A DNA stretch of 16,784 nt from a virus, in the UHGV virus genome UHGV-0338128; one strand, 5' to 3'. Below the pieces are notes generated by a model, which had not been told where the DNA came from, searched no databases, and was given only the letters and a program-made list of their open reading frames with translations. The translations under genes were made by a program, and so were the position numbers. Below, piece after piece: positions 1 through 16,784 of this stretch (positions within the stretch are counted from its first letter, which is position 1; every line of letters begins with the position of its first letter).

Positions 1-138
1 GGACTGTCAACGATCTACCGCTATCACCCTGTTGGGACTGTCATAACGCAACCTGAAATGTAATTCTTTTTCAAATAATGAAACGCCGCGTGGATGCCAT
101 TTATCGCACAAGATAGAGTGCATTTATCGCGCGGCGCA

Positions 139-528
139 TCAGGTGAGAATGTTGCGATCCAGTGCTTCCGGCACGGCATAGCCGCCGTCTTCATCGGTGC
201 CCACCTGCAATGCCTTGCGCTCCAGATCGCGCAGACCATCTTCACGGCCTTTACGCAGGAAGCCCACAAACGCTTCTTTATGCTCGGTGGCCAGTTTATT
301 TTGCGCACCACCTGCCGGACGTTTCAGCTCAAGCAGCTCTTTTTCAAGATCGCTTTTGAGGTTTTCCAGCTCGCTGAGTTTCCCGTTCAGGGTTTCCACC
401 TGCCCGGCAAGTTTGCCTTTTTCCTGCTCAATCGCATCCACGCGCTTGTCGTTCTTTGCTTTGAAGTCGTCAAACTTCTGCTGCAGCTCCTGCGCGACCT
501 GTTCGACATCTTTAATATCAACCGCCAT
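139..528 (-). pseudogene. HK97-family major capsid protein, N-terminal fragment (delta/scaffold-like coiled coil plus first residues of the mature domain); ORF stops after 129 aa
   Basis: ATG at 528 with AGGAG SD 7 nt upstream; stop of the upstream protease gene lies just before it. The translation is charged and coiled-coil-like (EQ/KL-rich) and ends ...TDEDGGYAVPEALDRNILT, which looks like the start of a mature capsid domain. Full-length HK97-type capsid proteins are about 350-400 aa; here an in-frame TGA occurs at 139-141 and bases 1-138 do not continue the capsid frame. Confidence 0.5.
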
Positions 529-542
529 CGTATTTCTCCTGA

Positions 543-1193
543 TTAGAAGTTCAGATTTTTCAGTGCATTCAGTGCAGAGCCCACATCCTCAGCGTCGCGC
601 AGGGACAGTGCGCCATAGCCCCCGGCCATGAATGCTTTGGCCTGGGTACGGGAGAGTCCGACATCACGCAGGACTCTTTCGATTTTTTTCTGTTCGGGGA
701 TTTCCCCGCGGGCCAGTGCGTTCTTGACGTCGCTGATCCGCGCCTCGTCGTTAGACGGGAACGTCACCAGGCTGACTTCCCAGAGGTCGATTTCTTTCAG
801 CAGAAAGGCTTCTTTGCTCCGGTCGTATTCCCAGTCTTTCAGGACGTACCCAATAGAAAGGCCGGTTAACGAACCGGCCTTCATGTGTGCATGTGCGCGT
901 TTTGCGAGGGGATCATCATCAATAAGCAACCGTCCCCTGACGTAAAGCCCGACATCGTCTTCCTTCATTTCGGTGTAAACACCGATGGGTTCATCCATGC
1001 GGTGCTGCCAGAGCAGCGCAGGTAACGCTTTTCTGTCACTCCACGCCCGCAGGGAAGCAGCAAATGCCCCGGACATCACCACATCATCGTGGCTGTCCTT
1101 TACACCAAAGACGGAGCCATACCCTTCAAACTCACCGGAGTCACTGACAGATTTCAGACTCAGCGGTACATCAAGACGTTGTTTCGTCTGCAT
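543..1193 (-). CDS. HK97-family prohead maturation protease
   Basis: Translation (...EGYGSVFGVKDSHDDVV...LVTFPSNDEARI...) resembles HK97 gp4-type head proteases and sits between portal and capsid as in HK97. Start chosen at the in-frame ATG at 1193, preceded by AAGGA; the six-frame ORF extends to an ATG at 1229, which would overlap the portal gene by 59 nt. Confidence 0.8.
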   Translation of the reverse strand: MQTKQRLDVPLSLKSVSDSGEFEGYGSVFGVKDSHDDVVMSGAFAASLRAWSDRKALPALLWQHRMDEPIGVYTEMKEDDVGLYVRGRLLIDDDPLAKRAHAHMKAGSLTGLSIGYVLKDWEYDRSKEAFLLKEIDLWEVSLVTFPSNDEARISDVKNALARGEIPEQKKIERVLRDVGLSRTQAKAFMAGGYGALSLRDAEDVGSALNALKNLNF

Positions 1194-2412
1194 TGGCGTT
1201 ATCCTTCTGCTTACCGGCTTTACTGCCATCGGAGGGTTTCGTGGTCATGTTCATCGGTGTGAGATAGACATCCCCACCGGGACGGGGATTCATATCTTCC
1301 AGGTCGCGGCAGTCATTGGGAGAGTAAATTCCCCAGTTAATCCCGGTGGCGTAGGCTTCAAAACGGGACTTCATATCCCCGCGCAGTAACGCCCCGGCGT
1401 TAAATTTGGCGTAATAAACGCCCTGCTTACTTTTTCGAACCAGTCCGGTGTTGATCCGCTGCTCGATGCGGGTCAGATACGGCACCAGTGAATAGTTGAT
1501 AAATCCCAGCCCCAGCTCTTCAATATTGTTGAAGGTGGCGCGATCGGTGTTCTGCACCATGTGCAACGGCACCCGGAACAGACGACAGATTTCTTCAAGC
1601 TGAAACTTGCGGGTTTCCAGGAACTGGCTGTCCTCGGCGTTCAGCGCCATCGACTTCCAGTCCAGCCCCATCTCAAGGATCATCGGGCGGTGAGCATTAC
1701 CAAGCCCGGTGTGACGCTCCTCAAAATCTTTCTTCAGGCGCTCGTAAGCCTGATCTGACAGCGTCTGCTCTGTACGCAACACACCCGACGTCACCGCACC
1801 ATTGCTGAACAGTCTGGCCCCGTGCTCTTCGGTCGCAGCTGCCAGCGATATTGCCTCGCGGGCATAGGCGATGGGATTCAGCCCCACCAGACCGTCCAGC
1901 GTCAGCGTGCGCACATGCCAGATATCTTCCTGGCTCAGCACATCCGTGGAGCCGTCCGAGAATGTGACCTGATAGACCGGCTCCCAGCTACTGTTAAGCT
2001 TCGGTACCACACAGCCAGGATCGACGGGCAGCAGTTCAGCCACTTCGCCAAATGCTTTCACTTTGTAGGCGTAAAAGTTTCCCCGCAGGCACAGACAGGT
2101 GACCACCAGCTCCCAGAACTCCTGCGGCGTCATATAGCCATTGGGATGCGTGGAGATCAGCTTATGCAGACGTTCGCCGGTGGCCCTCTGTTTCAGGCTG
2201 CCGTTCAGGTGATACAGATTGCAGGGCAACATCCCGACCGACTCTGCCAGCACCCTGACGCAGGAAAAAACCGCCGTCAGTCGCATGGCCCGCTGGCTGC
2301 TGATCTGCTTTCCGGTATAGGTGTCGTATGACAGCCCGATAGCCTCCGCCAGCTCTGCTGGCGTGGTCACCGGCGCGTCACTTTTTCGTTGAAATAATCC
2401 CGAAAAGAACAC
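1171..2412 (-). CDS. phage portal protein, HK97 family
   Basis: 413-aa ORF with portal-like N-terminal region (RLTAVFSCVRVLAESVGMLP) and length, between terminase and protease. GTG start at 2412 preceded by GGAGG; its start overlaps the stop of the upstream small ORF. Confidence 0.85.
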   Translation of the reverse strand: MFFSGLFQRKSDAPVTTPAELAEAIGLSYDTYTGKQISSQRAMRLTAVFSCVRVLAESVGMLPCNLYHLNGSLKQRATGERLHKLISTHPNGYMTPQEFWELVVTCLCLRGNFYAYKVKAFGEVAELLPVDPGCVVPKLNSSWEPVYQVTFSDGSTDVLSQEDIWHVRTLTLDGLVGLNPIAYAREAISLAAATEEHGARLFSNGAVTSGVLRTEQTLSDQAYERLKKDFEERHTGLGNAHRPMILEMGLDWKSMALNAEDSQFLETRKFQLEEICRLFRVPLHMVQNTDRATFNNIEELGLGFINYSLVPYLTRIEQRINTGLVRKSKQGVYYAKFNAGALLRGDMKSRFEAYATGINWGIYSPNDCRDLEDMNPRPGGDVYLTPMNMTTKPSDGSKAGKQKDNANADETTS

Positions 2413-2594
2413 TATTTACCTCCGCCGACAGACAGCTGTGTACGATCGAGATATCGCGCCACCAGCCACGACCAGAACAGGCACAGCGCCCCGGCAACAA
2501 CAAAACCCGCCGGGGGATAAATCAGCCAGGCACCATATGCCAGCAAAAGCGCACCCAGCACGCCCACCAGAGGCGCGAGAATCAGCATGATCAT
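2412..2594 (-). CDS. small hydrophobic protein (two predicted transmembrane helices), unknown function
   Basis: 60-aa [52 protein letters not shown]..., with GAGG 6 nt before the ATG. It exactly fills the gap between the terL stop (2606) and the portal start (2412). Confidence 0.5.
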
Positions 2595-2605
2595 AATTAC
2601 CTCAG

Positions 2606-4339
2606 TTAAAGCGAGCGGATCCCGTAGGACTCAATGTGGTCAGACAGCGTGTCTTCTTTCTCGTACAACATGGCTCTGCCAACCGCCATAATCAGCGCAA
2701 CTGCACCATCGATTTTGTTTTCCGCCTGCTCTTTGACGGGTTTCACCACATCATCGTTACCCGGAATGGTTTTGCCGACCACGTTGCCGATACACCAGGT
2801 CATGATGGGATTGCCATCATGATGAAAGCGCCCCGATTCAATTGCCGCTTCCAGCTCTTTCATCGGGTCGGACATGTTGGTGTAGTTCTGAATGATAGTG
2901 ATGGGGTTCAGGTCTTCATCAGCAAGGTCATGTGACAACCCGGTCGCCCCGAAGGGGTCGATGGGTGACTCACTGACCGGGCTGATTTTGTTCGCCGCTT
3001 TGGCCTCCTCGAGGATGTAGCGATAATCCACCTCCGCACCATCGGTAACGGTCAGAACGCCCATTTCCACCCATTTCTGAAAGCGTTCGGCTGTCCGTCG
3101 ATCTTCATTTTTCTCGACGCTGTACACCGTGTCATACGGTACCCAGAAACGCGGGGCCACACTGTAGTAATGCGTTTTACCGTCAATCTCGCGGGTATAA
3201 AGTCGCGCCATGCTGTTCATATCCAGCTTACGCGCCAGGTCAAAGGCCAGAATGCACGGCTGCCCCTCGAACTGCTCAAGGGTCAGTGATTTATCCTCGC
3301 AGCTCTGCCAGCTCACCAGGTTGAAATACGCCGAACGCGCCGACACCCAGATATTGAGGTGTTTTGTTTTAAAGACGTTTGCCAGACGGGCGTTATTTTT
3401 CGCACGCTGCTGCTGACTTAACAAAAATTCGCGATAAACCGACACGCCAATATTTGGATTGGCTTTTTCCAGCACCTGCGGGTCGGTCCAGTCGTCACCT
3501 TCATCAACGGTATAGATGATCCCGAACAGTTCATCGTTAGGCACCGAGCCATTGAGCATCTCGATGACTTCCCGCCGCTTGTCGTAGCACGGCCCCTCAA
3601 TGTTGTACCCGGCGGTGGTGATAGCCCACATCAGTGGCTGACGTCGCGCCCCCATCCCGGTAAGCATCGTGGTGTAAAGCGCATCGGTGGCGTGCTCGTG
3701 ATATTCATCCACCACCGCACAGTGGGGTGATGAACCATCACCGGGGTTACCGATCAGCGGTTCAAACCGCGCGCCATCCTCCGGACGGTTCATGTTTGAG
3801 GCGTTAACCTCAATCCCGAACGCTTCCGTCAGCATGGGTGTGCGTTTACACATCAGTCGAGCCGGGCGAAAGACTTCCCACGCCTGTTTCTCTGTCGTGG
3901 CACCGGAATACACTTCCGCGCCAAACTCGTTATCACAGGCAAAACAATACAGGGCAACACCGGCAGAGATTGCCGATTTGCCGTTCTTACGGGGGATTTC
4001 GGTATACACCTCCCGGAAGCGGCGCAGCCGGGAGCCTTTATTGACCCAGCCAAACGCGCAGCAGATCACAAAGAGCTGCCACGGCTCCAGCGTGATGGGC
4101 ATCCTCTTAAATGCCCACTCACCCTTGGTGTGCGGCAACAGCTGAATAAATTTGGCGGCCCGTTCAGCCAGGTCCTTGTCGAAGCGGTAACGAAACGACT
4201 TACTTTTTTCCGCCATCAGGTCATCAAGATGGCGCTGGCAGGCCTGAATCACAAACTGGCAGGCCACAATCTTTCCGCGCACGACATCCCGGGCATACTG
4301 ATTGGCAGCATTTACGTTGGGGTAAGATTTCCGGCTCAT
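2606..4339 (-). CDS. terminase large subunit
   Basis: 577-aa ORF with an ATPase-like N-terminal region ([14 protein letters not shown]..., Walker-A-like) and nuclease-like C-terminal half. Its ATG overlaps the terS stop in an ATGA junction. Confidence 0.9.
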
Positions 4340-4830
4340 GATTCGATGATTTTCAGAAACGGGTTAGTGGCTTTCTTCTGCCCCGCCAGGCCAATCAGAC
4401 GCTGACGGCTGCTGGGGTCGAGTCCGAGCATTGCCCCCGTGCTGCTCATCTCGGACTCCTGTTCTTTTTTGGCTGTCAGCTCCGGATTTTTGACCCTGCC
4501 GCCCATTGCGCCGGTGATGGTATTGCCCTGTATGGCAATATTTTTCACAGCACGTCGCCAGAACTCATAGGCCACGCACCACCGCTCAAGCACCGCGAGG
4601 TCAGTCACGCACAGCAGGCCCTGACCGCAGAGTTCTTTGGTTGTCAGTTGCCACATGATCGTGGCGAGAGGGAGATCTTCTTCAGCGAACCACTCCGGTG
4701 GCTCAACACCTTTGATGGGCGTAAAAACAGGTTCATCTTTGTTCAGGGCTCGCTTGCCGGGGTTTCCGGCCAGCGCCTTGCGCGCCGTTGGCTTGGGGCG
4801 ACGCCCGGAACGCCCCGCCGTTCCAGCCAT
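4336..4830 (-). CDS. terminase small subunit (P27-like family)
   Basis: N-terminus [28 protein letters not shown] is typical of P27-type small terminases. Start taken at the ATG at 4830 (AGGAG 8 nt upstream); the ORF track start at 4839 is a GTG three codons earlier. Confidence 0.8.
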
Positions 4831-4880
4831 ATGCGGCACTCCTGGTTAAATTTCATTTTTCGCGGGTATAAAAAAACGAT

Positions 4881-4929
4881 GGGGCGGGCAGTCCGGAAGA
4901 CGTCAGGTCACAGGGATTTGACCCGCCCC
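4881..4929. other. candidate cos / terminase recognition region: inverted repeat GGGGCGGG (4881-4888) ... CCCGCCCC (4922-4929)
   Basis: An 8-bp GC-rich inverted repeat with a 33-bp spacer lies in the 116-bp gap between HNH endonuclease and terS. In HK97-like phages the cos site is in this position. Confidence 0.3.
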
Positions 4930-4955
4930 TCCCCTCAGAAAGTTGAGAATTATTA

Positions 4956-5306
4956 TCACTTCAGTCGTTCACGGGCCGTCTTCGCCTTATGACACGGCCA
5001 GCACAGGCTCTGCAGATTGCAGTCTGCATCAGTGCCGCCATGCGCTTTAGGGATGATGTGGTCAACGGTTTTCGCCTCACGCACCACACCGACATGCAGG
5101 CACAACTGACACAGGCCTTTGTCACGCTTCAGCACGCGCGCGCGGATAACATCCCACTTCGAACCGTAGCCGCGCTGGTGACGGGATTGTCCTGGCTTGT
5201 ATTGTTTCCAGCCTTCGCTTTTGTGGCTTTCACAATAGCCTGACGGATCAGTGGTGGTTTGGCGGCAGCCGCGAACGCGGCAGGCTTTTGGGGTTCGTGG
5301 GGGCAT
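4956..5306 (-). CDS. HNH endonuclease (HK97 gp74-like, packaging-associated)
   Basis: 116-aa ORF with Cys pairs (CRVRGC, CESH, CQLC) and the HNH core DHIIPKAHGGTDADCNLQSLCWPCH, located immediately upstream of terS. Confidence 0.85.
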   Translation of the reverse strand: MPPRTPKACRVRGCRQTTTDPSGYCESHKSEGWKQYKPGQSRHQRGYGSKWDVIRARVLKRDKGLCQLCLHVGVVREAKTVDHIIPKAHGGTDADCNLQSLCWPCHKAKTARERLK

Positions 5307-5408
5307 TTAAAGTGGGATCTAACTCTAATAATTTAAAAAATTTAATTGGGTCTTGATATTAATCACATAGACTCAATGCTCTTTAGTTCTTACATAGGTG
5401 GTTGTATT

Positions 5409-5849
5409 ATGAGTATCCCCAGTTTAGATGTTCATAAAGTTGTTAAGTGCGCAGAGCATAAAAAGGCTTTAGATGCAATATCTCTCAAACTTAAGAATAA
5501 CATTATTGACTCAAGCTCTGAATACGATTTTCTTGGCGACACAATAATTTTCAATAAAGATAAAAAAAATAGGTTAACCCTCAAACTTTCAACATATGAA
5601 CTAGAACTTATTTTCAAAGAAACACTGCTAGTCATTGATGAAGCTCCTGTATTGAAGTTTGCTGCCATTGACCCAACCGATGAAAATAACAACGAGCTGA
5701 TTGATTTATTTTTATCCAAAGGTGGATTTATTTATATTAGAGAATACAAATCCGAGCCACATTATGAGTATGGCGACACTTCTCTATTTTTACATATACT
5801 TGACGCTACTCTTAAAGAGCTTAAATCTGCAAACAAAATATCCTATTAA
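5409..5849 (+). CDS. hypothetical protein, AT-rich moron, 146 aa
   Basis: ATG at 5409 with AGGTGG 7 nt upstream; the ORF track extends it to a TTG at 5346. Strongly AT-rich compared with flanking phage genes. Oriented opposite to the late operon. No family recognised. Confidence 0.55.
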   Translation: MSIPSLDVHKVVKCAEHKKALDAISLKLKNNIIDSSSEYDFLGDTIIFNKDKKNRLTLKLSTYELELIFKETLLVIDEAPVLKFAAIDPTDENNNELIDLFLSKGGFIYIREYKSEPHYEYGDTSLFLHILDATLKELKSANKISY

Positions 5850-5955
5850 ATAAATTTTTGCTAACATAGCCCCGCGCCATGACAAGATTTTCTGTTCTAG
5901 ATGCAAGGGCTATGTGTGAATATCTATAAACAAAAAACCCATCCGGTGATTTTTG

Positions 5956-6180
5956 TCATTTTTTAGCCATCTCAATTGCGGCATCAAAAAGTCGTTCAAG
6001 AATAAAATCAGGGTACTGTAATTTTTCTTGCTCGATATGAAGCTCATAAATTTTCCCTTCCCACTCCCATTTAAAATTAAATCCAGAAGCAGAAGGTGCG
6101 AAATGTGTTTTAGCTTTAGGGTTAGCGTAACCAGCAACAGTCAACACATCAAACTTAAAATCTTGAGGTTTAATACGCAT
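5956..6180 (-). CDS. hypothetical small protein, AT-rich moron, about 74 aa
   Basis: Start taken at the ATG at 6180 (MRIKPQDFKF...) with AAGGA upstream; the ORF track starts at 6207 (MMNLAKDMIM...). Convergent with the 146-aa gene. No family recognised. Confidence 0.5.
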   Translation of the reverse strand: MRIKPQDFKFDVLTVAGYANPKAKTHFAPSASGFNFKWEWEGKIYELHIEQEKLQYPDFILERLFDAAIEMAKK

Positions 6181-6212
6181 AATCATATCCTTTGCCAAGT
6201 TCATCATTATTC

Positions 6213-6247
6213 TTCGCGATTATAAAACAATGAATAAAATCATTAAA
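6213..6247 (-). promoter_or_regulatory. candidate sigma70 promoter for the 74-aa moron gene (-10 TATAAT, -35 TTTAAT, 17-bp spacer)
   Basis: On the minus strand a perfect TATAAT (plus 6219-6224) lies 17 bp after TTTAAT (plus 6242-6247), about 35 nt upstream of the ATG at 6180. Confidence 0.3.
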
Positions 6248-6277
6248 GCATAGACGTTAAATATCCTCAAAATGTGA

Positions 6278-6715
6278 TTAGTTGGGACATTGCGTCCTGA
6301 TATACTCCTGCAAGTAATTGACCTGTGAGGTTATCTTGTCGATTCCACTTCGGAGACGGTAATAATGGAGTTCAGCATCTGCTGTAAGTCTAGGGCTTTC
6401 TCCATCGCCCATGCCGCTGGCTCCGGTCGTTGACTTTGTACAGGTGGCGGCGACTTGCAGGCGCTTATGCCCAGCAGAAACATCAGCACGAAGACTTTCG
6501 ATAGTCGCATTAGCATCAGCAAGCTCCTTTGTATATCTGGCATCGAGTTCAGCTACATTACGTTGACGCTTCTGCATATCAGCGATGATGGATGTGGCTT
6601 TATCGCGCTGTACTTTGTAGACGATGGCGTCATCACGGTAATTATCAACAGCCCATGACAAGCAGACGATGATGCAGATAACCAGAGCGGATATAATCAC
6701 CGTTACTCTGCTCAT
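6278..6715 (-). CDS. Rz: i-spanin Rz
   Basis: N-terminus [23 protein letters not shown] (signal-anchor) followed by coiled coil; closely resembles lambda Rz as I recall it. Start overlaps the endolysin stop. Confidence 0.9.
6331..6516 (-). CDS. Rz1: o-spanin Rz1 (lipoprotein embedded in Rz in a different frame)
   Basis: Embedded ORF with lipobox LLGISAC followed by a proline-rich segment ([13 protein letters not shown]). Start taken at the ATG at 6516 (AAGGAG 8 nt upstream); the ORF track extends to 6543. Confidence 0.75.
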
Positions 6716-7188
6716 ACCTGAATCTCTTTGACCGTTCCGCCGGCTTCTTTGAATTTTGCAATCAGGCTGTCAGCCTTATGCTCAAACTGACCATAACCAG
6801 CTCCCGGCAGTGAAGCCCAGATATTGCTGCAACGGTCGATAGCCTGACGAATATCACCGCGATCAATCATCGGTAAAGCACCACGCTCTTTAATCTGCTG
6901 CAGTGCAACAGCATCCTGGCTTTTTGGAGAGAAGTCTTTCAGTCCAAGCTGTTTACGGTATGCATCCCACCAGCGGGAAAGAAGCTGGTAGCGCCCGGCA
7001 GCCGTTGATTTGAGTTTTGGGTTTAGCGTGACAAGTCTGCGAGGGTGATCGGAGTAATCAGTGAATATTTCTCCGCCCACAATGACGTCATAACCATGAT
7101 TACGTGTCGGTTGTAGCCCATTATCCGTTCCTTCTGACCAGGCCACCATATCGAGGAAAGCTTTACGCTGAGGATTAAGATTTTGCAT
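6712..7188 (-). CDS. R: endolysin, lambda R-type lytic transglycosylase
   Basis: 158 aa; [24 protein letters not shown]...[86 protein letters not shown] is near-identical to lambda R as I recall it. Confidence 0.95.
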
Positions 7189-7579
7189 TTTTCACCCCTG
7201 TCAGTCGTTCCCAGAAGTACGTCAGTGCAACCGAACCCATCGCACCACTAATCCCCGCAGTTGCGAGAATCATGTAAATACTGAATCCACTTTCGATACT
7301 GATTAGGCCACCAATAACACCGGTGAATCCTGATACAACTATCTGAGCGAGGGCATTTATCCAGCTCCACGTTGCTTTACTCTGCTTCACATCAATCAGG
7401 TAACGGACAAGCCCCCCCCAACCTGCGATGATCAGCAAAACAAGCCAGAACGCTCCGGCAAGATTCTCTTTTTCGTGCATATGAATAGCCGCAGTTTCGC
7501 CTCCGACAGAAAATCGGAGCGTGAAATGATATGTTGATTTATTATTAATTCGAAAATTACATTCTAATTCATCAGGCAT
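7175..7579 (-). CDS. holin (three predicted TM segments; not lambda S or phage 21 S type)
   Basis: Three hydrophobic segments (GAFWLVLLIIAGWGGLV, WINALAQIVVSGFTGVIGGLI, FSIYMILATAGISGAMGSVAL) directly upstream of and overlapping the endolysin gene. Start uncertain: ATG at 7579 has no SD; an in-frame ATG at 7480 (MHEKEN...) gives about 101 aa. Confidence 0.7.
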   Translation of the reverse strand: MPDELECNFRINNKSTYHFTLRFSVGGETAAIHMHEKENLAGAFWLVLLIIAGWGGLVRYLIDVKQSKATWSWINALAQIVVSGFTGVIGGLISIESGFSIYMILATAGISGAMGSVALTYFWERLTGVKNAKS

Positions 7580-7597
7580 TGATGATTTTATAATAAT

Positions 7598-7620
7598 AAA
7601 GGCCGTTCGTTACGGCCTTT
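7598..7620 (-). terminator. intrinsic terminator-like hairpin after the acidic moron gene
   Basis: GGCCGT (7601-7606) / ACGGCC (7612-7617) stem with a 5-nt loop, flanked by A/T runs on both sides; read on the minus strand it is followed by UUUAUUAUUAU. Confidence 0.45.
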
Positions 7621-7631
7621 ATTATTGATAT

Positions 7632-7967
7632 TTATTTTACATCCCAAGGTAGTTCCTCAAGAGAGAAGACTAATTCATTATCAATAATTTCGTATTCTGC
7701 ATAACCTTCAACCTCTCCTGAGAAGTTATTGTCAACGCATCCTTCATAATAGCTATATGGTGCTATAAAGTGAAACCCATATTCATCTATCTCTGTGATT
7801 TCAAAATTGTAGTAATCGTAAGAATATCGAATATCATCATCAGAAATAGAACTAAGTACATAGTTATTAAATTTATCGGAATGCTTAACGATAAGTTCTG
7901 ACAACGCGTCAAGATTCTCTGGAGAGATATTTCCTAACGGTAATCTGTACTCAACGGCATTAATCAT
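7632..7967 (-). CDS. hypothetical highly acidic protein (111 aa), late-operon moron
   Basis: ATG at 7967 with strong AAAGGAGG SD. By my hand count about 24 Asp/Glu against about 5 Lys/Arg, and rich in Tyr/Phe. AT-rich. Bracketed by two terminator-like hairpins, downstream of Q and upstream of holin. Confidence 0.6.
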   Translation of the reverse strand: MINAVEYRLPLGNISPENLDALSELIVKHSDKFNNYVLSSISDDDIRYSYDYYNFEITEIDEYGFHFIAPYSYYEGCVDNNFSGEVEGYAEYEIIDNELVFSLEELPWDVK

Positions 7968-8019
7968 ACAACCTCCTTTTTAACTGATATGAGGTTATAT
8001 AATGTGTTTCAGTACAAGT

Positions 8020-8045
8020 AAATAAAAACCCGCTCAACAGCGGGT
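8020..8045 (-). terminator. candidate tR' intrinsic terminator
   Basis: On the minus strand: ACCCGCU-GUUG-AGCGGGU hairpin (plus 8028-8045) followed by UUUUUAUUU, about 110 nt downstream of the Q stop. Confidence 0.6.
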
Positions 8046-8086
8046 TCGTGAAAATTATCAACGGCAGACATACAAAGCCCATCGTT

Positions 8087-8121
8087 GAGAAAATCTTATC
8101 CATATTTTTTGAAAAATGCAA
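8087..8121 (-). promoter_or_regulatory. candidate late promoter PR' (-35 TTGCAT, -10 TAAGAT, 17-bp spacer) with presumed Q-utilisation region
   Basis: On the minus strand TTGCAT (plus 8116-8121) and TAAGAT (plus 8093-8098) lie between the Q stop (8153) and the tR'-like terminator. Position fits lambdoid PR'. Not experimentally verifiable from sequence. Confidence 0.35.
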
Positions 8122-8152
8122 GCTTCATGTCACTATCTTCGGCGAAAATCAC

Positions 8153-8905
8153 TTATCTCGTCACCTTTCTCAATTGTGTTTCAGCATATGCTTCTTCCTG
8201 CCAGCACTTTGTTACTAGTTTATCAATTACGTCTGCATATCCTTTGTACCACTGATAATCAGTCAGGTCTGGAACCAGCTTCTGGACATGACGTCGTGCC
8301 AGTGTAGTCGGTAAACGGCTAAACCGGTTTCCATTGCAACGCCCACAAGTCTTATAAACAGGCGTGCCATGAAGCCGGGTTCTTTTTTCATCCAGGACAA
8401 TACCTTTACCCTTACACCCTCTGCACGCCGTGCTGACTTCTCCCTTGCCATGACAATGCTGACACAGTTCCTTCACCCACTCTTCTTTGATAACGGATTC
8501 CCCGCTTCTGGAATGTTTCACCACTTCGCGCAATACATTATGAAATCCAGTACCAGTACAATGCTCACAGCGAGCCTTACTTGCCGCAGACCTGGAATAA
8601 TCAGCAAAGGCAAAATTCACAAGGTAAGGGATGATCTGTAACCGGGTTTCTTCACTCAATTTGTTCAATGTCGGGTTATCCAGTGCCATCGCGTAATTGA
8701 GCAGGCCTTCAATCGCAAACTGAGGATCCTGAACACCAACTTTTGCCAAGAATAAGGCAAACCCAAGCGGTGCTTTCGACTGCACCATCCCCTGCGCAGC
8801 CATTACATCCGTAATTGTTAAACCACCCGAGCCTGTCGCCGATGCGTCATCGCTCAATTTTGGAGATTTTGGGGAGTAATATTTCGGTAAGGCTTCAAGG
8901 TTCAT
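8153..8905 (-). CDS. Q: late-gene antiterminator Q (cysteine-rich, zinc-finger type)
   Basis: Start at the ATG at 8905 (MNLEALPKYY...) with GGAGAA upstream; the ORF track extends 14 codons further. Contains CEHCTGTG, CQHCHGKG, CRGCKGKG and CGRCNGN motifs. Sits immediately upstream of the candidate PR'/tR' and lysis genes; I recall similar Q proteins in Stx-type lambdoid phages. Confidence 0.8.
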   Translation of the reverse strand: MNLEALPKYYSPKSPKLSDDASATGSGGLTITDVMAAQGMVQSKAPLGFALFLAKVGVQDPQFAIEGLLNYAMALDNPTLNKLSEETRLQIIPYLVNFAFADYSRSAASKARCEHCTGTGFHNVLREVVKHSRSGESVIKEEWVKELCQHCHGKGEVSTACRGCKGKGIVLDEKRTRLHGTPVYKTCGRCNGNRFSRLPTTLARRHVQKLVPDLTDYQWYKGYADVIDKLVTKCWQEEAYAETQLRKVTR

Positions 8906-8918
8906 GCTCGTTCTCCAC

Positions 8919-9914
8919 TTACACCAGTACGCCAATTGCCAGCGCACGATCGATAAAACGAAATATCAGCTCCAGCTGGGAGCCATACATCTCTTCAAAT
9001 GCCACGGTATCCGCATGCAGCTCGTCGTGATGCTTTCTGCACAAAGGCAACACAAAAAGGTCATGCGCTTTTGTACCCATTCCACCCTGTCCGTGGCCTA
9101 TCAGGTGGTGGGGATCATCAGCGGGCTTTCCACAACATGCACACGACTGTGTCTTAACCCAGCGCGTGTACTTTTCATTAACCCAGCGGCGACATTTTGG
9201 GCGTAACATAAAAGACTCCGGCGACTCCGGATCCACTTTCAGCGCCAGCACCTTTTTCGCTTTATCCTGGATGATGCTGGTGGCAGGAACCGAAGGAACA
9301 AGGTCACTTTCCCGGGTGACAGACGGCACAACAGGCTTTGGTAATCTCAGTGCCTTACGGGCTGCACTTTCCGGTAAGGCATCCGCCAGGTCATTACGAA
9401 TCAGCCACCAGCACAGTTCCGGCATTGTCACAACGTGACTGTCATCAAAACCGAGATCCCGACGCACAACAGACAACACCCAGCGGGCACAGTTATCCGT
9501 TGCCATTGATTCCAGCCGTTCCGTGAACTGATCGCGCAGCTGGTTATCGCAGTGCCAGCACAGACGGATTGCGCCCGGCGCGTGTCGCATTGTGGTCATG
9601 TTCTCGCTGTGCCAGTCGGAATGAGGCCACTGGCAGCCTTTTTCACGAAGTAACCAGCTTTCAAGACATTCCACGCCACCAGCACGACGGATCACTGCCT
9701 CATTGCGGAACACGGCCCGAACAGCAGGATCATCCGCCAGCGGTTGTGATGCCGCGGGAACGGCACCACTGGCGAAAGATGAATAACGTTCCGGCTCAGG
9801 CTCCAGCAGTACACGCCCCTGCATAAACAGGGGCATCAGTTCTGAACCTGGTCTGAACAATACGATCCCCATACGCGGGGCTATTTCAGGGGTCAGTAGT
9901 GCTCTCACGGTCAC
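8919..9914 (-). CDS. DUF968-like phage protein (YdfU-like) with C-terminal HNH/zinc-binding-like motif
   Basis: 331-aa ORF; C-terminal CACCGKPADDPHHLIGHGQGG...CRKHHDELH motif. Position just upstream of Q matches ydfU-quuQ in the E. coli Qin prophage as I recall it. Start codon at 9914 is GTG; the first in-frame ATG is at 9872. Confidence 0.6.
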   Translation of the reverse strand: MTVRALLTPEIAPRMGIVLFRPGSELMPLFMQGRVLLEPEPERYSSFASGAVPAASQPLADDPAVRAVFRNEAVIRRAGGVECLESWLLREKGCQWPHSDWHSENMTTMRHAPGAIRLCWHCDNQLRDQFTERLESMATDNCARWVLSVVRRDLGFDDSHVVTMPELCWWLIRNDLADALPESAARKALRLPKPVVPSVTRESDLVPSVPATSIIQDKAKKVLALKVDPESPESFMLRPKCRRWVNEKYTRWVKTQSCACCGKPADDPHHLIGHGQGGMGTKAHDLFVLPLCRKHHDELHADTVAFEEMYGSQLELIFRFIDRALAIGVLV

Positions 9915-9915
9915 C

Positions 9916-10725
9916 TCAATGAACGGTATCGAGCAACTTTAACAGCTCAGGGAATCGGGATTCGAAGAAATGCGGCTGCGTCTCGCGCGGATTTGCGGGA
10001 CTGATGATGTTCTTGCCGAACATGCAACCTTTCGCTGTCAGCGACCAGAATTTTTTGATGTTGTTAATCGTGGTACGGCTGTATCGTTCACGTTGTTCAA
10101 CGATCCCCAGCTTCGCCATCTGGTGATATGCCTGATTAGCTGTCAGGCGGATACCATACTGCTTCAGCAGTGCACTCAGTGACAGCGTGGGGCGGCTTGA
10201 GCCATCAGGCGCGTCAGCAGGAGCATCAATGGCATAGCGCGGTGCCAGATTCGGTAAGCCAACAGCCTCCTGGAGTTTCTGACAGGCACCAAGCACTGAA
10301 GAGTTAGACAGGTTTAATTCCCGGCGCATAAAGTCCAGCAGAATCACACCAGCCTGCATCTTGTCAGCAGCCTGTCCGGATAATTTTTCCGGTGCGCTGG
10401 TTACCATGTCGAAAGTACGGATCACCTTCAGATGGAATGACGGGCTGATCCACATTGCATAGGCATACACCAGTTCTTTGCAGACATACGTCCCCTGGTT
10501 ATTTCCGCCATTAATGACGCTAACTGGTTGATTTTGTTCCAGAGGCGGAATTCCACCCTCGGTGAAAAGTTGTTCAATCAATTCACAGGTTTGCTTATTG
10601 GAGAGCCAGTATTTCGGGCGGTTTTTTTGTTCTCCCCCGGCTGCCCTGTGCAGATCGTTCAGGCTGTAACGCCCATAAGCATCACGACGAACTTCAATAC
10701 CATCAATGACCATCAGATTATTCAT
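9916..10725 (-). CDS. KilA-N domain protein
   Basis: N-terminus MNNLMVIDGIEVRRDAYGRYSLNDLHRAAGGEQKNRPKYWLSNKQTCELIEQ matches the KilA-N DNA-binding domain pattern. GGAGA SD upstream of the ATG at 10725. Confidence 0.7.
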   Translation of the reverse strand: MNNLMVIDGIEVRRDAYGRYSLNDLHRAAGGEQKNRPKYWLSNKQTCELIEQLFTEGGIPPLEQNQPVSVINGGNNQGTYVCKELVYAYAMWISPSFHLKVIRTFDMVTSAPEKLSGQAADKMQAGVILLDFMRRELNLSNSSVLGACQKLQEAVGLPNLAPRYAIDAPADAPDGSSRPTLSLSALLKQYGIRLTANQAYHQMAKLGIVEQRERYSRTTINNIKKFWSLTAKGCMFGKNIISPANPRETQPHFFESRFPELLKLLDTVH

Positions 10726-10744
10726 ACTTCGTTTCTCCTCTTAA

Positions 10745-11134
10745 TCAGGCGGCTGCACCCGCCGTTTTCTCGTACTTACTGATAGTGATCTCGACCTTCC
10801 CTTCCGGGATAACCGGTCCCCACTCCACCAGCATTCTTTTCACCTGGCTGTCGTCTTCCCACACACCTGCGTGGGTCAGGGCGTCAAACAGCGCCTTGTT
10901 ATAGTTATCCAGATCGCGGATCCTGTTATCCGGAGGAAACAACACGATCTCCACTGAAGCAGGTGCCGACGTTGGTTTCGGCAGACGACGTAACTGCTCA
11001 ACTATTGCTGCGCACGCCGCGCTCTGGAATTTTCGCCCCGCCGCGCTTATCAGGCTCTTACCTGCAAACGCCCCTTTGTTAGGGTGTCGCCAGTAAGTGT
11101 TCACGCTGGGCGGGAAAGGCAGGATAAGCTTCAT
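10745..11134 (-). CDS. rusA: RusA-family Holliday junction resolvase
   Basis: LPFPPSVNTYWRH... and IRDLDNYNKALFDALTHAGVWEDDSQV align with E. coli RusA (LPWPPSNNRYYRH..., [27 protein letters not shown]) as I recall it. ATGA overlap with the upstream gene. Confidence 0.85.
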   Translation of the reverse strand: MKLILPFPPSVNTYWRHPNKGAFAGKSLISAAGRKFQSAACAAIVEQLRRLPKPTSAPASVEIVLFPPDNRIRDLDNYNKALFDALTHAGVWEDDSQVKRMLVEWGPVIPEGKVEITISKYEKTAGAAA

Positions 11135-11457
11135 ACTTTCAGGCCCCTCTCATGTAACCAGTGAGTTGCACGCAGCCTGGCGTTTTCCTCACCGGCAAGC
11201 AGTGCGCGGATAATCCCGGCTGCCTCGCTGTCGTCGTCCTTCACTGTGGTATGAAGCGTGATACCCCGGGCCACGCCACGCTTTATCGTGATGACGCCTT
11301 TTTTCTCCATTGCGCGAAGATGCTCCACCGCTGCATTCACCGAACGGTATCCCAGCATGGCTGCCACCTCCTGATTGGTTGGCGGGAAACCACGTTCTTT
11401 CTGATAAGAAATCAGCATATCCAGCACCTGCTGCTGGCATTGAGTTAACGTCGTCAT
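11131..11457 (-). CDS. LexA N-terminal DNA-binding-domain homolog lacking the S24 peptidase domain (108 aa)
   Basis: From the ATG at 11457: MTTLTQCQQQVLDMLISYQKERGFPPTNQEVAAMLGYRSVNAAVEHLRAMEKKGVITIKRGVARGITL aligns without gaps to E. coli LexA residues 1-69 as I recall them ([68 protein letters not shown]). Only about 39 further residues follow and no Ser/Lys peptidase domain. Start overlaps the upstream stop (TAATG); the ORF track start at 11490 is a GTG. Confidence 0.7.
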   Translation of the reverse strand: MTTLTQCQQQVLDMLISYQKERGFPPTNQEVAAMLGYRSVNAAVEHLRAMEKKGVITIKRGVARGITLHTTVKDDDSEAAGIIRALLAGEENARLRATHWLHERGLKV

Positions 11458-11945
11458 TAACCCCCCACGTAATTCCCTGACAGATACCACTCATCACCCG
11501 ATACAGCGCGCTTGCTGCTTTTCCGTAAACACTGCTCACGACGCGCCAGAAAATTGTTTCGTTCTGGCTGGGAGTGGCTTTCACGGAATGCCGCCATCCA
11601 CACCGTTGCAGCACGACGGTATAAGCCCCTGGACTCTAGTTCTTCAGCCTGGCGGGTCAGGCACAAAATCACACGGGGATCGTTAGTGCCGACATAGAAA
11701 TTGCGCACAGGTCTGGTTTCACGAACTGGTTGTGGTTCCGGCTCCTGTGCTCTCTCAGTCAGGCGCGGGAAATGTCTGCGTGTATCCCCTTCACAACGGT
11801 GAGCCACACGCCCACTCTGACGTAACTTGCTTGCTGACTGCAGAACGCGCTGCCGTGAGTAACCAGCAAAAGCATCCGCAATGTCTCCGGAAGTACACCC
11901 CGGATGGGCTTCAATGAATTTCTGAACTTCATTCAAAAGACTCAT
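11457..11945 (-). CDS. putative PerC/Pch-like transcriptional regulator (162 aa)
   Basis: C-terminal LESRGLYRRAATVWMAAFRESHSQPERNNFLARREQCL resembles the GLWRRAA..W core I recall for PerC-family proteins. The N-terminal 60 aa looks like a winged-helix. Family assignment is from memory and tentative. Confidence 0.45.
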   Translation of the reverse strand: MSLLNEVQKFIEAHPGCTSGDIADAFAGYSRQRVLQSASKLRQSGRVAHRCEGDTRRHFPRLTERAQEPEPQPVRETRPVRNFYVGTNDPRVILCLTRQAEELESRGLYRRAATVWMAAFRESHSQPERNNFLARREQCLRKSSKRAVSGDEWYLSGNYVGG

Positions 11946-11947
11946 GA

Positions 11948-12754
11948 TTACCCCCTGAATCCTGCCGGGATCTGGCTGTAGTCCACGTTGTCGTAACTGG
12001 CTTTGAAGTACGGGTCCTCGCGTCTGGCTGCAGATACCGCAGGAACTTCCCAGGATTCTTCGAAATGACGATCCGGACCAAAGAACGTGACAGCCTGTTT
12101 CACAAATTGTGTGCCGCTGTTACCCATCGCAGATACCCAGCCCGCGTAGCGTTTCACACCTTCCAGCATGGTTTCGGGTTTTACCCCCTCATTCAAACGG
12201 GCTTTCCAGGCTTTGAAGGCTGCAGATTTTGAATTGCCACCAGCACGTTTGGGATATGCCAGCCATGCCTGCTCAAACTCCGGAGAGTATTCCGGTCGGT
12301 TTGAACGAACTCGCACAGACTCATCAGCAGATGCACCAACAGCTATTGGTTCATTGACTGGTTCAAAAGAGTGACTGGTTCTGGGTGAATCTCCTGCACT
12401 ACCCCCTGGTGCAACTCCTGCACTACCTGGTGAATTTGCTGCACCAGATAGTGAATTATTTGCACTACCCCCTAGTGAATCTCCTGCACCATCAAGATGA
12501 AGGAGATAGATATTACTTGAGTTACCTTTTTCACCTTTCCGGGTGACTTTTTTTACCAGCCCGGAATCACAAAGGGCCGCAATATGATTCATCACAGAAC
12601 GTTTGCTAATCTCGCACTGGTCAGCAATATGCTGGTAGCTGGGCCAGCACTCACCCTGATCGCTGGCATTATCAGCCAGCTTGATCAGAACCAGTTTTCG
12701 CAATGGATTACCCACTCGAATTTTCATCGCTTTAACCATCAGCTCCATACTCAT
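11948..12754 (-). CDS. replication initiator (lambda O-like replisome organiser, N-terminal HTH)
   Basis: Start at the ATG at 12754, overlapping the upstream stop (ATGA). N-terminal ...LRKLVLIKLADNASDQGECWPSYQHIADQCEISKRSVMNHIAALCDSGLV is typical of phage replication-initiator HTH domains. A Gly/Ser/Ala-rich linker is encoded by a direct-repeat array, then a C-terminal domain follows. The ORF track extends to 12793. Confidence 0.75.
   Translation of the reverse strand: MSMELMVKAMKIRVGNPLRKLVLIKLADNASDQGECWPSYQHIADQCEISKRSVMNHIAALCDSGLVKKVTRKGEKGNSSNIYLLHLDGAGDSLGGSANNSLSGAANSPGSAGVAPGGSAGDSPRTSHSFEPVNEPIAVGASADESVRVRSNRPEYSPEFEQAWLAYPKRAGGNSKSAAFKAWKARLNEGVKPETMLEGVKRYAGWVSAMGNSGTQFVKQAVTFFGPDRHFEESWEVPAVSAARREDPYFKASYDNVDYSQIPAGFRG
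12385..12493. repeat. iteron-like direct repeats (five units of about 21-24 bp, GTGAATCTCCTGCACTACCCCCT-like) inside the replication gene: candidate ori
   Basis: Units begin near 12385, 12409, 12430, 12451 and 12475; each contains a GTG(A/C)A...TGCAC partial dyad. They map to the interdomain linker of the initiator, as lambda ori iterons do within O, and are flanked by a moderately AT-rich stretch (12494-12530). Confidence 0.55.
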
Positions 12755-12975
12755 GCTGCACCTCCGAGATGCTTCATGTTTTTTCCGGAGCAAAAGGCTA
12801 TAAGCGGCATACTGACGCGGTAATTACGGCCCAGCGGTTCACAAACCACCTTCTGACATTCACGGTCAACCAGGCTAACACGTAGAACATGCCCTGCAGG
12901 CGTGGTGTACCACTGACCCGGACGAGGACAACGGAAAGTCTGATTGGTAAAACGTTTGAAAATATTCCGGATCAT
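12751..12975 (-). CDS. hypothetical small protein (74 aa)
   Basis: ATGA overlaps at both ends (with the Rha stop and the replication-gene start) imply translational coupling within the early operon. Several Cys/His (RCPRPG...RECQKVVCEP). No family recognised. Confidence 0.5.
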   Translation of the reverse strand: MIRNIFKRFTNQTFRCPRPGQWYTTPAGHVLRVSLVDRECQKVVCEPLGRNYRVSMPLIAFCSGKNMKHLGGAA

Positions 12976-14123
12976 TTGCGCCCCCTTACCTCTGAAGGGT
13001 TCAGCGACAAATTTATGAGGCAGGCCAGCGCCGAAGCATCATTAATATAATCATATAAGCTAACAGCCAGCGGAGATTCGGCTTTTGCCAACATAGGATA
13101 AAGCTGCTGCAGCCAGACCTGATGAATTGATGAAATGTAGGAACAGAGAACGCTGGCGTTATGTGCAACGTCGCTCGGTACAGCGGGCTTTGAAAGCTGT
13201 TTCTCCATCTGGTTAAAGGCATTGATATATGCCTCTTTGAACTGGGCAGCACGTTTACCCGTGAAACCCATAGCAAGAAACGCAAAACCGTCGCGTGTGA
13301 TTTGGTAGCAATGAAGTTTGCGACCTGTGCAATCAGTGTAATCACTCACCGAAAAATTGCGGGCAGTGAATGATGCTGAGCATTCAAGCGTGCGGATCTT
13401 TTTCAGTACATCGTCATGACGTTTGGAGAAGAAGTTGGCAACAGCCAGGGATGAAGTAACAACCTGACCATCAACGATGGCAATTTCAGGTTGAGTGAGG
13501 GTTGGGATCGTAGCCATGATGGCAGCCTCTTTGGTGATTTTTAATAACTCACCACCAAGGCTTTCCACGACCTTATTGGTGGTGAGACGTACAGGGGTGG
13601 AAATACCGGTCACCAAAGAACCCGGCCCAACCGAAGTTGGCCCTGCACGCCCCACCATAATTTGGGCGTAATGCTGCTCATGACACAAAAAAACCGCAAG
13701 AGCGCGGTTGTGCGCTTTGGTGAATTCCGGGTTTCCACGCCCGGCCCCCGTTTTATAAGGTGCCTGAACAGTGTAACGTCCCGGAATGGCAGAATCAATG
13801 TGTTGGTGGTCCGTCACACTCAACAAAATCACGCCTGAATTTCCACAAAGGACTAAAGCACTCATGCGGGTAGTCTTTGCGAAGATAGATAACGCGCTGT
13901 GTTTCTGGTTCCCAACGAATAACATGAACATAAAGCCCTCTTCCGTCACGAAACCAGCGGTTAAGTTCCTGCACAACTCGCCCCCCACAGTCAGGTAAAG
14001 TTCTCTGTGGTTACTTACAGCCTGGTGATTTGGTAATCTGCATTCATGCCGTAACAACAGGTGTTCAGAGACGCTGACCACCAGCTGTTGCGACAAACGG
14101 TTATTTGCCGTTAAACTGTTCAT
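12972..14123 (-). CDS. Rha-family phage regulatory protein with about 200-aa N-terminal extension of unknown function
   Basis: C-terminal 181 aa (from MATIPTLTQPEIAIVDGQVVTSSLAVANFFSKRHDDVLKKIRTL...ITRDGFAFLAMGFTGKRAAQFKEAYINAFNQME) match the Rha domain pattern. The frame is open for 202 further codons upstream to an ATG at 14123 that overlaps the CII-like stop (ATGA) and has GGAGA upstream. An internal ATG at 13517 with AAAGAGG SD sits exactly at the Rha domain start. Confidence 0.65.
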   Translation of the reverse strand: MNSLTANNRLSQQLVVSVSEHLLLRHECRLPNHQAVSNHRELYLTVGGELCRNLTAGFVTEEGFMFMLFVGNQKHSALSIFAKTTRMSALVLCGNSGVILLSVTDHQHIDSAIPGRYTVQAPYKTGAGRGNPEFTKAHNRALAVFLCHEQHYAQIMVGRAGPTSVGPGSLVTGISTPVRLTTNKVVESLGGELLKITKEAAIMATIPTLTQPEIAIVDGQVVTSSLAVANFFSKRHDDVLKKIRTLECSASFTARNFSVSDYTDCTGRKLHCYQITRDGFAFLAMGFTGKRAAQFKEAYINAFNQMEKQLSKPAVPSDVAHNASVLCSYISSIHQVWLQQLYPMLAKAESPLAVSLYDYINDASALACLINLSLNPSEVRGRK

Positions 14124-14671
14124 GCGTTAGTTTCTCCACAGACACAAAACGCCACGACGCCCGGAGCTGCACACTCGCGGGCGTCACTCTTTTCTGGAGC
14201 GCAGAAAATTTTGTAGACCAGTGCCGCATGCTCCTGGAGCTTCGAAATCGACAGATACAACTCATCATTAATTGCTGTCTGCTCGTGTGGCTCCACTACC
14301 CCATCTTCGATTGCCGAACGAATCTGCTTTGAGTAACTCCCGATTTGTTCGATGACTTCCAGCAGGCGCTGGTTTATATCGGCGTTCTCTACTTCCTCAA
14401 TTTCAGGAAGCGATACAAACACCCCACCAGCAGACTGTGCGACAGCATCCGCAATGTAGTGAGTGCCAGCAGCGCGCTGTAAAATCATTGCCCATCCCAG
14501 CGGGAAAATCTGATCGCCATCTGCACGAAGGCGGTTGAATAAAGCGTTCTCTGTTACATCCAGCCACTCAGCAGCTTCAGCGTAACCCCCCGGCAACGCC
14601 GCGATAGTTTTTCTGACAGCTTTCACGTACCACTCAGGCTGTTTTTCCACTTTCCAGTGATGCTTACCCAC
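14120..14671 (-). CDS. putative CII-type early regulatory protein (phage 186 CII / CP76-like), 183 aa
   Basis: Occupies the cII position directly after cro. GTG start at 14671 with AGGAG 7 nt upstream. The central segment (ALFNRLRADGDQIFPLGWAMILQRAAGTHYIADAVAQ) loosely resembles phage 186 CII as I recall it. Tentative. Confidence 0.4.
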   Translation of the reverse strand: MGKHHWKVEKQPEWYVKAVRKTIAALPGGYAEAAEWLDVTENALFNRLRADGDQIFPLGWAMILQRAAGTHYIADAVAQSAGGVFVSLPEIEEVENADINQRLLEVIEQIGSYSKQIRSAIEDGVVEPHEQTAINDELYLSISKLQEHAALVYKIFCAPEKSDARECAAPGVVAFCVCGETNA

Positions 14672-14924
14672 GGCTTATCTCCTGTTCCTGTGGTTTAAAC
14701 CCATTCTGGTTTTGGCTAGATTGAAAACGTGCCGGATAAAGAATCTGCATTTCGCTGATTTCACCCTTAAAAAAATTGGCCAGACGTTCTGCAAGCTCGA
14801 TAGATGGAATTTGTTCCAGTCTTTCAATACGACTCAGCGTCGCTGGATTGACCTGAACGCCAGCAGCAACATGCTGCAAAGTAAATCCGTGCGCTTTACG
14901 CACATTCCGTAATGGTGATTGCAT
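14664..14924 (-). CDS. cro: Cro-like HTH (XRE-family) repressor
   Basis: 86-aa ORF divergent from the CI-like gene, with GGAGG SD and an HTH (GFTLQHVAAGVQVNPATLSRIERLEQIPSIELAERLANFF). Confidence 0.8.
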   Translation of the reverse strand: MQSPLRNVRKAHGFTLQHVAAGVQVNPATLSRIERLEQIPSIELAERLANFFKGEISEMQILYPARFQSSQNQNGFKPQEQEISRG

Positions 14925-15021
14925 ATAACCTCCACATATTGCGTGATGAGCATATTATTTCACGCAAATATTTTGCGCAAGTTGATTTGCTTAACGCGCA
15001 ATAAAGAAATGTAATAAACGC
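14925..15021. promoter_or_regulatory. OR-like operator/promoter region between cro and cI (candidate PR and PRM)
   Basis: Repeated TTGC-N7-GCAA-like half-site pairs (TTGCGTGA...TCACGCAA 14939-14967, TTGCGCAA 14973-14980, TTGCTTAACGCGCAA 14987-15001). On the minus strand -35 TTGCGC (plus 14975-14980) and -10 TAATAT (plus 14952-14957) with 17-bp spacing form a candidate PR toward cro. Confidence 0.55.
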
Positions 15022-15714
15022 ATGAACATAGGAAATCGAGTCAGACAACTTCGCCAAGCGAAGAACATGAAAATCGCCGATCTCGCTGAAGCAATAGGAG
15101 TGGATGCGGCAAATATCTCGCGCCTGGAAACAGGTAAGCAGAAACAATTCACTGAACAAGCCCTGAGTAATATTGCCAGGAGCTTAGGTGTTGATATTGC
15201 TGATCTCTTTACCTCAGACTTCAAAAGTAATACTGTATGTAAAAACAGTATTAGTGAGGATGTTGCGCAGGTGAAGGATGTATTCCGTATTGAAATGCTG
15301 GATATCAGTGCCAGTGCGGGAAATGGCCTTATCCAGGGCGGTGATGTCATTGATGTGATTCATGCCATTGAATACAGAACTGATAATGCTGTATCGATGT
15401 TTGGCGGACGGCCAGCAAATCACATTAAAGTAATCAACGTTCGTGGGGACAGTATGTGTCCAACCATTGAGCCAGGAGATCTCATCTTCGTTGATGTCAG
15501 TATCAATCAGTTTGATGGAGATGGTATCTATGTATTTGGTTTTGATGATAAAATTTATGTCAAACGACTGCAAATGATACCTGACAAACTACTGGTGATT
15601 TCTGATAACCAGATTTACCGTGAATGGGGAATTACCAGCGAAAATGAACACCGGTTTATGGTCTTTGGAAAGGTCTTAATCAGCCAGTCACAAACCCTTA
15701 AGCGACACAATTAA
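15022..15714 (+). CDS. cI: CI-like prophage repressor (N-terminal XRE HTH, C-terminal S24 LexA-like autopeptidase)
   Basis: HTH (MKIADLAEAIGVDAANISRLETGKQ), an Ala-Gly candidate cleavage site (SASAGNG), and a peptidase signature (VRGDSMCPTIEPGDLIFVD ... VKRL). Confidence 0.9.
   Translation: MNIGNRVRQLRQAKNMKIADLAEAIGVDAANISRLETGKQKQFTEQALSNIARSLGVDIADLFTSDFKSNTVCKNSISEDVAQVKDVFRIEMLDISASAGNGLIQGGDVIDVIHAIEYRTDNAVSMFGGRPANHIKVINVRGDSMCPTIEPGDLIFVDVSINQFDGDGIYVFGFDDKIYVKRLQMIPDKLLVISDNQIYREWGITSENEHRFMVFGKVLISQSQTLKRHN
15231..15250. promoter_or_regulatory. near-consensus LexA (SOS) box TACTGTATGTAAAAACAGTA inside the cI coding sequence
   Basis: Perfect TACTG-N10-CAGTA with an AT-rich spacer; falls in the linker between the HTH and peptidase domains of the CI-like protein (codons for SNTVCKNSI). 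Confidence 0.45.
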
Positions 15715-15734
15715 CCCTTACCTCCTCATCAATT

Positions 15735-15756
15735 AGCCACCCGAAGGTGGCTTTTC
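15735..15756 (+). terminator. intrinsic terminator downstream of cI
   Basis: AGCCACC-CGAA-GGTGGCT hairpin (7-bp stem, tetraloop) followed by TTTT, about 20 nt after the cI stop. Confidence 0.6.
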
Positions 15757-15769
15757 ATTACCCATCAAA

Positions 15770-15822
15770 TTGCATATCTCGCAACAAAAACACTTGCATA
15801 ATGCGCAACTTCATTTTATCTT
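15770..15822 (+). promoter_or_regulatory. OL-like operator pair with candidate PL
   Basis: TTGCATATCTCGCAA (15770-15784) and TTGCATAATGCGCAA (15794-15808) share the TTGC-N7-GCAA form of the OR sites. TTGCAT (15794-15799) followed 17 bp later by TATCTT could serve as -35/-10 of a rightward early promoter. Confidence 0.4.
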
Positions 15823-16252
15823 TCTTTCCAGACCAACAAACAAGGTACTAACAAAATTTGGTTGTAACACGGCGTATGGCACATGCGTCGTTAGCGGTCT
15901 GGGGACGTTAAAGGGGACAATCCACTCCTTGCTCGGGCAAACAAACCAGGTAGCCGGAATGTGCAAGTCAATGATGATGCTGATAAGACGCCTAACCAGC
16001 GTGGCGGTTCGGTTTGACACCTGGGAAGAGACCAGGGTGCAACGATGAGGGCATTTATGGAACCGCGACAAAGTGTGGTGCCGTAACTGGCTAAGTGCTC
16101 TCAGCGTTGTGGTGAATGCGCAGGCTGATGCGCGAAAGACATTGCAGCTATTGCGGAAAAGAGCTGTTCGGCGGGGCAATTAAACACCCGTGAGAGTCTG
16201 AAATAACCGCAAGCCGGAGATCAGCACCGGTCACCACAACAGCCACTGCTTT

Positions 16253-16387
16253 GGCGGTACCAGTTTGTACACTTGCTTCCGGCTGGTACCGCTCTTTTTA
16301 CAAAACAGAGAAGAGCATCACCGGACGACGGGCTCATAACCCAATCCATCCGGGCGGCTGCCACCGCAGGTGTTCTTCTCTGTTTTG
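16253..16387 (+). other. structured leader: long-loop hairpin, boxA-like CGCTCTTTTTA, and 14-bp perfect inverted repeat
   Basis: CGGTACCAG (16255-16263) pairs with CTGGTACCG (16283-16291), followed by CGCTCTTTTTA (16290-16300), which resembles boxA (CGCTCTTA / TGCTCTTTAACAA). Then CAAAACAGAGAAGA (16301-16314) is the exact reverse complement of TCTTCTCTGTTTTG (16374-16387). Confidence 0.3.
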
Positions 16388-16436
16388 TGGAGAAACCAAC
16401 CGACCTTGCAGGGTCGATATGATGAGGAGCAGCAAA

Positions 16437-16784
16437 ATGGCTAGCGAACGCAGTACTAATGTGCAGGCATTTATCGGGGAGCTGGACGGCGGCGTATTTG
16501 AAACCAAAATCGGCGCAGTTCTCAGTGAAGTCGCTTCAGGTGTGATGAACACGAAAACCAAAGGTAAGGTCTCACTCAACCTGGAAATCGAACCATTTGA
16601 TGAGAACCGTGTGAAAATCAAACACAAACTCTCATATGTTCGCCCGACTAACCGCGGGAAAATTTCCGAAGAAGACACCACCGAAACGCCGATGTATGTC
16701 AATCGCGGTGGTCGCCTGACTATTCTGCAGGAAGACCAGGGACAATTACTGACTCTTGCCGGTGAACCTGACGGAAAACTCCGC
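16437..16784 (+). CDS. hypothetical early-left protein, 5' part only (runs off the window end)
   Basis: ATG at 16437 with GAGGAG SD 7 nt upstream; open for 116 codons to the window edge (MASERSTNVQAFIGELDGGVFETKIGAVLSEVASGVMNTKTKGKVSLNLEIEPFDENRVK...). Not in the ORF track because no stop is reached. No family recognised. Confidence 0.55.
   Translation, partial: MASERSTNVQAFIGELDGGVFETKIGAVLSEVASGVMNTKTKGKVSLNLEIEPFDENRVKIKHKLSYVRPTNRGKISEEDTTETPMYVNRGGRLTILQEDQGQLLTLAGEPDGKLR

Follow-up and report, generated by a model that had tools for sequence, protein, structure and literature searches.

A BcepMu-like transposable prophage as the probable cause of a split capsid gene in an e14-like prophage of Escherichia coli

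Why does the major capsid gene of this prophage stop after 129 codons, and what is the DNA that follows it? The window, by which we mean the whole 16,784-nucleotide stretch analyzed here (UHGV virus genome UHGV-0338128), begins close to this point. In its left part, every long open reading frame (ORF) lies on the minus strand, in the order terminase, YmfR-like, portal, protease, and capsid stub, the YmfR-like ORF (60 aa, minus strand) being located between the large terminase and portal genes. The preliminary description of the sequence regarded the end of the capsid frame as a deletion junction. Our analysis leads to another reading, which we hold with high confidence: the boundary between bases 141 and 142 is the right-end junction of a BcepMu-like prophage of ∼37.5 kb that transposed into the capsid gene of a resident e14-like prophage. 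The features on which the argument is built are collected in Table 1.

Table 1. Features of the window, and invertase sites of the inserted element, of the UTI89 prophage, and of contig L004
Feature	Position	Strand	Remarks
3' end of Gin/Pin-type serine DNA invertase gene	1..63	+	last 20 codons (GLSTIYRYHPVGTVITQPEM) and TAA at 61-63
Noncoding right terminal region of BcepMu-like prophage	64..141	.	78 bp, ends ...GCGGCGCATCA-3'
Inner box GCGATAAATGG (read from tip)	97..107	-	35-45 nt from tip; presumed transposase-binding site 2; holds first repeat copy
Outer box GCGATAAATGC (read from tip)	120..130	-	12-22 nt from tip; presumed transposase-binding site 1; holds second repeat copy
Terminal TCA-3' of element (CA tip 140-141)	139..141	-	minus strand is the TGA that stops the capsid ORF
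Capsid stub ORF	139..528	-	129 codons, TGA stop at 139-141
GGTGAG, right copy of 6-bp target-site duplication	142..147	.	capsid codons 128-129, CTC ACC on minus strand
Capsid codons 1-129, HK97-type, resident e14-like prophage	142..528	-	amino acid and DNA identity to intact genes
Prohead serine protease, resident prophage	543..1229	-	intact; PF04586 Peptidase_S78, E = 1.2e-31; adjoins capsid gene upstream
Portal gene	1171-2412	-	ORF order
Large terminase gene	2606-4339	-	ORF order
HTH_36/DnaD_N protein (DnaD-like replication gene)	11948-12793	-	mosaic block
Ash/Rha fusion	12972-14123	-	mosaic block
CII-like gene	14120-14671	-	mosaic block
Cro-like gene	14664-14924	-	mosaic block
S24/HTH repressor	15022-15714	+	mosaic block
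Invertase site, inserted element	L003		TTCCCCCAAACC-AA-CGTTTATCTCTC
Invertase site, UTI89 tail-fiber gene			TTCTCCCAAACC-AA-GGTTTTCGAGAG
Invertase site, hybrid	L004		TTCTCCCAAACC-AA-CGTTTATCTCTC

The truncated ORF had been recognized as the beginning of an HK97-type capsid protein with its delta region, and this identification holds, since the product is identical at 129/129 positions to residues 1-129 of WP_000257492.1, the 401-aa capsid protein of an intact prophage of E. coli ATCC 11775. The Phage_capsid domain (PF05065) covers residues 115-398 of the intact protein, and the stub keeps the delta (scaffolding) domain plus the first 15 residues of Phage_capsid; submitted alone, the 129-aa stub matched no Pfam family, PF05065 included. 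Its assignment is thus based on the N-terminal identity to a bona fide capsid protein and on its position directly after the S78 protease gene, the homolog of which in relatives is annotated by RefSeq as a protein of 216 aa. The stub ORF is a fragment of an HK97-type capsid family member, not a functional member, and the resident prophage is unable to make capsid protein from the split gene.

The resident prophage itself is readily placed: the window matches the ∼40-kb prophage that lies between ssrA and an integrase gene in UTI89 at 98.7% identity over 11.3 kb. This UTI89 prophage shares with e14 of K-12 homologs of ymfK, ymfT, ymfL, ymfR, and ymfQ, and the window has the gene order of the UTI89 and ATCC 11775 prophages (HNH, small and large terminase, portal, S78 protease, capsid). 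It differs from them by its split capsid gene and by its immunity/replication region (about 12.0-16.2 kb), which is another mosaic block. All genes of this block (11457-16252) appear intact.

Comparison of the bases near the break with intact relatives, a check proposed in the preliminary description, places the breakpoint precisely. DNA identity to intact capsid genes, for example those of ATCC 11775 and UTI89, is 100% from base 142 rightward and ends there: where the intact gene reads ...TTTCAGCAG GGTGAG AATGTT..., the window reads ...GCGCATCA GGTGAG AATGTT.... The gene is therefore truly cut off after 129 codons. When window segments 1-1300 and 1-400 were compared by megablast with 5426 complete E. 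coli genomes, >1000 genomes matched at up to 100% identity, the matches starting at base 142 or, in a few cases, at base 137 with mismatches, and none of the 5426 genomes gave a match spanning the junction. Since capsid homology starts at base 142, foreign sequence fills positions 1-141, and the stop codon of the stub consists of the outermost three bases of this foreign DNA (TGA) read on the capsid strand. The exact 129-aa product, used as a query for the right junction, was found in 60 index blocks from Logan, ENA, and NCBI assemblies; as these assemblies are independent, the junction is real and widespread rather than an assembly artifact. The exact junction patterns had zero matches in IMG/VR, among GTDB genome representatives, and in JGI metagenomes. 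We also observed a contig (L005) in which the resident-prophage DNA is only 97.7% identical to window positions 142-5306 and yet ends at the same nucleotide and encodes the same 129-aa product. The same insertion thus sits in diverged prophage backgrounds, either because an old insertion was followed by recombination or because the site was hit more than once.

The origin of the foreign DNA becomes apparent from its distribution. At ≥95% identity, bases 1-141 occur in 599 records representing 597 of the 5426 complete E. coli genomes, where they are flanked by unrelated genes, including yehR, gspL, ascB, gcd, rfaH, cirA, lom, flgA, and a small terminase gene. The match ends exactly at base 141 in 50 of 60 rows from a listing spread evenly down the ranking, and in the others it extends 1 to 4 bases further, as chance matches with the flank would. 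Recurrence at unrelated sites with a common end at base 141 identifies this sequence as the end of a mobile element. Bases 1-63 are identical to the 3' end of the gene for WP_000904922.1, a 190-aa "recombinase family protein" (L001, L002, and L015) with the domains PF00239 Resolvase (E = 8e-51) and PF02796 HTH_7 (E = 1e-12). The size of ∼190 aa, the Resolvase domain with a C-terminal HTH_7, and the association with an invertible segment bearing 26-bp sites are those of the Gin family, only the last 20 codons of the gene being in the window. Invertase sites of the form TTCYCCCAAACC-AA-CGTTTAT are found beside gin and in the fiber segments, and the invertase gene closes a contractile-tail gene block that holds the invertible tail-fiber segment. 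A serine-recombinase transposon or an IS607-like element was considered for positions 1-141 and was rejected, given that the neighboring genes are those of a Mu-type phage with a DDE transposase and that the recombinase is the invertase of the fiber segment.

A complete copy of the element splits gcd in strain EBJ003. It measures 37,511 bp, has the tips 5'-TGATTAGAC...GCGCATCA-3' (5'-TGAT...ATCA-3'), and is bordered by the 6-bp direct repeat CGTGAC. In JJ1886 (ST131), a copy located between aroA and ycaL is flanked by GAAGAA, so that, with GGTGAG in the capsid gene, all three insertions (3/3) have a 6-bp target duplication. The termini are of the TG...CA type, the right tip in the window being ...CATCA at base 141 and the left tips being TGATTAGAC or TGATCAGAC. 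Strain 510016 was dropped as a complete reference copy for the left end, because IS1 truncates its left part and IS100 interrupts it. Many copies of the element are damaged or linked to rearrangements, as in 510016 (IS1 and IS100; L012 11834-18987), JJ1886 (ISEc23; L014 27563-29979), and IAI39, where the right end borders on lom and terminase genes of a lambdoid prophage that are themselves truncated (L002 8140-8840).

The early genes of the element, which encode Mor, GemA/gp16, Gam, an AAA+ ExeA-like ATPase, a 589-aa rve transposase, a DUF3102 protein, and a Ner-like protein, are all read in one direction. The opposite direction comprises the repressor, cargo genes, holin, transglycosylase, and Mu-type head genes (DUF3486, DUF935 portal, and Mu F- and G-like), followed by sheath, tube, tape measure, baseplate, the fiber segment, and the invertase. 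An IS66-associated inversion in JJ1886 was envisaged as the cause of the divergent early region and was discarded, since the clean gcd insertion of EBJ003 has the identical layout, which is hence the normal organization. Cargo varies in two intervals: JJ1886 has a DNA adenine methylase between the repressor and lysis genes, where L016 has an NA37-family nucleoid-associated protein, and an additional pair of genes (210 aa and 53 aa), absent from EBJ003, separates Mor from the left tip in L016 (L015 14005-16635; L014 30091-32275; L016 1-46 and 8980-9777). In the fiber region, invertase sites number more than two and as many as three alternative fiber-tip cassettes are present (L015 41793 and 42307; L014 2716 and 4317), with layouts that vary among EBJ003, JJ1886, 510016, and Z0117EC0117. 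Because the cassette layouts vary between strains, this suggests a multicassette, shufflon-like switch rather than a two-state G segment.

Many unrelated insertion sites combined with a short target-site duplication are what characterizes a BcepMu-like element, and the transposition proteins agree with this. In related loci, the transposase matches PF00665 rve (E = 1e-8) and the neighboring ATPase matches AAA_22 (E = 3.6e-20). The transposase shares 98.6% identity with its counterpart in Escherichia phage PhiKM (PQ738613.1), the closest isolate on record to the element, 68.5% with the one in Burkholderia phage BcepMu, and about 57% with the one in Pseudomonas phage B3, while none of its 69 tblastn matches (E ≤ 1e-5) is to Mu, D108, or SfMu. 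BcepMu-related elements have been described as having TG...CA termini and a transposase with an rve core related to that of Tn552 (KS10 paper, PMC2628397), and prophages of ST131 have already been placed in the genus Bcepmuvirus (bioRxiv 10.1101/2022.05.07.487787). With BcepMu, a member of this genus, the E. coli element shares a related rve transposase, TG...CA termini, the AAA+ MuB-like partner, Gam, GemA, and Mor, divergent transcription of the early (Ner to Mor) and late operons, a Mu-type head with a P2-like contractile tail, and insertion at many unrelated sites. It differs by the invertible tail-fiber segment and the Gin-type invertase at its right end, both of which BcepMu is reported to lack (PMC2628397). 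The element therefore belongs to a type already described, that of the BcepMu-like transposable phages, to which a Gin-type inversion system has been added here.

The likeness to coliphage Mu is more general. Both are temperate, transpose into near-random sites, and inactivate target genes; both have a Gin-type invertase and an invertible fiber segment near the right end, at least two transposase sites per end (here presumed), and TG...CA tips. Mu duplicates 5 bp of its target, whereas the element duplicates 6 bp (3/3 insertions), and the early region of the element has the opposite orientation, with no com/mom beyond gin. A canonical Mu or SfMu (strict Muvirus) was accordingly rejected on account of the 6-bp duplication, the absence of a Mu match for the transposase, and the inverted early region. 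Tn552 of Staphylococcus aureus has two directly repeated transposase sites of ∼23 bp at each end and makes duplications of 6 to 7 bp. The 23-nt spacing of the boxes described below and the 6-bp duplication fit these features; Tn552 differs in being a small resistance transposon rather than a phage.

A short direct repeat in the bases beyond the capsid frame had been noted. The repeat, CATTTATCGC, is real and lies at 98-107 and 121-130, one base away from where it had been placed, with a spacing of 23 nt; it belongs to the terminal region of the element. A chance 10-mer repeat is also found elsewhere in the same 600 bases, and a decamer repeat alone is unremarkable. What makes CATTTATCGC significant is that the pair of boxes containing it recurs at equal distances from both tips of the element. 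From the outside inward, the right end reads TGATGCGCCGC-GCGATAAATGC-ACTCTATCTTGT-GCGATAAATGG, the left end of EBJ003 reads TGATTAGACTT-GAGATAAATGA-CAGGGAATAAGT-GAGATATTTAT, and that of L016 reads TGATCAGACAT-GAGATAAATGA-AGGGGGATCCGT-GAGATAAATAA. GAGATAAATGA is present in the left ends of three copies, as far from the tip as the outer box, and left ends carry GAGATATTTAT or GAGATAAATAA at 35-45, so that both ends of the element possess a pair of related 11-bp boxes, one at positions 12-22 and the other at 35-45. From their arrangement, we infer that these boxes are likely transposase-binding sites.

If the element entered the capsid gene by simple transposition, one would expect a reciprocal left junction of the form ...CAGCAGGGTGAG|TGAT..., an ORF for a capsid remnant with Met137 as its first residue, and, farther on, the remaining part of the resident prophage. 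The expected C-terminal remnant of 265 aa is present in exact form in a public protein collection (P0121, 35 contigs), and contigs that encode it are present in 44 index blocks; only the form starting at ATG-137 was found in the protein collection, which had no remnants starting at the GTG codons 135 and 136. In L016, the left junction is ...TCTGATCA|CTCACCCTGCTGAAAGATG (...GATCA|CTCACC), and the sequence runs ...CATTTATCTCATGTCTGATCA|CTCACC CTG CTG AAA GAT GAA GTG GTG ATG..., in which CTCACC is the reverse complement of window positions 142-147. The intact capsid gene carries CTCACC once at the insertion point; in the public assemblies, the left end of the element abuts capsid codons 128 onward, with the 6-bp duplication GGTGAG. 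Upstream of the junction, L016 carries the repressor, transposase, ATPase, Gam, GemA, and Mor genes of the element, and downstream it carries the resident connector, head-closure, terminator, sheath, tube, tape-measure, and baseplate genes. A reciprocal junction with a 6-bp duplication and resident genes beyond it argues for simple transposition. The tail genes, which the preliminary description had suggested looking for elsewhere in the genome, thus lie past the insert in the assemblies that have the left junction, together with the missing 272 capsid codons. None of the samples listed contained both junctions, and no single contig on record extends across the whole nested structure.

Based on these observations, we propose that the DDE (rve) transposase and its AAA+ MuB-like partner would bind the two 11-bp boxes, 23 bp apart, at each end of the element and cleave at the terminal CA-3', after which both ends would be joined to the target with a 6-bp stagger in capsid codons 128-129. 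Repair would then duplicate GGTGAG, and the capsid frame would enter the tip of the element, where TGA would end translation after Thr129. The predicted product is a 129-aa delta-domain stub, presumably incapable of building a capsid. We infer that the genome from which the window derives still has the full insert and the left junction, the window itself showing 141 nt of the element.

Three other explanations of the break have to be weighed against this transposition. The capsid gene does end abruptly with unrelated DNA beyond, as a plain deletion by illegitimate recombination in a decaying prophage would leave it; however, this DNA is the exact tip of a mobile element that ends at the same base at many other sites, the reciprocal junction with its 6-bp duplication exists, and the genes thought to be missing are found across the insert. 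We therefore consider a plain deletion at 141/142 very improbable, and the description of the break as a deletion junction is not sustained. A capsid protein that is naturally short, or that is resumed by a programmed frameshift or a separate downstream gene, would agree with the length of the ORF and had been named as the case that would speak against a truncation. Translation of bases 1-138 in all three frames gave no capsid continuation, which confirms the earlier statement that the leftover 138 bases are not capsid, and relatives with 100% identical DNA encode a single 401-aa protein, so that the likelihood of this explanation is negligible.

There is also scarcely any likelihood that the junction is a chimera, in which the assembler would have joined the repeated element end to an unrelated contig. 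This idea draws on the fact that exactly 141 nt separate the start of the window from the junction, which suggests a contig end at a graph branch, and on the record name of L017, which carries "k141"; 141 is the final k-mer size of MEGAHIT. Yet the junction is found in 60 index blocks from Logan, ENA, and NCBI, which use different pipelines, and the left junction that corresponds to it shows the duplication to be expected. The window probably represents a contig of a metagenome assembly that broke off at a branch in the graph, which would mean that the right end of the element has more than one flank in the sample; the presence of several copies or several strains, or active transposition, would produce such multiple flanks. 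The names of related ENA contigs begin with k141_..., and L005, L006, and L011 also end at the junction.

Insertion at 141/142 was followed in some assemblies by a further loss, as illustrated by L004 (Logan SRR29061811_77, in 3 samples). This contig is 100% identical to the window over 6775 bp and continues with 727 nt of the element (its right end and the invertase gene), then with the resident invertible fiber segment, a decayed invertase consisting of a 42-codon remnant, and a DUF262/GmrSD gene. Beyond the switch, it is 100% identical to UTI89 2902962-2907941 (L004 7270-7400 and 7340-12326, compared with L020, UTI89, 3963-8942). The switch, 700-727 nt inside the inserted element and not at 141/142, occurs within a hybrid 26-bp invertase site (TTCTCCCAAACCAACGTTTATCTCTC) that has one half-site from each parent around the central AA (Table 1). 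Half-site exchange around a central AA is what we take to be the signature of a serine-invertase crossover. The parental sites are directly oriented and the product is colinear with UTI89; together with the half-site exchange, this indicates that L004 results from a site-specific deletion of ∼50 kb, which removed the resident tail and head-completion genes, the C-terminal part of the capsid gene, and all of the invader but gin and the right end. The shared sequence at the join amounts to only 15 nt, which would hardly allow a de Bruijn assembler working with k-mers of about 31 to produce it by accident.

Whether the genome of the window went the same way is a distinct question. After the insertion, its Gin-type invertase could have joined the gin-proximal site to the directly oriented site in the resident tail-fiber gene with loss of ∼50 kb, a course for which the 100% identity of L004 to the window speaks. 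In contrast, the same right junction elsewhere continues into the own fiber genes of the element (L003) or halts at the invertase site (L008 and L010), the occurrence of the left junction in 44 blocks and of the right junction in 60 means that many carriers are probably undeleted, and the window holds no sequence that tells the undeleted from the deleted state. Invertases of the Gin family strongly favor inversion over deletion. All in all, we view such a deletion in this genome as possible but rather unlikely. The preliminary description also proposed a prophage remnant that keeps regulatory, lysis, and packaging genes; this picture fits the L004-type genomes, which would have reached it by another route and through a junction other than 141/142.

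In L004-type genomes, and perhaps, though we doubt it, in that of the window, the resident invertible fiber cassette would now be located beside a functional, newly acquired invertase gene that replaces its own decayed one. In the intact relatives of the resident prophage, the invertible tail-fiber segment is kept, and their own invertase gene is a 123-bp pseudogene (in UTI89, L020 6820-6942). Inversion in intact resident relatives would need an invertase supplied in trans, for instance by an incoming BcepMu-like phage. If true, the L004-type event would be a natural invertase-catalyzed deletion between two prophages, accompanied by an "invertase replacement" in a cryptic prophage.

The inactivation of a prophage gene by a transposable phage is already known biology and is nothing new in kind; the sole mildly unusual item is the invertase-mediated deletion between prophages in the related contigs, a modest but concrete case of two prophages reshaping each other. 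Phages of this BcepMu-like family are frequent in E. coli, being present in about 11% of the complete genomes, and they disrupt host as well as prophage genes. At the locus studied here, what looks like decay by deletion is very probably a second, transposable prophage nested in the first, the morphogenesis genes being shifted by ∼37.5 kb, at least in undeleted carriers. This is relevant to calls of prophage completeness and to the reading of contig ends in short-read and metagenome assemblies.

Follow-up and report, generated by a model that had tools for sequence, protein, structure and literature searches.

The ymfR gene at the terminase–portal junction of HK97-type phages encodes a conserved membrane hairpin protein

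Introduction

What does a short hydrophobic ORF do when it lies exactly between the genes for the large terminase subunit (terL) and the portal? The question is raised by the virus genome UHGV-0338128, where such an ORF is found on the minus strand of the window (here the whole stretch of DNA analysed, 16,784 nucleotides). The preliminary description of this DNA assumed that packaging modules of the HK97 type run terL directly into the portal gene, and proposed that a membrane peptide made together with head genes could be a moron (for superinfection exclusion, as a small toxin or as a modulator of lysis) rather than a component of morphogenesis. Here we consider what the ORF is, how it is coupled to its neighbours, how widely and in which places related ORFs occur, and which function best fits these observations.

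Results

The gene is ymfR, which is already named and annotated, so that the gene itself is not new. RefSeq labels the region 'ymfR: protein YmfR'. Nucleotide identity of the region is 100% to E. coli ATCC 11775 and 97.3% to K-12 MG1655. Of 5426 complete E. coli genomes, 1363 carry it (in K-12 as part of prophage e14), and it also occurs in the Shigella phages SfI, SfII and SfIV, in Salmonella ST64B and in phiP27. The protein matches PHROG 502 ("membrane protein") with E=1.5e-27 over residues 1–55 of 60. Members of this group such as YmfR of e14 in E. coli K-12, L37 of phiP27, Sb3 of ST64B and gp3 of phiKO2 are the same gene and do not differ in anything substantive; in phiP27, SfI, SfII, ST64B and phiKO2 it occupies the same slot between terL and portal. 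Homologues extend from phiKO2 to Burkholderia vB_E438, Vibrio K326 and the Mycobacterium phage LittleE, and a profile search returned 360 representative clusters at E<=1e-3, with lengths of 45–85 aa for nearly all among the 150 matches listed. PHROG 502 and the related 7105 form a family of helical-hairpin membrane proteins, about 60 aa long and widespread in phages, to which YmfR belongs. Scans of Pfam (to E<=1) and NCBIfam yielded no match above threshold for the protein, only noise from membrane families (TctB, DUF2244, ABC permease). Our literature search found no functional study of ymfR, Sb3, phiP27 L37 or DUF1056 and none on a small membrane protein between terminase and portal; ymfR appears in gene lists only.

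In the window ymfR is part of a late operon with the order holin-endolysin-Rz-HNH-terS-terL-ymfR-portal-protease. Its immediate surroundings are as follows.

2606–4339, minus strand: terminase large subunit gene (PF03354 and PF20441)
2600–2603, minus strand: GAGG ribosome-binding site of the ymfR ORF, read from the sequence, 5 nt before the ATG at 2594
2412–2594, minus strand: ymfR-type ORF of 60 aa (PHROG 502), ATG start, TAG stop (2414–2412) included
2419–2423, minus strand: GGAGG ribosome-binding site of the portal gene, within the ymfR ORF and 6 nt before the portal GTG (2412–2410)
1171–2412, minus strand: HK97-type portal gene (PF04860, E=4e-108), its GTG start overlapping the ymfR stop

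The spacer from the terL stop TAA (2608–2606) to the ymfR ATG is 11 nt long and contains the GAGG. At the other end, the ymfR stop and the portal start overlap by one base (TAGTG), and the last ymfR codons, GGC GGA GGT, carry the Shine-Dalgarno sequence of the portal gene. The preliminary description was therefore right in stating that the ORF has its own Shine-Dalgarno sequence, fills the gap and is coupled to both neighbours. No Rfam family overlaps the ORF. With such an arrangement the ORF might serve mainly as a translational-coupling leader whose peptide has little function, setting portal expression or bringing the mRNA to the membrane by co-translational insertion. Besides the TAGTG overlap and the embedded Shine-Dalgarno sequence, it is consistent with this that a C-terminal GG[EDK] conserved in the family corresponds to the portal Shine-Dalgarno sequence, and that gaps and overlaps are tight in most homologous loci, although some gaps measure about 25–50 nt. 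However, a leader would not need the motif YGAWxIYPPAGF or the invariant residues G21 and G35, which are kept across phyla at a dN/dS below 1, and in many modules the portal is translated in the absence of any such ORF. We regard this explanation as quite improbable.

The protein itself was described beforehand as a small membrane protein with two helices, and both the hydropathy profile and the helices predicted by AlphaFold2 agree with this. Mean Kyte-Doolittle values reach 2.7 at residues 1–19 and about 2.0–2.2 at residues 30–46, the turn YPPAG lies between the two hydrophobic stretches, and the GRAVY of the whole protein is 1.29. AlphaFold2 places helices at residues 2–25 and 27–55 (mean pLDDT 72). 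The parts of the protein map to the window as follows.

2520–2591, minus strand: helix 1, residues 2–25, rich in Gly, Ala and Leu, with conserved G11, G14 and G21
2505–2519, minus strand: turn Y26-P-P-A-G30, the best-conserved motif of the family (YGAWxIYPPAGF), partly encoded by a C5 run
2457–2507, minus strand: hydrophobic core of helix 2, residues 30–46, with G35 invariant and C38 and W41-S-W43 conserved in close relatives
2415–2456, minus strand: C-terminal tail, residues 47–60, variable and net-positive

The turn probably faces the periplasm. Conservation is concentrated in the membrane hairpin and the turn, the presumably cytoplasmic tail being the least conserved region, and the motif G..GA..L.SYGAW.IYPPAGFIV.G is kept despite very different nucleotide sequences. 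The dN/dS of ymfR is 0.24–0.43 at a dS of about 1; together with this conservation it rules out a chance ORF. The corresponding values for terL and portal are 0.03–0.09, so that purifying selection on ymfR is the weaker, and in one S. flexneri prophage a frameshifted ymfR copy stands beside an intact terL and portal. Two homologues (P0152 and P0163) are tandem-duplicated hairpins, each directly upstream of a portal gene. In structure comparisons, a Foldseek search of the PDB gave a single non-significant match, to V-ATPase subunit e (E=5.7), which is also a two-helix hairpin, and a sequence search of the PDB with the protein gave nothing meaningful.

Its size, its two transmembrane helices and its charged C-terminus make YmfR resemble class II holins, helix 1 is rich in Gly and Ala, and the tandem-duplicated homologues suggest oligomers. 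Such features would suit a peptide that times lysis or permeabilises the membrane (holin-, antiholin- or viroporin-like), adjusting membrane energisation in the late phase of infection. In the first round of a halo assay, D-alanine was released by 65 of 392 clones of membrane proteins, the ASKA clone of ymfR among them. This is a weak and non-specific sign in the same direction: the authors named leakage or lysis caused by overexpression as part of the reason, and the ymfR clone was lost by the second screening round (PMC10299036). However, a full set of lysis genes is already present in the window 3.7 kb upstream of ymfR (holin 7175–7579, endolysin 6712–7188, Rz 6278–6715), with the HNH, terS and terL genes between this cassette (6278–7579) and ymfR. 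No holin family in Pfam, PHROG or NCBIfam matched the ORF, and in the loci examined ymfR never adjoins an endolysin gene. A role in lysis is therefore unlikely.

To place the ORF in a wider context we compared terL/portal junctions across 24 diverse HK97-portal phages. A hydrophobic ORF of 50–67 aa is present at this junction in 10 of them (roughly 40%). Such ORFs are concentrated there: of the hydrophobic coding-strand ORFs of 40–95 aa in the 24 diverse loci (148.6 kb), 9 lie at the terL/portal junction vs 1 elsewhere. In 5 of the 12 phages where a junction ORF was found it carries no annotation. The assumption that terL runs directly into portal is correct for HK97 itself, and no hidden ORF was found at the HK97 junction, but it holds in only 9 of the 24 sampled phages and is thus no more than half true.

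Not all of these junction ORFs can be shown to be relatives of YmfR. Those of Bacillus BtiUFT6.51-F and Clostridium phiCT453B (both PHROG 1142), Pseudomonas phi1 (PHROG 4810; annotated Detrevirus), Lactobacillus JNU_P1 and Enterococcus Ef5.3 are likewise hydrophobic ORFs of 50–67 aa with two hydrophobic stretches (by inspection), and are placed exactly between terL and an HK97-type portal gene. An attempt to demonstrate homology to YmfR failed for the Bacillus, Clostridium and Pseudomonas phi1 ORFs: their HMM scores are within the range of shuffled sequences and the hhalign probability is 3.5%, and we therefore call them positional analogues only. The sole bridge is gp10 of the Mycobacterium phage LittleE, which matches both PHROG 502 (1.5e-17) and PHROG 1142 (5e-5). 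A homologue search with the Bacillus ORF returned 14 close relatives only. Pfam matches of the look-alike ORFs were all below the cut-off (DUF1056 at E=0.099, NfeD_membrane at 0.0022, 8xMP at 0.066), and we treat them as effects of composition.

In some GenBank records the ymfR ORF is called 'head-tail joining protein W', after lambda gpW. The likeness is that the small gpW gene, too, is flanked by the genes for the large terminase subunit (A) and the portal (B). However, gpW is a soluble protein, while YmfR is a hydrophobic hairpin in which no gpW family was found by Pfam up to E=1, and the label is most likely a mis-annotation based on position.

Among relatives of the window the picture is uniform. 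The order terL-ORF-portal is kept in 92 of 92 close and moderately related loci. A scan of viral contigs gave 80 near-identical loci, which are informative on synteny and not on diversity, and a scan of genome contigs gave 14 loci, all from Enterobacterales or near. Among distant homologues (E from 1e-9 to 3e-5) the flanks could be read in nine: PF04860 is encoded immediately downstream in 9 of 9, and TerL upstream in 6 of 6 for which the upstream gene could be read and recognised. The contig of one more homologue, P0240, was too short to read, and it is not counted here. Within the family defined by sequence, the slot next to the portal is thus invariant from Proteobacteria to Actinobacteria. 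The comparison with related head modules that the preliminary description had called for, to see whether the ORF is variably present, accordingly has two answers: it is constant among related loci, and it is absent from HK97 and from 14 of the 24 more distant modules. Universal conservation, which together with a demonstrated assembly role would have refuted the moron reading, is thus not what we find.

Some phages have exchanged one side of the junction. SfV shares terL with the window (97% identical over window positions 2684–4897), whereas its portal is only 27% identical, and beside this divergent portal SfV carries a different, distantly related hairpin ORF (PHROG 7105). This 53-aa ORF, unannotated in SfV and hypothetical in E. 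coli phage vB_EcoS-733R5, also has two helices and the same slot, and it is a remote homologue of YmfR (PHROG 502 at E=5.7e-6; family HMM 24.6 bits vs a shuffle maximum of 4.1), but is only 31% identical and lacks the YPPAG turn and the WSW. Conversely, phi467, 606R7 and a Citrobacter locus share ORF and portal with the window and have a different terL. In such exchanges of terL and portal between phages, the ORF travels with the portal. On the portal side of HK97-type head modules, ymfR is a fixed component, though a dispensable one. The linkage could, however, simply reflect the stop/start overlap and the embedded Shine-Dalgarno sequence.

We then asked whether ymfR has the properties of a moron, for which we used the criteria of own promoter and terminator, deviant GC, sporadic presence and expression from the prophage (PMC3594210). 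A scan for σ70 consensus promoters and intrinsic terminators gave no minus-strand site flanking 2412–2594, with site counts equal to those of shuffled sequence. The GC content of ymfR (0.590; GC3 0.639) shows no discontinuity with terS, terL and portal (GC 0.54–0.59; GC3 0.66–0.69). No pair of near-identical modules differing by ymfR alone was seen among the loci compared. In the one expression result that we found, ymfR RNA of e14 rises with the other e14 genes under SOS-inducing stress (log2FC 4.5; PMC10012262), which fits expression in the lytic cycle better than expression from the prophage. Together with the fixed gene order, these results give the moron reading of the preliminary description poor support. 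An instructive comparison is gp15 of HK97, the archetype of the moron and a superinfection-exclusion protein. It, too, is a small inner-membrane protein of an HK97-group phage encoded within a structural operon, in this case that of the tail. The gp15 gene is flanked by a promoter and a terminator of its own, deviates in GC content and is active in the prophage, and its product is a relative of bacterial YebO (PMC3594210). By contrast, ymfR has no such promoter or terminator and no deviant GC, and it sits in a conserved slot.

A rival reading is a role against competitors or host defence. YmfR could be an accessory membrane protein that excludes superinfecting phages or blocks a membrane-bound abortive-infection effector. 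It would then resemble HK97 gp15, T4 Imm or P22 SieA in function, with the difference that its expression comes from the late operon; this comes closest to the original suggestion. Small inner-membrane proteins of known role in phage structural operons are typically exclusion proteins, as is gp15 (PMC3594210). Conservation of the hairpin and the presumed periplasmic turn rather than of the tail is as expected for a target in the membrane, and the patchy distribution among HK97-type modules, a dN/dS above that of the structural genes and the retention of an intact copy in the decayed prophage e14 point the same way. So does the PHROG category of the family ('moron, auxiliary metabolic gene and host takeover'), though this is a label given to 'membrane protein' and not a tested function. 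Against this, besides the promoter, terminator and GC results, stand the invariant position next to the portal, unlike that of morons scattered horizontally, the result of PADLOC (0 families at E<=1 for the ymfR ORF, the SfV ORF and LittleE gp10) and the e14 transcript, which behaves like that of an induced prophage gene (PMC10012262). We consider such a role possible but not probable.

Discussion

Taken together, these results make ymfR look like a late gene that belongs to the head module, and not like a moron added to it. The reading we favour, with a probability of roughly one in three, is that YmfR is a late membrane helper or anchor for the portal, for prohead initiation or for packaging, acting in the manner of T4 gp40. 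The protein would be made only in lytic growth, roughly in proportion to the portal. It would insert into the inner membrane with both ends cytoplasmic, because of the positive charge of the C-tail here and of the N-terminal extensions of distant homologues, and may self-associate through its conserved glycine faces, as the tandem-duplicated hairpins of the two homologues P0152 and P0163 hint. T4 gene 40 is presumably not adjacent to the portal gene, and the assembly role we propose for YmfR would be a likeness of functional class, not of sequence family. The model is T4, where head assembly starts at the inner membrane with the involvement of a phage factor: the membrane-bound portal initiator gp20 requires the chaperone gp40 (PMC9958956).

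This assembly role is favoured by coding conservation, operon context, synteny next to the portal, the joint inheritance of ORF and portal, the breadth of the family and the co-induction of ymfR with other e14 genes (PMC10012262). Several observations weigh against it. HK97 and 14 of the 24 HK97-portal phages do without the gene, and thus assembly of the HK97 type does not need it. The tail, as the likeliest contact with the portal, is the least conserved part, and a conserved hairpin and turn fit an activity within the membrane or a target in the host membrane at least as well. Weaker purifying selection than on terL and portal, the frameshifted S. flexneri copy and a linkage that the stop/start overlap and embedded Shine-Dalgarno sequence alone could produce also count against an assembly helper.

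The same place inside the head module, beside the portal, would also suit a minor component of the virion, such as an ejection peptide that forms a channel, carried at the portal or in the head. However, the hydrophobicity of the protein makes solubility inside a capsid unlikely, many related heads dispense with it, and our literature search found no virion proteomics report for YmfR; we regard such a component as very improbable. Going beyond the helper role in the window, it is conceivable, if rather doubtful, that HK97-type portals have a membrane partner missed so far, namely the whole cross-phylum family of hairpins of about 60 aa, which would be coupled to portal translation, oligomerise in the inner membrane and nucleate or anchor the portal ring or the packaging complex there.

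What we consider worth keeping is the pattern: a gene for a hydrophobic hairpin at the terL/portal junction, often unannotated and linked to the portal on recombination. The head module has been studied very well, and ymfR, with a copy in E. coli K-12, is one of its more widespread uncharacterised genes. If YmfR works in exclusion or against host defence, it would be unusual in being hard-wired into a late operon. If instead it acts on the portal or on prohead initiation, it would bear on how the single portal vertex is specified in HK97-type capsids. And should the family as a whole be the membrane partner of these portals, head assembly initiated at the membrane, so far documented for T4 gp20/gp40, would be widespread among temperate HK97-type phages, and the look-alike ORFs in phages of Firmicutes and Pseudomonas would be forms of this device that arose by divergence or convergence.

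A ymfR-type gene coupled to terL and portal

In this part of the window the minus strand is the coding strand for all genes, with a P27-type small terminase ahead of terL and an S78 prohead protease after the portal gene. The features at the terL/portal junction are:

Upstream of ORF, minus: terL, 577-aa large terminase (PF03354 and PF20441)
2608-2606, minus: terL stop TAA, read from the sequence
2603-2600, minus: GAGG, SD of the ORF, ahead of the ATG at 2594, read from the sequence
2412..2594, minus: ymfR-type ORF, 60 aa, ATG start
2423-2419, minus: portal GGAGG, made by the last Gly codons of the ORF
Downstream of ORF, minus: portal, 413-aa HK97-type (PF04860, E=4e-108)

The ORF stop TAG (2414-2412) and the portal start GTG (2412-2410) have one G in common. 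Since these signals, including the GAGG and the embedded GGAGG, are read directly from the sequence, the preliminary description of an ORF that has its own SD, fills the gap and is coupled to both neighbours is accurate. Translation of ymfR ends on the portal start, and YmfR would be made in proportion to the portal protein. It seems improbable to us that the ORF serves only as a leader that couples translation to portal.

The product matches PHROG 502 ("membrane protein", E=1.5e-27), with no family match in Pfam or NCBIfam searches. It carries all defining features of the YmfR/PHROG 502 family and is a member of it. It is an already known gene, annotated without an assigned function. Of 5426 complete E. 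coli genomes, 1363 contain a 401-nt region around the ORF (100% identity in ATCC 11775, 97.3% in K-12 MG1655), where it is annotated "ymfR: protein YmfR"; in the K-12 prophage e14, ymfR lies between aaaE, a terminase remnant, and beeE, a portal remnant (PMC12956098, PMC11541549). Identity of the module is 97-98% with the Shigella phages SfII, SfIV and SfI, 88% with ST64B of Salmonella and 80% with phiP27, where the ORF carries the name L37 and the annotation "putative integral membrane protein". When 1.84 billion representative proteins were searched with a profile, 360 clusters matched (E<=1e-3); among the 150 of these that were listed, nearly all are 45-85 aa long. Against diverged Enterobacterales copies, dN/dS of the ORF is 0.24-0.43 at dS ~1, and that of terL and portal 0.03-0.09; the ORF is under purifying selection, weaker than on terL and portal.

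Several individual copies deserve mention. Between phiP27 (locus L003, 3314-3493) and window 2412-2594, dS is 0.08 for the ORF, 2.0 for the flanking terL and 0.78 for portal; judged by this divergence, a short patch centred on the ORF has evidently been exchanged recently. In S. flexneri SFBU0723 (CP182557.1, locus L094 at about 4070-4080), one of two prophage copies lacks 1 nt of the C5 run coding for Pro-Pro of the YPPAG turn, which frameshifts ymfR; terL and portal there are still 99-100% identical to the window. Proteins encoded by a MAG labelled 'Bacillota bacterium' (L087) and by Edwardsiella hoshinae (L085) are 97-100% identical to the E. coli/Shigella prophage module, and OR844959.1 ('Enterococcus phage Efm 3-10', 1764 bp) has 85% nucleotide identity to it. 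These host labels probably reflect binning or sample contamination or mis-assignment; the Edwardsiella copy could instead be a real transfer.

A predicted membrane hairpin

Hydropathy marks residues 1-25 and residues 30-46 as hydrophobic, with YPPAG between the two stretches and a tail of net positive charge. AlphaFold2, run on a 60-sequence alignment, places helices at 2-25 and 27-55 with moderate confidence (pLDDT 72), and the small two-helix membrane protein first proposed from the sequence is thereby upheld. The core common to homologues is G..GA..L.SYGAW.IYPPAGFIV.G, with invariant G21 and G35; the tail is variable, as is any N-terminal extension. By the positive-inside rule YmfR would sit in the inner membrane with both termini inside, and its glycine-rich helix faces may mediate self-association. 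Two metagenomic homologues, P0152 (122 aa, locus L130) and P0163 (111 aa, L129), are tandem-duplicated hairpins fused in one protein, each with portal directly downstream, which hints that an oligomer may be the working unit.

Linkage to portal

The preliminary description had called for a comparison with related head modules, in case the ORF were variably present; the order terL-ORF-portal was constant in 92/92 loci, all retrieved through the ORF. We also inspected ten distant homologues (profile E 1e-9 to 3e-5), nine with readable flanks, the tenth contig being too short. A PF04860 portal lies immediately downstream in 9/9, and TerL upstream in all six for which the upstream gene could be read and recognised. 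Phage SfV has terS and terL 97% identical to window 2684-4897; beyond these its portal is another one, of 27% identity, and the 53-aa hairpin ORF in front of it, which is unannotated, differs as well. Conversely, phi467 and 606R7 have capsid, protease, portal and ORF in common with window 142-2623, terL being only 37% identical, and a Citrobacter locus (L096) shows the same pattern. No case of the ORF kept with terL while portal changes was found among the recombination junctions examined. Junctions and synteny point the same way, to a position apparently tied to portal.

The SfV ORF (U82619.2; locus L001, 3262-3423, minus) matches PHROG 7105 (E=3e-22), a relative of PHROG 502. Its ATG shares bases with the terL stop (ATGA). 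At the other end it runs 59 nt into portal as annotated, suggesting that the annotated portal start is too far upstream.

Moron, lysis and defence readings

A moron is defined by its own promoter and terminator, deviant GC and expression from the repressed prophage (PMC3594210). We found no promoter- or terminator-like sites near the ORF on the coding strand, site counts equalling those of shuffled sequence. Its GC (0.59; GC3 0.64) is that of the flanking packaging genes, upstream lysis genes having 0.45-0.49. By these classical criteria the ORF does not behave like a moron, and the earlier suggestion is poorly supported. The sole expression datum found is a ~20-fold rise of e14 ymfR, shared by the rest of the e14 genes, in response to an SOS-inducing drug (PMC10012262).

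The window has a full lysis cassette of holin, endolysin and Rz ahead of terS, together with an HNH gene; the ORF therefore belongs to an ordinary late operon, and as a candidate for the phage's holin it is rejected by location and family. The separate cassette also speaks against a lysis-timing or permeabilising peptide, which we regard as unlikely. An ASKA ymfR clone was, like 64 other membrane-protein clones, positive in the first round of a D-alanine release screen and later dropped out (PMC10299036), a result too unspecific to weigh. A known defence protein was rejected, PADLOC giving no match. Late expression of an exclusion or anti-defence factor acting at the membrane level is a possibility to which we would give about one chance in four.

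Four records (ON470584.1, ON470603.1, ON470580.1 and PQ793804.1; H1, H2, H21 and H12) give the name 'head-tail joining protein W' to the ymfR-type ORF. We reject lambda gpW, since the product is a hydrophobic hairpin with no gpW family match; the label looks like a positional mis-annotation.

Elsewhere in the window, two Rfam matches exceed the gathering score, C4 antisense RNA (83.6 bits, 13575-13662, minus) and the Hfq-binding sRNA isrK (64 bits, 13687-13763, minus). Both lie inside the mechanical ORF 12972-14123, which is therefore probably not all coding. Presumably this region resembles a P1/P7-type immunity (antirepressor control) region.

Proposed role

ymfR is conserved but dispensable, a late gene on the portal side of the head module, and encodes a two-helix hydrophobic hairpin. 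We tentatively propose (probability roughly 0.35) that YmfR may act at the membrane, helping or anchoring the initiation of portal or prohead, or else packaging. A possible analogue is T4 gp40, which the membrane-bound portal initiator gp20 requires (PMC9958956). Against such a role, many HK97-type phages are without ymfR, the cytoplasmic tail is its least conserved part, and one Shigella prophage has the frameshifted copy beside intact neighbours. That YmfR is instead a virion component we consider very improbable.

The terL/portal slot across HK97-type phages

We picked 24 phages for host diversity, their outcome not yet known, out of a spread list of 2050 phage records that have a homologous portal, so the sample is not random; 10/24 have, exactly at the terL/portal junction, a hydrophobic ORF of 50-67 aa.

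Table. Phages with a hydrophobic terL/portal ORF, and its annotation
Klebsiella phiKO2: membrane protein
Vibrio K326: hypothetical
Mycobacterium LittleE: membrane protein
E. coli vB_EcoS-733R5: hypothetical
Lactobacillus JNU_P1: hypothetical
Enterococcus Ef5.3: hypothetical
Burkholderia vB_E438 (locus L102, 2276-2461): not annotated
Bacillus BtiUFT6.51-F (L103, 2333-2494): not annotated
Pseudomonas phi1 (L104, 2327-2491): not annotated
Clostridium phiCT453B (L112, 2284-2475): not annotated

In the last four, the apparently empty terL-portal gap of 186-210 nt holds an unannotated 53-63 aa hydrophobic ORF in every case. As a control, hydrophobic 40-95 aa ORFs on the coding strand of the 24 sampled loci (148.6 kb) numbered 9 at the junction vs 1 elsewhere. 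The premise that terL normally runs directly into portal is right for HK97, which has no hydrophobic ORF there, and for nine of the sampled phages, but not for the ten listed or for five with other small ORFs, mostly soluble. Streptococcus phage Javan38 (L101, 1536-2433) has three soluble small ORFs at the junction, and a Coprococcus phage (L119, 71-2511) two larger genes and a Cys-rich 55-aa ORF; with such other cargo, the junction is also a general insertion site.

At the sequence level, the ORFs of phiKO2, Burkholderia, LittleE, Vibrio K326 and the SfV type are solid homologues of YmfR, because they match PHROG 502/7105 and score 20-82 bits with the family HMM vs shuffle maxima of 2-9. For the ORFs of Bacillus and Clostridium (PHROG 1142) and that of Pseudomonas (PHROG 4810) homology could not be demonstrated, and we call these positional analogues. 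We found no description of a pre-portal membrane-hairpin slot in the literature searched. The broader pattern, which we consider moderately interesting, is a membrane-hairpin slot before portal that is found across phyla and is often unannotated.

Follow-up and report, generated by a model that had tools for sequence, protein, structure and literature searches.

The window, a 16,784-nt stretch of prophage DNA, carries a dense array of Chi sites, nearly all of which point one way. Chi is the signal at which the host nuclease RecBCD stops destroying DNA and turns to recombination. An exact search of both strands found 10 copies of the Chi octamer, GCTGGTGG, nine of them minus-strand and one plus-strand. 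The pattern is real, and it was apparently selected. We consider it likely that Chi sites built up on the top strand (3′ end at the right cos end) of an SfV-type phage with neither a Rec module nor a RecBCD inhibitor, and that these sites are used by host RecBCD. The pattern matches a class that is already known (Bobay et al., 2013, PMC3784561; Zheng et al., 2025, PMC12315714), and the principle is not new beyond these two studies.

The prophage segment and its cos site

Judged by its gene order, the window is a segment of an E. coli-type lambdoid prophage of the SfV/mEp460/CPS-53 group, spanning packaging, lysis, late-regulation, nin and replication-immunity genes. The order was read from open reading frames and Pfam matches in the window and from annotated relatives at 95–98% identity. 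The elements of the lambdoid plan that were found are cos/terminase, head, lysis, Q, the nin region, an O-like replication gene, cro/cI and a leftward early operon. The SfV genome-end junction (GACGTCT/TCCGGAC) maps to window position 4898/4897, and the right arm of the phage map runs from cos (~4898) toward higher window coordinates. Iteron-like direct repeats in the O-like gene are the probable origin of replication, by analogy with lambda, whose ori lies inside gene O. The right edge of the window falls within yfdP.

This copy has a truncated capsid gene and no tail genes. Because of the truncation it appears defective, and it is probably non-viable as a phage. An invertase/capsid junction (a 49-base stretch) is present in the element. 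The minus strand is G-rich throughout the window. Three low-GC open reading frames (5346–5849, 5956–6207 and 7632–7967) gave no Pfam or PADLOC match; the only PHROG match among them was that of 7632–7967, to a family without known function.

Number and position of the Chi sites

The coordinates of the Chi sites and of the landmarks around them are given in Table 1. All nine minus-strand sites are coding and lie on the sense strand of minus-strand genes, and all three reading frames are used, which bears out the co-orientation of Chi with the genes proposed in an earlier, sequence-only reading. That reading had given four sites on the minus strand and one on the plus strand. The strand bias stands; the list was incomplete, the exact search having added the five minus-strand sites at 2103, 2459, 6967, 10825 and 12237. 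One of its positions, 9405, was exact, 9677 was off by 1, and 14068 and 14434 were each off by 10. The plus-strand site that it placed at 9283 is real, 9283 being its end coordinate. The extent that it gave, 9405–14441, was too narrow, and the sites run from 2103 to 14431. An incomplete manual count had been foreseen as a possible flaw; the count erred low, and the reading is not refuted by it.

Table 1. Chi sites and landmarks of the window (active orientation unless noted).
Feature	Coordinates	Strand	Context
Chi	2103–2110	-	Portal gene, frame xxG-CTG-GTG-G (E-L-V-V); left arm of phage map; kept in relatives L001, L002, L007, L008
Chi	2459–2466	-	ymfR-like small gene (W-L-V-A); kept in L001, L002, L007, L008
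cos region	4839–4956	-	Between HNH endonuclease gene and P27-family small terminase gene
Chi	6967–6974	-	Endolysin gene (R-W-W)
Chi, sole opposite-orientation (inactive) copy	9276–9283	+	Antisense in DUF968/HNH gene; kept in 6/6 relatives
Chi	9405–9412	-	DUF968/HNH gene (C-W-W); kept in 6/6 relatives
Chi	9676–9683	-	DUF968/HNH gene (A-G-G); kept in 6/6 relatives
Chi	10825–10832	-	RusA Holliday-junction resolvase gene (M-L-V-E); kept in 6/6 relatives
Chi	12237–12244	-	O-like replication initiator gene (A-G-G); ~150 bp from iterons
Iteron-like direct repeats (GTGAATCTCCTGCACTACC..., 21–24 nt spacing)	12385–12489		Inside O-like gene
Chi	14078–14085	-	Rha/Ash-family regulator gene (Q-L-V-V); in E. 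coli relatives covering the position (L001, SfV, mEp460), missing from Salmonella relatives
Chi	14424–14431	-	YmfL / CII(CP76)-like gene (A-G-G); varies between relatives
yfdP start	16437–16784	+	Opens leftward early operon; coordinates mapped from L001 33000–33362

Polarity relative to cos and Chi in relatives

The nine minus-strand sites are oriented for recognition by RecBCD coming in at the right cos end. Seven of them are in the right arm, five of these between the iterons and cos, and the one nearest to the right cos end, at 6967, is 2069 bp in. Relatives have 16–19 active and 1–5 inactive sites, and Chi is the rank-1 top-strand octamer in SfV (17), mEp460 (16), the L001 prophage (17) and S.Typ Adana (17). 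In SfV, 13 of the 17 top-strand sites fall within 10 kb of the right end and there are hardly any in the tail genes, a contrast taken from relatives, the window having no tail genes. On the SfV bottom strand the first Chi from the left end is at 27.5 kb.

Two Salmonella relatives (83–88% identity) have active and inactive sites in ratios of 17:3 and 19:1. They keep 6/9 and 6/8 of the window sites, compared with 34% and 50% of all octamers (P = 0.045 and 0.15), modestly above background. The inactive site at 9276 is kept just as well, which means that part of this conservation comes from protein constraint; site-by-site conservation was rejected as a test of selection, being marginal and confounded in this way. 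The sequences of the Salmonella relatives suggest turnover of individual sites with maintenance of their number.

Chi frequency relative to composition and to the host

Chi is over-represented relative to the composition of the window in dinucleotide, Markov and codon-shuffle models; the last are taken up with the alternatives below. Dinucleotide shuffles gave 0.67 +/- 0.78 sites with a maximum of 3, and 0/200 reached 10. Markov models of orders 2–5 predict 0.9–2.8 minus-strand sites and the order-6 model 5.8, compared with 9 observed; the order-6 expectation is already this high because the overlapping heptamers are themselves enriched. CCACCAGC is the top-ranked octamer by frequency on the plus strand of the window, and any octamer at all reached at least 9 copies in only 3/300 order-3 Markov simulations. 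The above-random count claimed by the sequence-only reading is thus borne out, with an excess larger than it had supposed.

The density of Chi is 0.60 per kb in the window and 0.53 in the L001 prophage, with a higher value, 0.79, for the right arm, compared with 0.17 in the host flanks of L001 (98.7 kb of E. coli chromosome) and published values of 0.2–0.22 per kb for E. coli (PMC3784561, PMC12315714). The Poisson probability of the window density at the host rate is ~0.001–0.004. A density matching that of the host would have spoken against the earlier reading; the value found is ~3 times the host background and leaves it unrefuted.

Two other motifs were considered. The KOPS motif GGGNAGGG occurs 2 times in the window vs. 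1.6 expected, so that no general host-polarity signal was seen. GCGGGAAA is found 7:0 on the plus strand vs. 0.8 expected, with two copies within oppositely oriented genes. It was set aside as chance or shared ancestry, because ~3% of Markov simulations yield a runner-up with 7 copies and only 0–1 copies occur in the Salmonella relatives.

Recombination genes

No member of the Gam, Abc2, RecT, Erf, Rad52 or exonuclease families was found among the open reading frames of the window or in the early-left operon of L001. The canonical position of a Rec module is beyond the right edge of the window, and its absence from this prophage is probable, judged by relatives. Those with the same flank (L001, SfV, mEp460 and Stx2a-WGPS2) have a yfdP/yfdQ/yfdR layout, in which yfdQ (DUF2303) and yfdR (5′-deoxynucleotidase) follow yfdP where lambda has gam-bet-exo, and this region gave no Rec or Gam family match in any of the four. 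An “exonuclease” is annotated near xis in mEp460 and a “3′-5′ exoribonuclease” in 118970_sal3. Such phages may have an unrecognised recombination or anti-RecBCD function. According to Zheng et al. (2025, PMC12315714), the yfdP/Q/R cluster also occurs outside the Rec-less phages and is missing from some of them.

Comparison with known systems

Lambdoid phages without Rec genes over-represent Chi between ori and cos, up to ~3 times the level of the E. coli core genome, both in prophages and in sequenced phages (PMC3784561). The element shares with these Rec-minus, inhibitor-minus phages of Escherichia and Salmonella the over-representation of Chi and its concentration from the replication genes to terminase/cos. 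Their median observed/expected ratio is 3.1 under a trinucleotide model (PMC3784561); with the same model order the active-strand ratio of the window is 9.6 (9 observed/0.94 expected), which is above the published median because the window samples a Chi-rich part of the genome.

A class with no Rec module and high Chi, with sites in active orientation and clustered at the right end, has been described together with the yfdP/Q/R cluster (PMC12315714). The element resembles its LLS-type members in lambdoid layout, in orientation relative to the terminase end and in having at least 8 active and at most 6 inactive sites; the window alone has 9 and 1. Chi is the top octamer in phage MD8 of that study (PMC12315714), as it is in the window. 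The element differs from LLS in its virion module, which is of the SfV type (HK97-like head, HNH and P27-family small terminase) rather than mEp213-like. Its relatives have a Mu-like contractile tail, and this copy is truncated.

In the classical work on lambda red gam chi+ (Kobayashi et al., 1982, and others, as cited in PMC12315714), a top-strand Chi that RecBCD reaches after entry at the right cos end stimulates recombination by RecA and RecBCD, and a phage without Red and Gam can grow again. That phage is a laboratory mutant with one Chi, whereas many sites are the natural state of the element. According to the citations in PMC12315714 and PMC3784561, phage P1 and its relatives are Chi-rich and need host RecA and RecBCD. 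The element and P1 would share the use of Chi and RecBCD by a recombinase-less phage to make linear DNA replicable or packageable through recombination; P1 is unrelated, does not integrate and circularises via terminal redundancy, not cos ends. The E. coli chromosome and the element have the octamer and the enzyme in common, and the sites of the L001 prophage point like the local host Chi; the element is about three times denser and its sites are arranged around phage landmarks. Chromosomal Chi occurs about once per 4.6 kb in E. coli, mostly on the leading strand.

Proposed function of the Chi array and alternative explanations

In the mechanism that we propose, terminase would cut cos and remain at the left end, so that the right end is free; a free end would also be offered by a rolling-circle tail. 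Host RecBCD would load there and proceed leftward, passing the lysis, Q, nin and replication genes and meeting a correctly oriented Chi within about 1–2 kb and many more after it. Degradation would then cease and RecA would be loaded onto the 3′ strand, so that the phage DNA is spared and recombines into the concatemers needed for cos packaging. The phage RusA resolvase may aid the resolution of junctions. That RecBCD would enter at the right end and benefit growth is taken from the literature: RecBCD-enhanced growth is reported for LLS and three other isolates only (PMC12315714), and no experiments on SfV-type phages were found in the cited literature. A role of Chi in RecBCD processing, suggested by the earlier reading, is the published view of lambdoid phages of this type (PMC3784561; PMC12315714).

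It is very improbable that the sites are a by-product of coding, that is, of GCTGGTGG arising from favoured E. coli codons in genes on one strand with no selection for Chi. Chi can indeed be composed from favoured codons (CTG-GTG, GCT-GGT-GG, TGG-TGG), and the minus strand is G-rich. Shuffles of synonymous codons that preserve the proteins and the codon usage of each gene predict a sense-to-antisense ratio of ~7:1, from which the observed 9:1 does not differ, all nine minus-strand sites being sense and coding. The same shuffles gave only 2.0–2.8 sense sites, with a maximum of 8, and 0/3000 reached 9; 9 of the 15 peptide contexts able to spell Chi do so, across three frames. Coding thus explains the strand bias in the window and does not explain the density, for which this explanation is already largely refuted. 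Lambda, with similar codon usage and gene polarity, has no Chi, and in published analyses Chi peaks where G+C is lowest (PMC12315714). The orientation is not a coding artefact either, because in relatives the five distinct sites that fall in leftward-transcribed genes all lie on the top strand, antisense yet in active orientation (5:0; P ~2e-5 under the coding expectation). Density and these antisense sites are the informative signals.

It is somewhat less improbable, though still unlikely, that a resident prophage gained leading-strand Chi for normal repair of host double-strand breaks across the element, a benefit raised as possible by Bobay et al. (PMC3784561). The Chi strand of the L001 prophage is the local leading strand, and in its flanks the GC skew is negative and 11 of the 17 sites share that strand. 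The density, highest in the right arm, is nevertheless ~3 times that of flanking host DNA, and the same pattern is seen in the SfV and mEp460 records, which are described as complete genomes and start at the terminase genes. Chi clusters by phage landmarks (ori and cos) and is sparse in tail genes. Rec-plus, Gam-plus prophages in the same chromosomes avoid Chi (PMC3784561). A role in protection alone is possible but has a rather low probability among the explanations considered for the array. Chi shields linear DNA from RecBCD, protection and anti-restriction are among the benefits listed by Bobay et al. (PMC3784561), and with many sites close together escape from degradation would be near-certain. 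On this account Chi would mainly halt RecBCD degradation, including that after restriction, and would not promote recombination into concatemers. It might also limit the acquisition of CRISPR spacers, to which Chi has a possible link. The sites are one-directional, and the SfV left end has no correct Chi for 27 kb; because they cover the right end alone, entry at a packaging or rolling-circle end is favoured over defence of injected DNA at its two ends or of breaks made at random by restriction. In the work of Zheng et al. no phage was inhibited by RecBCD and the growth of LLS was enhanced by it; LLS also does well in recD mutants, which are deficient in nuclease and proficient in recombination (PMC12315714).

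While use of the array by host RecBCD during phage growth is the favoured reading for the ancestral phage, in this copy the sites are probably its legacy, now plain chromosomal Chi sites without a phage-level function, the capsid gene being truncated and the tail genes absent. We think it quite unlikely that the apparently defective copy retains them for a non-phage role, or that yfdP/yfdQ(DUF2303)/yfdR is an unrecognised partner of a Chi-dependent lifestyle. A retained array could be a RecBCD “stop and recombine” island shielding downstream host DNA, or the remnant could serve as a preferred RecA/RecBCD donor to superinfecting Chi-dependent relatives.

Implications

On the favoured reading, the window is a textbook-quality case of a phage exploiting, rather than blocking, a host repair enzyme, in which Chi outranks all other octamers and overrides codon and strand preferences. 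In annotation, an array of this kind, dense and one-way, can serve as a marker in lambdoid prophages, predicting the polarity of packaging and a lack of Red/Gam-type genes. Such an array likewise marks the nin and lysis region as a hotspot of recombination, a point that bears on the mosaicism of Stx-converting and serotype-converting phages with the shared module. More than 5000 E. coli genomes carry the module.

Chi sites in the window

An exact search of both strands of the 16,784-base window found 10 GCTGGTGG octamers, the Chi sequence that turns host RecBCD from DNA degradation to recombination: nine on the minus strand and one on the plus strand. All nine minus-strand sites fall within genes and on their sense strand, which bears out the co-orientation with genes claimed in the sequence-only reading. 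The strand bias described there is real and was under-counted. Five of the 10 sites had been listed (one exact, one displaced by 1 base, two displaced by 10, and one placed at its end coordinate), and the other five were missed. The span was given as 9405–14441, but the feature covers most of the window.

Dinucleotide-preserving shuffles (n = 200) gave 0.67 Chi sites, with a maximum of 3, and Markov models (orders 2–5) predicted 0.9–2.8 copies of the minus-strand form. The excess over random expectation, also noted earlier, holds. When all octamers were ranked by frequency, CCACCAGC came first on the plus strand, and nine copies of any octamer were reached in just 3 of 300 order-3 Markov simulations.

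Coordinates of features in the window
Feature	Position	Strand	Remarks
Chi, active orientation (n = 9)	starts 2103, 2459, 6967, 9405, 9676, 10825, 12237, 14078, 14424	minus	exact search
Chi, inactive orientation (n = 1)	9276–9283	plus	antisense in DUF968/HNH gene; exact search
GCGGGAAA	6973, 11110, 11382, 11765, 14500, 15316, 16654	plus	octamer count
Pin/Hin-type DNA invertase gene, 3′ end	1–63	plus	
Prophage-terminus sequence	64–141		78 bp
Fusion to capsid gene	~139–142		at codon ~129
HK97-type major capsid gene remnant	139–528	minus	~129 codons vs. ~400 in relatives
cos	4898/4897		
Low-GC island	5310–6290		~37–40% G+C
167-aa ORF	5346–5849	opposite strand	low-GC island
83-aa ORF	5956–6207		low-GC island
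Low-GC island	7580–8050		~37–40% G+C
111-aa ORF	7632–7967		low-GC island; PHROG phrog_13663, unknown function
Missing methyltransferase gene	11454–11457		LexA-like and yfdN genes abut
Iteron-like direct repeats (GTGAATCTCCTGCACTACC...)	12385–12489		inside O-like replication gene
cI-like repressor gene	15022–15714	plus	
yfdP start	from ~16437	plus	

Gene map and relatives

The window is 84–98% identical to lambdoid phages and prophages of E. coli, Shigella and Salmonella, including vB_EcoM-689R6, SfV, mEp460, several Stx2 phages and Salmonella phage 118970_sal3, and parts of it are present in 5157 of 5426 complete E. coli genomes. Gene order was taken from the annotation of close relatives and from Pfam and PHROG scans of the window ORFs. 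From high to low coordinates the minus strand carries cro-like, YmfL / CII(CP76)-like, Rha/Ash regulator and O-like initiator (HTH_36 / DnaD_N) genes, followed by YfdN/PerC, LexA-like, RusA, KilA-N, DUF968/HNH and Q, then a low-GC ORF, holin, endolysin, Rz/Rz1, two unknown ORFs and an HNH endonuclease. Beyond cos, which is placed by the collinear genome-end junction of SfV, come a P27-family small terminase, the large terminase, YmfR, portal, an HK97-type prohead protease and the major capsid gene up to codon 129. The origin is probably at the iteron-like repeats, ~150 bp from the active Chi at 12237.

On the top strand of the phage map, which is the window minus strand, Chi outnumbers its bottom-strand form 17:5 in SfV, 16:4 in mEp460, 17:3 in the L001 prophage (the closest intact relative), 17:3 in Salmonella phage S.Typ Adana and 19:1 in a 40.5-kb stretch of 118970_sal3; in lambda the count is 0:0. 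Chi is by a wide margin the commonest top-strand octamer in the four that were ranked, SfV, mEp460, L001 and S.Typ Adana, and most of the runner-up octamers overlap it. In SfV, the final 10 kb at the right end contains 13 of the 17 top-strand sites and the structural genes contain three; the first Chi that RecBCD moving rightward from the left end could use is at 27.5 kb.

Almost every E. coli relative that spans a window site shares it; two relatives differ at 14424. Of the covered sites, 6 of 9 are kept in one Salmonella phage and 6 of 8 in the other, compared with 34% and 50% for octamers in general. The excess is only marginal (P = 0.045 and 0.15), and these phages have many additional Chi elsewhere. 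Such comparisons suggest that Chi number is maintained while individual sites turn over. The inactive Chi is conserved in all six relatives examined, Salmonella phages included, so that conservation of Chi in the DUF968/HNH gene may partly reflect plain protein constraint.

The lysis cassette at 22238–23711 of L001 is of another kind, with a GH19 endolysin and two holins; it holds six co-oriented Chi within 1.5 kb, ~1.5–3 kb from cos, whereas the lambda-R-type cassette of the window has one. Chi may have accumulated independently in different lysis modules.

Recombination genes and a proposed role for RecBCD

Neither the window ORFs nor the early-left proteins of L001 matched the Gam, Abc2, Red-beta/RecT, Erf, Rad52 or exonuclease families. 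The L001 proteins are yfdP, YfdQ/DUF2303, a YfdR-like 5′-deoxynucleotidase, two DUF551 proteins, one unknown and an integrase, and the yfdP/Q/R arrangement is identical in SfV, mEp460 and a Stx2a phage that shares the module at 96% identity. Because the window ends inside yfdP, we infer from these relatives that its own prophage would lack a Rec module.

Chi-rich lambdoid phages of this Rec-less type have already been described. Chi is over-represented between the replication genes and terminase in lambdoids without recombinases, but is avoided where recombinases occur together with Gam or Abc2 (Bobay et al., 2013; PMC3784561). Growth of the Rec-less phage LLS is enhanced by RecBCD; of its 23 Chi, 20 have the active orientation and cluster at the right end, and 62 further Rec-less lambdoids have at least eight active Chi (Zheng et al., 2025; PMC12315714). 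The yfdR/yfdQ/yfdP cluster was noted in that group (Zheng et al., 2025).

The anatomy of the window fits the published model, and the earlier suggestion that the array may modulate RecBCD processing is sound. In lambda, cleavage of cos by terminase leaves the right end free (Kobayashi et al., 1982, as cited in Zheng et al., 2025). If RecBCD likewise loads at the right cos end when SfV-type phages package their DNA, and then moves leftward, it would meet each top-strand Chi from the recognised side, since the 3′ end of that strand is at this end. The first active Chi in the window is 2.07 kb from it and six more lie within 9.5 kb. At Chi, RecBCD would cease degradation and load RecA; phage DNA would be protected and recombination would yield the concatemers required for packaging, with a presumed benefit to growth. 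A role in protection only is not separable from one in recombination by sequence data, but one-sided Chi coverage and the normal growth of LLS in recD mutants (Zheng et al., 2025) favor recombination.

Coding constraint and chromosome polarity

Codon choice could in principle place Chi on the sense strand. The nine co-oriented sites use all three frames, spelling Ala-Gly-Gly (three), x-Trp-Trp (two) and Leu-Val (four). Synonymous-codon shuffles (3000 runs), with each protein and the codon usage of each gene held constant, gave 2.8 sense Chi within genes (2.0 with codons pooled) and 0.38 antisense. As the observed 9:1 does not differ from the coding-expected ~7:1, coding explains the direction of the bias. 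It does not explain the number: nine sense sites were reached in none of the 3000 runs, and 9 of the 15 peptide contexts in the window able to spell Chi by synonymous choice do so. Leftward-transcribed genes of the relatives, where coding bias predicts bottom-strand Chi, served as a control. All five distinct Chi there (in orf29-like, dinI, exonuclease, DUF2303 and exoribonuclease genes) are top-strand and antisense, with none sense (P ~2e-5 under the coding expectation), indicating that polarity is set by the genome and not by its genes. A pure coding artefact is thus excluded for both density and orientation.

Nor does the array reflect host background, a match with which had been named as grounds for dismissing it. 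The window has 0.60 Chi per kb, against 0.17 per kb for the E. coli chromosome on the flanks of L001 (17 sites in 98.7 kb), a value consistent with published ones of 0.2 per kb (Bobay et al., 2013) and 1008 sites per 4.6 Mb (Zheng et al., 2025). At host density at least 10 Chi would be found with Poisson P = 0.0008–0.004. The whole L001 prophage has 0.53 per kb. The strand that carries its Chi array is locally the G-rich one and also bears most Chi of the flanks, so in this one relative, where the proposed comparison with replication direction was run, the array is also co-oriented with replication. Adaptation to chromosome polarity is compatible with that orientation, but does not explain why Chi is three times as dense as in the host, or why the sites cluster by phage landmarks. 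Against it also stand the same pattern in SfV and mEp460, whose records are described as complete and start at the terminase genes, and the avoidance of Chi by Gam-encoding prophages (Bobay et al., 2013).

State of the prophage copy and other features

The 78 bp next to the invertase gene match the terminal bases of a contractile-tail prophage adjoining host yehR in E. coli 510016, here joined to the major capsid gene. The rest of that gene and the head-completion and tail genes, ~14 kb in intact L001, are missing. The copy is probably defective or rearranged, and the Chi array is therefore best explained by descent from an ancestor that was functional.

The low-GC islands on either side of the lysis cassette have no counterpart in the closest relatives. 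Pfam and PADLOC gave no match for their three ORFs, and PHROG matched the 111-aa ORF only; the islands appear to be moron-like cargo.

The second commonest octamer in the window, GCGGGAAA, is distributed 7:0 in favor of the plus strand (expected 0.8), and two copies fall within the cI-like and yfdP genes, both oppositely oriented. It was rejected as a meaningful signal, since ~3% of simulations gave a runner-up count of seven and its copy number in the Salmonella relatives is 0–1; the excess is probably due to chance or shared ancestry.

Between the LexA-like gene and yfdN, L001, SfV, mEp460 and Stx2a-WGPS2 carry a phage N6-adenine (Dam-type) methyltransferase gene that is cleanly missing from the window; in the relatives it contains one Chi in each orientation.

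Follow-up and report, generated by a model that had tools for sequence, protein, structure and literature searches.

The nearest characterised analogue of the protein described here is gp6 of GIL01, a tectivirus of Bacillus thuringiensis, which is likewise phage-encoded and is little more than the DNA-binding domain of a LexA, lacking the catalytic domain. This truncated LexA homologue is expressed early and acts in SOS-triggered induction; it reads a non-LexA palindrome, GaCACAnnTGTGaC, through residue K38 and activates the late promoter P3 (PMC6182141). Escherichia coli LexA itself carries an S24 peptidase and dimerisation domain (Ser119/Lys156) and a conserved Ala-Gly site. The N-terminal cleavage fragment of LexA (residues 1-84) matches the phage protein in domain content; this fragment reportedly displays a ClpXP degron (…VAA) at its C-terminus and is quickly degraded, whereas the phage protein has the C-terminal sequence …ERGLKV and an additional helical module. 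DinI and GIL01 gp7 follow the same logic as that proposed below, in which a protein of a mobile element damps or reshapes the SOS response. DinI, an inhibitor of RecA* co-protease activity, acts on RecA*, and gp7 acts on the LexA protein; neither works through DNA binding of its own, and both are unrelated in sequence to the phage protein.

Gene order and domain content

The window, that is, the whole 16,784-nucleotide stretch of the virus genome UHGV-0338128 that was analysed, contains the LexA-like gene within the following arrangement:

10745-11134, minus strand: RusA Holliday-junction resolvase, downstream neighbour (PF05866, E = 6e-15)
11131-11134, minus strand: LexA-like/rusA junction, ATGA, where the rusA start overlaps the LexA-like stop
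11131-11457, minus strand: LexA-like gene, 327 nt, 108 aa (ORF and translation; ATG at 11457-11455, TGA at 11133-11131)
11146-11226, minus strand: amphipathic helix-turn-helix hairpin, codons 78-104, conserved, a putative dimerisation module
11227-11250, minus strand: acidic, low-confidence linker TTVKDDDS, codons 70-77 (pLDDT <50 at residues 71-75)
11251-11457, minus strand: LexA-type winged helix-turn-helix, codons 1-69 (helices 6-22, 28-35 and 40-52; strands 56-58 and 66-68)
11302-11343, minus strand: recognition helix SVNAAVEHLRAMEK, codons 39-52 (S39, N41, A42 and E45 kept; E44 replaced by V)
11455-11466, minus strand: PerC-like/LexA-like junction, a G-run (11461-11466) followed by TAATG (11455-11459), where the PerC stop overlaps the start
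11457-11945, minus strand: PerC-family regulator (yfdN-like), upstream neighbour (PF06069, E = 1e-9; RefSeq annotation)

The first-pass annotation had placed the gene between the PerC-like gene and rusA in the early-right operon, and this position is confirmed by overlapping stop and start codons at both junctions. The phage transcribes the gene as part of the delayed-early PR transcript, with no promoter dedicated to it; no SOS box lies upstream of it in the window clade. Unlike host lexA, it sits in the nin region, always with the replication genes on one side and RusA-DUF968-Q on the other, also in relatives of only 38-45% identity, in which the LexA-like gene is still directly followed by rusA. 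PADLOC returned no match, and a role as a defence-system component was dropped.

The LexA-like product (MTTLTQCQQQ...ERGLKV) matches the Pfam family LexA_DNA_bind (PF01726) over residues 1-65 (E = 2e-18; 66.4 bits, cutoff 23.7) and has no Pfam match to Peptidase_S24, the protein stopping at residue 108. The NCBIfam lexA model (TIGR00498) is matched at positions 1-91 of 203 only, with a score of 65.8 that lies below the cutoff of 110.95, and PHROG 362 ('transcriptional repressor') is matched over its full length (E = 6.2e-58; residues 1-108 versus profile positions 1-106 of 106). The HTH_3/XRE plus S24 architecture of CI-type repressors is not found in the LexA-like protein and belongs to the cI of the window (15022-15714). 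A phmmer search of the PDB aligned residues 2-69 without gaps to residues 2-69 of E. coli LexA (1lea and 3jso; E ~1e-15), with the RSVNAAVEHL stretch inside the alignment and an identity of 44-50%, depending on the alignment. The AlphaFold model superimposes on the LexA chains of the DNA complex 3jso with an rmsd of 1.0 Å over 67-68 columns (Foldseek), in which 48-49% of the residues are identical. The gapless match to the first LexA residues, the LexA_DNA_bind hit and the missing S24 domain are thus as the first-pass annotation had expected.

The DNA-contacting residues of LexA are S39, N41, A42, E44 and E45 (PMC3091678). The phage protein retains four of these five base-contact residues (S39, N41, A42 and E45), E44 being changed to V, and the wing residues R64, G65 and I66, which it shares with E. 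coli LexA, are invariant in the family alignment. Judged by its sequence, the domain is of the genuine LexA type; a similarity limited to a generic winged helix would have undone the first reading. The changes in LexA408 (residues 40-42) switch the specificity from CTGT to CCGT, and N41 and A42, which lie in this region, are wild type in the window protein. The S-x-N-A-A-x-E-H-L helix is typical of CTGT-type LexA proteins, and the protein most likely shares the CTGT-N8-ACAG boxes of host LexA as its targets. The isolated N-terminal fragment of LexA is said to bind operators specifically and more weakly, and the spacing of half-sites is reportedly determined by contacts between the wings of the DNA-binding domains.

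The C-terminal part had been described as only a short acidic tail, which is too little: the AlphaFold model and the family alignment reveal an acidic linker and then a conserved, confidently predicted helical hairpin. Its two helices (residues 75-88 and 93-103) are modelled with a pLDDT of ~90. The linker (approximately residues 70-77) varies in length and sequence among relatives, and the tail keeps the pattern IIRALLAGE..AR.RA..WL in proteins as little as 38% identical, A97 and L101 never varying. This tail bears no relation to the C-terminal domain of LexA, and the hairpin is most likely what the protein uses for dimerisation in place of the missing S24 domain; GIL01 gp6, to which the protein is likened by description, has no such hairpin. 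The window allele has LLAGEE where relatives have AN or VG in place of Ala-Gly, and the protein carries no peptidase that could cut there in cis. A reading of the tail as a relic or pseudo-substrate of the LexA cleavage site ('ALLAGEE' versus 'VAAGEP') was rejected because the Ala-Gly is unconserved and the region is predicted to be helical. Since the S24 domain is absent and the Ala-Gly motif is unconserved in the family, the protein should be insensitive to RecA-stimulated self-cleavage, as the first reading had predicted.

Inactive heterodimers with host LexA, another early suggestion, are unlikely, as the LexA dimer interface sits in the missing C-terminal domain. The protein could alternatively antagonise or modulate host LexA on the DNA itself, where competition for half-sites or mixed complexes would weaken LexA control or alter its timing, for example through faster induction of SOS-box phage genes or through LexA poisoning. 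It shares its DNA-binding fold and contact residues with LexA, and mixed occupancy could arise through wing-wing contacts of DNA-bound domains. However, the known LexA dimer interface is lacking together with the C-terminal domain, an occupied operator that overlaps a promoter normally results in repression whichever protein is bound, and in this phage the protein would be made after LexA depletion, when little LexA remains to be antagonised. We regard antagonism of LexA as improbable.

Distribution, selection and variation of the family

The region of ~1.3 kb around the gene is found in ~2,700 of 5,426 complete E. coli genomes (about half), and the gene itself occurs on at least 593 IMG/VR viral contigs, as searched with a single protein. 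Proteins that are 93-98% identical are encoded by SfV (orf42), SfII, SfIV, cdtI, mEp460 and Stx2a/Stx2c phages. The gene is therefore very common among E. coli prophages and in the Shigella serotype-converting, cdt and Stx2 phages. The family carries the NCBI label 'LexA family transcriptional regulator'. A literature search for functional work on SfV orf42 or on the LexA-like proteins that lambdoid and Stx phages encode returned annotation-level mentions only, such as 'pham 237, LexA family transcriptional regulator, pfam01726' (PMC8136144). The family is annotated and catalogued already, and no study of its function was found.

The gene is under strong purifying selection. Across 86 alleles, all of them intact, pN/pS is 0.117 for the whole gene, 0.043 for the winged helix-turn-helix and 0.21 for the tail hairpin. 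These values bear on the reading that the gene is a functionless, decaying remnant of a captured host lexA, which would account for its resemblance to a truncated lexA and for the 'AG' of the window allele at the position of the LexA cleavage site. Besides the selection and the wide occurrence described above, the combined architecture of winged helix-turn-helix and helical hairpin is conserved down to 38% identity, and relatives of 38-54% identity keep it in full, including the tail that is unrelated to LexA. Capture was also not recent, given the identity of only 44-50% to E. coli LexA. The selection and conservation data effectively refute decay, which we hold to be extremely improbable.

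Within the recognition helix, S39 is invariant, N41 is nearly invariant and E45 is kept in most family members, and the S-x-N-A-A-x-E-H-L motif is likewise kept in most members, even at ~40% identity. E44 is replaced in relatives by A, F, T or Y; no member of the tailed family retains it, and it is found only in the tail-less protein of Edwardsiella EPP-1, which also counts among the lineages whose gene has its own SOS-box promoter. Some members have also lost E45 (G45 in P0088, L45 in P0184, I45 in P0235) or N41 (Y41 in P0218). Because of these replacements, some branches of the family may have shifted in specificity, among them two lineages with an SOS box upstream.

This variation is one argument for a second reading, in which the protein is a phage-specific regulator of diverged specificity that would bind a non-SOS operator and repress or activate a phage promoter, for instance tuning Q, RusA, DUF968 or late genes. 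GIL01 gp6, with its own palindrome and its activation of P3, provides a precedent, and the invariant synteny directly upstream of RusA-DUF968-Q across different replication modules would also fit. The same alignment speaks against it in that most members keep the S-x-N-A-A-x-E-H-L helix. Compared by description, gp6 evolved a different site via K38, whereas the recognition helix of the phage protein resembles that of host LexA (SVNAAVEH). Moreover, late transcription in lambdoid phages is already supplied by Q. The two proteins also differ in their phages, a tectivirus for gp6 and a Q-dependent lambdoid phage associated with canonical SOS boxes for the protein studied here.

SOS boxes around the gene

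A position weight matrix built from E. coli SOS boxes found a single strong box in the window, and none of the shuffled sequences reached 20 bits:

15231-15250, no strand assigned: SOS box TACTGTATGTAAAAACAGTA inside cI (cI linker codons 70-77), an exact CTGT-N8-ACAG with 25.7 bits on the matrix

A second exact CTGT-N8-ACAG at 14005-14020 was rejected as an SOS box, as its spacer is GC-rich and it scores below 9 bits on the matrix. The box inside cI may serve as a cis target of host LexA, and possibly of the phage protein too; it is present in all 80 IMG/VR loci that carry a cI of the window type. A specific link between this box and the gene is not supported: the box occurs without the LexA-like gene in 8 of the 60 loci with enough flank and is absent from the fetched DNA, which sometimes ends short of cI, of at least 54 of the 80 gene-carrying loci. 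A functional dependence between box and gene was rejected on these counts.

Among close relatives, strong SOS boxes were found at the methylase in SfV, at dinI (two) and the methylase in cdtI, and at dinI (two), cI and the methylase in mEp460. The 80 gene-carrying loci (1.34 Mb) contain 57 SOS boxes, against 9 in 80 control loci selected by lambda cro (1.10 Mb), only 2 of which reach 20 bits; this enrichment reflects few independent events, because it is carried by two recurrent, linked sites (cI and methylase). No strong box lies in 37 of the 80 gene-carrying loci, counting flanks of up to 10 kb per side.

A canonical SOS box was also found in the promoter of the LexA-like transcription unit itself in five of the ten diverged lineages that could be tested:

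L166, 2731-2750: SOS box in the promoter of the LexA-like unit
L251, 5560-5579: SOS box directly after TTGCAA-17-AATAAT
L253, 5561-5580: SOS box in the promoter of the LexA-like unit
L256, 3242-3261 and 3258-3277: two SOS boxes in the promoter of the LexA-like unit
L257, 513-532: SOS box in the promoter of the LexA-like unit

The LexA-like proteins of the four SOS-box lineages that were compared are only 36-54% identical to each other. Host lexA likewise has an SOS box in its own promoter. Such a box proves control by host LexA only; the LexA-like protein may also bind there and regulate itself. For a regulator of diverged specificity, the 37 loci without a strong box in the fetched flanks are an argument in favour. 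That reading, however, does not explain why canonical SOS boxes and dinI keep recurring with the gene, and a non-exhaustive motif search did not identify another conserved palindrome. We consider a diverged regulator rather unlikely, if a more serious contender than antagonism of LexA.

A proposed role during prophage induction

The role that we propose, with about as much chance of being right as wrong, is that of a LexA surrogate, insensitive to RecA, which restores repression at SOS-box promoters during induction. It builds on the domain identity, the absence of the peptidase, the conservation and selection, the synteny and the repeated occurrence of SOS-box promoters in the family, and from there we infer a DNA specificity, a mode of dimerisation, a repressor activity and a physiological benefit. 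As the gene lies on the delayed-early PR transcript and has no promoter of its own, the protein would be made only after CI inactivation, when host LexA has already been cleaved. The surrogate would then re-occupy the SOS boxes of the phage, i.e. the box inside cI in the window and the boxes at dinI and the late-region methylase in close relatives, as well as those throughout the SOS regulon of the host, and would switch the SOS response off again during phage growth.

If the protein is indeed a cleavage-proof LexA, prophage induction would actively re-silence the SOS regulon. This would affect mutagenesis and error-prone polymerases, SOS-controlled toxins and colicins, the LexA-controlled antirepressors of co-resident prophages, and the kinetics of antibiotic-driven induction of Shiga-toxin phages. 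It would also be the second independent use of a truncated LexA by a phage, after GIL01 gp6, and with the opposite logic, the same specificity being used for repression instead of a new specificity for activation.

A broader version, which we put forward tentatively as somewhat less probable than its alternatives taken together, sees the whole family as a phage-encoded SOS shut-off and timer, in which a non-cleavable LexA restores repression. Several lineages co-transcribe the gene from an SOS-box promoter with dinI or a RecA_C-like fragment, plus Q. There, cleavage of LexA would turn on Q along with the surrogate, which would then reclose the promoter, resulting in a self-limiting pulse. During induction of the phages of E. 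coli and Shigella and of the Stx phages, the protein made from PR would silence the SOS regulon of the host, along with LexA-controlled rival prophages, colicins and toxins. In L257, the operon headed by the SOS box starts with dinI, and the LexA-like gene lies just downstream; sharing an operon with this inhibitor of RecA* makes an SOS shut-off function coherent for the operon. The same gene order is found in the Klebsiella phage ST846-OXA48phi9.1, where the LexA-like gene follows just downstream of dinI, at which the record begins.

A LexA DNA-binding domain followed by a predicted helical tail

The protein analysed here is encoded by the following gene:

11131–11457, minus strand: LexA-like ORF, 108-aa product

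The true start codon is the ATG at 11457, not the GTG at 11490, because the homologues and LexA both start there. In Pfam, LexA_DNA_bind covers residues 1–65 (E=2e-18) and Peptidase_S24 has no match in the 108-aa protein, the NCBIfam lexA equivalog is matched only at model positions 1–91 of 203, with a score under the cutoff, and PHROG 362 ('transcriptional repressor') covers the full length (E=6e-58). Residues 2–69 align without gaps to the same residues of Escherichia coli LexA (phmmer against the PDB, E ~1e-15), including the stretch RSVNAAVEHL. The gapless match to the first 69 residues of LexA and the missing S24 peptidase domain, both claimed in the first-pass annotation, are thus borne out. 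The AlphaFold2 model (mean pLDDT 83.9) contains the LexA helices and the two-stranded wing, and fits the LexA chains in the LexA–DNA complex (3jso) with an rmsd of 1.0 Å over 67–68 columns.

The remainder had been described as a short acidic tail. This holds for an acidic, low-confidence linker (residues 70–77 of the model), but the C-terminal 39 residues also contain two predicted helices (75–88 and 93–103, pLDDT ~90). HMMER, run exhaustively over 1.84 billion representatives, recovered full-length relatives of 105–135 aa (38–54% identity) that have both the winged helix-turn-helix (wHTH) and the tail in common, the latter with the pattern IIRALLAGE..AR.RA..WL, in which A97 and L101 are invariant. 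Because an amphipathic two-helix hairpin would be unstable alone, we infer that it is a dimerisation module standing in for the LexA C-terminal domain. Elsewhere, standalone LexA_DNA_bind proteins meet the same problem by other routes: some have two tandem LexA DNA-binding domains per chain, and others, such as the 71-aa protein of Edwardsiella phage EPP-1, are tail-less. Tandem LexA_DNA_bind domains without an S24 domain are found in P0131, P0137, P0158 and P0163 (~160–220 aa). A LexA antagonist is improbable; the previously suggested heterodimers with host LexA are unlikely, since the LexA dimer interface is absent from the phage protein.

Proteins 93–98% identical occur in phages SfV (orf42), SfII, SfIV, cdtI and mEp460 and in many Stx2a and Stx2c phages. 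The 1.3 kb around the gene is present in ~2,700 of 5,426 complete E. coli genomes, and the protein itself turns up in at least 593 IMG/VR contigs. The 141 full-length gene copies comprise 86 nucleotide alleles, all intact (86/86), with pN/pS values of 0.117 overall, 0.043 in the wHTH and 0.21 in the tail. The gene is real, selected and very common, and these selection data effectively refute its being a dead relic. Identity to E. coli LexA is only 44–50%, and the gene therefore represents an old lineage, not a recent capture.

E. coli LexA contacts DNA through the helix III residues S39, N41, A42, E44 and E45 (PMC3091678), to which S, N, A, V and E correspond in the phage protein. Across the diverged members, position 39 is always S and position 41 almost always N, the motif S-x-N-A-A-x-E-H-L is found in most, and R64-G65-I66 in the wing never varies; E44 is kept in no member of the tailed family, and E45 or N41 is changed in a few (P0088, P0184, P0235 and P0218). 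In LexA408 (P40A, N41S, A42S), specificity is altered from CTGT to CCGT, and retention of N41 and A42 therefore argues for CTGT specificity. In the LexA–DNA structure, the fixed half-site spacing is reportedly assigned to wing–wing contacts within the DNA-binding domains, and operator binding by the isolated LexA N-terminal fragment is specific, though weak. From the sequence comparisons and this background, SOS-box specificity is most likely retained. A regulator with diverged specificity is a possible but doubtful alternative, for which there is a precedent in GIL01 gp6, a truncated LexA homologue that binds GaCACAnnTGTGaC and activates a late promoter (PMC6182141).

SOS boxes in the window and the E. 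coli clade

SOS boxes were scored with a rough 20-nt position weight matrix built on E. coli boxes; its matches are unambiguous TACTGT-N8-ACAGTA-type sites. The window contains exactly one such site, which is close to the consensus, and no shuffle reached 20 bits:

15231–15250: SOS box inside cI, TACTGTATGTAAAAACAGTA, 25.7 bits
15022–15714, plus strand: cI

The box corresponds to cI codons 70–77, which encode part of the linker joining the HTH domain to the S24 domain; 80/80 IMG/VR loci that carry this cI have it, as does mEp460. Its dependence on the LexA-like gene is ruled out, as the gene is missing in 8 of the 60 adequately flanked loci. Weak promoter-like hexamers flank the box on both strands; from the minus-strand pair (TTCACC-17-AATACT, 15275 to 15247), a transcript under LexA control would run antisense to cI and toward cro, which might give the switch a second input that depends on LexA.

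SfV has a single box, where a DNA methylase gene of the Q–S interval begins, cdtI has the methylase box plus two boxes upstream of dinI, and mEp460 has the methylase, both dinI and the cI-internal boxes. The methylase box, T/CACTGTAAAAATAAACAGTG, is conserved at or just before the methyltransferase start codon, in the Q-to-lysis interval:

34170–34189: SfV (L001)
44083–44102: cdtI (L002)
41021–41040: mEp460 (L003)
8739–8758: L253, the locus of the diverged relative P0235

This suggests an SOS-controlled moron, whose gene is not in the window; its site is that of stx in Stx phages. The DinI homologue lies behind two tandem strong boxes (L002 26458–26767; L003 22993–23302), and cdtI and mEp460 therefore encode, at two different loci, an inhibitor of activated RecA (RecA*) and the LexA-like protein.

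The 80 IMG/VR loci with the LexA-like gene (1.34 Mb) contain 57 boxes scoring 16 bits or more, distributed over 43 loci, against 9 in 80 lambda-cro control loci (1.10 Mb; 0/80 with the gene), only 2 of which reach 20 bits. This enrichment is only suggestive, because it is based on two recurrent, linked sites.

SOS boxes heading the unit in diverged relatives

The boxes of diverged relatives are more informative. Five lineages have a canonical SOS box within the intergenic promoter region at the head of the transcription unit to which the LexA-like gene belongs:

L251 (P0142), 5560–5579: ACCTGTACATTCATACAGTA, directly after a terminator and TTGCAA-17-AATAAT
L253 (P0235), 5561–5580: TACTGTTTATATATACAGTG, unit between terminators 5476–5495 and 8237–8260 (after Q)
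L256 (P0218), 3242–3261 and 3258–3277: first box TACTGTATAAAAATACAGTT, 49 bp upstream of a RecA_C-like ORF
L257 (P0184), 513–532: TACTGTTTATTTATACAGTA, 20 bp upstream of dinI
L166 (EPP-1), 2731–2750: AACTGTATGTAAATCCAGTA, upstream of the ORF preceding the LexA-like gene

P0142, P0184, P0218 and P0235, the four of the five compared, are mutually only 36–54% identical, and the background of boxes of at least 20 bits is 2 per 1.1 Mb (lambda-cro control). No upstream box was found in five other testable lineages (the window's clade, mEp390, P0128, P0123 and P0165). Host lexA is itself under the control of SOS boxes, an arrangement copied by these five units. Strictly, the boxes prove control by host LexA only; the phage protein may in addition be autoregulatory.

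The L257 unit has the order dinI, small ORF, LexA-like gene, small ORF, DUF968, Q. DinI inhibits the co-protease activity of RecA*, and because the LexA-like gene shares its operon, this unit would be a functionally coherent SOS shut-off module. Q and the LexA-like gene share a terminator-bracketed unit behind the SOS-box promoter in L253 (5476–8260), L257 (513–3133) and L251 (5530–8413); Q expression on LexA cleavage, independent of PR and CI, is therefore possible. In L256, a 95-aa ORF (3310–3597) with a Pfam match to RecA_C, the RecA C-terminal domain, directly follows the two overlapping boxes, upstream of the LexA-like gene, and perhaps encodes a further phage modulator of SOS or RecA. 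In an N-terminally extended subclade, a conserved ORF of 75–82 aa lies immediately 5' of the LexA-like gene:

L251, 5713–5961
L253, 5724–5951
L256, 3722–3955
L257, 797–1024

It has no match in Pfam, has the approximate consensus LPDTG[FY]A..RC.D.AVVA.F.SFP...RA.MYR....SF.PL....I.G...LFTEM.E.AGYR, and may encode a partner protein. AcrVA2-like and Cas1 Pfam matches (L253 9794–11390, minus strand) adjoin the late region of the P0235 prophage.

Genomic context and proposed role

The minus-strand early-right operon of the window reads cro, cII-like, Rha/Ash, HTH_36 replication protein, PerC, LexA-like, RusA, KilA-N, DUF968 and Q, with cI divergent on the plus strand. Pfam confirms the earlier assignment of a PerC-like gene upstream and rusA downstream, and the gene ends overlap at both junctions (TAATG and ATGA). 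The order is repeated in SfV, cdtI and mEp460, except that a Dam methylase lies directly upstream of the LexA-like gene, preceded by PerC in SfV and mEp460; a separate PerC gene is absent from cdtI. This Dam-type methylase (L001 29614–30267) is missing in the window, where PerC abuts the LexA-like gene at 11455–11459. Between PR and the LexA-like gene of the window, neither a promoter-like site nor a strong terminator was found, which places it among the delayed-early genes, with expression only once CI is inactivated.

The slot just upstream of RusA-DUF968-Q is kept in relatives 38–45% identical, among which replication modules differ strongly and RusA is missing in two lineages. These comprise phages mEp390 (L164), Klebsiella ST846-OXA48phi9.1 (L165) and Edwardsiella EPP-1 (L166), and the loci of P0128, P0142, P0235, P0123, P0165, P0218, P0184 and P0139.

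We propose, with confidence evenly balanced against doubt, that the protein is a RecA*-resistant LexA look-alike that re-silences SOS boxes. After DNA damage, RecA* would remove host LexA and CI; the phage would then make the look-alike, from PR in the window and from its own SOS-box promoter in other lineages, and the look-alike, resistant to inactivation by RecA*, would re-occupy SOS boxes as a dimer. Phage accessory genes induced by SOS would be re-silenced together with the host regulon, and LexA-controlled antirepressors, colicins or toxins, rivals or harmful to the phage, might be silenced too. The natural LexA N-terminal fragment ends in a ClpXP degron, whereas the phage protein does not.

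The family is already annotated ('LexA family transcriptional regulator', PHROG 362), and appears as pham 237, pfam01726, in a Stx-phage genomics survey (PMC8136144). No functional study of it was found in the literature searched, and the closest characterised case is gp6, from a Gram-positive tectivirus. The KilA-N protein downstream of rusA (9916–10725, minus strand) weakly matches the PADLOC candidate defence family PDC-S22 (E=1e-6, 36 residues).

Follow-up and report, generated by a model that had tools for sequence, protein, structure and literature searches.

In phage lambda, the replication origin lies within the initiator gene itself: four annotated iterons occupy O codons ~117–145, just past the Phage_rep_O domain, with an A/T tract after them. 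Other described systems share parts of this arrangement. Unwinding elements of the RK2/F type are built from 13-mers that are needed by sequence, not for mere A+T content, and whose single strands are bound by Rep (PMC4980987). The origin of the pHW126 family (pIGRK) combines a ~20-bp region common to the family with four 20-bp iterons, and a winged-helix Rep dimer sits on both (PMC6854812). Among Stx phages, the Eru6 replication type is characterized by a Rha-family gene and an HTH-protein gene upstream of cI, and has Stx2a_WGPS2 as its reference phage (PMC8951638). The Eru papers classify these non-lambdoid Stx phage replication regions by gene content only, and a text search of both turned up neither iterons nor any statement of where the origin lies. 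Across the searchable literature, including the Eru, SfIV and Pf-5 mobile-element papers (subscription papers may differ), we found no iterons or origin described for the gene family considered here, and no experiment on these initiators.

We compared these systems with a replication initiator gene carried by the virus genome UHGV-0338128 (16,784 bp; the whole of this stretch is hereafter the window). A first-pass annotation of the sequence had proposed that tandem repeats inside this gene mirror lambda ori lying within O, and the parallel holds in that the lambda iterons likewise come just after the sequence encoding the N-terminal domain. Our main reading, to which we assign a probability of roughly three in four, is that the repeats are iterons bound by the N-terminal domain of the initiator they lie in, and that together with their flank they constitute the prophage origin in a lambda-like layout. 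The identification of the array as a lambda-type in-gene origin is supported by the comparisons below, from which we infer binding and firing. Feature coordinates are collected in Table 1.

Table 1. Features of the initiator region and surrounding prophage genes, in window coordinates.
Feature	Position	Strand	Basis or remark
Replication initiator gene, 268 aa	11948..12754	-	ORF, Pfam HTH_36, PHROG 270
N-terminal winged-helix DNA-binding domain, residues 1–88	12491..12754	-	AlphaFold2, HTH_36
Putative recognition helix ISKRSVMNHIAALC, residues 49–62	12569..12610	-	model helix at 51–64
AT-rich stretch flanking repeat 1, candidate unwinding region	12490..12540	.	32–40% G+C
Iteron 1 core GTGCAGGAGATTCAC	12475..12489	-	
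Iteron 2 core GTGCAAATAATTCAC	12451..12465	-	
Iteron 3 core GTGCAGCAAATTCAC	12430..12444	-	
Iteron 4 core GTGCAGGAGTTGCAC	12409..12423	-	perfect arms GTGCA/TGCAC
Iteron 5 core GTGCAGGAGATTCAC	12385..12399	-	abuts junction element
Conserved 38-bp junction element (J-block)	12347..12384	-	directly 3' of last iteron, coding strand
C-terminal helical domain, residues 155–268	11951..12292	-	AlphaFold2
74-aa ORF	12751-12975	-	upstream neighbour of initiator gene
Ash/Rha anti-repressor-type gene	inside 12972-14123	-	
CII/CP76-like gene	14120-14671	-	
cro-like gene	14664-14924	-	
cI repressor	15022-15714	+	
PerC-like yfdN, protein consisting of a LexA DNA-binding domain only, RusA		-	after initiator gene, in this order
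KilA-N, DUF968, Q, then lysis genes, terminase, portal, protease		-	further on

The prophage and its initiator

The sequence of the window is that of a lambdoid prophage of E. coli. It was identical (100%) to E. coli strain A3 (NZ_CP028771) across the segment tested, and all of the prophage genes listed lie on the minus strand except the divergent cI. For the initiator region, the nearest phages are SfV (orf39), mEp460, cdtI, 2H10 and several Stx2 phages (96–99% DNA identity), and the Eru6 reference phage matches it at 97.6%. The ST64B gene sb42 has 87% DNA identity; its whole N-terminal module is 99% identical, and divergence begins only past nt 408. This likeness points to recent mosaic ancestry of the N-terminal module, and the near-identity of the ST64B repeats was dropped as a sign of constraint, the whole module being 99% identical.

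Nearly full-length copies of the initiator gene are present in ~880 of 5,426 complete E. coli genomes, and homologues of the initiator number 5,511. Genes of this type occur in only 38 plasmid records, many of them phage-sized (~40 kb) and 35 non-mobilisable, and a role as plasmid replicon was set aside as uninformative about autonomous replication.

A search of the window from cI to Q found no helicase or loader gene (P, DnaC-like or DnaB), and the genes that follow the initiator directly are the PerC-like, LexA-domain and RusA genes. With no loader gene in that interval, the prophage may be replication-defective if judged from the window alone; the same loader-less arrangement is found in SfV, ST64B and mEp460, which were deposited as phage genomes. 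Among relatives of the initiator, the gene directly downstream encodes one of three proteins: a lambda-P homologue (PF06992), an ATPase of the DnaC/IstB type (PF01695) or the helicase DnaB (PF03796). An initiator gene with its loader or helicase gene behind it is the classical order, which puts the gene in the initiator slot of a lambdoid replication module. The C-terminal halves of these initiators form ~27 crude clusters matched to differing downstream partners. In relatives from Kosakonia and Pseudomonas, initiators with the C-terminal type of the window precede a DnaC/IstB-like gene. Since yfdN/PerC takes that downstream place in the window, SfV and ST64B, this group of phages seems to depend on the loader of the host.

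The initiator start codon (ATG at 12754) overlaps the stop codon of the upstream ORF as ATGA, with GGAGG 6 nt upstream. The protein matched Pfam HTH_36 (PF13730) over residues 18–68 (2.8e-11, 43.5 bits against a cut-off of 25), the isolated N-terminal domain scored 46.6 bits, above the gathering threshold, and PHROG 270, 'replication initiation protein', was matched at 1e-88. AlphaFold2 modelled the winged helix at pLDDT 77–89 with an H-H-H-H-beta-beta topology, residues 91–153, which contain the repeat-encoded peptide, as disordered (pLDDT <50), and the C-terminal domain with moderate confidence only, helical over residues 155–225. The C-terminal domain had no relative in Pfam, NCBIfam or PDB sequences, and Foldseek with the AlphaFold2 model returned generic winged helices only; this domain is presumed to recruit the helicase.

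Two family assignments were considered for the protein and rejected. The gene had first been described as O-like, which is apt for its position and layout; the family, however, is HTH_36 and not Phage_rep_O, and BLASTP against lambda O gave no significant match (best E 0.019, the best alignment spanning only 22 residues from non-equivalent regions), whereas lambda O itself, as a control, matched Phage_rep_O at 5.7e-36. By these comparisons the initiator is an analogue of lambda O and no sequence homologue of it. Membership of the DnaD-like initiators and loaders was also considered, PHROG labels for the family including 'DnaD-like helicase loader' and 'primosomal protein'. DnaD_N scored 23.2–26.7 bits, under its cut-off of 27, the DnaD C-terminal domain gave no match, and the structural match to DnaD-N is that of a generic winged helix.

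Probable iterons within the linker-coding DNA

Five phased, dyad-symmetric repeats begin at codon 89, right behind the winged helix. Tandem Repeats Finder reported an array at 12385-12489 (period 24, 4.6 copies, 64% matches, 13% indels, score 77), and every unit contains an exact 15-bp core, GTGCA-N5-T[G/T]CAC, which bears out the five tandem 21–24-bp repeats first noticed in the sequence. On the coding (minus) strand the unit lengths are 21, 24, 21, 21 and 24 nt, each divisible by three, and successive cores are spaced 24, 21, 21 and 24 bp apart. Internal partial dyads had also been noticed and are present: the arms of unit 4 are perfect and those of the other units are one base off, with symmetry reaching ~19 bp as a near-palindrome of the form T-R-GTGCA-N5-TKCAC-Y-A. 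The first-pass annotation had extended the feature over 12385-12530; the repeats themselves occupy 12382-12492, and the remainder (12493-12530) belongs to the AT-rich end of the part coding for the winged helix.

The units encode GAGDSLG, GSANNSLS, GAANSPG, SAGVAPG and GSAGDSPR, a Gly/Ser/Ala/Asn/Pro linker as had been recognised from the translation, and its placement in linker-coding DNA agrees with the disorder modelled around it. No exact copy of the core occurs elsewhere in the window, and cores with one mismatch fall outside the array at five places (six strand matches), where the whole-window expectation is 3.0, which is at chance level. DnaA boxes were not enriched: the window has 38 matches where 32.8 are expected, and none near the repeats is exact. 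No promoter-like site was found with the array, a single terminator-like hairpin on the antisense strand was within chance, and Rfam returned no family over the repeats and the junction element.

We assessed how the repeats and the peptide they encode are conserved among relatives by scanning a single genome of each species with protein motifs from beyond the linker as seeds, which yielded 80 loci. On the choice between DNA-level and protein-level constraint, close relatives say little, and the distant ones are decisive. In 44 of these, from Kosakonia, Pluralibacter, Enterobacter, Lelliottia, many Pseudomonas, Aeromonas, Marinomonas, Wohlfahrtiimonas and Zymobacter, the same core occurs three to seven times at the equivalent offset in the gene and nowhere else in the ~4.4-kb loci. 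These 44 loci hold 199 sites, and the spacing between neighbours is 21–24 bp in 145 of 155 cases. Most sites (168 of 199) are read as xGT-GCA-…, giving peptides such as SAGDS and (G/S)AGDS. Another 31 of the 199 lie one base out of register (GTG-CAx-…, encoding VQ[EQ]IH), with compensating spacings of 23 + 22 nt, and at 34 sites the arms appear in reverse order (GTGAA…TGCAC), with the peptide SESPAP. Changes of frame and orientation thus alter the peptide while the DNA motif stays, implying that selection acts on the DNA and not on the peptide. Where the first-pass annotation had contemplated a linker varying freely over DNA that is not kept, the opposite was found.

Codon choice provides a second line of evidence. 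For 20 loci from hosts of >55% G+C, we compared the linker with the rest of the same genes: Ala was encoded by GCA in 91% of linker codons against 12% elsewhere, Gly by GGC in 0% against 44%, and Ser by AGT or TCA in 78% against 15%. Codon choice in the linker of these high-GC loci is therefore extreme and runs contrary to host bias.

Another possible source of such an array would be a low-complexity Gly/Ser/Ala/Pro linker that grew by replication slippage and has no function at the DNA level. Close relatives do differ in unit number, from 1 to about 9, with proteins of 242–302 aa, phage cdtI carries a 66-bp duplication, and the peptide is predicted to be disordered, all of which speaks for slippage. 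The exact copy number is not strictly constrained, and five copies are present in 78 of 80 IMG/VR relatives. Slippage gives no reason for a DNA motif that survives peptide-altering changes of frame and orientation, for a codon choice set against host bias, or for a repeat sequence that follows the recognition helix (below), which is unexpected of a passive linker. We regard it as very improbable. On the sequence evidence, the array is far beyond chance and under selection at the DNA level.

Where the recognition helix of a relative differs, so do the repeats at the equivalent position in the gene. Helices of the form IS[KR]RSV[MI]xHI accompany GTG[CA]A-N5-T[GT]CAC, and ISKRSVMRHIDDLC accompanies GTGAC-N5-GTCAC; IDRSTVRKHIKQLE is found with TGTAGGCCCAGAAAGCACA, I[GAS]RSTVKxHIRELE with GGGGC-N7-NNCCC, CSKSAVRxHIxAL with TGCC-N7-NGCA, and MSRKTAIGHIDVLC with GTGTAAAAATTACAC. 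The other repeat classes, too, are occasionally read in alternative frames, as in PGDTESP and VVTQSH for GTGACACAGAGTCAC. Across 128 unique helix-plus-linker combinations in six classes, the table of helix class against repeat class is block-diagonal with no off-diagonal entry (per-class tallies 62/62, 23/23, 17/17, 13/19, 4/4 and 1/1), with motif classes set by eye on the same data and loci that are phylogenetically non-independent. This covariation is the pattern expected if each protein reads its own repeats.

Covariation of this kind speaks to cognate binding and not to origin firing, and the iterons of plasmids often double as autoregulatory or control sites (PMC4980987, PMC6854812). The repeats might accordingly bind the initiator for autoregulation or copy control only, as a roadblock or by titration, with the origin located elsewhere. 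No second array was found, though, in the window or in the ~2-kb flanks of the 44 related loci; the array always stands at a fixed spacing from a DNA element common to all specificity groups; and the layout copies that of lambda ori. A purely regulatory role is in our estimation quite unlikely, and we continue with the reading of the array as part of the origin.

A conserved element at the array junction

The element common to all groups is a junction element of 38 bp, the J-block, to which the array is joined in the same manner whatever the helix class. In the window it reads CCAGAACCAGTCACTCTTTTGAACCAGTCAATGAACCA (divided by the reading frame as CC AGA ACC AGT … GAA CCA) and encodes RTSHSFEPVNEP. 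It contains GAACCAGTCA twice plus a partial GAACCA; the J-blocks of relatives hold two to four copies of GAACCAGTCA, and that of the window is one 12-bp unit short of most.

Codon usage in the J-block was examined in 64 dereplicated loci, which span hosts of 38–64% G+C, all iteron classes and any C-terminal domain. The mean fraction of the top codon was 0.94, compared with 0.61 in an equally conserved protein block of the same family (NPLRKL…GECWPSYQHIADQCE), and the codons AGA, ACC, AGT, CAC, TCT and GAA were the same in 100% of the 64 loci, whereas the comparison block uses two to six codons per residue, Trp excepted. Information content is ~2 bits per position over ~38 bp and falls to about zero immediately past the J-block. 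Over ±400 bp the element also marks the local minimum of G+C, in high-GC and low-GC hosts alike. In the window itself it has 47% G+C, and the least stable segment lies instead on the AT-rich side of the array.

An exact 27-nt core of the J-block was found in at least 120 viral contigs and, wherever upstream sequence existed, lay inside an HTH_36-type gene. This core is also present among deposited phages, namely those of Vibrio, Klebsiella, Salmonella, Pseudomonas, Stenotrophomonas, Pectobacterium (ZF40) and Aggregatibacter (S1249), in none of which is an origin annotated at this site. The string CCAGAACCAGTCACTCTTYTGAACCAGTCANNGAACC recurs nearly base for base in phages of Escherichia, Salmonella, Klebsiella, Pseudomonas, Vibrio, Pectobacterium, Stenotrophomonas and Aggregatibacter.

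The flank singled out by the first-pass annotation was the other one, the moderately AT-rich stretch beside repeat 1. That stretch is real: G+C is 32–40% over 12480-12559, and the least stable 30-mer in the gene by nearest-neighbour energy is 12503-12532 (-32.5 against a mean of -40.8 kcal/mol). It is not kept as DNA among relatives, however, where the family-wide G+C profile has only a shallow dip at this position, and the conserved flank is the J-block on the opposite side.

From this pattern of conservation we infer that the J-block is a conserved origin core, which would serve as the unwinding or helicase-loading site or as the site of a conserved factor. It might alternatively lie outside the origin machinery, as a patch of homology through which the specificity module is exchanged against C-terminal or loader modules, or as an element acting at the RNA level. 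Exchange of this sort would account for the ~27 crude C-terminal clusters found downstream of the J-block, for the abrupt end of conservation at its boundary and for the break in identity between the window and ST64B (97% to 79%) right past it. Exchangeability alone would nevertheless be a weak force to hold 38 bp nearly invariant in hosts of 38–64% G+C, and it leaves aside that the J-block is always joined to the last iteron, carries direct repeats of its own in variable number and coincides with the G+C minimum; the RNA-level variant finds no match in Rfam. A role confined to module exchange or RNA thus appears rather unlikely.

The two functions may also be combined. We put slightly less than even weight on a wider, tentative reading, in which a large superfamily of gammaproteobacterial phage initiators with an HTH_36 N-terminal domain would carry its origin within the gene as two overprinted layers: iterons that coevolve with the recognition helix, in two frames and either orientation, and a universal 38-bp core, CCAGAACCAGTCACTCTTYTGAACCAGTCANNGAACC, that would be an unwinding/helicase-loading or host-factor site and at the same time the point at which C-terminal modules are swapped.

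Proposed mechanism and comparison with known origins

Under the origin reading, early rightward-type transcription out of the immunity region would lead to synthesis of the initiator, whose winged-helix dimers would fill the five 19-bp dyads, set about two helical turns apart (21–24 bp). The resulting nucleoprotein complex would destabilise an adjacent segment, and the C-terminal domain would then recruit host DnaB, probably with host DnaC, since the phage has no loader gene of its own. Where unwinding and helicase recruitment take place is likewise a matter of prediction: the J-block (12347-12384) is the favoured site because it is conserved as DNA across all specificity groups, with the AT-rich stretch at 12490-12540 as the alternative.

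If this reading is true, sequence is enough to locate the origin in enterobacterial prophages of a very common class (SfV, ST64B, mEp460, cdtI and Eru6-type Stx2 phages). The family would also offer a natural set of helices paired with their cognate DNA sites, in at least six classes, that could be used to study winged-helix specificity and phage replication incompatibility. It would furthermore be a clear example of dual coding, with the residues of a disordered linker set by a DNA signal. As a candidate origin core shared by phages of several gammaproteobacterial orders, the 38-bp element would give a handle on origin prediction, minimal replicons and the recruitment of host helicase by a phage without a loader.

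As in lambda ori, dyad iterons of ~19 bp lie where the initiator gene codes for the linker, behind an N-terminal DNA-binding domain, their centres are spaced 20–24 bp apart, a segment of lower G+C follows downstream in the direction of transcription, and no DnaA boxes accompany the array. The gene occupies the same place in the early operon, past cro and cII, and in relatives the next gene can be a lambda-P homologue. Unlike in lambda, the initiator belongs to HTH_36 and not to Phage_rep_O, the iteron sequence is unrelated, and there are five sites in place of four; the flank is a sequence-conserved 38-bp element where lambda has a plain A/T tract, and genes for P, DnaC and DnaB are all missing from the window phage.

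Iteron plasmids differ in having their iterons outside the rep gene, usually as direct and not dyad-symmetric repeats, and in that DnaA boxes are usual there, whereas the window has no enrichment of them. The RK2/F systems are nonetheless similar in pairing winged-helix initiators on direct-repeat iterons with short tandem repeats alongside, a role that the GAACCAGTCA units of the J-block would fit, and tandem GAACCAGTCA recalls the 13-mers found in the unwinding elements of oriC and RK2. Compared with the pHW126 family, the Rep protein is unrelated, and the pHW126 origin lies outside the gene and has proposed rolling-circle features; its two-part logic is nevertheless matched here by the J-block and the iterons.

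Repeat number and a possible module boundary in the initiator gene

Copy number varies in both repeats of the candidate in-gene origin. In phage cdtI (L001, 1998-2168), an exact 66-bp duplication has added three iterons, giving eight altogether, and protein clusters of 242-302 aa imply that arrays in E. coli prophages range from 1 to about 9 units. We compared the junction element, the conserved 38 bp adjoining iteron 5 (12347-12384), with its counterparts in cdtI, SfV (L002) and ST64B (L003). A 12-bp unit, GAACCAGTCAAA, which encodes EPVK and is present in most relatives, is missing from the window's element. Among 80 close relatives, GAACCAGTCA occurs twice in 13 loci, three times in 64 and four times in 3; therefore, the junction-element repeat, the second repeat beside the iterons, is likewise variable in copy number.

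DNA identity between the window and ST64B falls from 97-99% to 79%, switching exactly where the junction element ends (12408 region), which suggests a recombination breakpoint there, separating the specificity module from the C-terminal module.

The G-runs between iterons look frameshift-prone. In the initiator genes of Pseudomonas bharatica (L120) and Erwinia rhapontici (L126), an inter-iteron run is one G shorter (taggggta vs tagggggta), which shifts the frame such that translation of the junction element gives PEPVTLLNQ*, leaving the C-terminal domain to be encoded by an ORF of its own. These frame-shifted genes may be pseudogenes or sequencing errors.

Minor features and neighboring genes

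Features over and around the iterons, and elsewhere in the window, are listed below. The terminator-like hairpin adjoins the AT-rich stretch; one such site was observed where 1.4 were expected, which is within chance. The 53-aa ORF is most likely a by-product of repeat composition and not a gene. Scores of the other short tandem repeats were low (35-39).

Features of the window, with coordinates and strand
Feature	Coordinates	Strand	Remarks
Terminator-like hairpin, then T-run: TCACCTTTCCGGGTGA CTTTTTTTAC	12531-12546	+	Antisense to initiator gene
53-aa ORF, GTG start	12385-12546	+	Spans iterons; strand opposite initiator gene
PerC-family activator (yfdN-like, 162 aa), then 108-aa protein	11131-11945	-	Next genes after initiator
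TGATGTCAT x3.3	15342-15371	+	Within cI repressor gene
TTCAGTGCA x2	559-576		Short tandem repeat
TCAATACCA x2.3	10694-10715		Short tandem repeat
C4 antisense RNA, RF01695	13575-13662	-	Rfam, 83.6 bits
isrK, RF01394	13687-13763	-	Rfam, 64 bits

The 108-aa protein carries a LexA DNA-binding domain and nothing else, and no helicase or loader gene was found anywhere from cI to Q in the window, including directly after the initiator gene.

RNAs and the start of the Ash/Rha gene

Because both Rfam matches (C4 antisense RNA and isrK) fall inside a mechanically called ORF of 383 aa (12972-14123), the true start of this Ash/Rha anti-repressor-type gene probably lies downstream of the two RNAs. PHROG 821 aligns to the ORF only from residue 61 onward, and the Pfam Ash domain begins at residue 117. 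Located between cII and the initiator gene, this arrangement of RNAs and Ash/Rha gene resembles the P1/P7-type c4-ant module or the Gifsy-1 isrK module.

Follow-up and report, generated by a model that had tools for sequence, protein, structure and literature searches.

The virus genome UHGV-0338128, analysed here as one stretch of 16,784 nt (the window), raises the question of what is encoded by a minus-strand open reading frame (ORF) of 383 codons whose 3′ part specifies a Rha-like domain and whose first 202 codons had been reported, from the letters alone, to resemble nothing recognised. A preliminary description had placed the first ATG of this ORF in overlap with the stop of a CII-like gene, had assigned the Rha-like part an ATG and SD of its own, and had proposed either a two-domain protein or two isoforms. 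The outline of the locus is as follows.

12972..14123, minus strand: through-ORF from the CII stop to the Rha stop, 383 codons, ATG start (ORF listing)
14120..14123, minus strand: ATGA overlap of the CII/YmfL-like stop and the first ATG of the long ORF, a putative translational coupling signal read from the sequence
13975..14119, minus strand: segment A, from the CII stop to the DUF4222 start, 145 nt, stop-free in the long frame
13795..13974, minus strand: DUF4222 gene, 59 aa, GTG start, at +2 to the long frame (Pfam PF13973, E 9.1e-14)
12972..13517, minus strand: Rha-only ORF, 181 aa, from the internal ATG at 13517 (Pfam PF09669)
13457-13200, minus strand: stretch coding for the Phage_pRha domain
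12972..12975, minus strand: ATGA overlap of the Rha stop and the next ORF (12975..12751), from the sequence

ATGA overlaps mark both ends of the long ORF. At the 5′ end, the ATG (14123-14121) shares bases with the TGA (14122-14120) of the upstream ORF (14120..14671), which matched Pfam Phage_CP76, 'regulatory protein CII' (E 7.9e-15), and a GGAG lies 10 nt 5′ of the ATG at 14123. At the 3′ end, the chain of coupled ORFs carries on past Rha toward the replication gene at 12793-11948, as read from the sequence and the mEp460 annotation. Residues 223-308 of the long ORF matched Phage_pRha (103.8 bits against a cut-off of 29.9), the Rha-only ORF also matched phrog_821 and phrog_518, and the ATG at 13517, which is in-frame codon 203, has an AGAGG (13530-13526) 8 nt upstream. 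Both the 383-aa ORF with its 202 open upstream codons and the Rha-like domain with its SD-led start were present exactly as had been described. By its family names, Rha would be an antirepressor acting against the resident CI. PGAP treated the region inconsistently: some genomes have the 383-aa ORF called, whereas others have DUF4222 together with a 297-aa ORF.

Elements embedded in the upstream codons

Profile searches and codon-position counts indicated that the upstream 202 codons are a composite of segment A, the DUF4222 gene, a promoter-like site, an IsrK-like sRNA and a C4-like RNA. Segment A had no codon periodicity in any frame, with variable sites of 11/15/16 by codon position (counted over 14123-13975, ATGA overlap included), and its homologue in loci lacking the RNA module had no in-frame stop position versus 15 and 11 in the other phases. 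The DUF4222 gene matched PF13973 with 51.2 bits against a cut-off of 27 and phrog_1343 with an E value of 2e-36, and is annotated by PGAP in some genomes. In its own frame the variable sites were 5/5/19, and 21/11/51 in a second set, its third positions being the second positions of the long frame (residues 51-110), and its amino acids were conserved in SfIV, Klebsiella, L006 and ST64B. As judged from these counts and this conservation, the DUF4222 frame is the frame under protein selection at 13974-13795, and the long frame was rejected as the coding frame there. The long frame across DUF4222 was also open in 71 loci without the RNA module; because of this, openness over DUF4222 is independent of the module and was therefore not used in support of the eta-like mechanism considered below.

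Downstream of DUF4222, the frame is occupied by a promoter-like site, two RNA genes and a leader.

13770..13798, minus strand: promoter-like site, TTGATT (13798-13793), 17 nt, TACACT (13775-13770), read from the sequence
13687..13763, minus strand: IsrK-like sRNA, equivalent of P4 seqA (Rfam RF01394, 64 bits against a gathering score of 50)
13738-13732, minus strand: target a1 GUGGAAA in the IsrK-like sRNA
13723-13715, minus strand: target b1 UCACCAAAG in the IsrK-like sRNA
13709-13692, minus strand: stem, followed by a U run, of an intrinsic terminator in the IsrK-like sRNA (terminator search)
13575..13662, minus strand: C4-like antisense RNA, equivalent of P1 c4 and P4 CI (Rfam RF01695, 83.6 bits against a gathering score of 45)
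13656..13658, minus strand: codon 156 of the long frame, an ATG within the 5′ arm of C4 that corresponds to the first AUG of Gifsy-1 orf45
13621-13610, minus strand: C4 recognition loop b′ GUUCUUUGGUGA
13603-13597, minus strand: C4 element a′ UUUCCAC
13526..13568, minus strand: leader with the C4 targets a2 GUGGAAA (13568-13562) and b2 UCACCAAAGAG (13537-13527)

The promoter-like site lies 7 nt ahead of the 5′ end of the IsrK-like RNA, and the DUF4222 stop codon sits within its -35 hexamer. With 8 of 12 consensus positions matched, it escaped the promoter scan; about half of 78 distinct upstream segments had the same hexamers, or TTGAAA/TTGACT with TATAGT, in the corresponding position. TTGATT-17-TACACT may thus far be taken as the candidate promoter of the IsrK-like RNA. 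The isrK and C4 matches were both present in 15/15 annotated relatives, at a spacing that was nearly always the same. The Rfam c4-a1b1 model reached only 17.7 bits at this locus (gathering score 46.7), whereas isrK matched.

The C4 fold was strongly conserved, with 99.8% of cells paired and 12 pairs changed on both sides among 64 distinct sequences. Its b′ loop is complementary to b1 and b2 over 9-12 nt and its a′ element to a1 and a2 over 7 nt, with computed duplex energies of -15.0 kcal/mol for b′ and -9.1 kcal/mol for a′. The recognition elements and both target sets co-varied three ways across 53 specificity types. C4 is therefore predicted to pair with the sites in the IsrK-like RNA and with the SD region of the 13517 start, where b2 overlaps the AGAGG; since the C4 target is the SD of 13517, this start would be the regulated one. 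The ATG within C4 was found at C4 position 5 in 121/121 distinct loci, and the frame from it (13658) meets no stop ahead of Rha.

The N-terminal part had been called unrecognised, which did not hold: residues 51-110 overlap DUF4222, and residues 117-213 matched Pfam Phage_ASH (PF10554; 57.6 bits against a cut-off of 26). The DNA beneath the Phage_ASH match carries the Rfam isrK and C4 matches, by which the Phage_ASH region here is the translation of the IsrK and C4 RNAs. Comparison of the N-terminal region with solved structures (PDB) gave no match. A single-sequence AlphaFold model, weak evidence in itself, had a mean pLDDT of 35, with 24-32 over residues 1-250; the N-terminal two-thirds were the lowest-scoring part and the model was otherwise uninformative. 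An unrecognised folded N-terminal domain was rejected, as the Pfam, Rfam and codon-position data account for the region and no PDB match was obtained.

Openness of the long frame among relatives

In the 606 nt 5′ of 13517 the long frame contains 0 stops, the two other same-strand frames 13 and 9, and the opposite-strand frames 7-10. All 202 codons were open in only 17/20,000 dinucleotide-preserving shuffles. The long frame was open in the majority of C4 modules and in 26 distinct close relatives, and relatives as distant as about 80% identity still kept it open. Because of the shuffles and the relatives' frames, the openness is beyond chance, as had been claimed, and a chance open frame was rejected; the P values are rough because the sequences compared share ancestry and are not independent.

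The bias was specific to one phase. Modules had on average 0.28 stops in frame 0 versus 2.98 and 4.56 in the other frames; stop trinucleotides occurred 14 times in phase 0 and 99 and 107 times in the others, and their distinct positions numbered 13 in phase 0, confined to 8 loci, and 32 and 33 in the other phases. All four indels within the 606 nt (4/4) were multiples of three, and the spacer, C4 and leader, in which 67% of sites were variable, yet carried a stop in 0/26 close relatives. Frame 0 read into differing downstream genes in about 115 of 121 loci. The through-frame can be lost, as 8/102 distinct modules have in-frame stops. A stop between the two parts in relatives, which had been put forward as speaking against a single coding frame, was found in part: in L086, a stop and a restart ATG separate the first ~110 codons from the module. 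Of the distinct modules, 94/102 had no in-frame stop.

A first count by an SD-plus-ATG heuristic had listed 27 modules with an out-of-frame internal start. These were rejected on inspection: they are sub-classes in their own right, which have another small ORF in frame 2 while frame 0 is still open. In L027/L068, frame 0 overlaps an icd-like ORF read in another frame, and in the P2-like L019 it overlaps a 76-aa ORF in another frame and ends exactly where the next gene starts.

By codon position of the long frame, the variable sites upstream of 13517 were 11/15/16, 15/17/12 and 35/38/40, without third-position bias, versus the third-position excess of the control genes CII (77/58/145) and Rha (56/50/128). 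Because the counts are flat upstream of 13517, this part, as far as codon positions tell, is kept open and not kept as sequence, and holds no protein domain under amino-acid selection. Selection appears to act on the openness of the frame and not on the encoded peptide. The earlier view of the upstream segment as coding was thus borne out in that the frame is kept open, but the absent third-position bias and the DUF4222 gene in another frame spoke against it, and the suggestion that the upstream frame is under protein-coding selection failed against the CII and Rha controls.

Known RNA switches and the readings weighed

The arrangement is already known in kind from eta/kil of the satellite phage P4. 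In the part of PMC10111431 that summarises Forti 1999, Eta has 199 aa and Kil is its nested C-terminal 65 aa; the eta ORF, the equivalent of the long ORF here, is reported there to be translated and functional, its translation to prevent immunity-specific termination, and a constitutive promoter to lie inside it. In our searches, P4 eta matched Phage_ASH (82.4 bits, E 3.8e-23), held Rfam isrK and C4 matches, and began at the ORF88 stop. Both long ORFs begin at the stop of the upstream gene, match Phage_ASH, enclose an isrK/seqA-like element and a C4/CI-like RNA on the same strand, and have an in-frame internal start 3′ of the RNA for a shorter nested product, the start region 'EAAIMATIPTL' here aligning with 'EAAIMATTLTP' of P4 kil. 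The promoter inside the P4 ORF has as its counterpart here only the promoter-like site, with 8/12 consensus positions and uncalled by the scan. The two loci differ in that the 3′ part is a 181-aa Rha antirepressor here and the 65-aa Kil in P4, in the start-to-start distance from IsrK to C4 (101 nt here, 185 nt in P4), in the ~110 additional codons of the ORF here, which overlap DUF4222, and in its predicted coupling to a CII/YmfL-like gene of a lambdoid early operon. The nested isoforms that had been proposed thus have a precedent in Eta/Kil, as given in that part of PMC10111431, whereas the two-domain protein proposed alongside them lacks a protein domain upstream.

P1/P7 immI (c4, icd, ant1/ant2) shares with this locus a C4 RNA with a conserved fold and two recognition elements, a1/b1 upstream and a2/b2 over the ribosome binding site (RBS) of the next gene, an antirepressor output, and specificity that differs between phages; the order in the P1 annotation, a1 b1 / c4 / a2 b2 / RBS, is the same as here. 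Unlike immI, the locus here has no icd-like ORF, the blocked RBS being that of the Rha ORF itself, and encodes a Rha-type antirepressor; frame 0, open here, is closed within the P1 C4. In Gifsy-1, a stable processed C4-like RNA, STnc1160, comes after terminator read-through of IsrK; tagging demonstrated that orf45 is translated from an AUG in the C4 region, and AnrP depends on this translation (PMC4825925). The isrK-orf45-anrP region resembles the present locus in an IsrK RNA with an intrinsic terminator followed by a C4-like RNA, in a frame from an ATG in that RNA, in a downstream antirepressor-like gene, and in a leader whose nucleotides are conserved and whose amino acids are not. It differs in that the orf45 stop overlaps the anrP start (AUGA), whereas here the frame runs stop-free into Rha and also reaches far upstream.

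Our preferred reading, to which we assign a probability of about 0.6, is that the locus is a nested gene of the P4 eta/kil type built around an RNA switch of the P1-immI/IsrK type, with a Rha antirepressor as payload. In the lysogen, transcripts from the internal promoter would give rise to IsrK and, after read-through and processing, to C4; C4 on a2/b2 would block initiation at 13517, so that no 181-aa Rha would be made. IsrK, carrying the same targets, could titrate C4 or open the C4 region in a long transcript and so turn Rha on, a switch-on shown for IsrK/orf45/AnrP in Gifsy-1 (PMC4825925). When the early rightward promoter is derepressed, ribosomes ending the CII-like gene would restart at the ATG at 14123 and continue into Rha, crossing on the way DUF4222 in the other frame, the internal promoter and the IsrK terminator as well as C4 and the leader. 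Continuous translation would keep the terminator hairpin, C4 pairing and Rho from acting, and early transcription would thereby reach Rha and the replication genes whatever the immunity RNAs do, the 383-aa product being a by-product of through-translation. The full-length frame is, on this analysis, probably translated from upstream transcripts, overriding the internal terminator and the antisense block; stop avoidance and the indels in multiples of three lend indirect support to such an override. An intrinsic terminator and very stable RNA structure inside the frame count against this reading, as do the 8/102 modules with stops, the stop and restart ATG of L086, the open frame over DUF4222 in loci without the module and the imperfect match of the promoter-like site.

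The strongest competitor, which we consider unlikely, is an annotation artefact in which only DUF4222 and the 181-aa Rha are translated and the long frame is a passive, functionless by-product. It would explain the lack of amino-acid-level selection upstream of 13517, the strong SD at 13517 with its evident C4 target, the PGAP calls that vary between genomes and the modules with in-frame stops, and the conserved RNA parts could owe their stop-lessness to descent. It does not sit well with phase-specific stop avoidance that extends to hypervariable parts and is seen in occurrences as in distinct positions, with indels all in multiples of three, with a frame that runs on into unrelated downstream genes, or with the translated and functional P4 equivalent reported in the part of PMC10111431 cited above.

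Still less probable is a start at the C4 ATG (13658), giving a 228-aa Rha with a 47-residue extension and leaving the farther-upstream frame irrelevant. The invariance of that ATG, the Gifsy-1 precedent of a translated and required orf45 first AUG (PMC4825925), and the shared phase, in most loci, of this ATG's frame 0 and the downstream gene point this way. But 13658 has no SD ahead of it and lies at the base of the long C4 stem, C4 is aimed at the SD of 13517 as the regulated start, and the stop-free stretch over IsrK and the promoter region up to the stop of the upstream gene, found in most modules, would be left unexplained.

Rha/Ash proteins of Stx-converting 'Eru' phages have been described as two-domain proteins with Ash as a protein domain of unknown function (PMC8951638), and the Phage_ASH plus Phage_pRha architecture beside the cI region of E. 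coli prophages is the same here, where, differently, Ash proved to be the translation of IsrK and C4. That Ash is a folded domain with its own function, sharing its DNA with the RNA genes, we hold to be very improbable: the conserved frame, the Pfam listing of Phage_ASH as a protein family with an above-threshold match and the Stx-phage literature favour it, but third-position bias is absent, the variable 'residues' are RNA loops and targets that co-vary as nucleotides, the conserved ones are promoter hexamers and RNA stems, and neither a solved-structure match nor, for what the single-sequence model is worth, a confident pLDDT (24-32 over residues 1-250) was obtained.

Occurrence and implications

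The region was present at near full length in about 10% of complete E. coli genomes (558/5,426) and also occurs in Shiga-toxin phages, flanked by lysis-lysogeny genes and replication genes. Public annotation gives it as a 'Rha/Ash' two-domain protein of unknown function or as an inconsistent split, and the RNAs are almost never marked.

A more general idea, which we advance tentatively and at somewhat less than even odds, is that such 'relay' ORFs are a device selected only for being translated, ferrying ribosomes across from where one gene stops to where the following one starts. A relay ORF would cross regulatory RNAs, terminators and genes in other frames and thereby let transcripts from upstream promoters escape termination and antisense control. 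Fitting this idea are the passage of frame 0 through most C4/IsrK modules regardless of the downstream gene, its overlaps with other-frame ORFs in L027/L068 and L019, and the non-periodic, stop-free, CII-coupled ORF over DUF4222 in the 71 loci without the RNA module. If the relay reading is true, Pfam Phage_ASH and phrog_1170 would be families that are translated but not selected as peptides. A further caution from the locus is that RNA genes can cast an in-frame shadow that is curated as a protein family. If the region is taken to be an antirepressor switch under RNA control, with 53 or more interchangeable specificities, testable predictions follow that touch prophage induction, cross-immunity of co-resident prophages and the expression of replication genes, and hence of toxin genes.

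The long frame and the features beneath it

Starting at ATG 14123, the long ORF comprises 383 codons on the minus strand and ends with the stop codon 12974-12972. Its first ATG overlaps, as ATGA, the TGA of the preceding ORF (14671..14120), a match to Pfam Phage_CP76 'regulatory protein CII' for which PGAP gives the name YmfL. A further ATGA overlap joins its 3′-end to the next ORF (12975), which leads on to the replication gene, and the long frame therefore closes two otherwise untranslated gaps in a coupled early-gene chain. The internal ATG 13517 is codon 203, preceded at 8 nt by an AGAGG SD; residues 223-308 match Pfam Phage_pRha, and the locus is a Rha family member. The 606 nt before 13517 contain no stop in the long frame and 7-13 in every one of the five others, and only 17 of 20,000 dinucleotide-preserving shuffles were fully open. 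This openness is not attributable to chance, and the open frame of the preliminary description stands as described. The N-terminal part had been called unrecognised there, but it has a Pfam match in the long frame and two Rfam RNAs beneath it.

Features beneath the 202 upstream codons
14119-13975, minus: segment A, the remaining 145 nt, matching nothing in the database comparisons
13974-13795, minus: DUF4222, a 59-codon ORF in a frame other than the long frame (Pfam E 9e-14; phrog_1343)
13798-13770, minus: promoter-like TTGATT-17 nt-TACACT, 7 nt before the IsrK 5′-end
13775-13485, minus: Phage_ASH in the long frame, residues 117-213 (Pfam, 57.6 bits)
13763-13687, minus: isrK RNA (Rfam, 64 bits; gathering score 50)
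13709-13692, minus: stem of the predicted intrinsic terminator ending isrK, followed by a U run
13662-13575, minus: C4 antisense RNA (Rfam, 83.6 bits; gathering score 45)

The Phage_ASH match coincides exactly with IsrK, C4, the leader and the first Rha codons. The promoter-like site agrees with the consensus at 8 of 12 positions, just under the promoter-scan threshold, and many relatives carry the same or comparably promoter-like hexamers there.

At 99.9% identity, the window matches Escherichia phage PhiR63_1 as well as many E. coli prophages. Public records give a 383-aa ORF, or DUF4222 plus a 297-aa ORF, and, F004 excepted, no RNAs; on identical DNA (RefSeq E. coli loci L143 and L144), PGAP called either one 383-aa Rha or DUF4222 plus a 297-aa Rha from codon 87. 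PGAP never annotates the RNAs, and among the records inspected isrK and C4 are annotated in F004 only (L009, an Stx2 phage). The Stx-phage literature lists Rha/Ash proteins, Ash with 'no function assigned' (PMC8951638).

An open frame and its codon-position variation

Variable sites at codon positions 1/2/3 were counted in 26 distinct close relatives, with CII and Rha as controls.

Variable sites per codon position
CII (control): 77/58/145, third-position excess
Rha (control): 56/50/128, third-position excess
Segment A: 11/15/16, flat
DUF4222 region read in the long frame: 5/19/5, equal to 5/5/19 in the DUF4222 frame
Promoter and IsrK: 15/17/12, flat
Spacer, C4 and leader: 35/38/40, flat

In distant phages DUF4222 is kept as a protein, and the long-frame translation there is not conserved. 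These counts, together with the conservation of DUF4222 and not of the long-frame product, argue against peptide-level selection on any part of the long frame before 13517. Of the earlier reading, the idea of nested products from one frame is plausible, that of an unknown protein domain implausible.

The reading frame was then followed across 121 distinct loci, with frame 0 set by the ATG at position 5 of C4 (13658 in the window), which is present in 121/121. In about 115 loci, frame 0 stayed open all the way from a point before IsrK to within the downstream gene, the genes entered differing between loci and the frame ending at +331 to +1252, and frames 1 and 2 were closed within about 50-110 nt. 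The mean number of stops per module was 0.28 in frame 0, 2.98 in frame 1 and 4.56 in frame 2. Distinct stop-trinucleotide positions numbered 13 in phase 0, confined to 8 loci, and 32 and 33 in the other phases, with 14, 99 and 107 distinct occurrences, respectively. The four indels in the 606 nt before 13517 measure 6, 3, 3 and 3 nt, and 67% of sites in the spacer, C4 and leader are variable, yet none of the 26 close relatives has a stop there. The frame is thus kept open though not selected as a peptide; openness probabilities are rough because the sequences compared are related, but the direction is unambiguous.

A minority of modules (L046, L054, L059, L072) have frame 0 closed directly after C4, recalling the separate short leader ORF of Gifsy-1; their downstream gene begins with a Bro-N-like sequence ('...FSFES...'), off frame 0 in L054 and L072 and in frame 0 past an in-frame stop in L046 and L059. 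In five other loci (L027, L068, L108, L110, L133; C4 +141 onward), an SD-linked ATG after C4 starts a frame-2, icd/kil-like ORF of 81 aa, and frame 0 nonetheless extends without a stop over 1,252 nt, entering an integrase-like gene, so that downstream, too, the through-frame overlaps a real small gene. In L019 (P2-like phage vB_EcoM-705R2, CDS 1444-2061) and relatives L087, L034 and L132, such an ATG leads to a 76-aa frame-2 ORF ('MANRKQ...'), and frame 0 goes on with a non-protein-like translation to a stop exactly at the start of the next annotated gene (+448).

Two parts of the N-terminus

In the relative L086, the same frame has a stop at C4-164 and an ATG three codons on at C4-155, and in loci without DUF4222 the usual start codon of the module ORF is an ATG near -155 that overlaps the stop of the gene before it. 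This stop and restart, with the usual start elsewhere, indicate that the window ORF is a fusion of an ORF coupled to CII, about 110 codons long and lying over DUF4222, with an eta-like Ash-Rha ORF. The preliminary description had named stops between the two parts in relatives, with the Rha part alone conserved, as counting against its reading; L086 bears this out in part, its stop lying between the first ~110 codons and the rest.

The first part also occurs in 71 distinct Klebsiella and SfIV-type loci without the C4/IsrK/Rha module (L225-L304, DUF4222 at 1201-1377; L016, SfIV gp40, 1538-1876). There, a ~112-codon ORF, filed as phrog_1170, begins where the CII-like gene stops, overlies DUF4222 in the +1 frame and terminates about 20 nt before DUF4222 does. 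It has no internal stop in 71/71, with 0 in-frame stop positions in the non-DUF4222 segment versus 15 and 11 in the other phases, and no codon periodicity was seen across these loci. Since the first part is open in module-less loci, the openness of codons 1-110 is no evidence for the mechanism of the module.

The plus strand at 14089-14197, facing the 3′-end of the CII-like gene, has a hairpin GACGCCCG...CGGGCGUC with a U-rich tract after it (fold z-score -2.7) and a promoter-like TTGCGA-17-TAAACT ~70 nt upstream, in the first codons of the long ORF. The hairpin is placed similarly to the lambda OOP antisense RNA, and this element may account for the first ~13 codons ('MNSLT.N.R.SQ') kept across otherwise different phages.

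C4 pairing and the P4, P1 and Gifsy-1 arrangements

The C4 element b', the 12-nt loop of hairpin 2 (13621-13610), is complementary to b1 UCACCAAAG in IsrK (13723-13715) and to b2 UCACCAAAGAG in the leader (13537-13527), where b2 overlaps the SD of the 13517 start. The element a' (13603-13597) is complementary to GUGGAAA twice, at IsrK a1 (13738-13732) and leader a2 (13568-13562). The b' duplex has a predicted energy of -15.0 kcal/mol and the a' duplex one of -9.1 kcal/mol. Pairing was compared in 120 viral contigs picked by C4 sequence pattern, nearly all with a true C4, and in 15 annotated phages, of which 15/15 carry isrK and C4; spacing was the same in nearly all. Among 53 different a'/b' combinations, both upstream and both downstream targets had changed in step in almost every one. 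Across 64 distinct sequences, pairing in the C4 fold reached 99.8%, and 12 pairs showed changes in both partners.

The a and b elements reassort independently, one a' occurring with many b' loops and vice versa (53 combinations in 100 distinct modules); across L001-L141 the reassorting elements lie at about C4 -76, -61, +42..53, +59..66, +92 and +122. Phages otherwise near-identical differ at these elements only, suggesting that immunity specificity is under diversifying selection. In some phages, two or three complete IsrK-C4-antirepressor modules stand in tandem at intervals of about 656 nt, each with its own a'/b' specificity and each long ORF beginning at the stop of the preceding one (L051, C4 at 9710-9796, 10366-10452 and 11022-11108; also L024, L037, L038, L095, L109, L115 and L007, phiP27 L14-L16). 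In Yersinia phage vB_YpM_41 (L020), a ryfA RNA (Rfam RF00126, 134.6 bits; 137-435, minus strand) lies ~1 kb upstream of the IsrK/C4 module.

P4 eta (ORF199) begins at the stop of the preceding ORF88, matches Phage_ASH (E 3.8e-23) and contains isrK and C4 matches; the 65-aa kil is its end, and the kil start context 'EAAIMATTLTP' aligns with 'EAAIMATIPTL' of the window. According to the passages of PMC10111431 citing Forti et al. 1999, a constitutive promoter in eta yields a transcript quickly terminated via CI/seqA interactions and processed to CI; Kil, a truncated Eta, is made on occasional read-through, and full-length Eta is translated only from an upstream late promoter, its translation preventing termination. 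Relatives of CI and seqA are, in that source's account, detected by the Rfam C4 and isrK models (PMC10111431). The locus has the testable defining features of this arrangement, with a putative internal promoter that reaches 8/12 of the consensus. It also shares with phage P1 the annotated a1 b1 / c4 / a2 b2 / RBS layout, but lacks the separate icd gene, and with Gifsy-1 the IsrK / STnc1160 / orf45 layout (PMC4825925), but lacks the leader-ORF stop overlapping the antirepressor start.

The locus anatomy and the RNA pairings are established at the level of sequence. From P1, P4 and Gifsy-1 and the stop-avoidance pattern, we infer that C4 would act on the 13517 start and that continuous translation from 14123 would override the IsrK terminator and the antisense block. 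The arrangement is of a known kind, and this locus is a further member in which Rha is the payload, within a lambdoid early operon. What stands out most clearly as new is that the 'Ash domain' is the in-frame translation of IsrK and C4, in a frame kept open but not selected as a peptide.

What the first reader, a model, noticed from the sequence alone, without database searches (positions are those of the whole stretch)
15231..15250. Near-consensus SOS box embedded in the cI linker-coding region
TACTGTATGTAAAAACAGTA matches the E. coli LexA box form TACTG-(AT-rich N10)-CAGTA in both half-sites. It lies inside the cI ORF, in the flexible interdomain linker where coding constraints are weak. Together with the phage-encoded LexA-domain protein this suggests a regulatory link between host SOS state, or the phage LexA mimic, and cI expression or an internal or antisense transcript. 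A single site could occur by chance, but the full 5-bp half-sites and AT-rich spacer make that less likely.
Basis: seen in the sequence. Interest (0 to 1): 0.55.

Follow-up and report, generated by a model that had tools for sequence, protein, structure and literature searches.

The report
Conserved LexA operator inside phage cI
A near-perfect binding site for the bacterial DNA-damage repressor LexA sits inside a phage repressor gene and is kept unchanged across a large phage family, most likely switching on a hidden shorter version of the repressor when the host's DNA is damaged.

Summary
TACTGTATGTAAAAACAGTA lies at 15231-15250, in codons 70-77 of cI (15022-15714). It scores 24.9-25.1 bits on a LexA matrix (the figure depends on the background model), against 10.8 for the next best site. 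About 2e-5 such sites are expected by chance.

It is under strong DNA-level selection. All 126 distinct cI variants examined (about 60-100% protein identity; Escherichia, Shigella, Salmonella, Citrobacter, Klebsiella and others) carry a LexA box at the same gene position. ACTGT and CAGT are invariant, including three synonymous positions, while the surrounding linker residues vary freely.

Two more conserved features flank the box. TTTACN lies 17 nt upstream of TACTGT, the same layout as the umuDC promoter. A Shine-Dalgarno motif plus an in-frame GTG/ATG lies 20-75 nt downstream in every representative.

My best reading is a LexA-repressed promoter inside cI. It would drive an SOS-inducible, N-terminally truncated cI (147 aa here, resembling UmuD). 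The promoter, the protein and its role are inferred, not shown.

The phage's own LexA-like protein is real but does not co-occur with the box outside one clade, so host LexA is the likely binder. I found no prior description.

The parts
15022..15714 (+). cI repressor gene (230 aa: HTH 3-64, linker, Ala99-Gly100 cleavage site, Peptidase_S24 104-218 with Ser144/Lys181). It is the host gene of the element and its mRNA is leaderless.
   Evidence: ORF list; Pfam; motif positions; -10 TGTAAT at 15010-15015 predicted in 46 of 49 representatives; the ST64B homologue SL1344_1967 has its TSS on the A of ATG in two dRNA-seq tables.
15231..15250 (.). LexA (SOS) box TACTGTATGTAAAAACAGTA, covering cI codons 70-77.
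   Evidence: Sequence; 24.9-25.1 bits depending on background, next best 10.8; chance expectation 1.8e-5; present at the same gene position (nt 210, or nt 207 in the most divergent clade) in 126 of 126 distinct gene variants plus 25 more loci; ACTGT and CAGT invariant in 49 representatives, including three third-codon positions.
15208..15213 (+). Putative -35 hexamer TTTACC of an internal sense promoter (codons Phe63-Thr64).
   Evidence: It lies 17 nt upstream of TACTGT. TTTACN-17-TACTGT scores 6.3-9.4 bits in 46 of 49 representatives, comparable to umuDC TTGATC-17-TACTGT at 7.6. The Phe63 codon is TTT in 49 of 49, one of only four single-codon residues among 85 invariant ones. Inferred, not shown.
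15231..15236 (+). Putative -10 hexamer TACTGT, the first six bases of the LexA box. The predicted TSS is about 15241-15244.
   Evidence: The layout matches the E. coli umuDC promoter. The Salmonella umuD TSS maps 5 nt after its TACTGT. This is one of only three promoter-like positions conserved in 46 of 49 representatives; the others are PRM and PR. No TSS was recorded here in non-SOS dRNA-seq of the ST64B homologue.
15256..15260 (+). Shine-Dalgarno-like GAGGA upstream of the internal start.
   Evidence: An SD-like motif of -5 kcal/mol or stronger occurs in 92% of representatives within the amino-acid-hypervariable nt 232-258. It is one of the two strongest SD peaks in the gene.
15271..15714 (+). 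Putative nested in-frame ORF: GTG (Val84) to the cI stop, 147 aa. It is the C-terminal part of cI, comprising a short arm, the Ala-Gly cleavage site and the S24 domain.
   Evidence: An in-frame start with SD is present in 100% of representatives in nt 229-303, against 29% or less anywhere else and 0% in the first 200 nt. PGAP and a metagenome gene caller choose these internal starts (P0001 147 aa, P0104 144 aa). It is 36% identical to UmuD over 83 aa. The product itself has not been shown.

Best explanation
The 20-mer is a functional operator for host LexA, embedded in the linker-coding part of cI.

It most likely overlaps the -10 hexamer (TACTGT) of a weak sense-strand sigma-70 promoter inside cI, with -35 TTTACC 17 nt upstream. 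This is the same arrangement as the umuDC promoter.

In an undamaged lysogen LexA would keep this internal promoter shut, and full-length cI would be made from the leaderless PRM transcript. When RecA* destroys LexA, the internal promoter would fire from about 15241-15244. The short mRNA carries a Shine-Dalgarno motif and an in-frame GTG (15271). It would give a 147-aa protein made of the cI C-terminal part only: a short arm, the Ala-Gly cleavage site, and the S24 dimerisation/protease domain. It has no DNA-binding domain, an architecture like UmuD.

This isoform shares every codon with its own repressor, so it would always match that repressor's dimer interface. My preferred role is an SOS-inducible dominant-negative subunit, in effect a built-in antirepressor. 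It would form half-blind heterodimers with intact cI and sharpen or commit induction under heavy damage.

What is shown: the site, its score, and its DNA-level conservation.
What is inferred: LexA binding (about 0.9), the internal promoter and truncated isoform (about 0.55-0.6), and the antirepressor role (about 0.3).
For: 1. Site quality: 24.9-25.1 bits depending on background, one spacer base from the umuDC box, next best in the window 10.8 bits. Chance expectation is 1.8e-5.

2. Conservation: all 126 distinct cI gene variants (about 60-100% protein identity) and 25 further loci have a box of 17.6-28 bits at the same gene position.

3. DNA-level selection in 49 representatives below 95% nucleotide identity: ACTGT and CAGT have zero entropy. 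Thr71 is ACT 49/49, Ser76 is AGT 49/49 and Val72 is GTA 47/49. Codon 75 always ends in C although it encodes seven different residues, and codon 70 ends in T in nearly all representatives (third-position entropy 0.39 bits, where C and G also occur) across at least seven residues. Only 8 of 231 third positions are invariant in the whole gene, and flanking columns have 1.2-1.9 bits of entropy.

4. Promoter: a positional scan of both strands finds exactly three promoter-like positions shared by 46 of 49 representatives: PRM, PR and TTTACN-17-TACTGT at the box. The next best is shared by 22 of 49. PRM and PR are confirmed by dRNA-seq TSSs in the ST64B homologue. The internal score (7.3) is close to umuDC (7.6). 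The Salmonella umuD TSS lies 5 nt after its TACTGT.

5. Translation start: an in-frame ATG/GTG/TTG with SD of -5 kcal/mol or stronger occurs in 100% of representatives between nt 229 and 303, in 29% or less elsewhere, and in 0% in the first 200 nt. The SD motif is kept as nucleotides (GAGGG, GGAG, AAGGA, AGGAGG, GGGGGG) while the encoded residues differ.

6. Gene callers independently pick the internal start even where full-length cI is intact.

7. Host LexA rather than a phage factor: the box is present in phages that lack the phage LexA-like protein.

8. Outgroup repressors lack any box, with a best score of 3 bits.
Against: - There is no experimental evidence for LexA binding, for an internal TSS or for the short protein.
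- Two dRNA-seq tables for S. Typhimurium SL1344 list no TSS inside the ST64B homologue. These were non-SOS conditions, so this is expected under repression, but it gives no support either.
- The promoter is weak: the -10 matches TATAAT at 3 of 6 positions, though at T1, A2 and T6.
- The -35 lies in codons for conserved Phe-Thr, so protein constraint could explain part of its conservation.
- In 3 of 49 representatives the box starts with C or G, which weakens the -10.
- In about 60% of representatives an out-of-frame ATG overlaps the in-frame GTG and could compete with it.
- In the window itself the codon aligned with the family's main start is GTA, so a different GTG (15271, SD spacing 10 nt) must serve.
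- An SD-like motif in a domain linker could instead cause a translational pause.
- cI keeps an intact autocleavage site and catalytic Ser/Lys, so a second induction route is not strictly needed.
- The LexA matrix and the sigma-70 matrix were built from values I recalled, not from curated files.
Confidence: 0.55

Rival explanations
1. LexA bound at +210 acts as a transcriptional roadblock. It damps elongation of PRM (and PRE-type) transcripts through cI in undamaged cells. When LexA is cleaved, more full-length cI is made. cI would then be an SOS-regulon member in the way lexA itself is, buffering the prophage against brief or weak SOS signals. No internal promoter or short protein is needed. 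This effect could also coexist with the internal promoter.
For: The operator lies inside the transcribed region, 210 nt downstream of the leaderless PRM start. It is very strong and invariant. OR is crowded with operators, so an intragenic position is a plausible place to add LexA control. No internal TSS is seen in non-SOS dRNA-seq.
Against: It does not explain the SD plus in-frame start found in 100% of representatives just downstream and almost nowhere else. It does not explain the promoter-like TTTACN-17-TACTGT conserved as consistently as PRM and PR, nor the stronger conservation of box position 1 (T, entropy 0.39) than of its symmetric position 20 (A/G, 0.93). To my knowledge LexA is not known as an efficient roadblock. 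Raising cI during SOS works against induction.
Confidence: 0.2
2. The box is mainly a target of the phage's own LexA-like protein (window 11131-11457, minus strand). This protein has a LexA DNA-binding domain but no cleavable C-terminal domain and is made from the early-right operon. It would bind the box during lytic growth to shut off cI (or the internal promoter) irreversibly.
For: The protein is real: PF01726 with E=2.6e-18, 50% identical to LexA residues 1-68, with a near-identical recognition helix (RSxNAAxEHL). A phage LexA-NTD homologue with a regulatory role is known (GIL01 gp6, PMC6182141). It co-occurs with this cI in the E. coli/Shigella clade.
Against: The co-occurrence is confined to one mosaic backbone. 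ST64B-type Salmonella phages, 18 Klebsiella phages, Citrobacter phiNP and Flotzy/Eeyore have the box but no such protein. cdtI, Stx2c phages, Ayreon, SfIV and SfV have the protein with a different, box-less cI. A cis element conserved across those backgrounds needs a universal factor, which is host LexA.
Confidence: 0.07
3. The box controls an antisense promoter that fires towards PRM/PR. That promoter would interfere with cI expression or transcribe cro after SOS.
For: The box is palindromic, so TACTGT also reads on the minus strand when position 20 is A.
Against: No minus-strand promoter-like site is conserved: the best is found in 22 of 49 representatives, and 18 of 49 near the box. The would-be -35 region is the hypervariable linker. 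Position 20 is G in about 40% of representatives, which removes the T1 of a minus-strand -10.
Confidence: 0.05
4. The site has no DNA-level function. It is either a chance match or a by-product of a conserved peptide motif (T-V-x-x-x-S).
For: Thr71, Val72 and Ser76 are invariant residues.
Against: The chance expectation is 1.8e-5. Synonymous positions are frozen (ACT, GTA, AGT). Codons 70 and 75 keep their third base (T in nearly all, C in all) while encoding at least seven different residues each. Only 4 of 85 invariant residues use a single codon, and two of those are in the box.
Confidence: 0.02

Closest known systems
umuDC promoter-operator of E. coli and Salmonella
   Same: The box is the same or nearly the same: many relatives carry exactly TACTGTATATAAAAACAGTA. 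The layout is the same, with the -35 17 nt upstream of TACTGT, which is both the -10 and the start of the box. The gene downstream encodes an S24-family protein with a short N-terminal arm before the cleavage site.
   Different: Here the promoter, operator, ribosome-binding site and ORF all lie inside, and in frame with, a larger gene for a DNA-binding repressor. The product would be a repressor isoform, not a polymerase subunit. No TSS has been shown.
LexA-controlled phage antirepressors (coliphage 186 Tum; Gifsy-1/-3 GfoA/GfhA, PMC3121763)
   Same: Host LexA, rather than repressor autocleavage alone, gates a phage-encoded protein that could inactivate the prophage repressor after DNA damage.
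   Different: Those are separate small genes with their own intergenic promoters, and their repressors are not self-cleaving. Here the candidate antirepressor is the repressor's own C-terminal part, nested in its gene, and cI keeps an intact cleavage site and catalytic residues. Antirepressor activity is inferred only.
Tn5 transposase/inhibitor pair (Tnp/Inh) and other N-terminally truncated dominant-negative isoforms (from my own knowledge)
   Same: A second promoter and an in-frame internal start give a protein that lacks the DNA-binding N-terminus and can poison the full-length protein by forming mixed oligomers.
   Different: It is a different protein family, and the regulatory logic and the strong LexA operator differ. 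The isoform here is only predicted.
Phage 434 Hex (PMC3564112)
   Same: It is an accessory product encoded in overlap with the repressor gene that modulates RecA-dependent repressor inactivation.
   Different: Hex is a different ORF overlapping the 3' end of cI. It is made from the PRM transcript in the lysogen and is not LexA-controlled. It stabilises lysogeny.
GIL01 LexA-dependent lysogeny and gp6 (PMC4551915, PMC6182141)
   Same: The phage uses host LexA boxes directly in its switch and encodes a LexA-NTD homologue.
   Different: GIL01 has no cI-type repressor and its boxes are in intergenic promoters. Here the LexA-NTD protein is not linked to the box across the family.

Membership tests
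Enterobacterial LexA (SOS) box | 20-bp palindrome TACTG(TA)5CAGTA with a CTGT-N8-ACAG core | tested here: met
   TACTGTATGTAAAAACAGTA at 15231-15250. Both 5-bp half-sites are perfect and the spacer is AT-rich.
Enterobacterial LexA (SOS) box | Score within the range of experimentally validated boxes | tested here: met
   24.9-25.1 bits depending on background. It ranks third among the 28 training boxes (range 12.5-26.7) and has a heterology-index-style value of 2.6. The matrix was built from boxes I recalled; the umuDC box was verified in MG1655.
Enterobacterial LexA (SOS) box | Conservation in orthologous positions beyond what the coding sequence requires | tested here: met
   126 of 126 distinct gene variants have the box. 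The half-site cores are invariant, including synonymous positions, while the spacer and the flanks vary.
Enterobacterial LexA (SOS) box | LexA binds it in vitro or in vivo | not testable with these tools
   I found no ChIP or EMSA data for hosts carrying this cI. E. coli K-12 does not carry it: e14 YmfK is a different family with no box.
LexA-repressed sigma-70 promoter (umuDC type) | -35 and -10 hexamers at 16-18 nt spacing, with the box overlapping the -10 or the TSS | tested here: met
   TTTACC-17-TACTGT scores 7.3 bits against 7.6 for umuDC. It is conserved in 46 of 49 representatives, as consistently as PRM and PR.
LexA-repressed sigma-70 promoter (umuDC type) | A mapped transcription start that appears on SOS induction | tested here: inconclusive
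   Two SL1344 dRNA-seq tables (non-SOS conditions) list PRM and PR starts for the ST64B homologue but no internal start. No SOS-induced TSS data were available.
Nested in-frame isoform (internal translation initiation site) | A conserved Shine-Dalgarno motif at proper spacing from a conserved in-frame start codon | tested here: met
   Present in 100% of representatives in nt 229-303, against 29% or less elsewhere. The SD peak lies in a region where the amino acids are hypervariable.
Nested in-frame isoform (internal translation initiation site) | Detection of the short protein | not testable with these tools
   There are only gene-caller choices (P0001, P0104), which reflect the SD and not expression.
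LexA-controlled phage antirepressor (Tum / Gifsy type) | A separate antirepressor gene behind an intergenic LexA-controlled promoter | tested here: not met
   The only strong LexA box in the window is inside cI. The candidate product is an isoform of cI itself.
LexA-controlled phage antirepressor (Tum / Gifsy type) | The product binds and inactivates the cognate repressor | not testable with these tools
   This is inferred from the shared dimerisation domain only.
Operator for a phage-encoded LexA-NTD protein (GIL01 gp6-like) | The cis site and the trans factor are inherited together | tested here: not met
   41 phage records have the box-bearing cI and 61 have the LexA-NTD protein. They overlap only in the E. 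coli/Shigella clade with 97% or higher cI identity.

The most novel reading that the evidence does not exclude
A large family of enterobacterial prophage repressors, including those of Stx2a phages, SfII, ST64B, phiNP and many Klebsiella prophages, carries a complete SOS-inducible gene nested within the cI gene. A LexA-repressed promoter, a ribosome-binding site and an in-frame start would produce the repressor's own C-terminal domain as a self-matching antirepressor. Because the two proteins share codons, the antirepressor would co-evolve automatically with its target. Induction would then have two SOS inputs, RecA-stimulated cleavage and LexA-gated subunit poisoning.
Probability: 0.3. Interest if true: 0.85.

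Novelty: new variant of a known kind. Interest (0 to 1): 0.72.

Why it matters
LexA boxes and LexA-gated antirepressors are known. A LexA operator that is invariant inside the coding sequence of a self-cleaving cI repressor, with its own promoter and start codon, has not been described as far as my searches show.

The allele family is common. It is in 1040 of 5426 complete E. coli genomes and in prophages of Salmonella (ST64B), Shigella (SfII), Citrobacter rodentium (phiNP) and Klebsiella, and in Stx2a-converting phages. A second SOS input to induction would therefore bear on Shiga-toxin release and on prophage activation by antibiotics.

It is also a clear example of a regulatory element maintained by selection at synonymous sites. 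It shows that genome annotation can miss a nested gene. The model can be tested directly with a handful of synonymous mutations.

Tried and rejected
1. e14 cohE/YmfK as a K-12 homologue that would have linked the site to published LexA ChIP data. It is a different repressor family with no box; the best score is 10.5 bits elsewhere in the locus and 3 bits in the gene.

2. An upstream anti-SD segment (ACCTC in TTTACCTC) masking the internal SD in the long PRM mRNA. RNAalifold finds only the trivial box hairpin. The unpaired probability of the SD is 0.28 in the long transcript and 0.43 in the short one, which is not decisive. Dropped.

3. An antisense promoter. None is conserved.

4. Stand-alone CTD-only homologues as natural evidence for the isoform. 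The short proteins found are gene-caller choices on intact genes or on contigs cut at the 5' end, not separate genes.

5. Direct TSS evidence. Two SL1344 dRNA-seq supplements confirm PRM and PR but show no internal start under non-SOS conditions. The D23580 supplement had no matching entries, and the Kroeger 2012 paper is not held.

6. The 'CI without HTH' clade of Stx phages (PMC8951638). No accession was given in the text, so I did not pursue it.

7. The simple promoter scan tool found nothing at the site, because it requires at least 4 of 6 matches in each hexamer.

8. Literature searches for a LexA box in cI, a truncated repressor isoform, or ST64B with LexA returned nothing relevant.

Full report
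**1. What is in the sequence**

The window comes from a lambdoid prophage. Positions 14600-16450 are 100% identical to Escherichia phage PhiR63_1 and about 98% identical to mEp460.

The immunity region has the classical divergent layout:
- cI at 15022-15714 (+), 230 aa, with an HTH at residues 3-64 and Peptidase_S24 at 104-218.
- cro at 14664-14924 (-).
- A CII/CP76-like gene at 14120-14671 (-).

cI has an Ala99-Gly100 cleavage site, Ser144 and Lys181, so it looks like an ordinary self-cleaving repressor.

The reported 20-mer TACTGTATGTAAAAACAGTA is at 15231-15250 and spans codons 70-77 in the interdomain linker.

**2. Is it more than chance?**

It is the only exact match to TACTG-N10-CAGTA in the window; 0.016 matches are expected from composition.

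I built a matrix from 28 E. coli LexA boxes recalled from the literature. On it the site scores 25.1 bits with a window-composition background and 24.9 bits with a uniform background. That is better than all but two of the training sites. The runner-up in the window scores 10.8 bits. About 1.8e-5 sites of this quality are expected per window. The site differs at one spacer base from the umuDC box, which I read directly from MG1655.

**3. Conservation**

I collected cI homologues from a species-level genome set, from IMG/VR contigs and from GenBank phages.

All 126 distinct nucleotide variants carry a LexA box of 17.6-28 bits starting at gene nucleotide 210. They span about 60-100% protein identity to the window. 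The hosts include Escherichia, Shigella, Salmonella (ST64B), Citrobacter (phiNP), Klebsiella, Trabulsiella, Buttiauxella and Pseudescherichia. Twenty-five further, more divergent loci also have it, at nt 210 or 207.

In 49 representatives below 95% nucleotide identity:
- ACTGT and CAGT have zero entropy.
- Thr71 is ACT in 49/49, Ser76 is AGT in 49/49 and Val72 is GTA in 47/49.
- Codon 75 ends in C in 49/49 although it encodes Asn, Asp, Ser, Tyr, His, Thr or Pro.
- Codon 70 ends in T in nearly all representatives (third-position entropy 0.39 bits; C and G also occur) although it encodes Asn, Thr, Ser, Ile, Pro, Phe or Asp.
- The box spacer drifts among A/T-rich variants.
- The linker on both sides has 1.2-1.9 bits of entropy at all three codon positions.

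Only 8 of 231 third positions are invariant in the whole gene, and only 4 of 85 invariant non-Met/Trp residues use a single codon. Two of those four are in the box. This is selection on DNA, not on protein.

Outgroup repressors have no box: PhiR34_1 cI (43% identity) and e14 YmfK/Ayreon cI.

**4. Who binds it?**

The phage does encode a LexA-like protein at 11131-11457 (-). It matches PF01726 over the full model and is 50% identical to LexA residues 1-68, with no cleavable domain.

It is found in 61 phage records, and the box-bearing cI in 41. The two overlap only in the E. coli/Shigella clade that shares the same replication/nin backbone. ST64B-type phages, Klebsiella phages, phiNP and Flotzy/Eeyore have the box without the protein. 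Many phages have the protein with a box-less cI. A site conserved across those backgrounds needs a factor present in all hosts, which points to host LexA.

**5. What does the operator control?**

*Promoter.* TTTACC lies 17 nt upstream of the box (15208-13; TTTACN in the family), and the first six box bases are TACTGT. The E. coli umuDC promoter is TTGATC-17-TACTGTATATAAAAACAGTA. The Salmonella umuD TSS maps 5 nt after its TACTGT in published dRNA-seq, so TACTGT can serve as a -10.

I ran a matrix scan of both strands of 49 representative loci. Exactly three promoter-like positions are shared by 46 of 49:
- One whose -10 lies 6 nt before the cI ATG. This is PRM, with a leaderless mRNA.
- One on the opposite strand. 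This is PR.
- TTTACN-17-TACTGT at the box.

The next best position is shared by 22 of 49. The first two are confirmed by mapped TSSs of the ST64B homologue SL1344_1967/1966. The Phe63 codon inside the putative -35 is TTT in 49/49.

*Translation start.* An in-frame ATG/GTG/TTG preceded by a Shine-Dalgarno match of -5 kcal/mol or stronger is present in 100% of representatives between nt 229 and 303. It occurs in 29% or less in any other 60-nt window and in 0% in the first 200 nt. The SD motif sits where the amino acids are most variable. It is kept as purine-rich nucleotides that encode different residues.

In the window the elements are GAGGA (15256-60) and GTG (15271), giving a 147-aa product. 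Gene callers choose these internal starts.

The product would be the C-terminal part of cI with a short arm ahead of the Ala-Gly site. This is the architecture of UmuD, to which it is 36% identical over 83 residues.

**6. Model and rivals**

The best-supported model is a LexA-repressed internal promoter giving an SOS-inducible, DNA-binding-deficient cI isoform. I favour a dominant-negative (antirepressor) role for three reasons. The isoform keeps the dimerisation domain. A very strong box should open only under heavy damage. Sharing codons guarantees specificity for the cognate repressor. A decoy or buffer role toward RecA* cannot be excluded.

The main rival is a LexA roadblock on PRM transcripts. 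It may also coexist with the promoter, but it leaves the promoter-like and SD/start conservation unexplained.

The antisense-promoter, phage-LexA-mimic, chance and peptide-motif readings are each contradicted by specific tests.

**7. Limits**

Nothing here shows binding, transcription or translation. Two non-SOS dRNA-seq tables show no internal TSS. That is expected under repression but gives no positive support.

The two scoring matrices rest on values I recalled. The representatives are related, although their synonymous sites are near saturation (mean third-position entropy 1.3 bits).

**8. Novelty**

Searches of the paper library found LexA-controlled antirepressors, GIL01, 434 Hex and classifications of Stx-phage CI. 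They found no report of a LexA box or a nested promoter or isoform in cI.

The allele family is in 19% of complete E. coli genomes.

I rate this a new variant of a known kind, namely SOS/LexA control of prophage induction. The operator itself is well established by comparative evidence. The nested gene is a specific, testable prediction.

Noticed in passing
window 11131-11457 (-): A 108-aa protein that consists of a LexA DNA-binding domain only. It is 50% identical to LexA residues 1-68 and has no cleavage site or S24 domain. It lies between a Dam methylase and RusA in the nin-like region and is present in 61 GenBank phage records. It could act as a non-cleavable LexA mimic during lytic growth; its function is unknown.
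   Followed up: partly
window 13575-13662 (-) and 13687-13763 (-): Rfam hits to C4 antisense RNA (RF01695, 83.6 bits) and isrK (RF01394, 64 bits). Both lie inside the long ORF annotated as Ash/Rha (12972-14123). This looks like a P1 immI-like or Gifsy IsrK-like RNA-controlled module in the early-right operon, and the 383-aa ORF call may be wrong at its 5' end.
   Followed up: no
window 15010-15022: The cI mRNA appears leaderless: -10 TGTAAT at 15010-15015, then 6 nt, then the ATG at 15022. The ST64B homologue SL1344_1967 has its mapped TSS on the A of the ATG in two published dRNA-seq tables.
   Followed up: yes
window 15760-16436: About 670 nt with no convincing ORF lies between the cI terminator (15735-15752) and the yfdP-like gene (16437 onward). 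It starts with TTGC-N7-GCAA repeats like those at OR (a probable OL/PL). It contains a 25-nt imperfect inverted repeat, 16300-16324 / 16364-16388. There is no Rfam match. It may be a leader, antitermination RNA or sRNA.
   Followed up: no
L220 2501-2935 (metagenome contigs); L223, L224: Public gene calls of 144 and 147 aa start at the internal GTG of this cI family. In L220 the full-length cI is intact, so the caller preferred the internal SD-led start over the leaderless ATG.
   Followed up: yes
L095 (PhiR63_1) 47707-47754; L096 (Flotzy) 2037, 28479, 29287: These are other strong LexA boxes in related phages. Two lie upstream of a dinI-like gene in PhiR63_1. In Flotzy there are boxes at a dinI / umuD-like pair, next to the integrase, and one lying across the start of a DNA methyltransferase gene.
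   Followed up: no
E. coli genome hit H199 (NZ_CP053231.1 4118665-4119371): This copy of the cI gene is 89.7% identical, 14 nt longer than the query and has no annotated feature. It may be a disrupted allele. I did not check whether it keeps the box.
   Followed up: no

Follow-up and report, generated by a model that had tools for sequence, protein, structure and literature searches.

A predicted terminator and a conserved three-way-junction RNA meet in the early-left leader upstream of a yfdP-family phage gene

Between the operator-like repeats of its early-left region and the first gene, the phage genome analysed here (a window of 16,784 nucleotides) carries a long leader, and the question is what this leader contains and does. 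OL-like operators are present as direct repeats at 15770-15822 on the plus strand (TTGCATATCTCGCAAC at 15770 and TTGCATAATGCGCAAC at 15794), together with a putative PL promoter with hexamers read by eye (-35 TTGCAT, 15794-15799; -10 TATCTT, 15817-15822), which a promoter scan of the window did not call. Counted from the inferred PL start at about 15830, the leader measures approximately 607 nt up to the ATG at 16437, in agreement with a sequence-only reading of this locus, which had described a long leader before the first convincing ORF at that position. This ORF is a yfdP-family gene (sequence, RefSeq annotation yfdP, phrog_204), and the strong SD placed by the same reading after an inverted repeat was found as GAGGAG at 16424-16429 (SD and start codon together 16424-16439, plus strand). 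The ~600-nt leader is protein-free and assembled from several conserved structured RNAs, and the interval 16253-16436 is the meeting point of two RNA modules, where hairpin T closes an sRNA-type module and element B follows.

The leader region is non-coding. Pfam and PHROG searches with all leader ORFs revealed no match to N and returned only 'unknown' PHROGs, on both strands, which bears out the earlier statement that the leader holds no Arg-rich N-like ORF. Leader reading frames are not conserved among relatives, and the aligned interval holding the P3 loop of B (described below) ranges in length from 10 to 35 nt, with differences that are not multiples of three. Coding by the leader ORFs was rejected on this frame-shifting length variation and on the presence of stops in all six frames in some relatives. 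A 25-aa Arg-rich ORF at 16116 (MRRLMRERH..., with a CxxC motif) was considered as an N-like gene and likewise dismissed, being unconserved in relatives. Several 'hypothetical protein' calls over the cassette region in other records are spurious, among them cdtI orf40, mEp460_036/037, phrog_3651 and phrog_33599.

The first of the structured RNAs, module A1 (15856-16037, plus strand), was defined by homologues and RNAalifold. Homologues were found in the trnI-ban spacer of phage P1, upstream of tRNA-Arg in an epsilon15-like phage and in Klebsiella phage SopranoGao; their alignment gave 32 pairs, with compensatory changes in seven, and a search of A1 against Rfam gave no match. A putative small B-like hairpin unit follows at 16038-16110 (plus strand; 5' arm GCAACGATGAGGGCA, 3' arm TGCTCTCAGCGTTGT; whole-leader MFE fold only), and its 3' arm is the conserved GTGCTCT... 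segment common to swi2, SopranoGao and UPM2146.

Module A2 (16106-16240, plus strand), recognized from a perfect 10-bp repeat and from relatives, forms the multi-helix body of an STnc100/PasD-like sRNA module. The repeat constitutes its closing helix (GTTGTGGTGA, 16106-16115, and TCACCACAAC, 16231-16240), within which lie the hairpins GCGCA-GGCTGA-TGCGC (16118-16133) and CCGG-AGATCAGCA-CCGG (16214-16230), with a variable insert between them. Segments of A2 are about 90% identical in unrelated phages, where they adjoin tRNA genes, and the copy in phage P1 carries compensatory changes. The Rfam model STnc100 (RF02076) aligns the A2 architecture in phage P1 and in SfV-like contigs below threshold, with 43.4 and 42.4 bits over the full length for the SfV-like relatives and 33.4 bits, partial, for P1, all short of the gathering score of 47 bits. 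The A2 body of the window itself gave no match to this model at E <= 10; by inspection against the model alignment, the STnc100 architecture (closing helix, GGUGAAU, internal hairpins, CCGG hairpin and terminator) could be traced in the window.

Hairpin T (16253-16293, plus strand; dG -20.7 kcal/mol) has a GC-clamped stem and a 15-nt loop. The sequence-only reading had given this first hairpin a 9-bp stem; the hairpin exists, and its stem extends from a perfect 10-bp core (16254-16263 with 16283-16292) to 13 bp. On the transcribed strand the GC-rich hairpin is followed by a U-tract (UCUUUUU; tail CTTTTTAC), the composition of a Rho-independent terminator, and 16253-16300 is a predicted terminator of this kind, at which transcription would end. 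A simple terminator scanner, whose loop limit is 8 nt, passed over it. The 15-nt loop is large and T may be weak. The boxA-like motif claimed earlier is present as the string CGCTCTTTTTA at 16290-16300 (plus strand) and is not conserved as boxA: read directly, it consists of the last bases of the T stem plus the U-tract (TTTTT, 16295-16299), and at this position of a 26-sequence alignment relatives show CGCCCTTTTT, GGCACCTTTTTT, GCACCTTTTTT and CGCACTTTTTT, the CGCTC part being unconserved. The U-run plus AC core is invariant or nearly so in that alignment. Most motif-bearing yfdP genome loci, and 83 of the 93 distinct viral-contig instances, have a T-equivalent hairpin of variable stem sequence at the same position. 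T is longer in about half of the relatives and carries AGGAGG-N9-AUG, with a short ORF running through the 3' arm, the ATG being changed to ACG or AAG in two of them; the T of the window is of the short type, with neither SD nor AUG.

The T-equivalent in SfV-like contigs, nearly identical to T of the window, aligns to the terminal hairpin and UUU of STnc100. Because T of close relatives aligns in this way, T is predicted to close an STnc100-like sRNA module covering 16094-16300. Copies of STnc100 in EHEC are discrete transcripts, one of them verified by Northern blotting (PMC5331693), and are related to the Hfq sRNA PasD (bioRxiv 10.64898/2026.05.13.724894). The small-RNA option of the sequence-only reading thus fits its first hairpin, as the terminator of an STnc100-type sRNA module.

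Element B (16295-16393), a leader RNA built around a three-way junction, is uncatalogued: searching the leader against Rfam 15 gave no match to it even at permissive E-values. All its parts lie on the plus strand, the strand being fixed by conserved U.G pairs that are workable on that strand only. In an RNAalifold analysis of 26 sequences, helix P1 has a 5' arm (16295-16319) that begins in the U-tract and a covariation-supported 3' arm (16369-16393) that ends in an invariant GGAGA pairing with the U-tract; it comprises 23 pairs, 98.8% paired, six of them with compensatory changes. T and helix P1 adjoin and are compatible, not competing. Within helix P1, arm P2 (16321-16327 with 16347-16353; four of six pairs compensatory) is capped by the hairpin CGGG-CUCAUAA-CCC at 16329-16342, and hairpin P3 (16354-16367; GCGG/CCGC, loop CTGCCA) shows compensatory changes in three of four pairs and varies among relatives in length and sequence. 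This is the place of the large inverted repeat, whose arms (16300-16324 and 16364-16388) are 84% complementary. It had been described as a perfect 14-bp repeat enclosing 59 nt; the 59 nt are right, and the perfect part is 15 bp (16300-16314 with 16374-16388).

Folding of 16240-16440, which the sequence-only reading had singled out, gave -87.8 kcal/mol versus -59.2 +/- 4.5 for shuffles (z = -6.3; none of 200 shuffles as good), so that structure is present far above chance. Across the 26 relatives, which belong to different genera, 97.7% of cells in the B pairing are paired, versus 42-57% with slid partners. The compensatory pairs number 13, as opposed to 2-6 with slid partners and 6.0 +/- 1.2 after shuffling, not one of 500 shuffles reaching 13. 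With this excess over slid and shuffled controls, the expectation that the hairpins should be conserved and covary in relatives was confirmed. More than 100 loci in prophages or phages keep the structure with compensatory changes. The 23 conserved pairs of helix P1 also give the near-continuous duplex of about 20 bp or more that characterizes RNase III sites. Downstream of B and directly 5' of the SD, folding and RNAalifold place a small hairpin, hp3 (16400-16417, plus strand; CGACC/GGTCG, loop TTGCAG), and of the 77 viral instances having GGAGA, 69 show a (T/G)GCAG motif where hp3 lies.

The hairpin that caps P2 resembles an initiator tRNA. Its 14-mer at 16329-16342 equals positions 29-42 of E. 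coli metZ in 14 of 14 nt, including three G-C pairs, and CAU occupies loop positions 3-5 in all 26 loci fitting GGG-N7-CCC. The mimicry is limited to the top of the anticodon arm, C28.A42 being mismatched; ARAGORN found no tRNA genes in the window and RF00005 had no match at E <= 10. Distant relatives in Yersinia and Serratia have kept helix P1 and GGAGAAAC and lost the CAU loop. A window-wide search for targets complementary to the loop yielded nothing beyond generic start sites with AUGAG. A role in structure or processing alone leaves the strong conservation of the tRNA-like loop unexplained.

The T-B cassette was found by covariance model (CM) R1 in SfV, SfIV and ST64B with 131-146 bits. 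Its distance to the first early-left gene, which lies downstream, is short and fixed whatever the gene family: at least five types of first gene follow it (YfdP types, MNNPFF-, MSFIKT-, MKLPKF- and MNFFKN-), and the GGAGA-to-ATG spacing is 34-57 nt (48 nt in the window) except for five instances at 124-125 nt, leaving out 38 instances where the regex took an in-frame ATGATG. In one contig (L191), a B-core without T begins about 20 nt after PL-type operators of the type found in the window. CM R1 detected no second copy of B in the window, the PR operon included (best other score 11.9 bits); the PR operon has an hp3-like hairpin and SD alone, at about 10740-10775 on the minus strand. The yfdP gene of the K-12 CPS-53 prophage has no cassette, and K-12 transcript data are therefore uninformative for it. 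Relatives of B also occur among tRNA genes in phage P1 and in T1-like (lytic) phages. The cassette belongs to a wider set of structured RNA modules that pass between phages of quite different types and often neighbour tRNA genes; this set hints at a layer of phage RNA biology in which RNA is processed, sRNAs are produced or host functions directed at tRNA are interfered with. The cassette is a new RNA family, supported by covariation, missing from Rfam 15 and equipped with an initiator-tRNA mimic. In the N-less lambdoid phages (SfV, mEp460, cdtI, ST64B and the Stx2c-phage group) it occupies the PL-leader position, and homology to nut or put is removed as an explanation there.

As a working account, T would act as an sRNA terminator or attenuator and B as a processed, protective or translation-controlling 5' leader; as a whole, we give this account an even chance of being correct. 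Most PL transcripts would end at T, freeing an sRNA-like RNA, and B would be made by polymerases reading past T. The long duplex of B would insulate the mRNA from upstream RNA, and it is a likely structure for double-strand-specific (RNase III-type) processing and for protection of the 5' end. B and hp3 together would set a translation-competent 5' end of the early-left mRNA, and the tRNAfMet-like loop could be a recognition element for a reader of initiator tRNA or AUG. Processive antitermination is not obviously needed, since no strong plus-strand terminator was found in the 3.3 kb downstream, as examined in mEp460. Roberts et al. reportedly described in 2007 a transcription-termination-mediated immunity in SfV, which may concern this leader or the C4/IsrK locus.

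A rival reading, in which B is a translational operator whose anticodon-like loop (a YUNR U-turn with CAU) kisses the AUG/SD of the first gene or binds a factor that reads tRNAfMet (30S P site/IF3, MetRS), is consistent with the 34-57 nt start-codon spacing whatever the gene and with the invariant layout of GGAGA, hp3 and SD. The loop is also complementary to AUGAG, which many relatives have within the SD (16422-16426 in the window) or, as AUGAGY, at the start codon. This match is short, however, and one that Met-Ser starts and SDs containing GAG would yield by chance; the loop matches many other, unrelated start sites of the window just as well, loop and TIR do not covary, and the Yersinia and Serratia relatives do without the CAU loop, so that we consider such an operator unlikely.

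Similarly doubtful is B as a functional analogue of HK022 put, i.e. a cis-acting RNA that binds the transcribing RNA polymerase and confers terminator resistance in place of N. HK022 put itself occurs once each in the PL and PR operons, ahead of terminators, and its read-through in cis depends on the zinc-binding domain of beta'. It would suit a phage that lacks N, an element tied to the PL operon rather than to one particular gene, the two hairpins in a compact fold and, like putL, the B-core lying about 20 nt after PL-type operators in L191. The authors describing LLS, a related N-less phage of the yfdP type, speculated on put-like antitermination (PMC12315714), which adds to this side. As a matter of homology, the put-like element suggested by the sequence-only reading could not be upheld: CM R2, a covariance model from six HK022 put sequences that scores putL at 97.8 bits and putR at 55 bits, had its best window match at 7.7 bits (E 2.5), away from B, and the BLAST families do not overlap. 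An analogue would moreover be a single copy with no PR-side partner in the window, would stand downstream of the only strong terminator of the leader and ahead of 3.3 kb of operon (in mEp460) without strong intrinsic terminators, and would hold a tight start-codon spacing that is unexpected for put or nut. The segment 15866-15940, put-like by eye through a shared CATGCGTCG, was rejected by BLAST and CM R2. Put-like RNAs are said to be treated by King (2011).

B might also be excised and act in trans as a tRNA mimic, as an anti-defence decoy against host nucleases or enzymes that target tRNAfMet (VapC-type) or else as an sRNA; this we hold to be quite unlikely. The identity with the tRNAfMet anticodon stem-loop in all 14 nt speaks for it, as do the relatives that lie amid tRNA genes in phage P1 and in T1-like phages, the long helix P1 duplex, which would permit excision, and the position of B as the first RNA from PL, where anti-defence functions are typically found. 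tRNAfMet is a cleavage substrate of enteric VapC toxins (PMC7180214), and pseudo-ToxI provides a precedent for an RNA decoy (PMC3475682). Against it, the likeness covers only the top of the anticodon arm, with the C28.A42 mismatch, and a decoy needs no tight link to a downstream TIR. The broader proposal that B represents a new class of phage tRNA mimic, either an excised VapC-type decoy or an IRES-like early-left loader docking in the 30S P site, is a rather improbable one. B would then be cut from the first RNA made after infection or induction and present an initiator-tRNA anticodon arm, and the entire ~600-nt leader would be an 'RNA island', its mobile structured modules being common to P1, T1-like phages, Ackermannviridae and epsilon15-like phages.

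It is very improbable that terminator and antiterminator pairings exclude each other here, as in a riboswitch-like or attenuator switch. The conserved three-way junction, with invariant loop nucleotides and adjoining a terminator, would agree with it, and the long type of T hints at translation-coupled attenuation; but a terminator before the junction is the wrong order for a riboswitch, T and helix P1 are adjacent and compatible, T of the window is of the short type, and the ATG is lost in two relatives. The riboregulator with alternative pairings put forward by the sequence-only reading fails on the same order, the terminator lying upstream of the structured element, and no conserved competing pairing was found. 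One candidate antiterminator pairing, AAAAGAGC (16157-16164) with GCTCTTTT (16291-16298), has no conserved equivalent that could be read in A2 of SfV and was treated as a chance match.

Hardly credible, and refuted by the comparison with relatives within the reach of sequence analysis, is the nut-like site with boxA of the earlier reading, to serve an unrecognised N-like protein through boxA CGCTCTTTTTA and a boxB-like hairpin: CGCTCTT agrees with 7 of 8 nt of lambda boxA (CGCTCTTA) and lies in the PL leader, but it is specific to the family of the window and replaced in relatives (CGCCCTTTTT, GCACCTTTTTT), it is accounted for by the T 3' arm and U-tract, the 5' arm of helix P1 follows it where a short boxB hairpin (GNRA-like pentaloop) should stand, there is no Arg-rich ORF and the PR operon has no second site.

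Compared with known systems, the leader shares its parts with several. With STnc100/PasD it has in common a multi-helix body closed by (U)GGUG...CACC(A), the GGUGAAU motif, the CCGG-loop-CCGG hairpin and a GC-rich terminator hairpin with U-tract, all in a prophage-borne, multi-copy element; in SfV-like relatives the full 206-position model aligns, its terminal hairpin being T. The window body (16106-16240) differs in its first hairpin and a long insert, and its module lies inside a PL leader, ahead of B, an element foreign to STnc100. Each of the three modules has a homologue in the tRNA-region spacers of the P1 ban operon: the A1 homologue is placed between trnI and ban, and A2-like and B-like units follow tRNA-Thr (CM R1, 39.8 bits; loop UUCAUAU, again with CAU). 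Unlike those of the window, these units have no preceding U-tract terminator and lie outside any PL leader; in the P1 record they are unannotated or overlapped by the opposite-strand ORFs plp/upl.

The anticodon stem-loop of B, CGGG-CUCAUAA-CCC, is identical over 14 nt to that of E. coli initiator tRNA (metZ/W/V/Y), whereas B has no D arm or acceptor end and is not recognised as a cloverleaf. The thrS operator, a mimic of the anticodon arm of tRNAThr, is likewise a tRNA-like structure in a 5' leader, but the genes downstream of B are not synthetases. Like B, HK022 putL/putR are structured RNA with two hairpins from the early leader of a lambdoid phage that lacks N, and one relative has B directly after PL; B is not homologous to them, is present in a single copy downstream of a terminator, is enclosed by a long duplex and keeps a fixed spacing to the start codon. 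Like the lambda N-leader (nutL plus RNase III site) and the T7 RNase III sites, B separates the first gene from the early promoter by a long, irregular duplex. RNase III cuts the duplexes of lambda and T7 and thereby alters translation or stability of the flanking mRNA; for B, cleavage is a prediction, nut and N are lacking, and the duplex closes off a conserved three-way junction, one arm of which has a tRNA-like loop.

The window holds the immunity region of a prophage that belongs to the lambdoid SfV/mEp460/cdtI/CPS-53 type; it shares 99.9% identity with Escherichia phage PhiR63_1 and 98.7% with mEp460. Of 5426 complete E. coli genomes, 3030 have a match to its part 15700-16784. On the + strand, a cI-like gene (15022-15714) and its terminator (15735-15752) are followed by two OL-like operator repeats (15770 and 15794), by which a putative PL can be placed (-35 TTGCAT, -10 TATCTT, start ~15830). 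As no credible gene precedes the yfdP-family ORF that starts at 16437 (+) behind GAGGAG, the leader would measure ~607 nt, in line with the about 600 nt proposed in the sequence-only reading. In-frame ATGs also occur at 16419 and 16422 (MMRSSK-MASER...), and the choice of start may differ between gene callers; SD spacing favours 16437. The leaders of SfV, SfIV and ST64B are gene-poor, 800-1300 nt long, and all three carry at their end the T-B cassette (131-146 bits), i.e. a first hairpin with U-tract (T, 16253-16300) and a three-way-junction RNA (B, 16295-16393). The SfV leader also has, antisense to PL at ~1040-1220 of the compared locus (L094), what appears to be an ORF served by a good SD (ATGACTTTTGATGAAAAAGAACTT...); placed between orf33 and the STnc100-like module, it has the look of an inserted moron. 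The yfdO-yfdP spacer of K-12 CPS-53 (L085, 3248-3604) lacks the cassette (best match to the cassette covariance model 9.8 bits) while yfdP-yfdT are conserved; the leader of this cryptic prophage is lost or replaced.

Rfam gathering-level matches were obtained for C4 antisense RNA (83.6 bits, 13575-13662, - strand) and IsrK (64 bits, 13687-13763, - strand), both within a 383-aa ORF (12972-14123, - strand) called 'regulatory protein Rha / antirepressor' in the mEp460 annotation; its true start probably lies further downstream than annotated. The arrangement resembles an RNA-controlled antirepressor locus of the P1/N15 type (immI-like), here in the PR operon. Termination-mediated immunity was reportedly described in SfV by Roberts et al. 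in 2007, and the locus may be its basis.

Folding of 16240-16440 gave -87.8 kcal/mol vs -59.2 +/- 4.5 kcal/mol for dinucleotide shuffles (z = -6.3). The features noticed earlier are real and conserved, with corrected dimensions. The first hairpin, described with a 9-bp stem, has perfect 10-bp arms (16254-16263/16283-16292), extending to a 13-bp stem (16253-16293, dG -20.7 kcal/mol) with the tail CTTTTTAC. The long inverted repeat (arms 16300-16324/16364-16388) has a perfect part of 15 bp, instead of 14, when read directly from the sequence, and it is this part that encloses the 59 nt claimed.

For comparison, 76 loci encoding YfdP relatives were collected, one genome per species. BLAST with the 190 nt that precede the start codon found matches in Mangrovibacter, Atlantibacter, Enterobacter, Leclercia, Superficieibacter, Phytobacter, Kosakonia, Mixta, Izhakiella, Citrobacter, Klebsiella, Pseudocitrobacter, Buttiauxella, Erwinia and Scandinavium, to which a covariance model added Yersinia, Serratia, Rahnella, Providencia and Xenorhabdus for B. 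RNAalifold on 26 sequences returned five helices with 41 pairs, 13 of them with compensatory changes, against 2-6 in controls with the 3' partners slid by 1-3 columns and 6.0 +/- 1.2 in shuffles (0 of 500 reached 13); 97.7% of cells in the structure of B were paired vs 42-57% in the slid controls. Since several U.G pairs are invariant, the RNA corresponds to the + strand, that of PL transcription. Helix P1 (16295-16319/16369-16393) has 23 pairs; its 5' end lies within the terminator U-tract, which pairs with the invariant GGAGA. P2 (16321-16327/16347-16353) is capped by CGGG-CUCAUAA-CCC (16329-16342), and P3 (16354-16357/16364-16367) is variable. The invariant GGAGAAAC (from 16390), a small hairpin with a TTGCAG loop (hp3, 16400-16417), the SD (16424-16429) and the ATG follow, all on the + strand. 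B is a well-supported RNA family, found neither in Rfam 15 nor in the literature open to search.

Two further observations concern these parts. At ~10740-10775 (- strand), where two PR-operon genes meet (10745-11134 and 9916-10725), the hairpin GGCGGGTGCAGCCGCC has a GTGCAG loop as in hp3 and is followed by TGATTAAGAGGAGAAACGAAG-ATG; the hp3-type hairpin is a recurring TIR-proximal motif. In many B cores (viral contigs L113, L174, L179, L106, L096) the arm P3 ends with (A/G)A(C/U)UCCUAAC, a sequence similar both to the anticodon loop CUCCUAA of tRNA-Arg(CCU) and to the 16S anti-SD; the P3 loop of the window, CTGCCA, has no such ending.

The absence of a recognisable N gene was borne out, as no leader ORF matched an N family; the hits were confined to PHROGs of unknown function, which fell on both strands of the same DNA. 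The conservation is not protein-coding, because the interval with the variable hairpin measures 10, 12, 13, 22, 26 or 31-35 nt among the 26 relatives, which breaks every reading frame, and some of them have stops in all six frames. The 'boxA-like' stretch CGCTCTTTTTA (16290-16300) did not hold up as a nut site and was rejected: CGCTCTT is confined to the close family of the window, other genera have CGCCCTTTTT, CGCACTTTTTT or GGCACCTTTTTT, and only the T-run plus AC is conserved. An HK022 put-like element was discarded likewise. A model built from six put RNAs (HK022 putL and putR, HK639, phiEt88, CobraSix and S9-5) scored 97.8 bits for putL and 55 bits for putR with filters off, vs at best 7.7 bits (E 2.5) in the window. 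That B modifies RNA polymerase in the manner of put is unlikely. Its place in the leader of a phage with no N gene speaks for such a role, as does one contig (L191) in which a B core lies ~20 nt after PL-type operators without T; against it stand the put scores, the single copy of B in the window by the cassette model, with none in the PR operon, and the absence of a strong + strand intrinsic terminator within 3.3 kb after the cassette in mEp460.

IMG/VR was scanned with the loop motif (ACGGGYTCATWNCCCAATC), giving at least 120 stretches. Among the matches listed, 74 precede a YfdP relative at a fixed distance and 46 do not; many of the latter keep the order T-B-GGAGAAAC-hp3-SD before other genes, with first products beginning MNNPFF/MFNPFF/MHNPFF, MSFIKT, MKLPKF or MNFFKN. 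The spacing from GGAGA to ATG, leaving out 38 instances where the regular expression took an in-frame ATGATG, is 34-57 nt among the matches listed except for five at 124-125 nt, and 48 nt in the window. The cassette is thus a part of the operon rather than of yfdP. A translational operator, for which the fixed spacing of B to the start codon speaks whatever the first gene, is unlikely as well.

Positions 29-42 of the E. coli initiator tRNA metZ recur unchanged in the 14-mer CGGGCTCATAACCC, which takes in the whole anticodon loop and the three G-C pairs that are diagnostic of an initiator tRNA. A rough, post hoc estimate puts at about 2e-3 the probability that 195 nt share a 14-mer with any E. 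coli tRNA by chance. The 26 yfdP loci matching GGG-N7-CCC have the loops CUCAUAA (16), CUCAUUC (7), CUCAUUA, UUCAUAA and CCCAUCU (one each), with CAU invariant at the anticodon position. This loop could suit an excised tRNA-mimic decoy, a reading that we regard as distinctly improbable. As a whole, B is not a tRNA. The more distant relatives from Yersinia and Serratia lack this loop but retain T, the basal part of P1 and GGAGAAAC.

A GC-clamped hairpin (usually GGCGG.../...CCGCC) followed by CTTTTTAC occupies the place of T in most motif-bearing genome loci and in 83 of 93 distinct viral-contig instances among the matches listed; its stem varies in sequence and length and its U-tract is fixed. 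On SfV-like contigs, whose T is nearly identical to that of the window, the full-length STnc100 model (RF02076) scored 43.4 and 42.4 bits (gathering score 47) and placed its terminal hairpin and UUU exactly on T. The STnc100 body, with closing helix (U)GGUG...CACC(A), GGUGAAU motif, internal hairpins and CCGG hairpin, has the architecture of 16106-16240; the window's own copy is divergent and was not detected by Rfam. From this position, U-tract, alignment and shared architecture, the first hairpin and 'boxA' are best read as the predicted Rho-independent terminator of an STnc100-like module that lies within the leader. The earlier suggestion of a small RNA partly holds for the first hairpin. 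STnc100 is a multi-copy prophage sRNA, with 11 transcribed copies in EDL933, one Northern-confirmed (PMC5331693), and is related to the Hfq-associated sRNA PasD (bioRxiv 10.64898/2026.05.13.724894).

About half of the yfdP relatives (L012, L029, L036-L039, L042, L051-L054, L077, L079 and others, ~1300-1365) have a longer T, a feature not present in the window. Its conserved apical part, TCTTCAACC...AGGAGG...GAAGATAATGTTCT, provides a loop SD and an ATG; the short ORF that begins there differs in length between loci and crosses the 3' arm and U-tract of the terminator. In two loci ACG or AAG stands in place of the ATG. Translation-coupled attenuation, or GATAAT as a -10 element, could be involved.

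RNA modules are strung together along the whole leader, with mosaic breakpoints at ~15850, ~16106 and ~16252 in phage comparisons. Module A1 (15856-16037, + strand; copies at L004 3001-3185, L005 2501-2745 and L006 1264-1440) spans ~180 nt with its own covarying hairpins and invariant blocks such as ATGGCACATG and GGTAGCCGGAAT, and has no Rfam match. It is ~79-87% identical to the unannotated trnI-ban spacer of phages P1/P7/D6, to the spacer that immediately precedes tRNA-Arg in an epsilon15-like phage, and to a stretch of Klebsiella phage SopranoGao. The two segments of A2 (~30-40 nt, ~90% identical across T1-like, Taipeivirus, Lastavirus and P1 phages; window 16094-16135 and 16210-16241; L006, L007 and L008 ~1501-1608; L004 1796-1907 and 2060-2190) pair with each other (GTTGTGGTG/CACCACAAC), with compensatory changes in the P1 copies. 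A2-type units (~40-nt stretches ~90% identical) in T1-like phage swi2, Taipeivirus UPM 2146 and SopranoGao adjoin tRNA genes or fill CDS-free regions. The A2 architecture is related to STnc100/PasD, and its hairpin GCCGGAGATCAGCACCGG resembles one in RydB. In phage P1 (L004 1490-2200, ban-operon strand) tRNA-Thr is followed by three tandem tRNA-like or B-like units: unit 1 with a canonical T-arm-like GGGUUCGAAUCCC/GGGTTCGAATCCC, units 2 and 3 with anticodon-like loops GUCAUAU and UUCAUAU, each then followed by an A2-like unit; unit 3 scores 39.8 bits with the cassette model. The annotation of this region places the ORFs plp and upl on the opposite strand, calls that may need re-examination. 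The recurrence of A1, A2 and B-like units in P1, T1-like, Taipeivirus and epsilon15-like phages and SopranoGao indicates that the modules are mobile among very different phages, and they look tRNA-derived or at least tRNA-associated.

Most likely, PL transcription would first yield structured sRNA-like RNAs and mostly stop at T; transcripts reading through would fold into B, and B with hp3 would define and protect the 5' end of the first early-left mRNA and determine its competence for translation. The long conserved duplex that takes in the U-tract, the fixed position just before hp3-SD-ATG and the independence from downstream gene identity point to this role. As it leaves the near-invariant initiator-tRNA-like loop unexplained, an additional partner is suggested, candidates being 30S/IF3, MetRS, the AUG/SD region or a tRNAfMet-directed nuclease such as VapC (PMC7180214). 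An attenuator, conceivable from a conserved three-way junction beside a terminator, is highly improbable. For B and hp3 as determinants of the 5' end, the likely route would be double-strand-specific processing of B, as in the lambda N leader and at the RNase III sites of T7.
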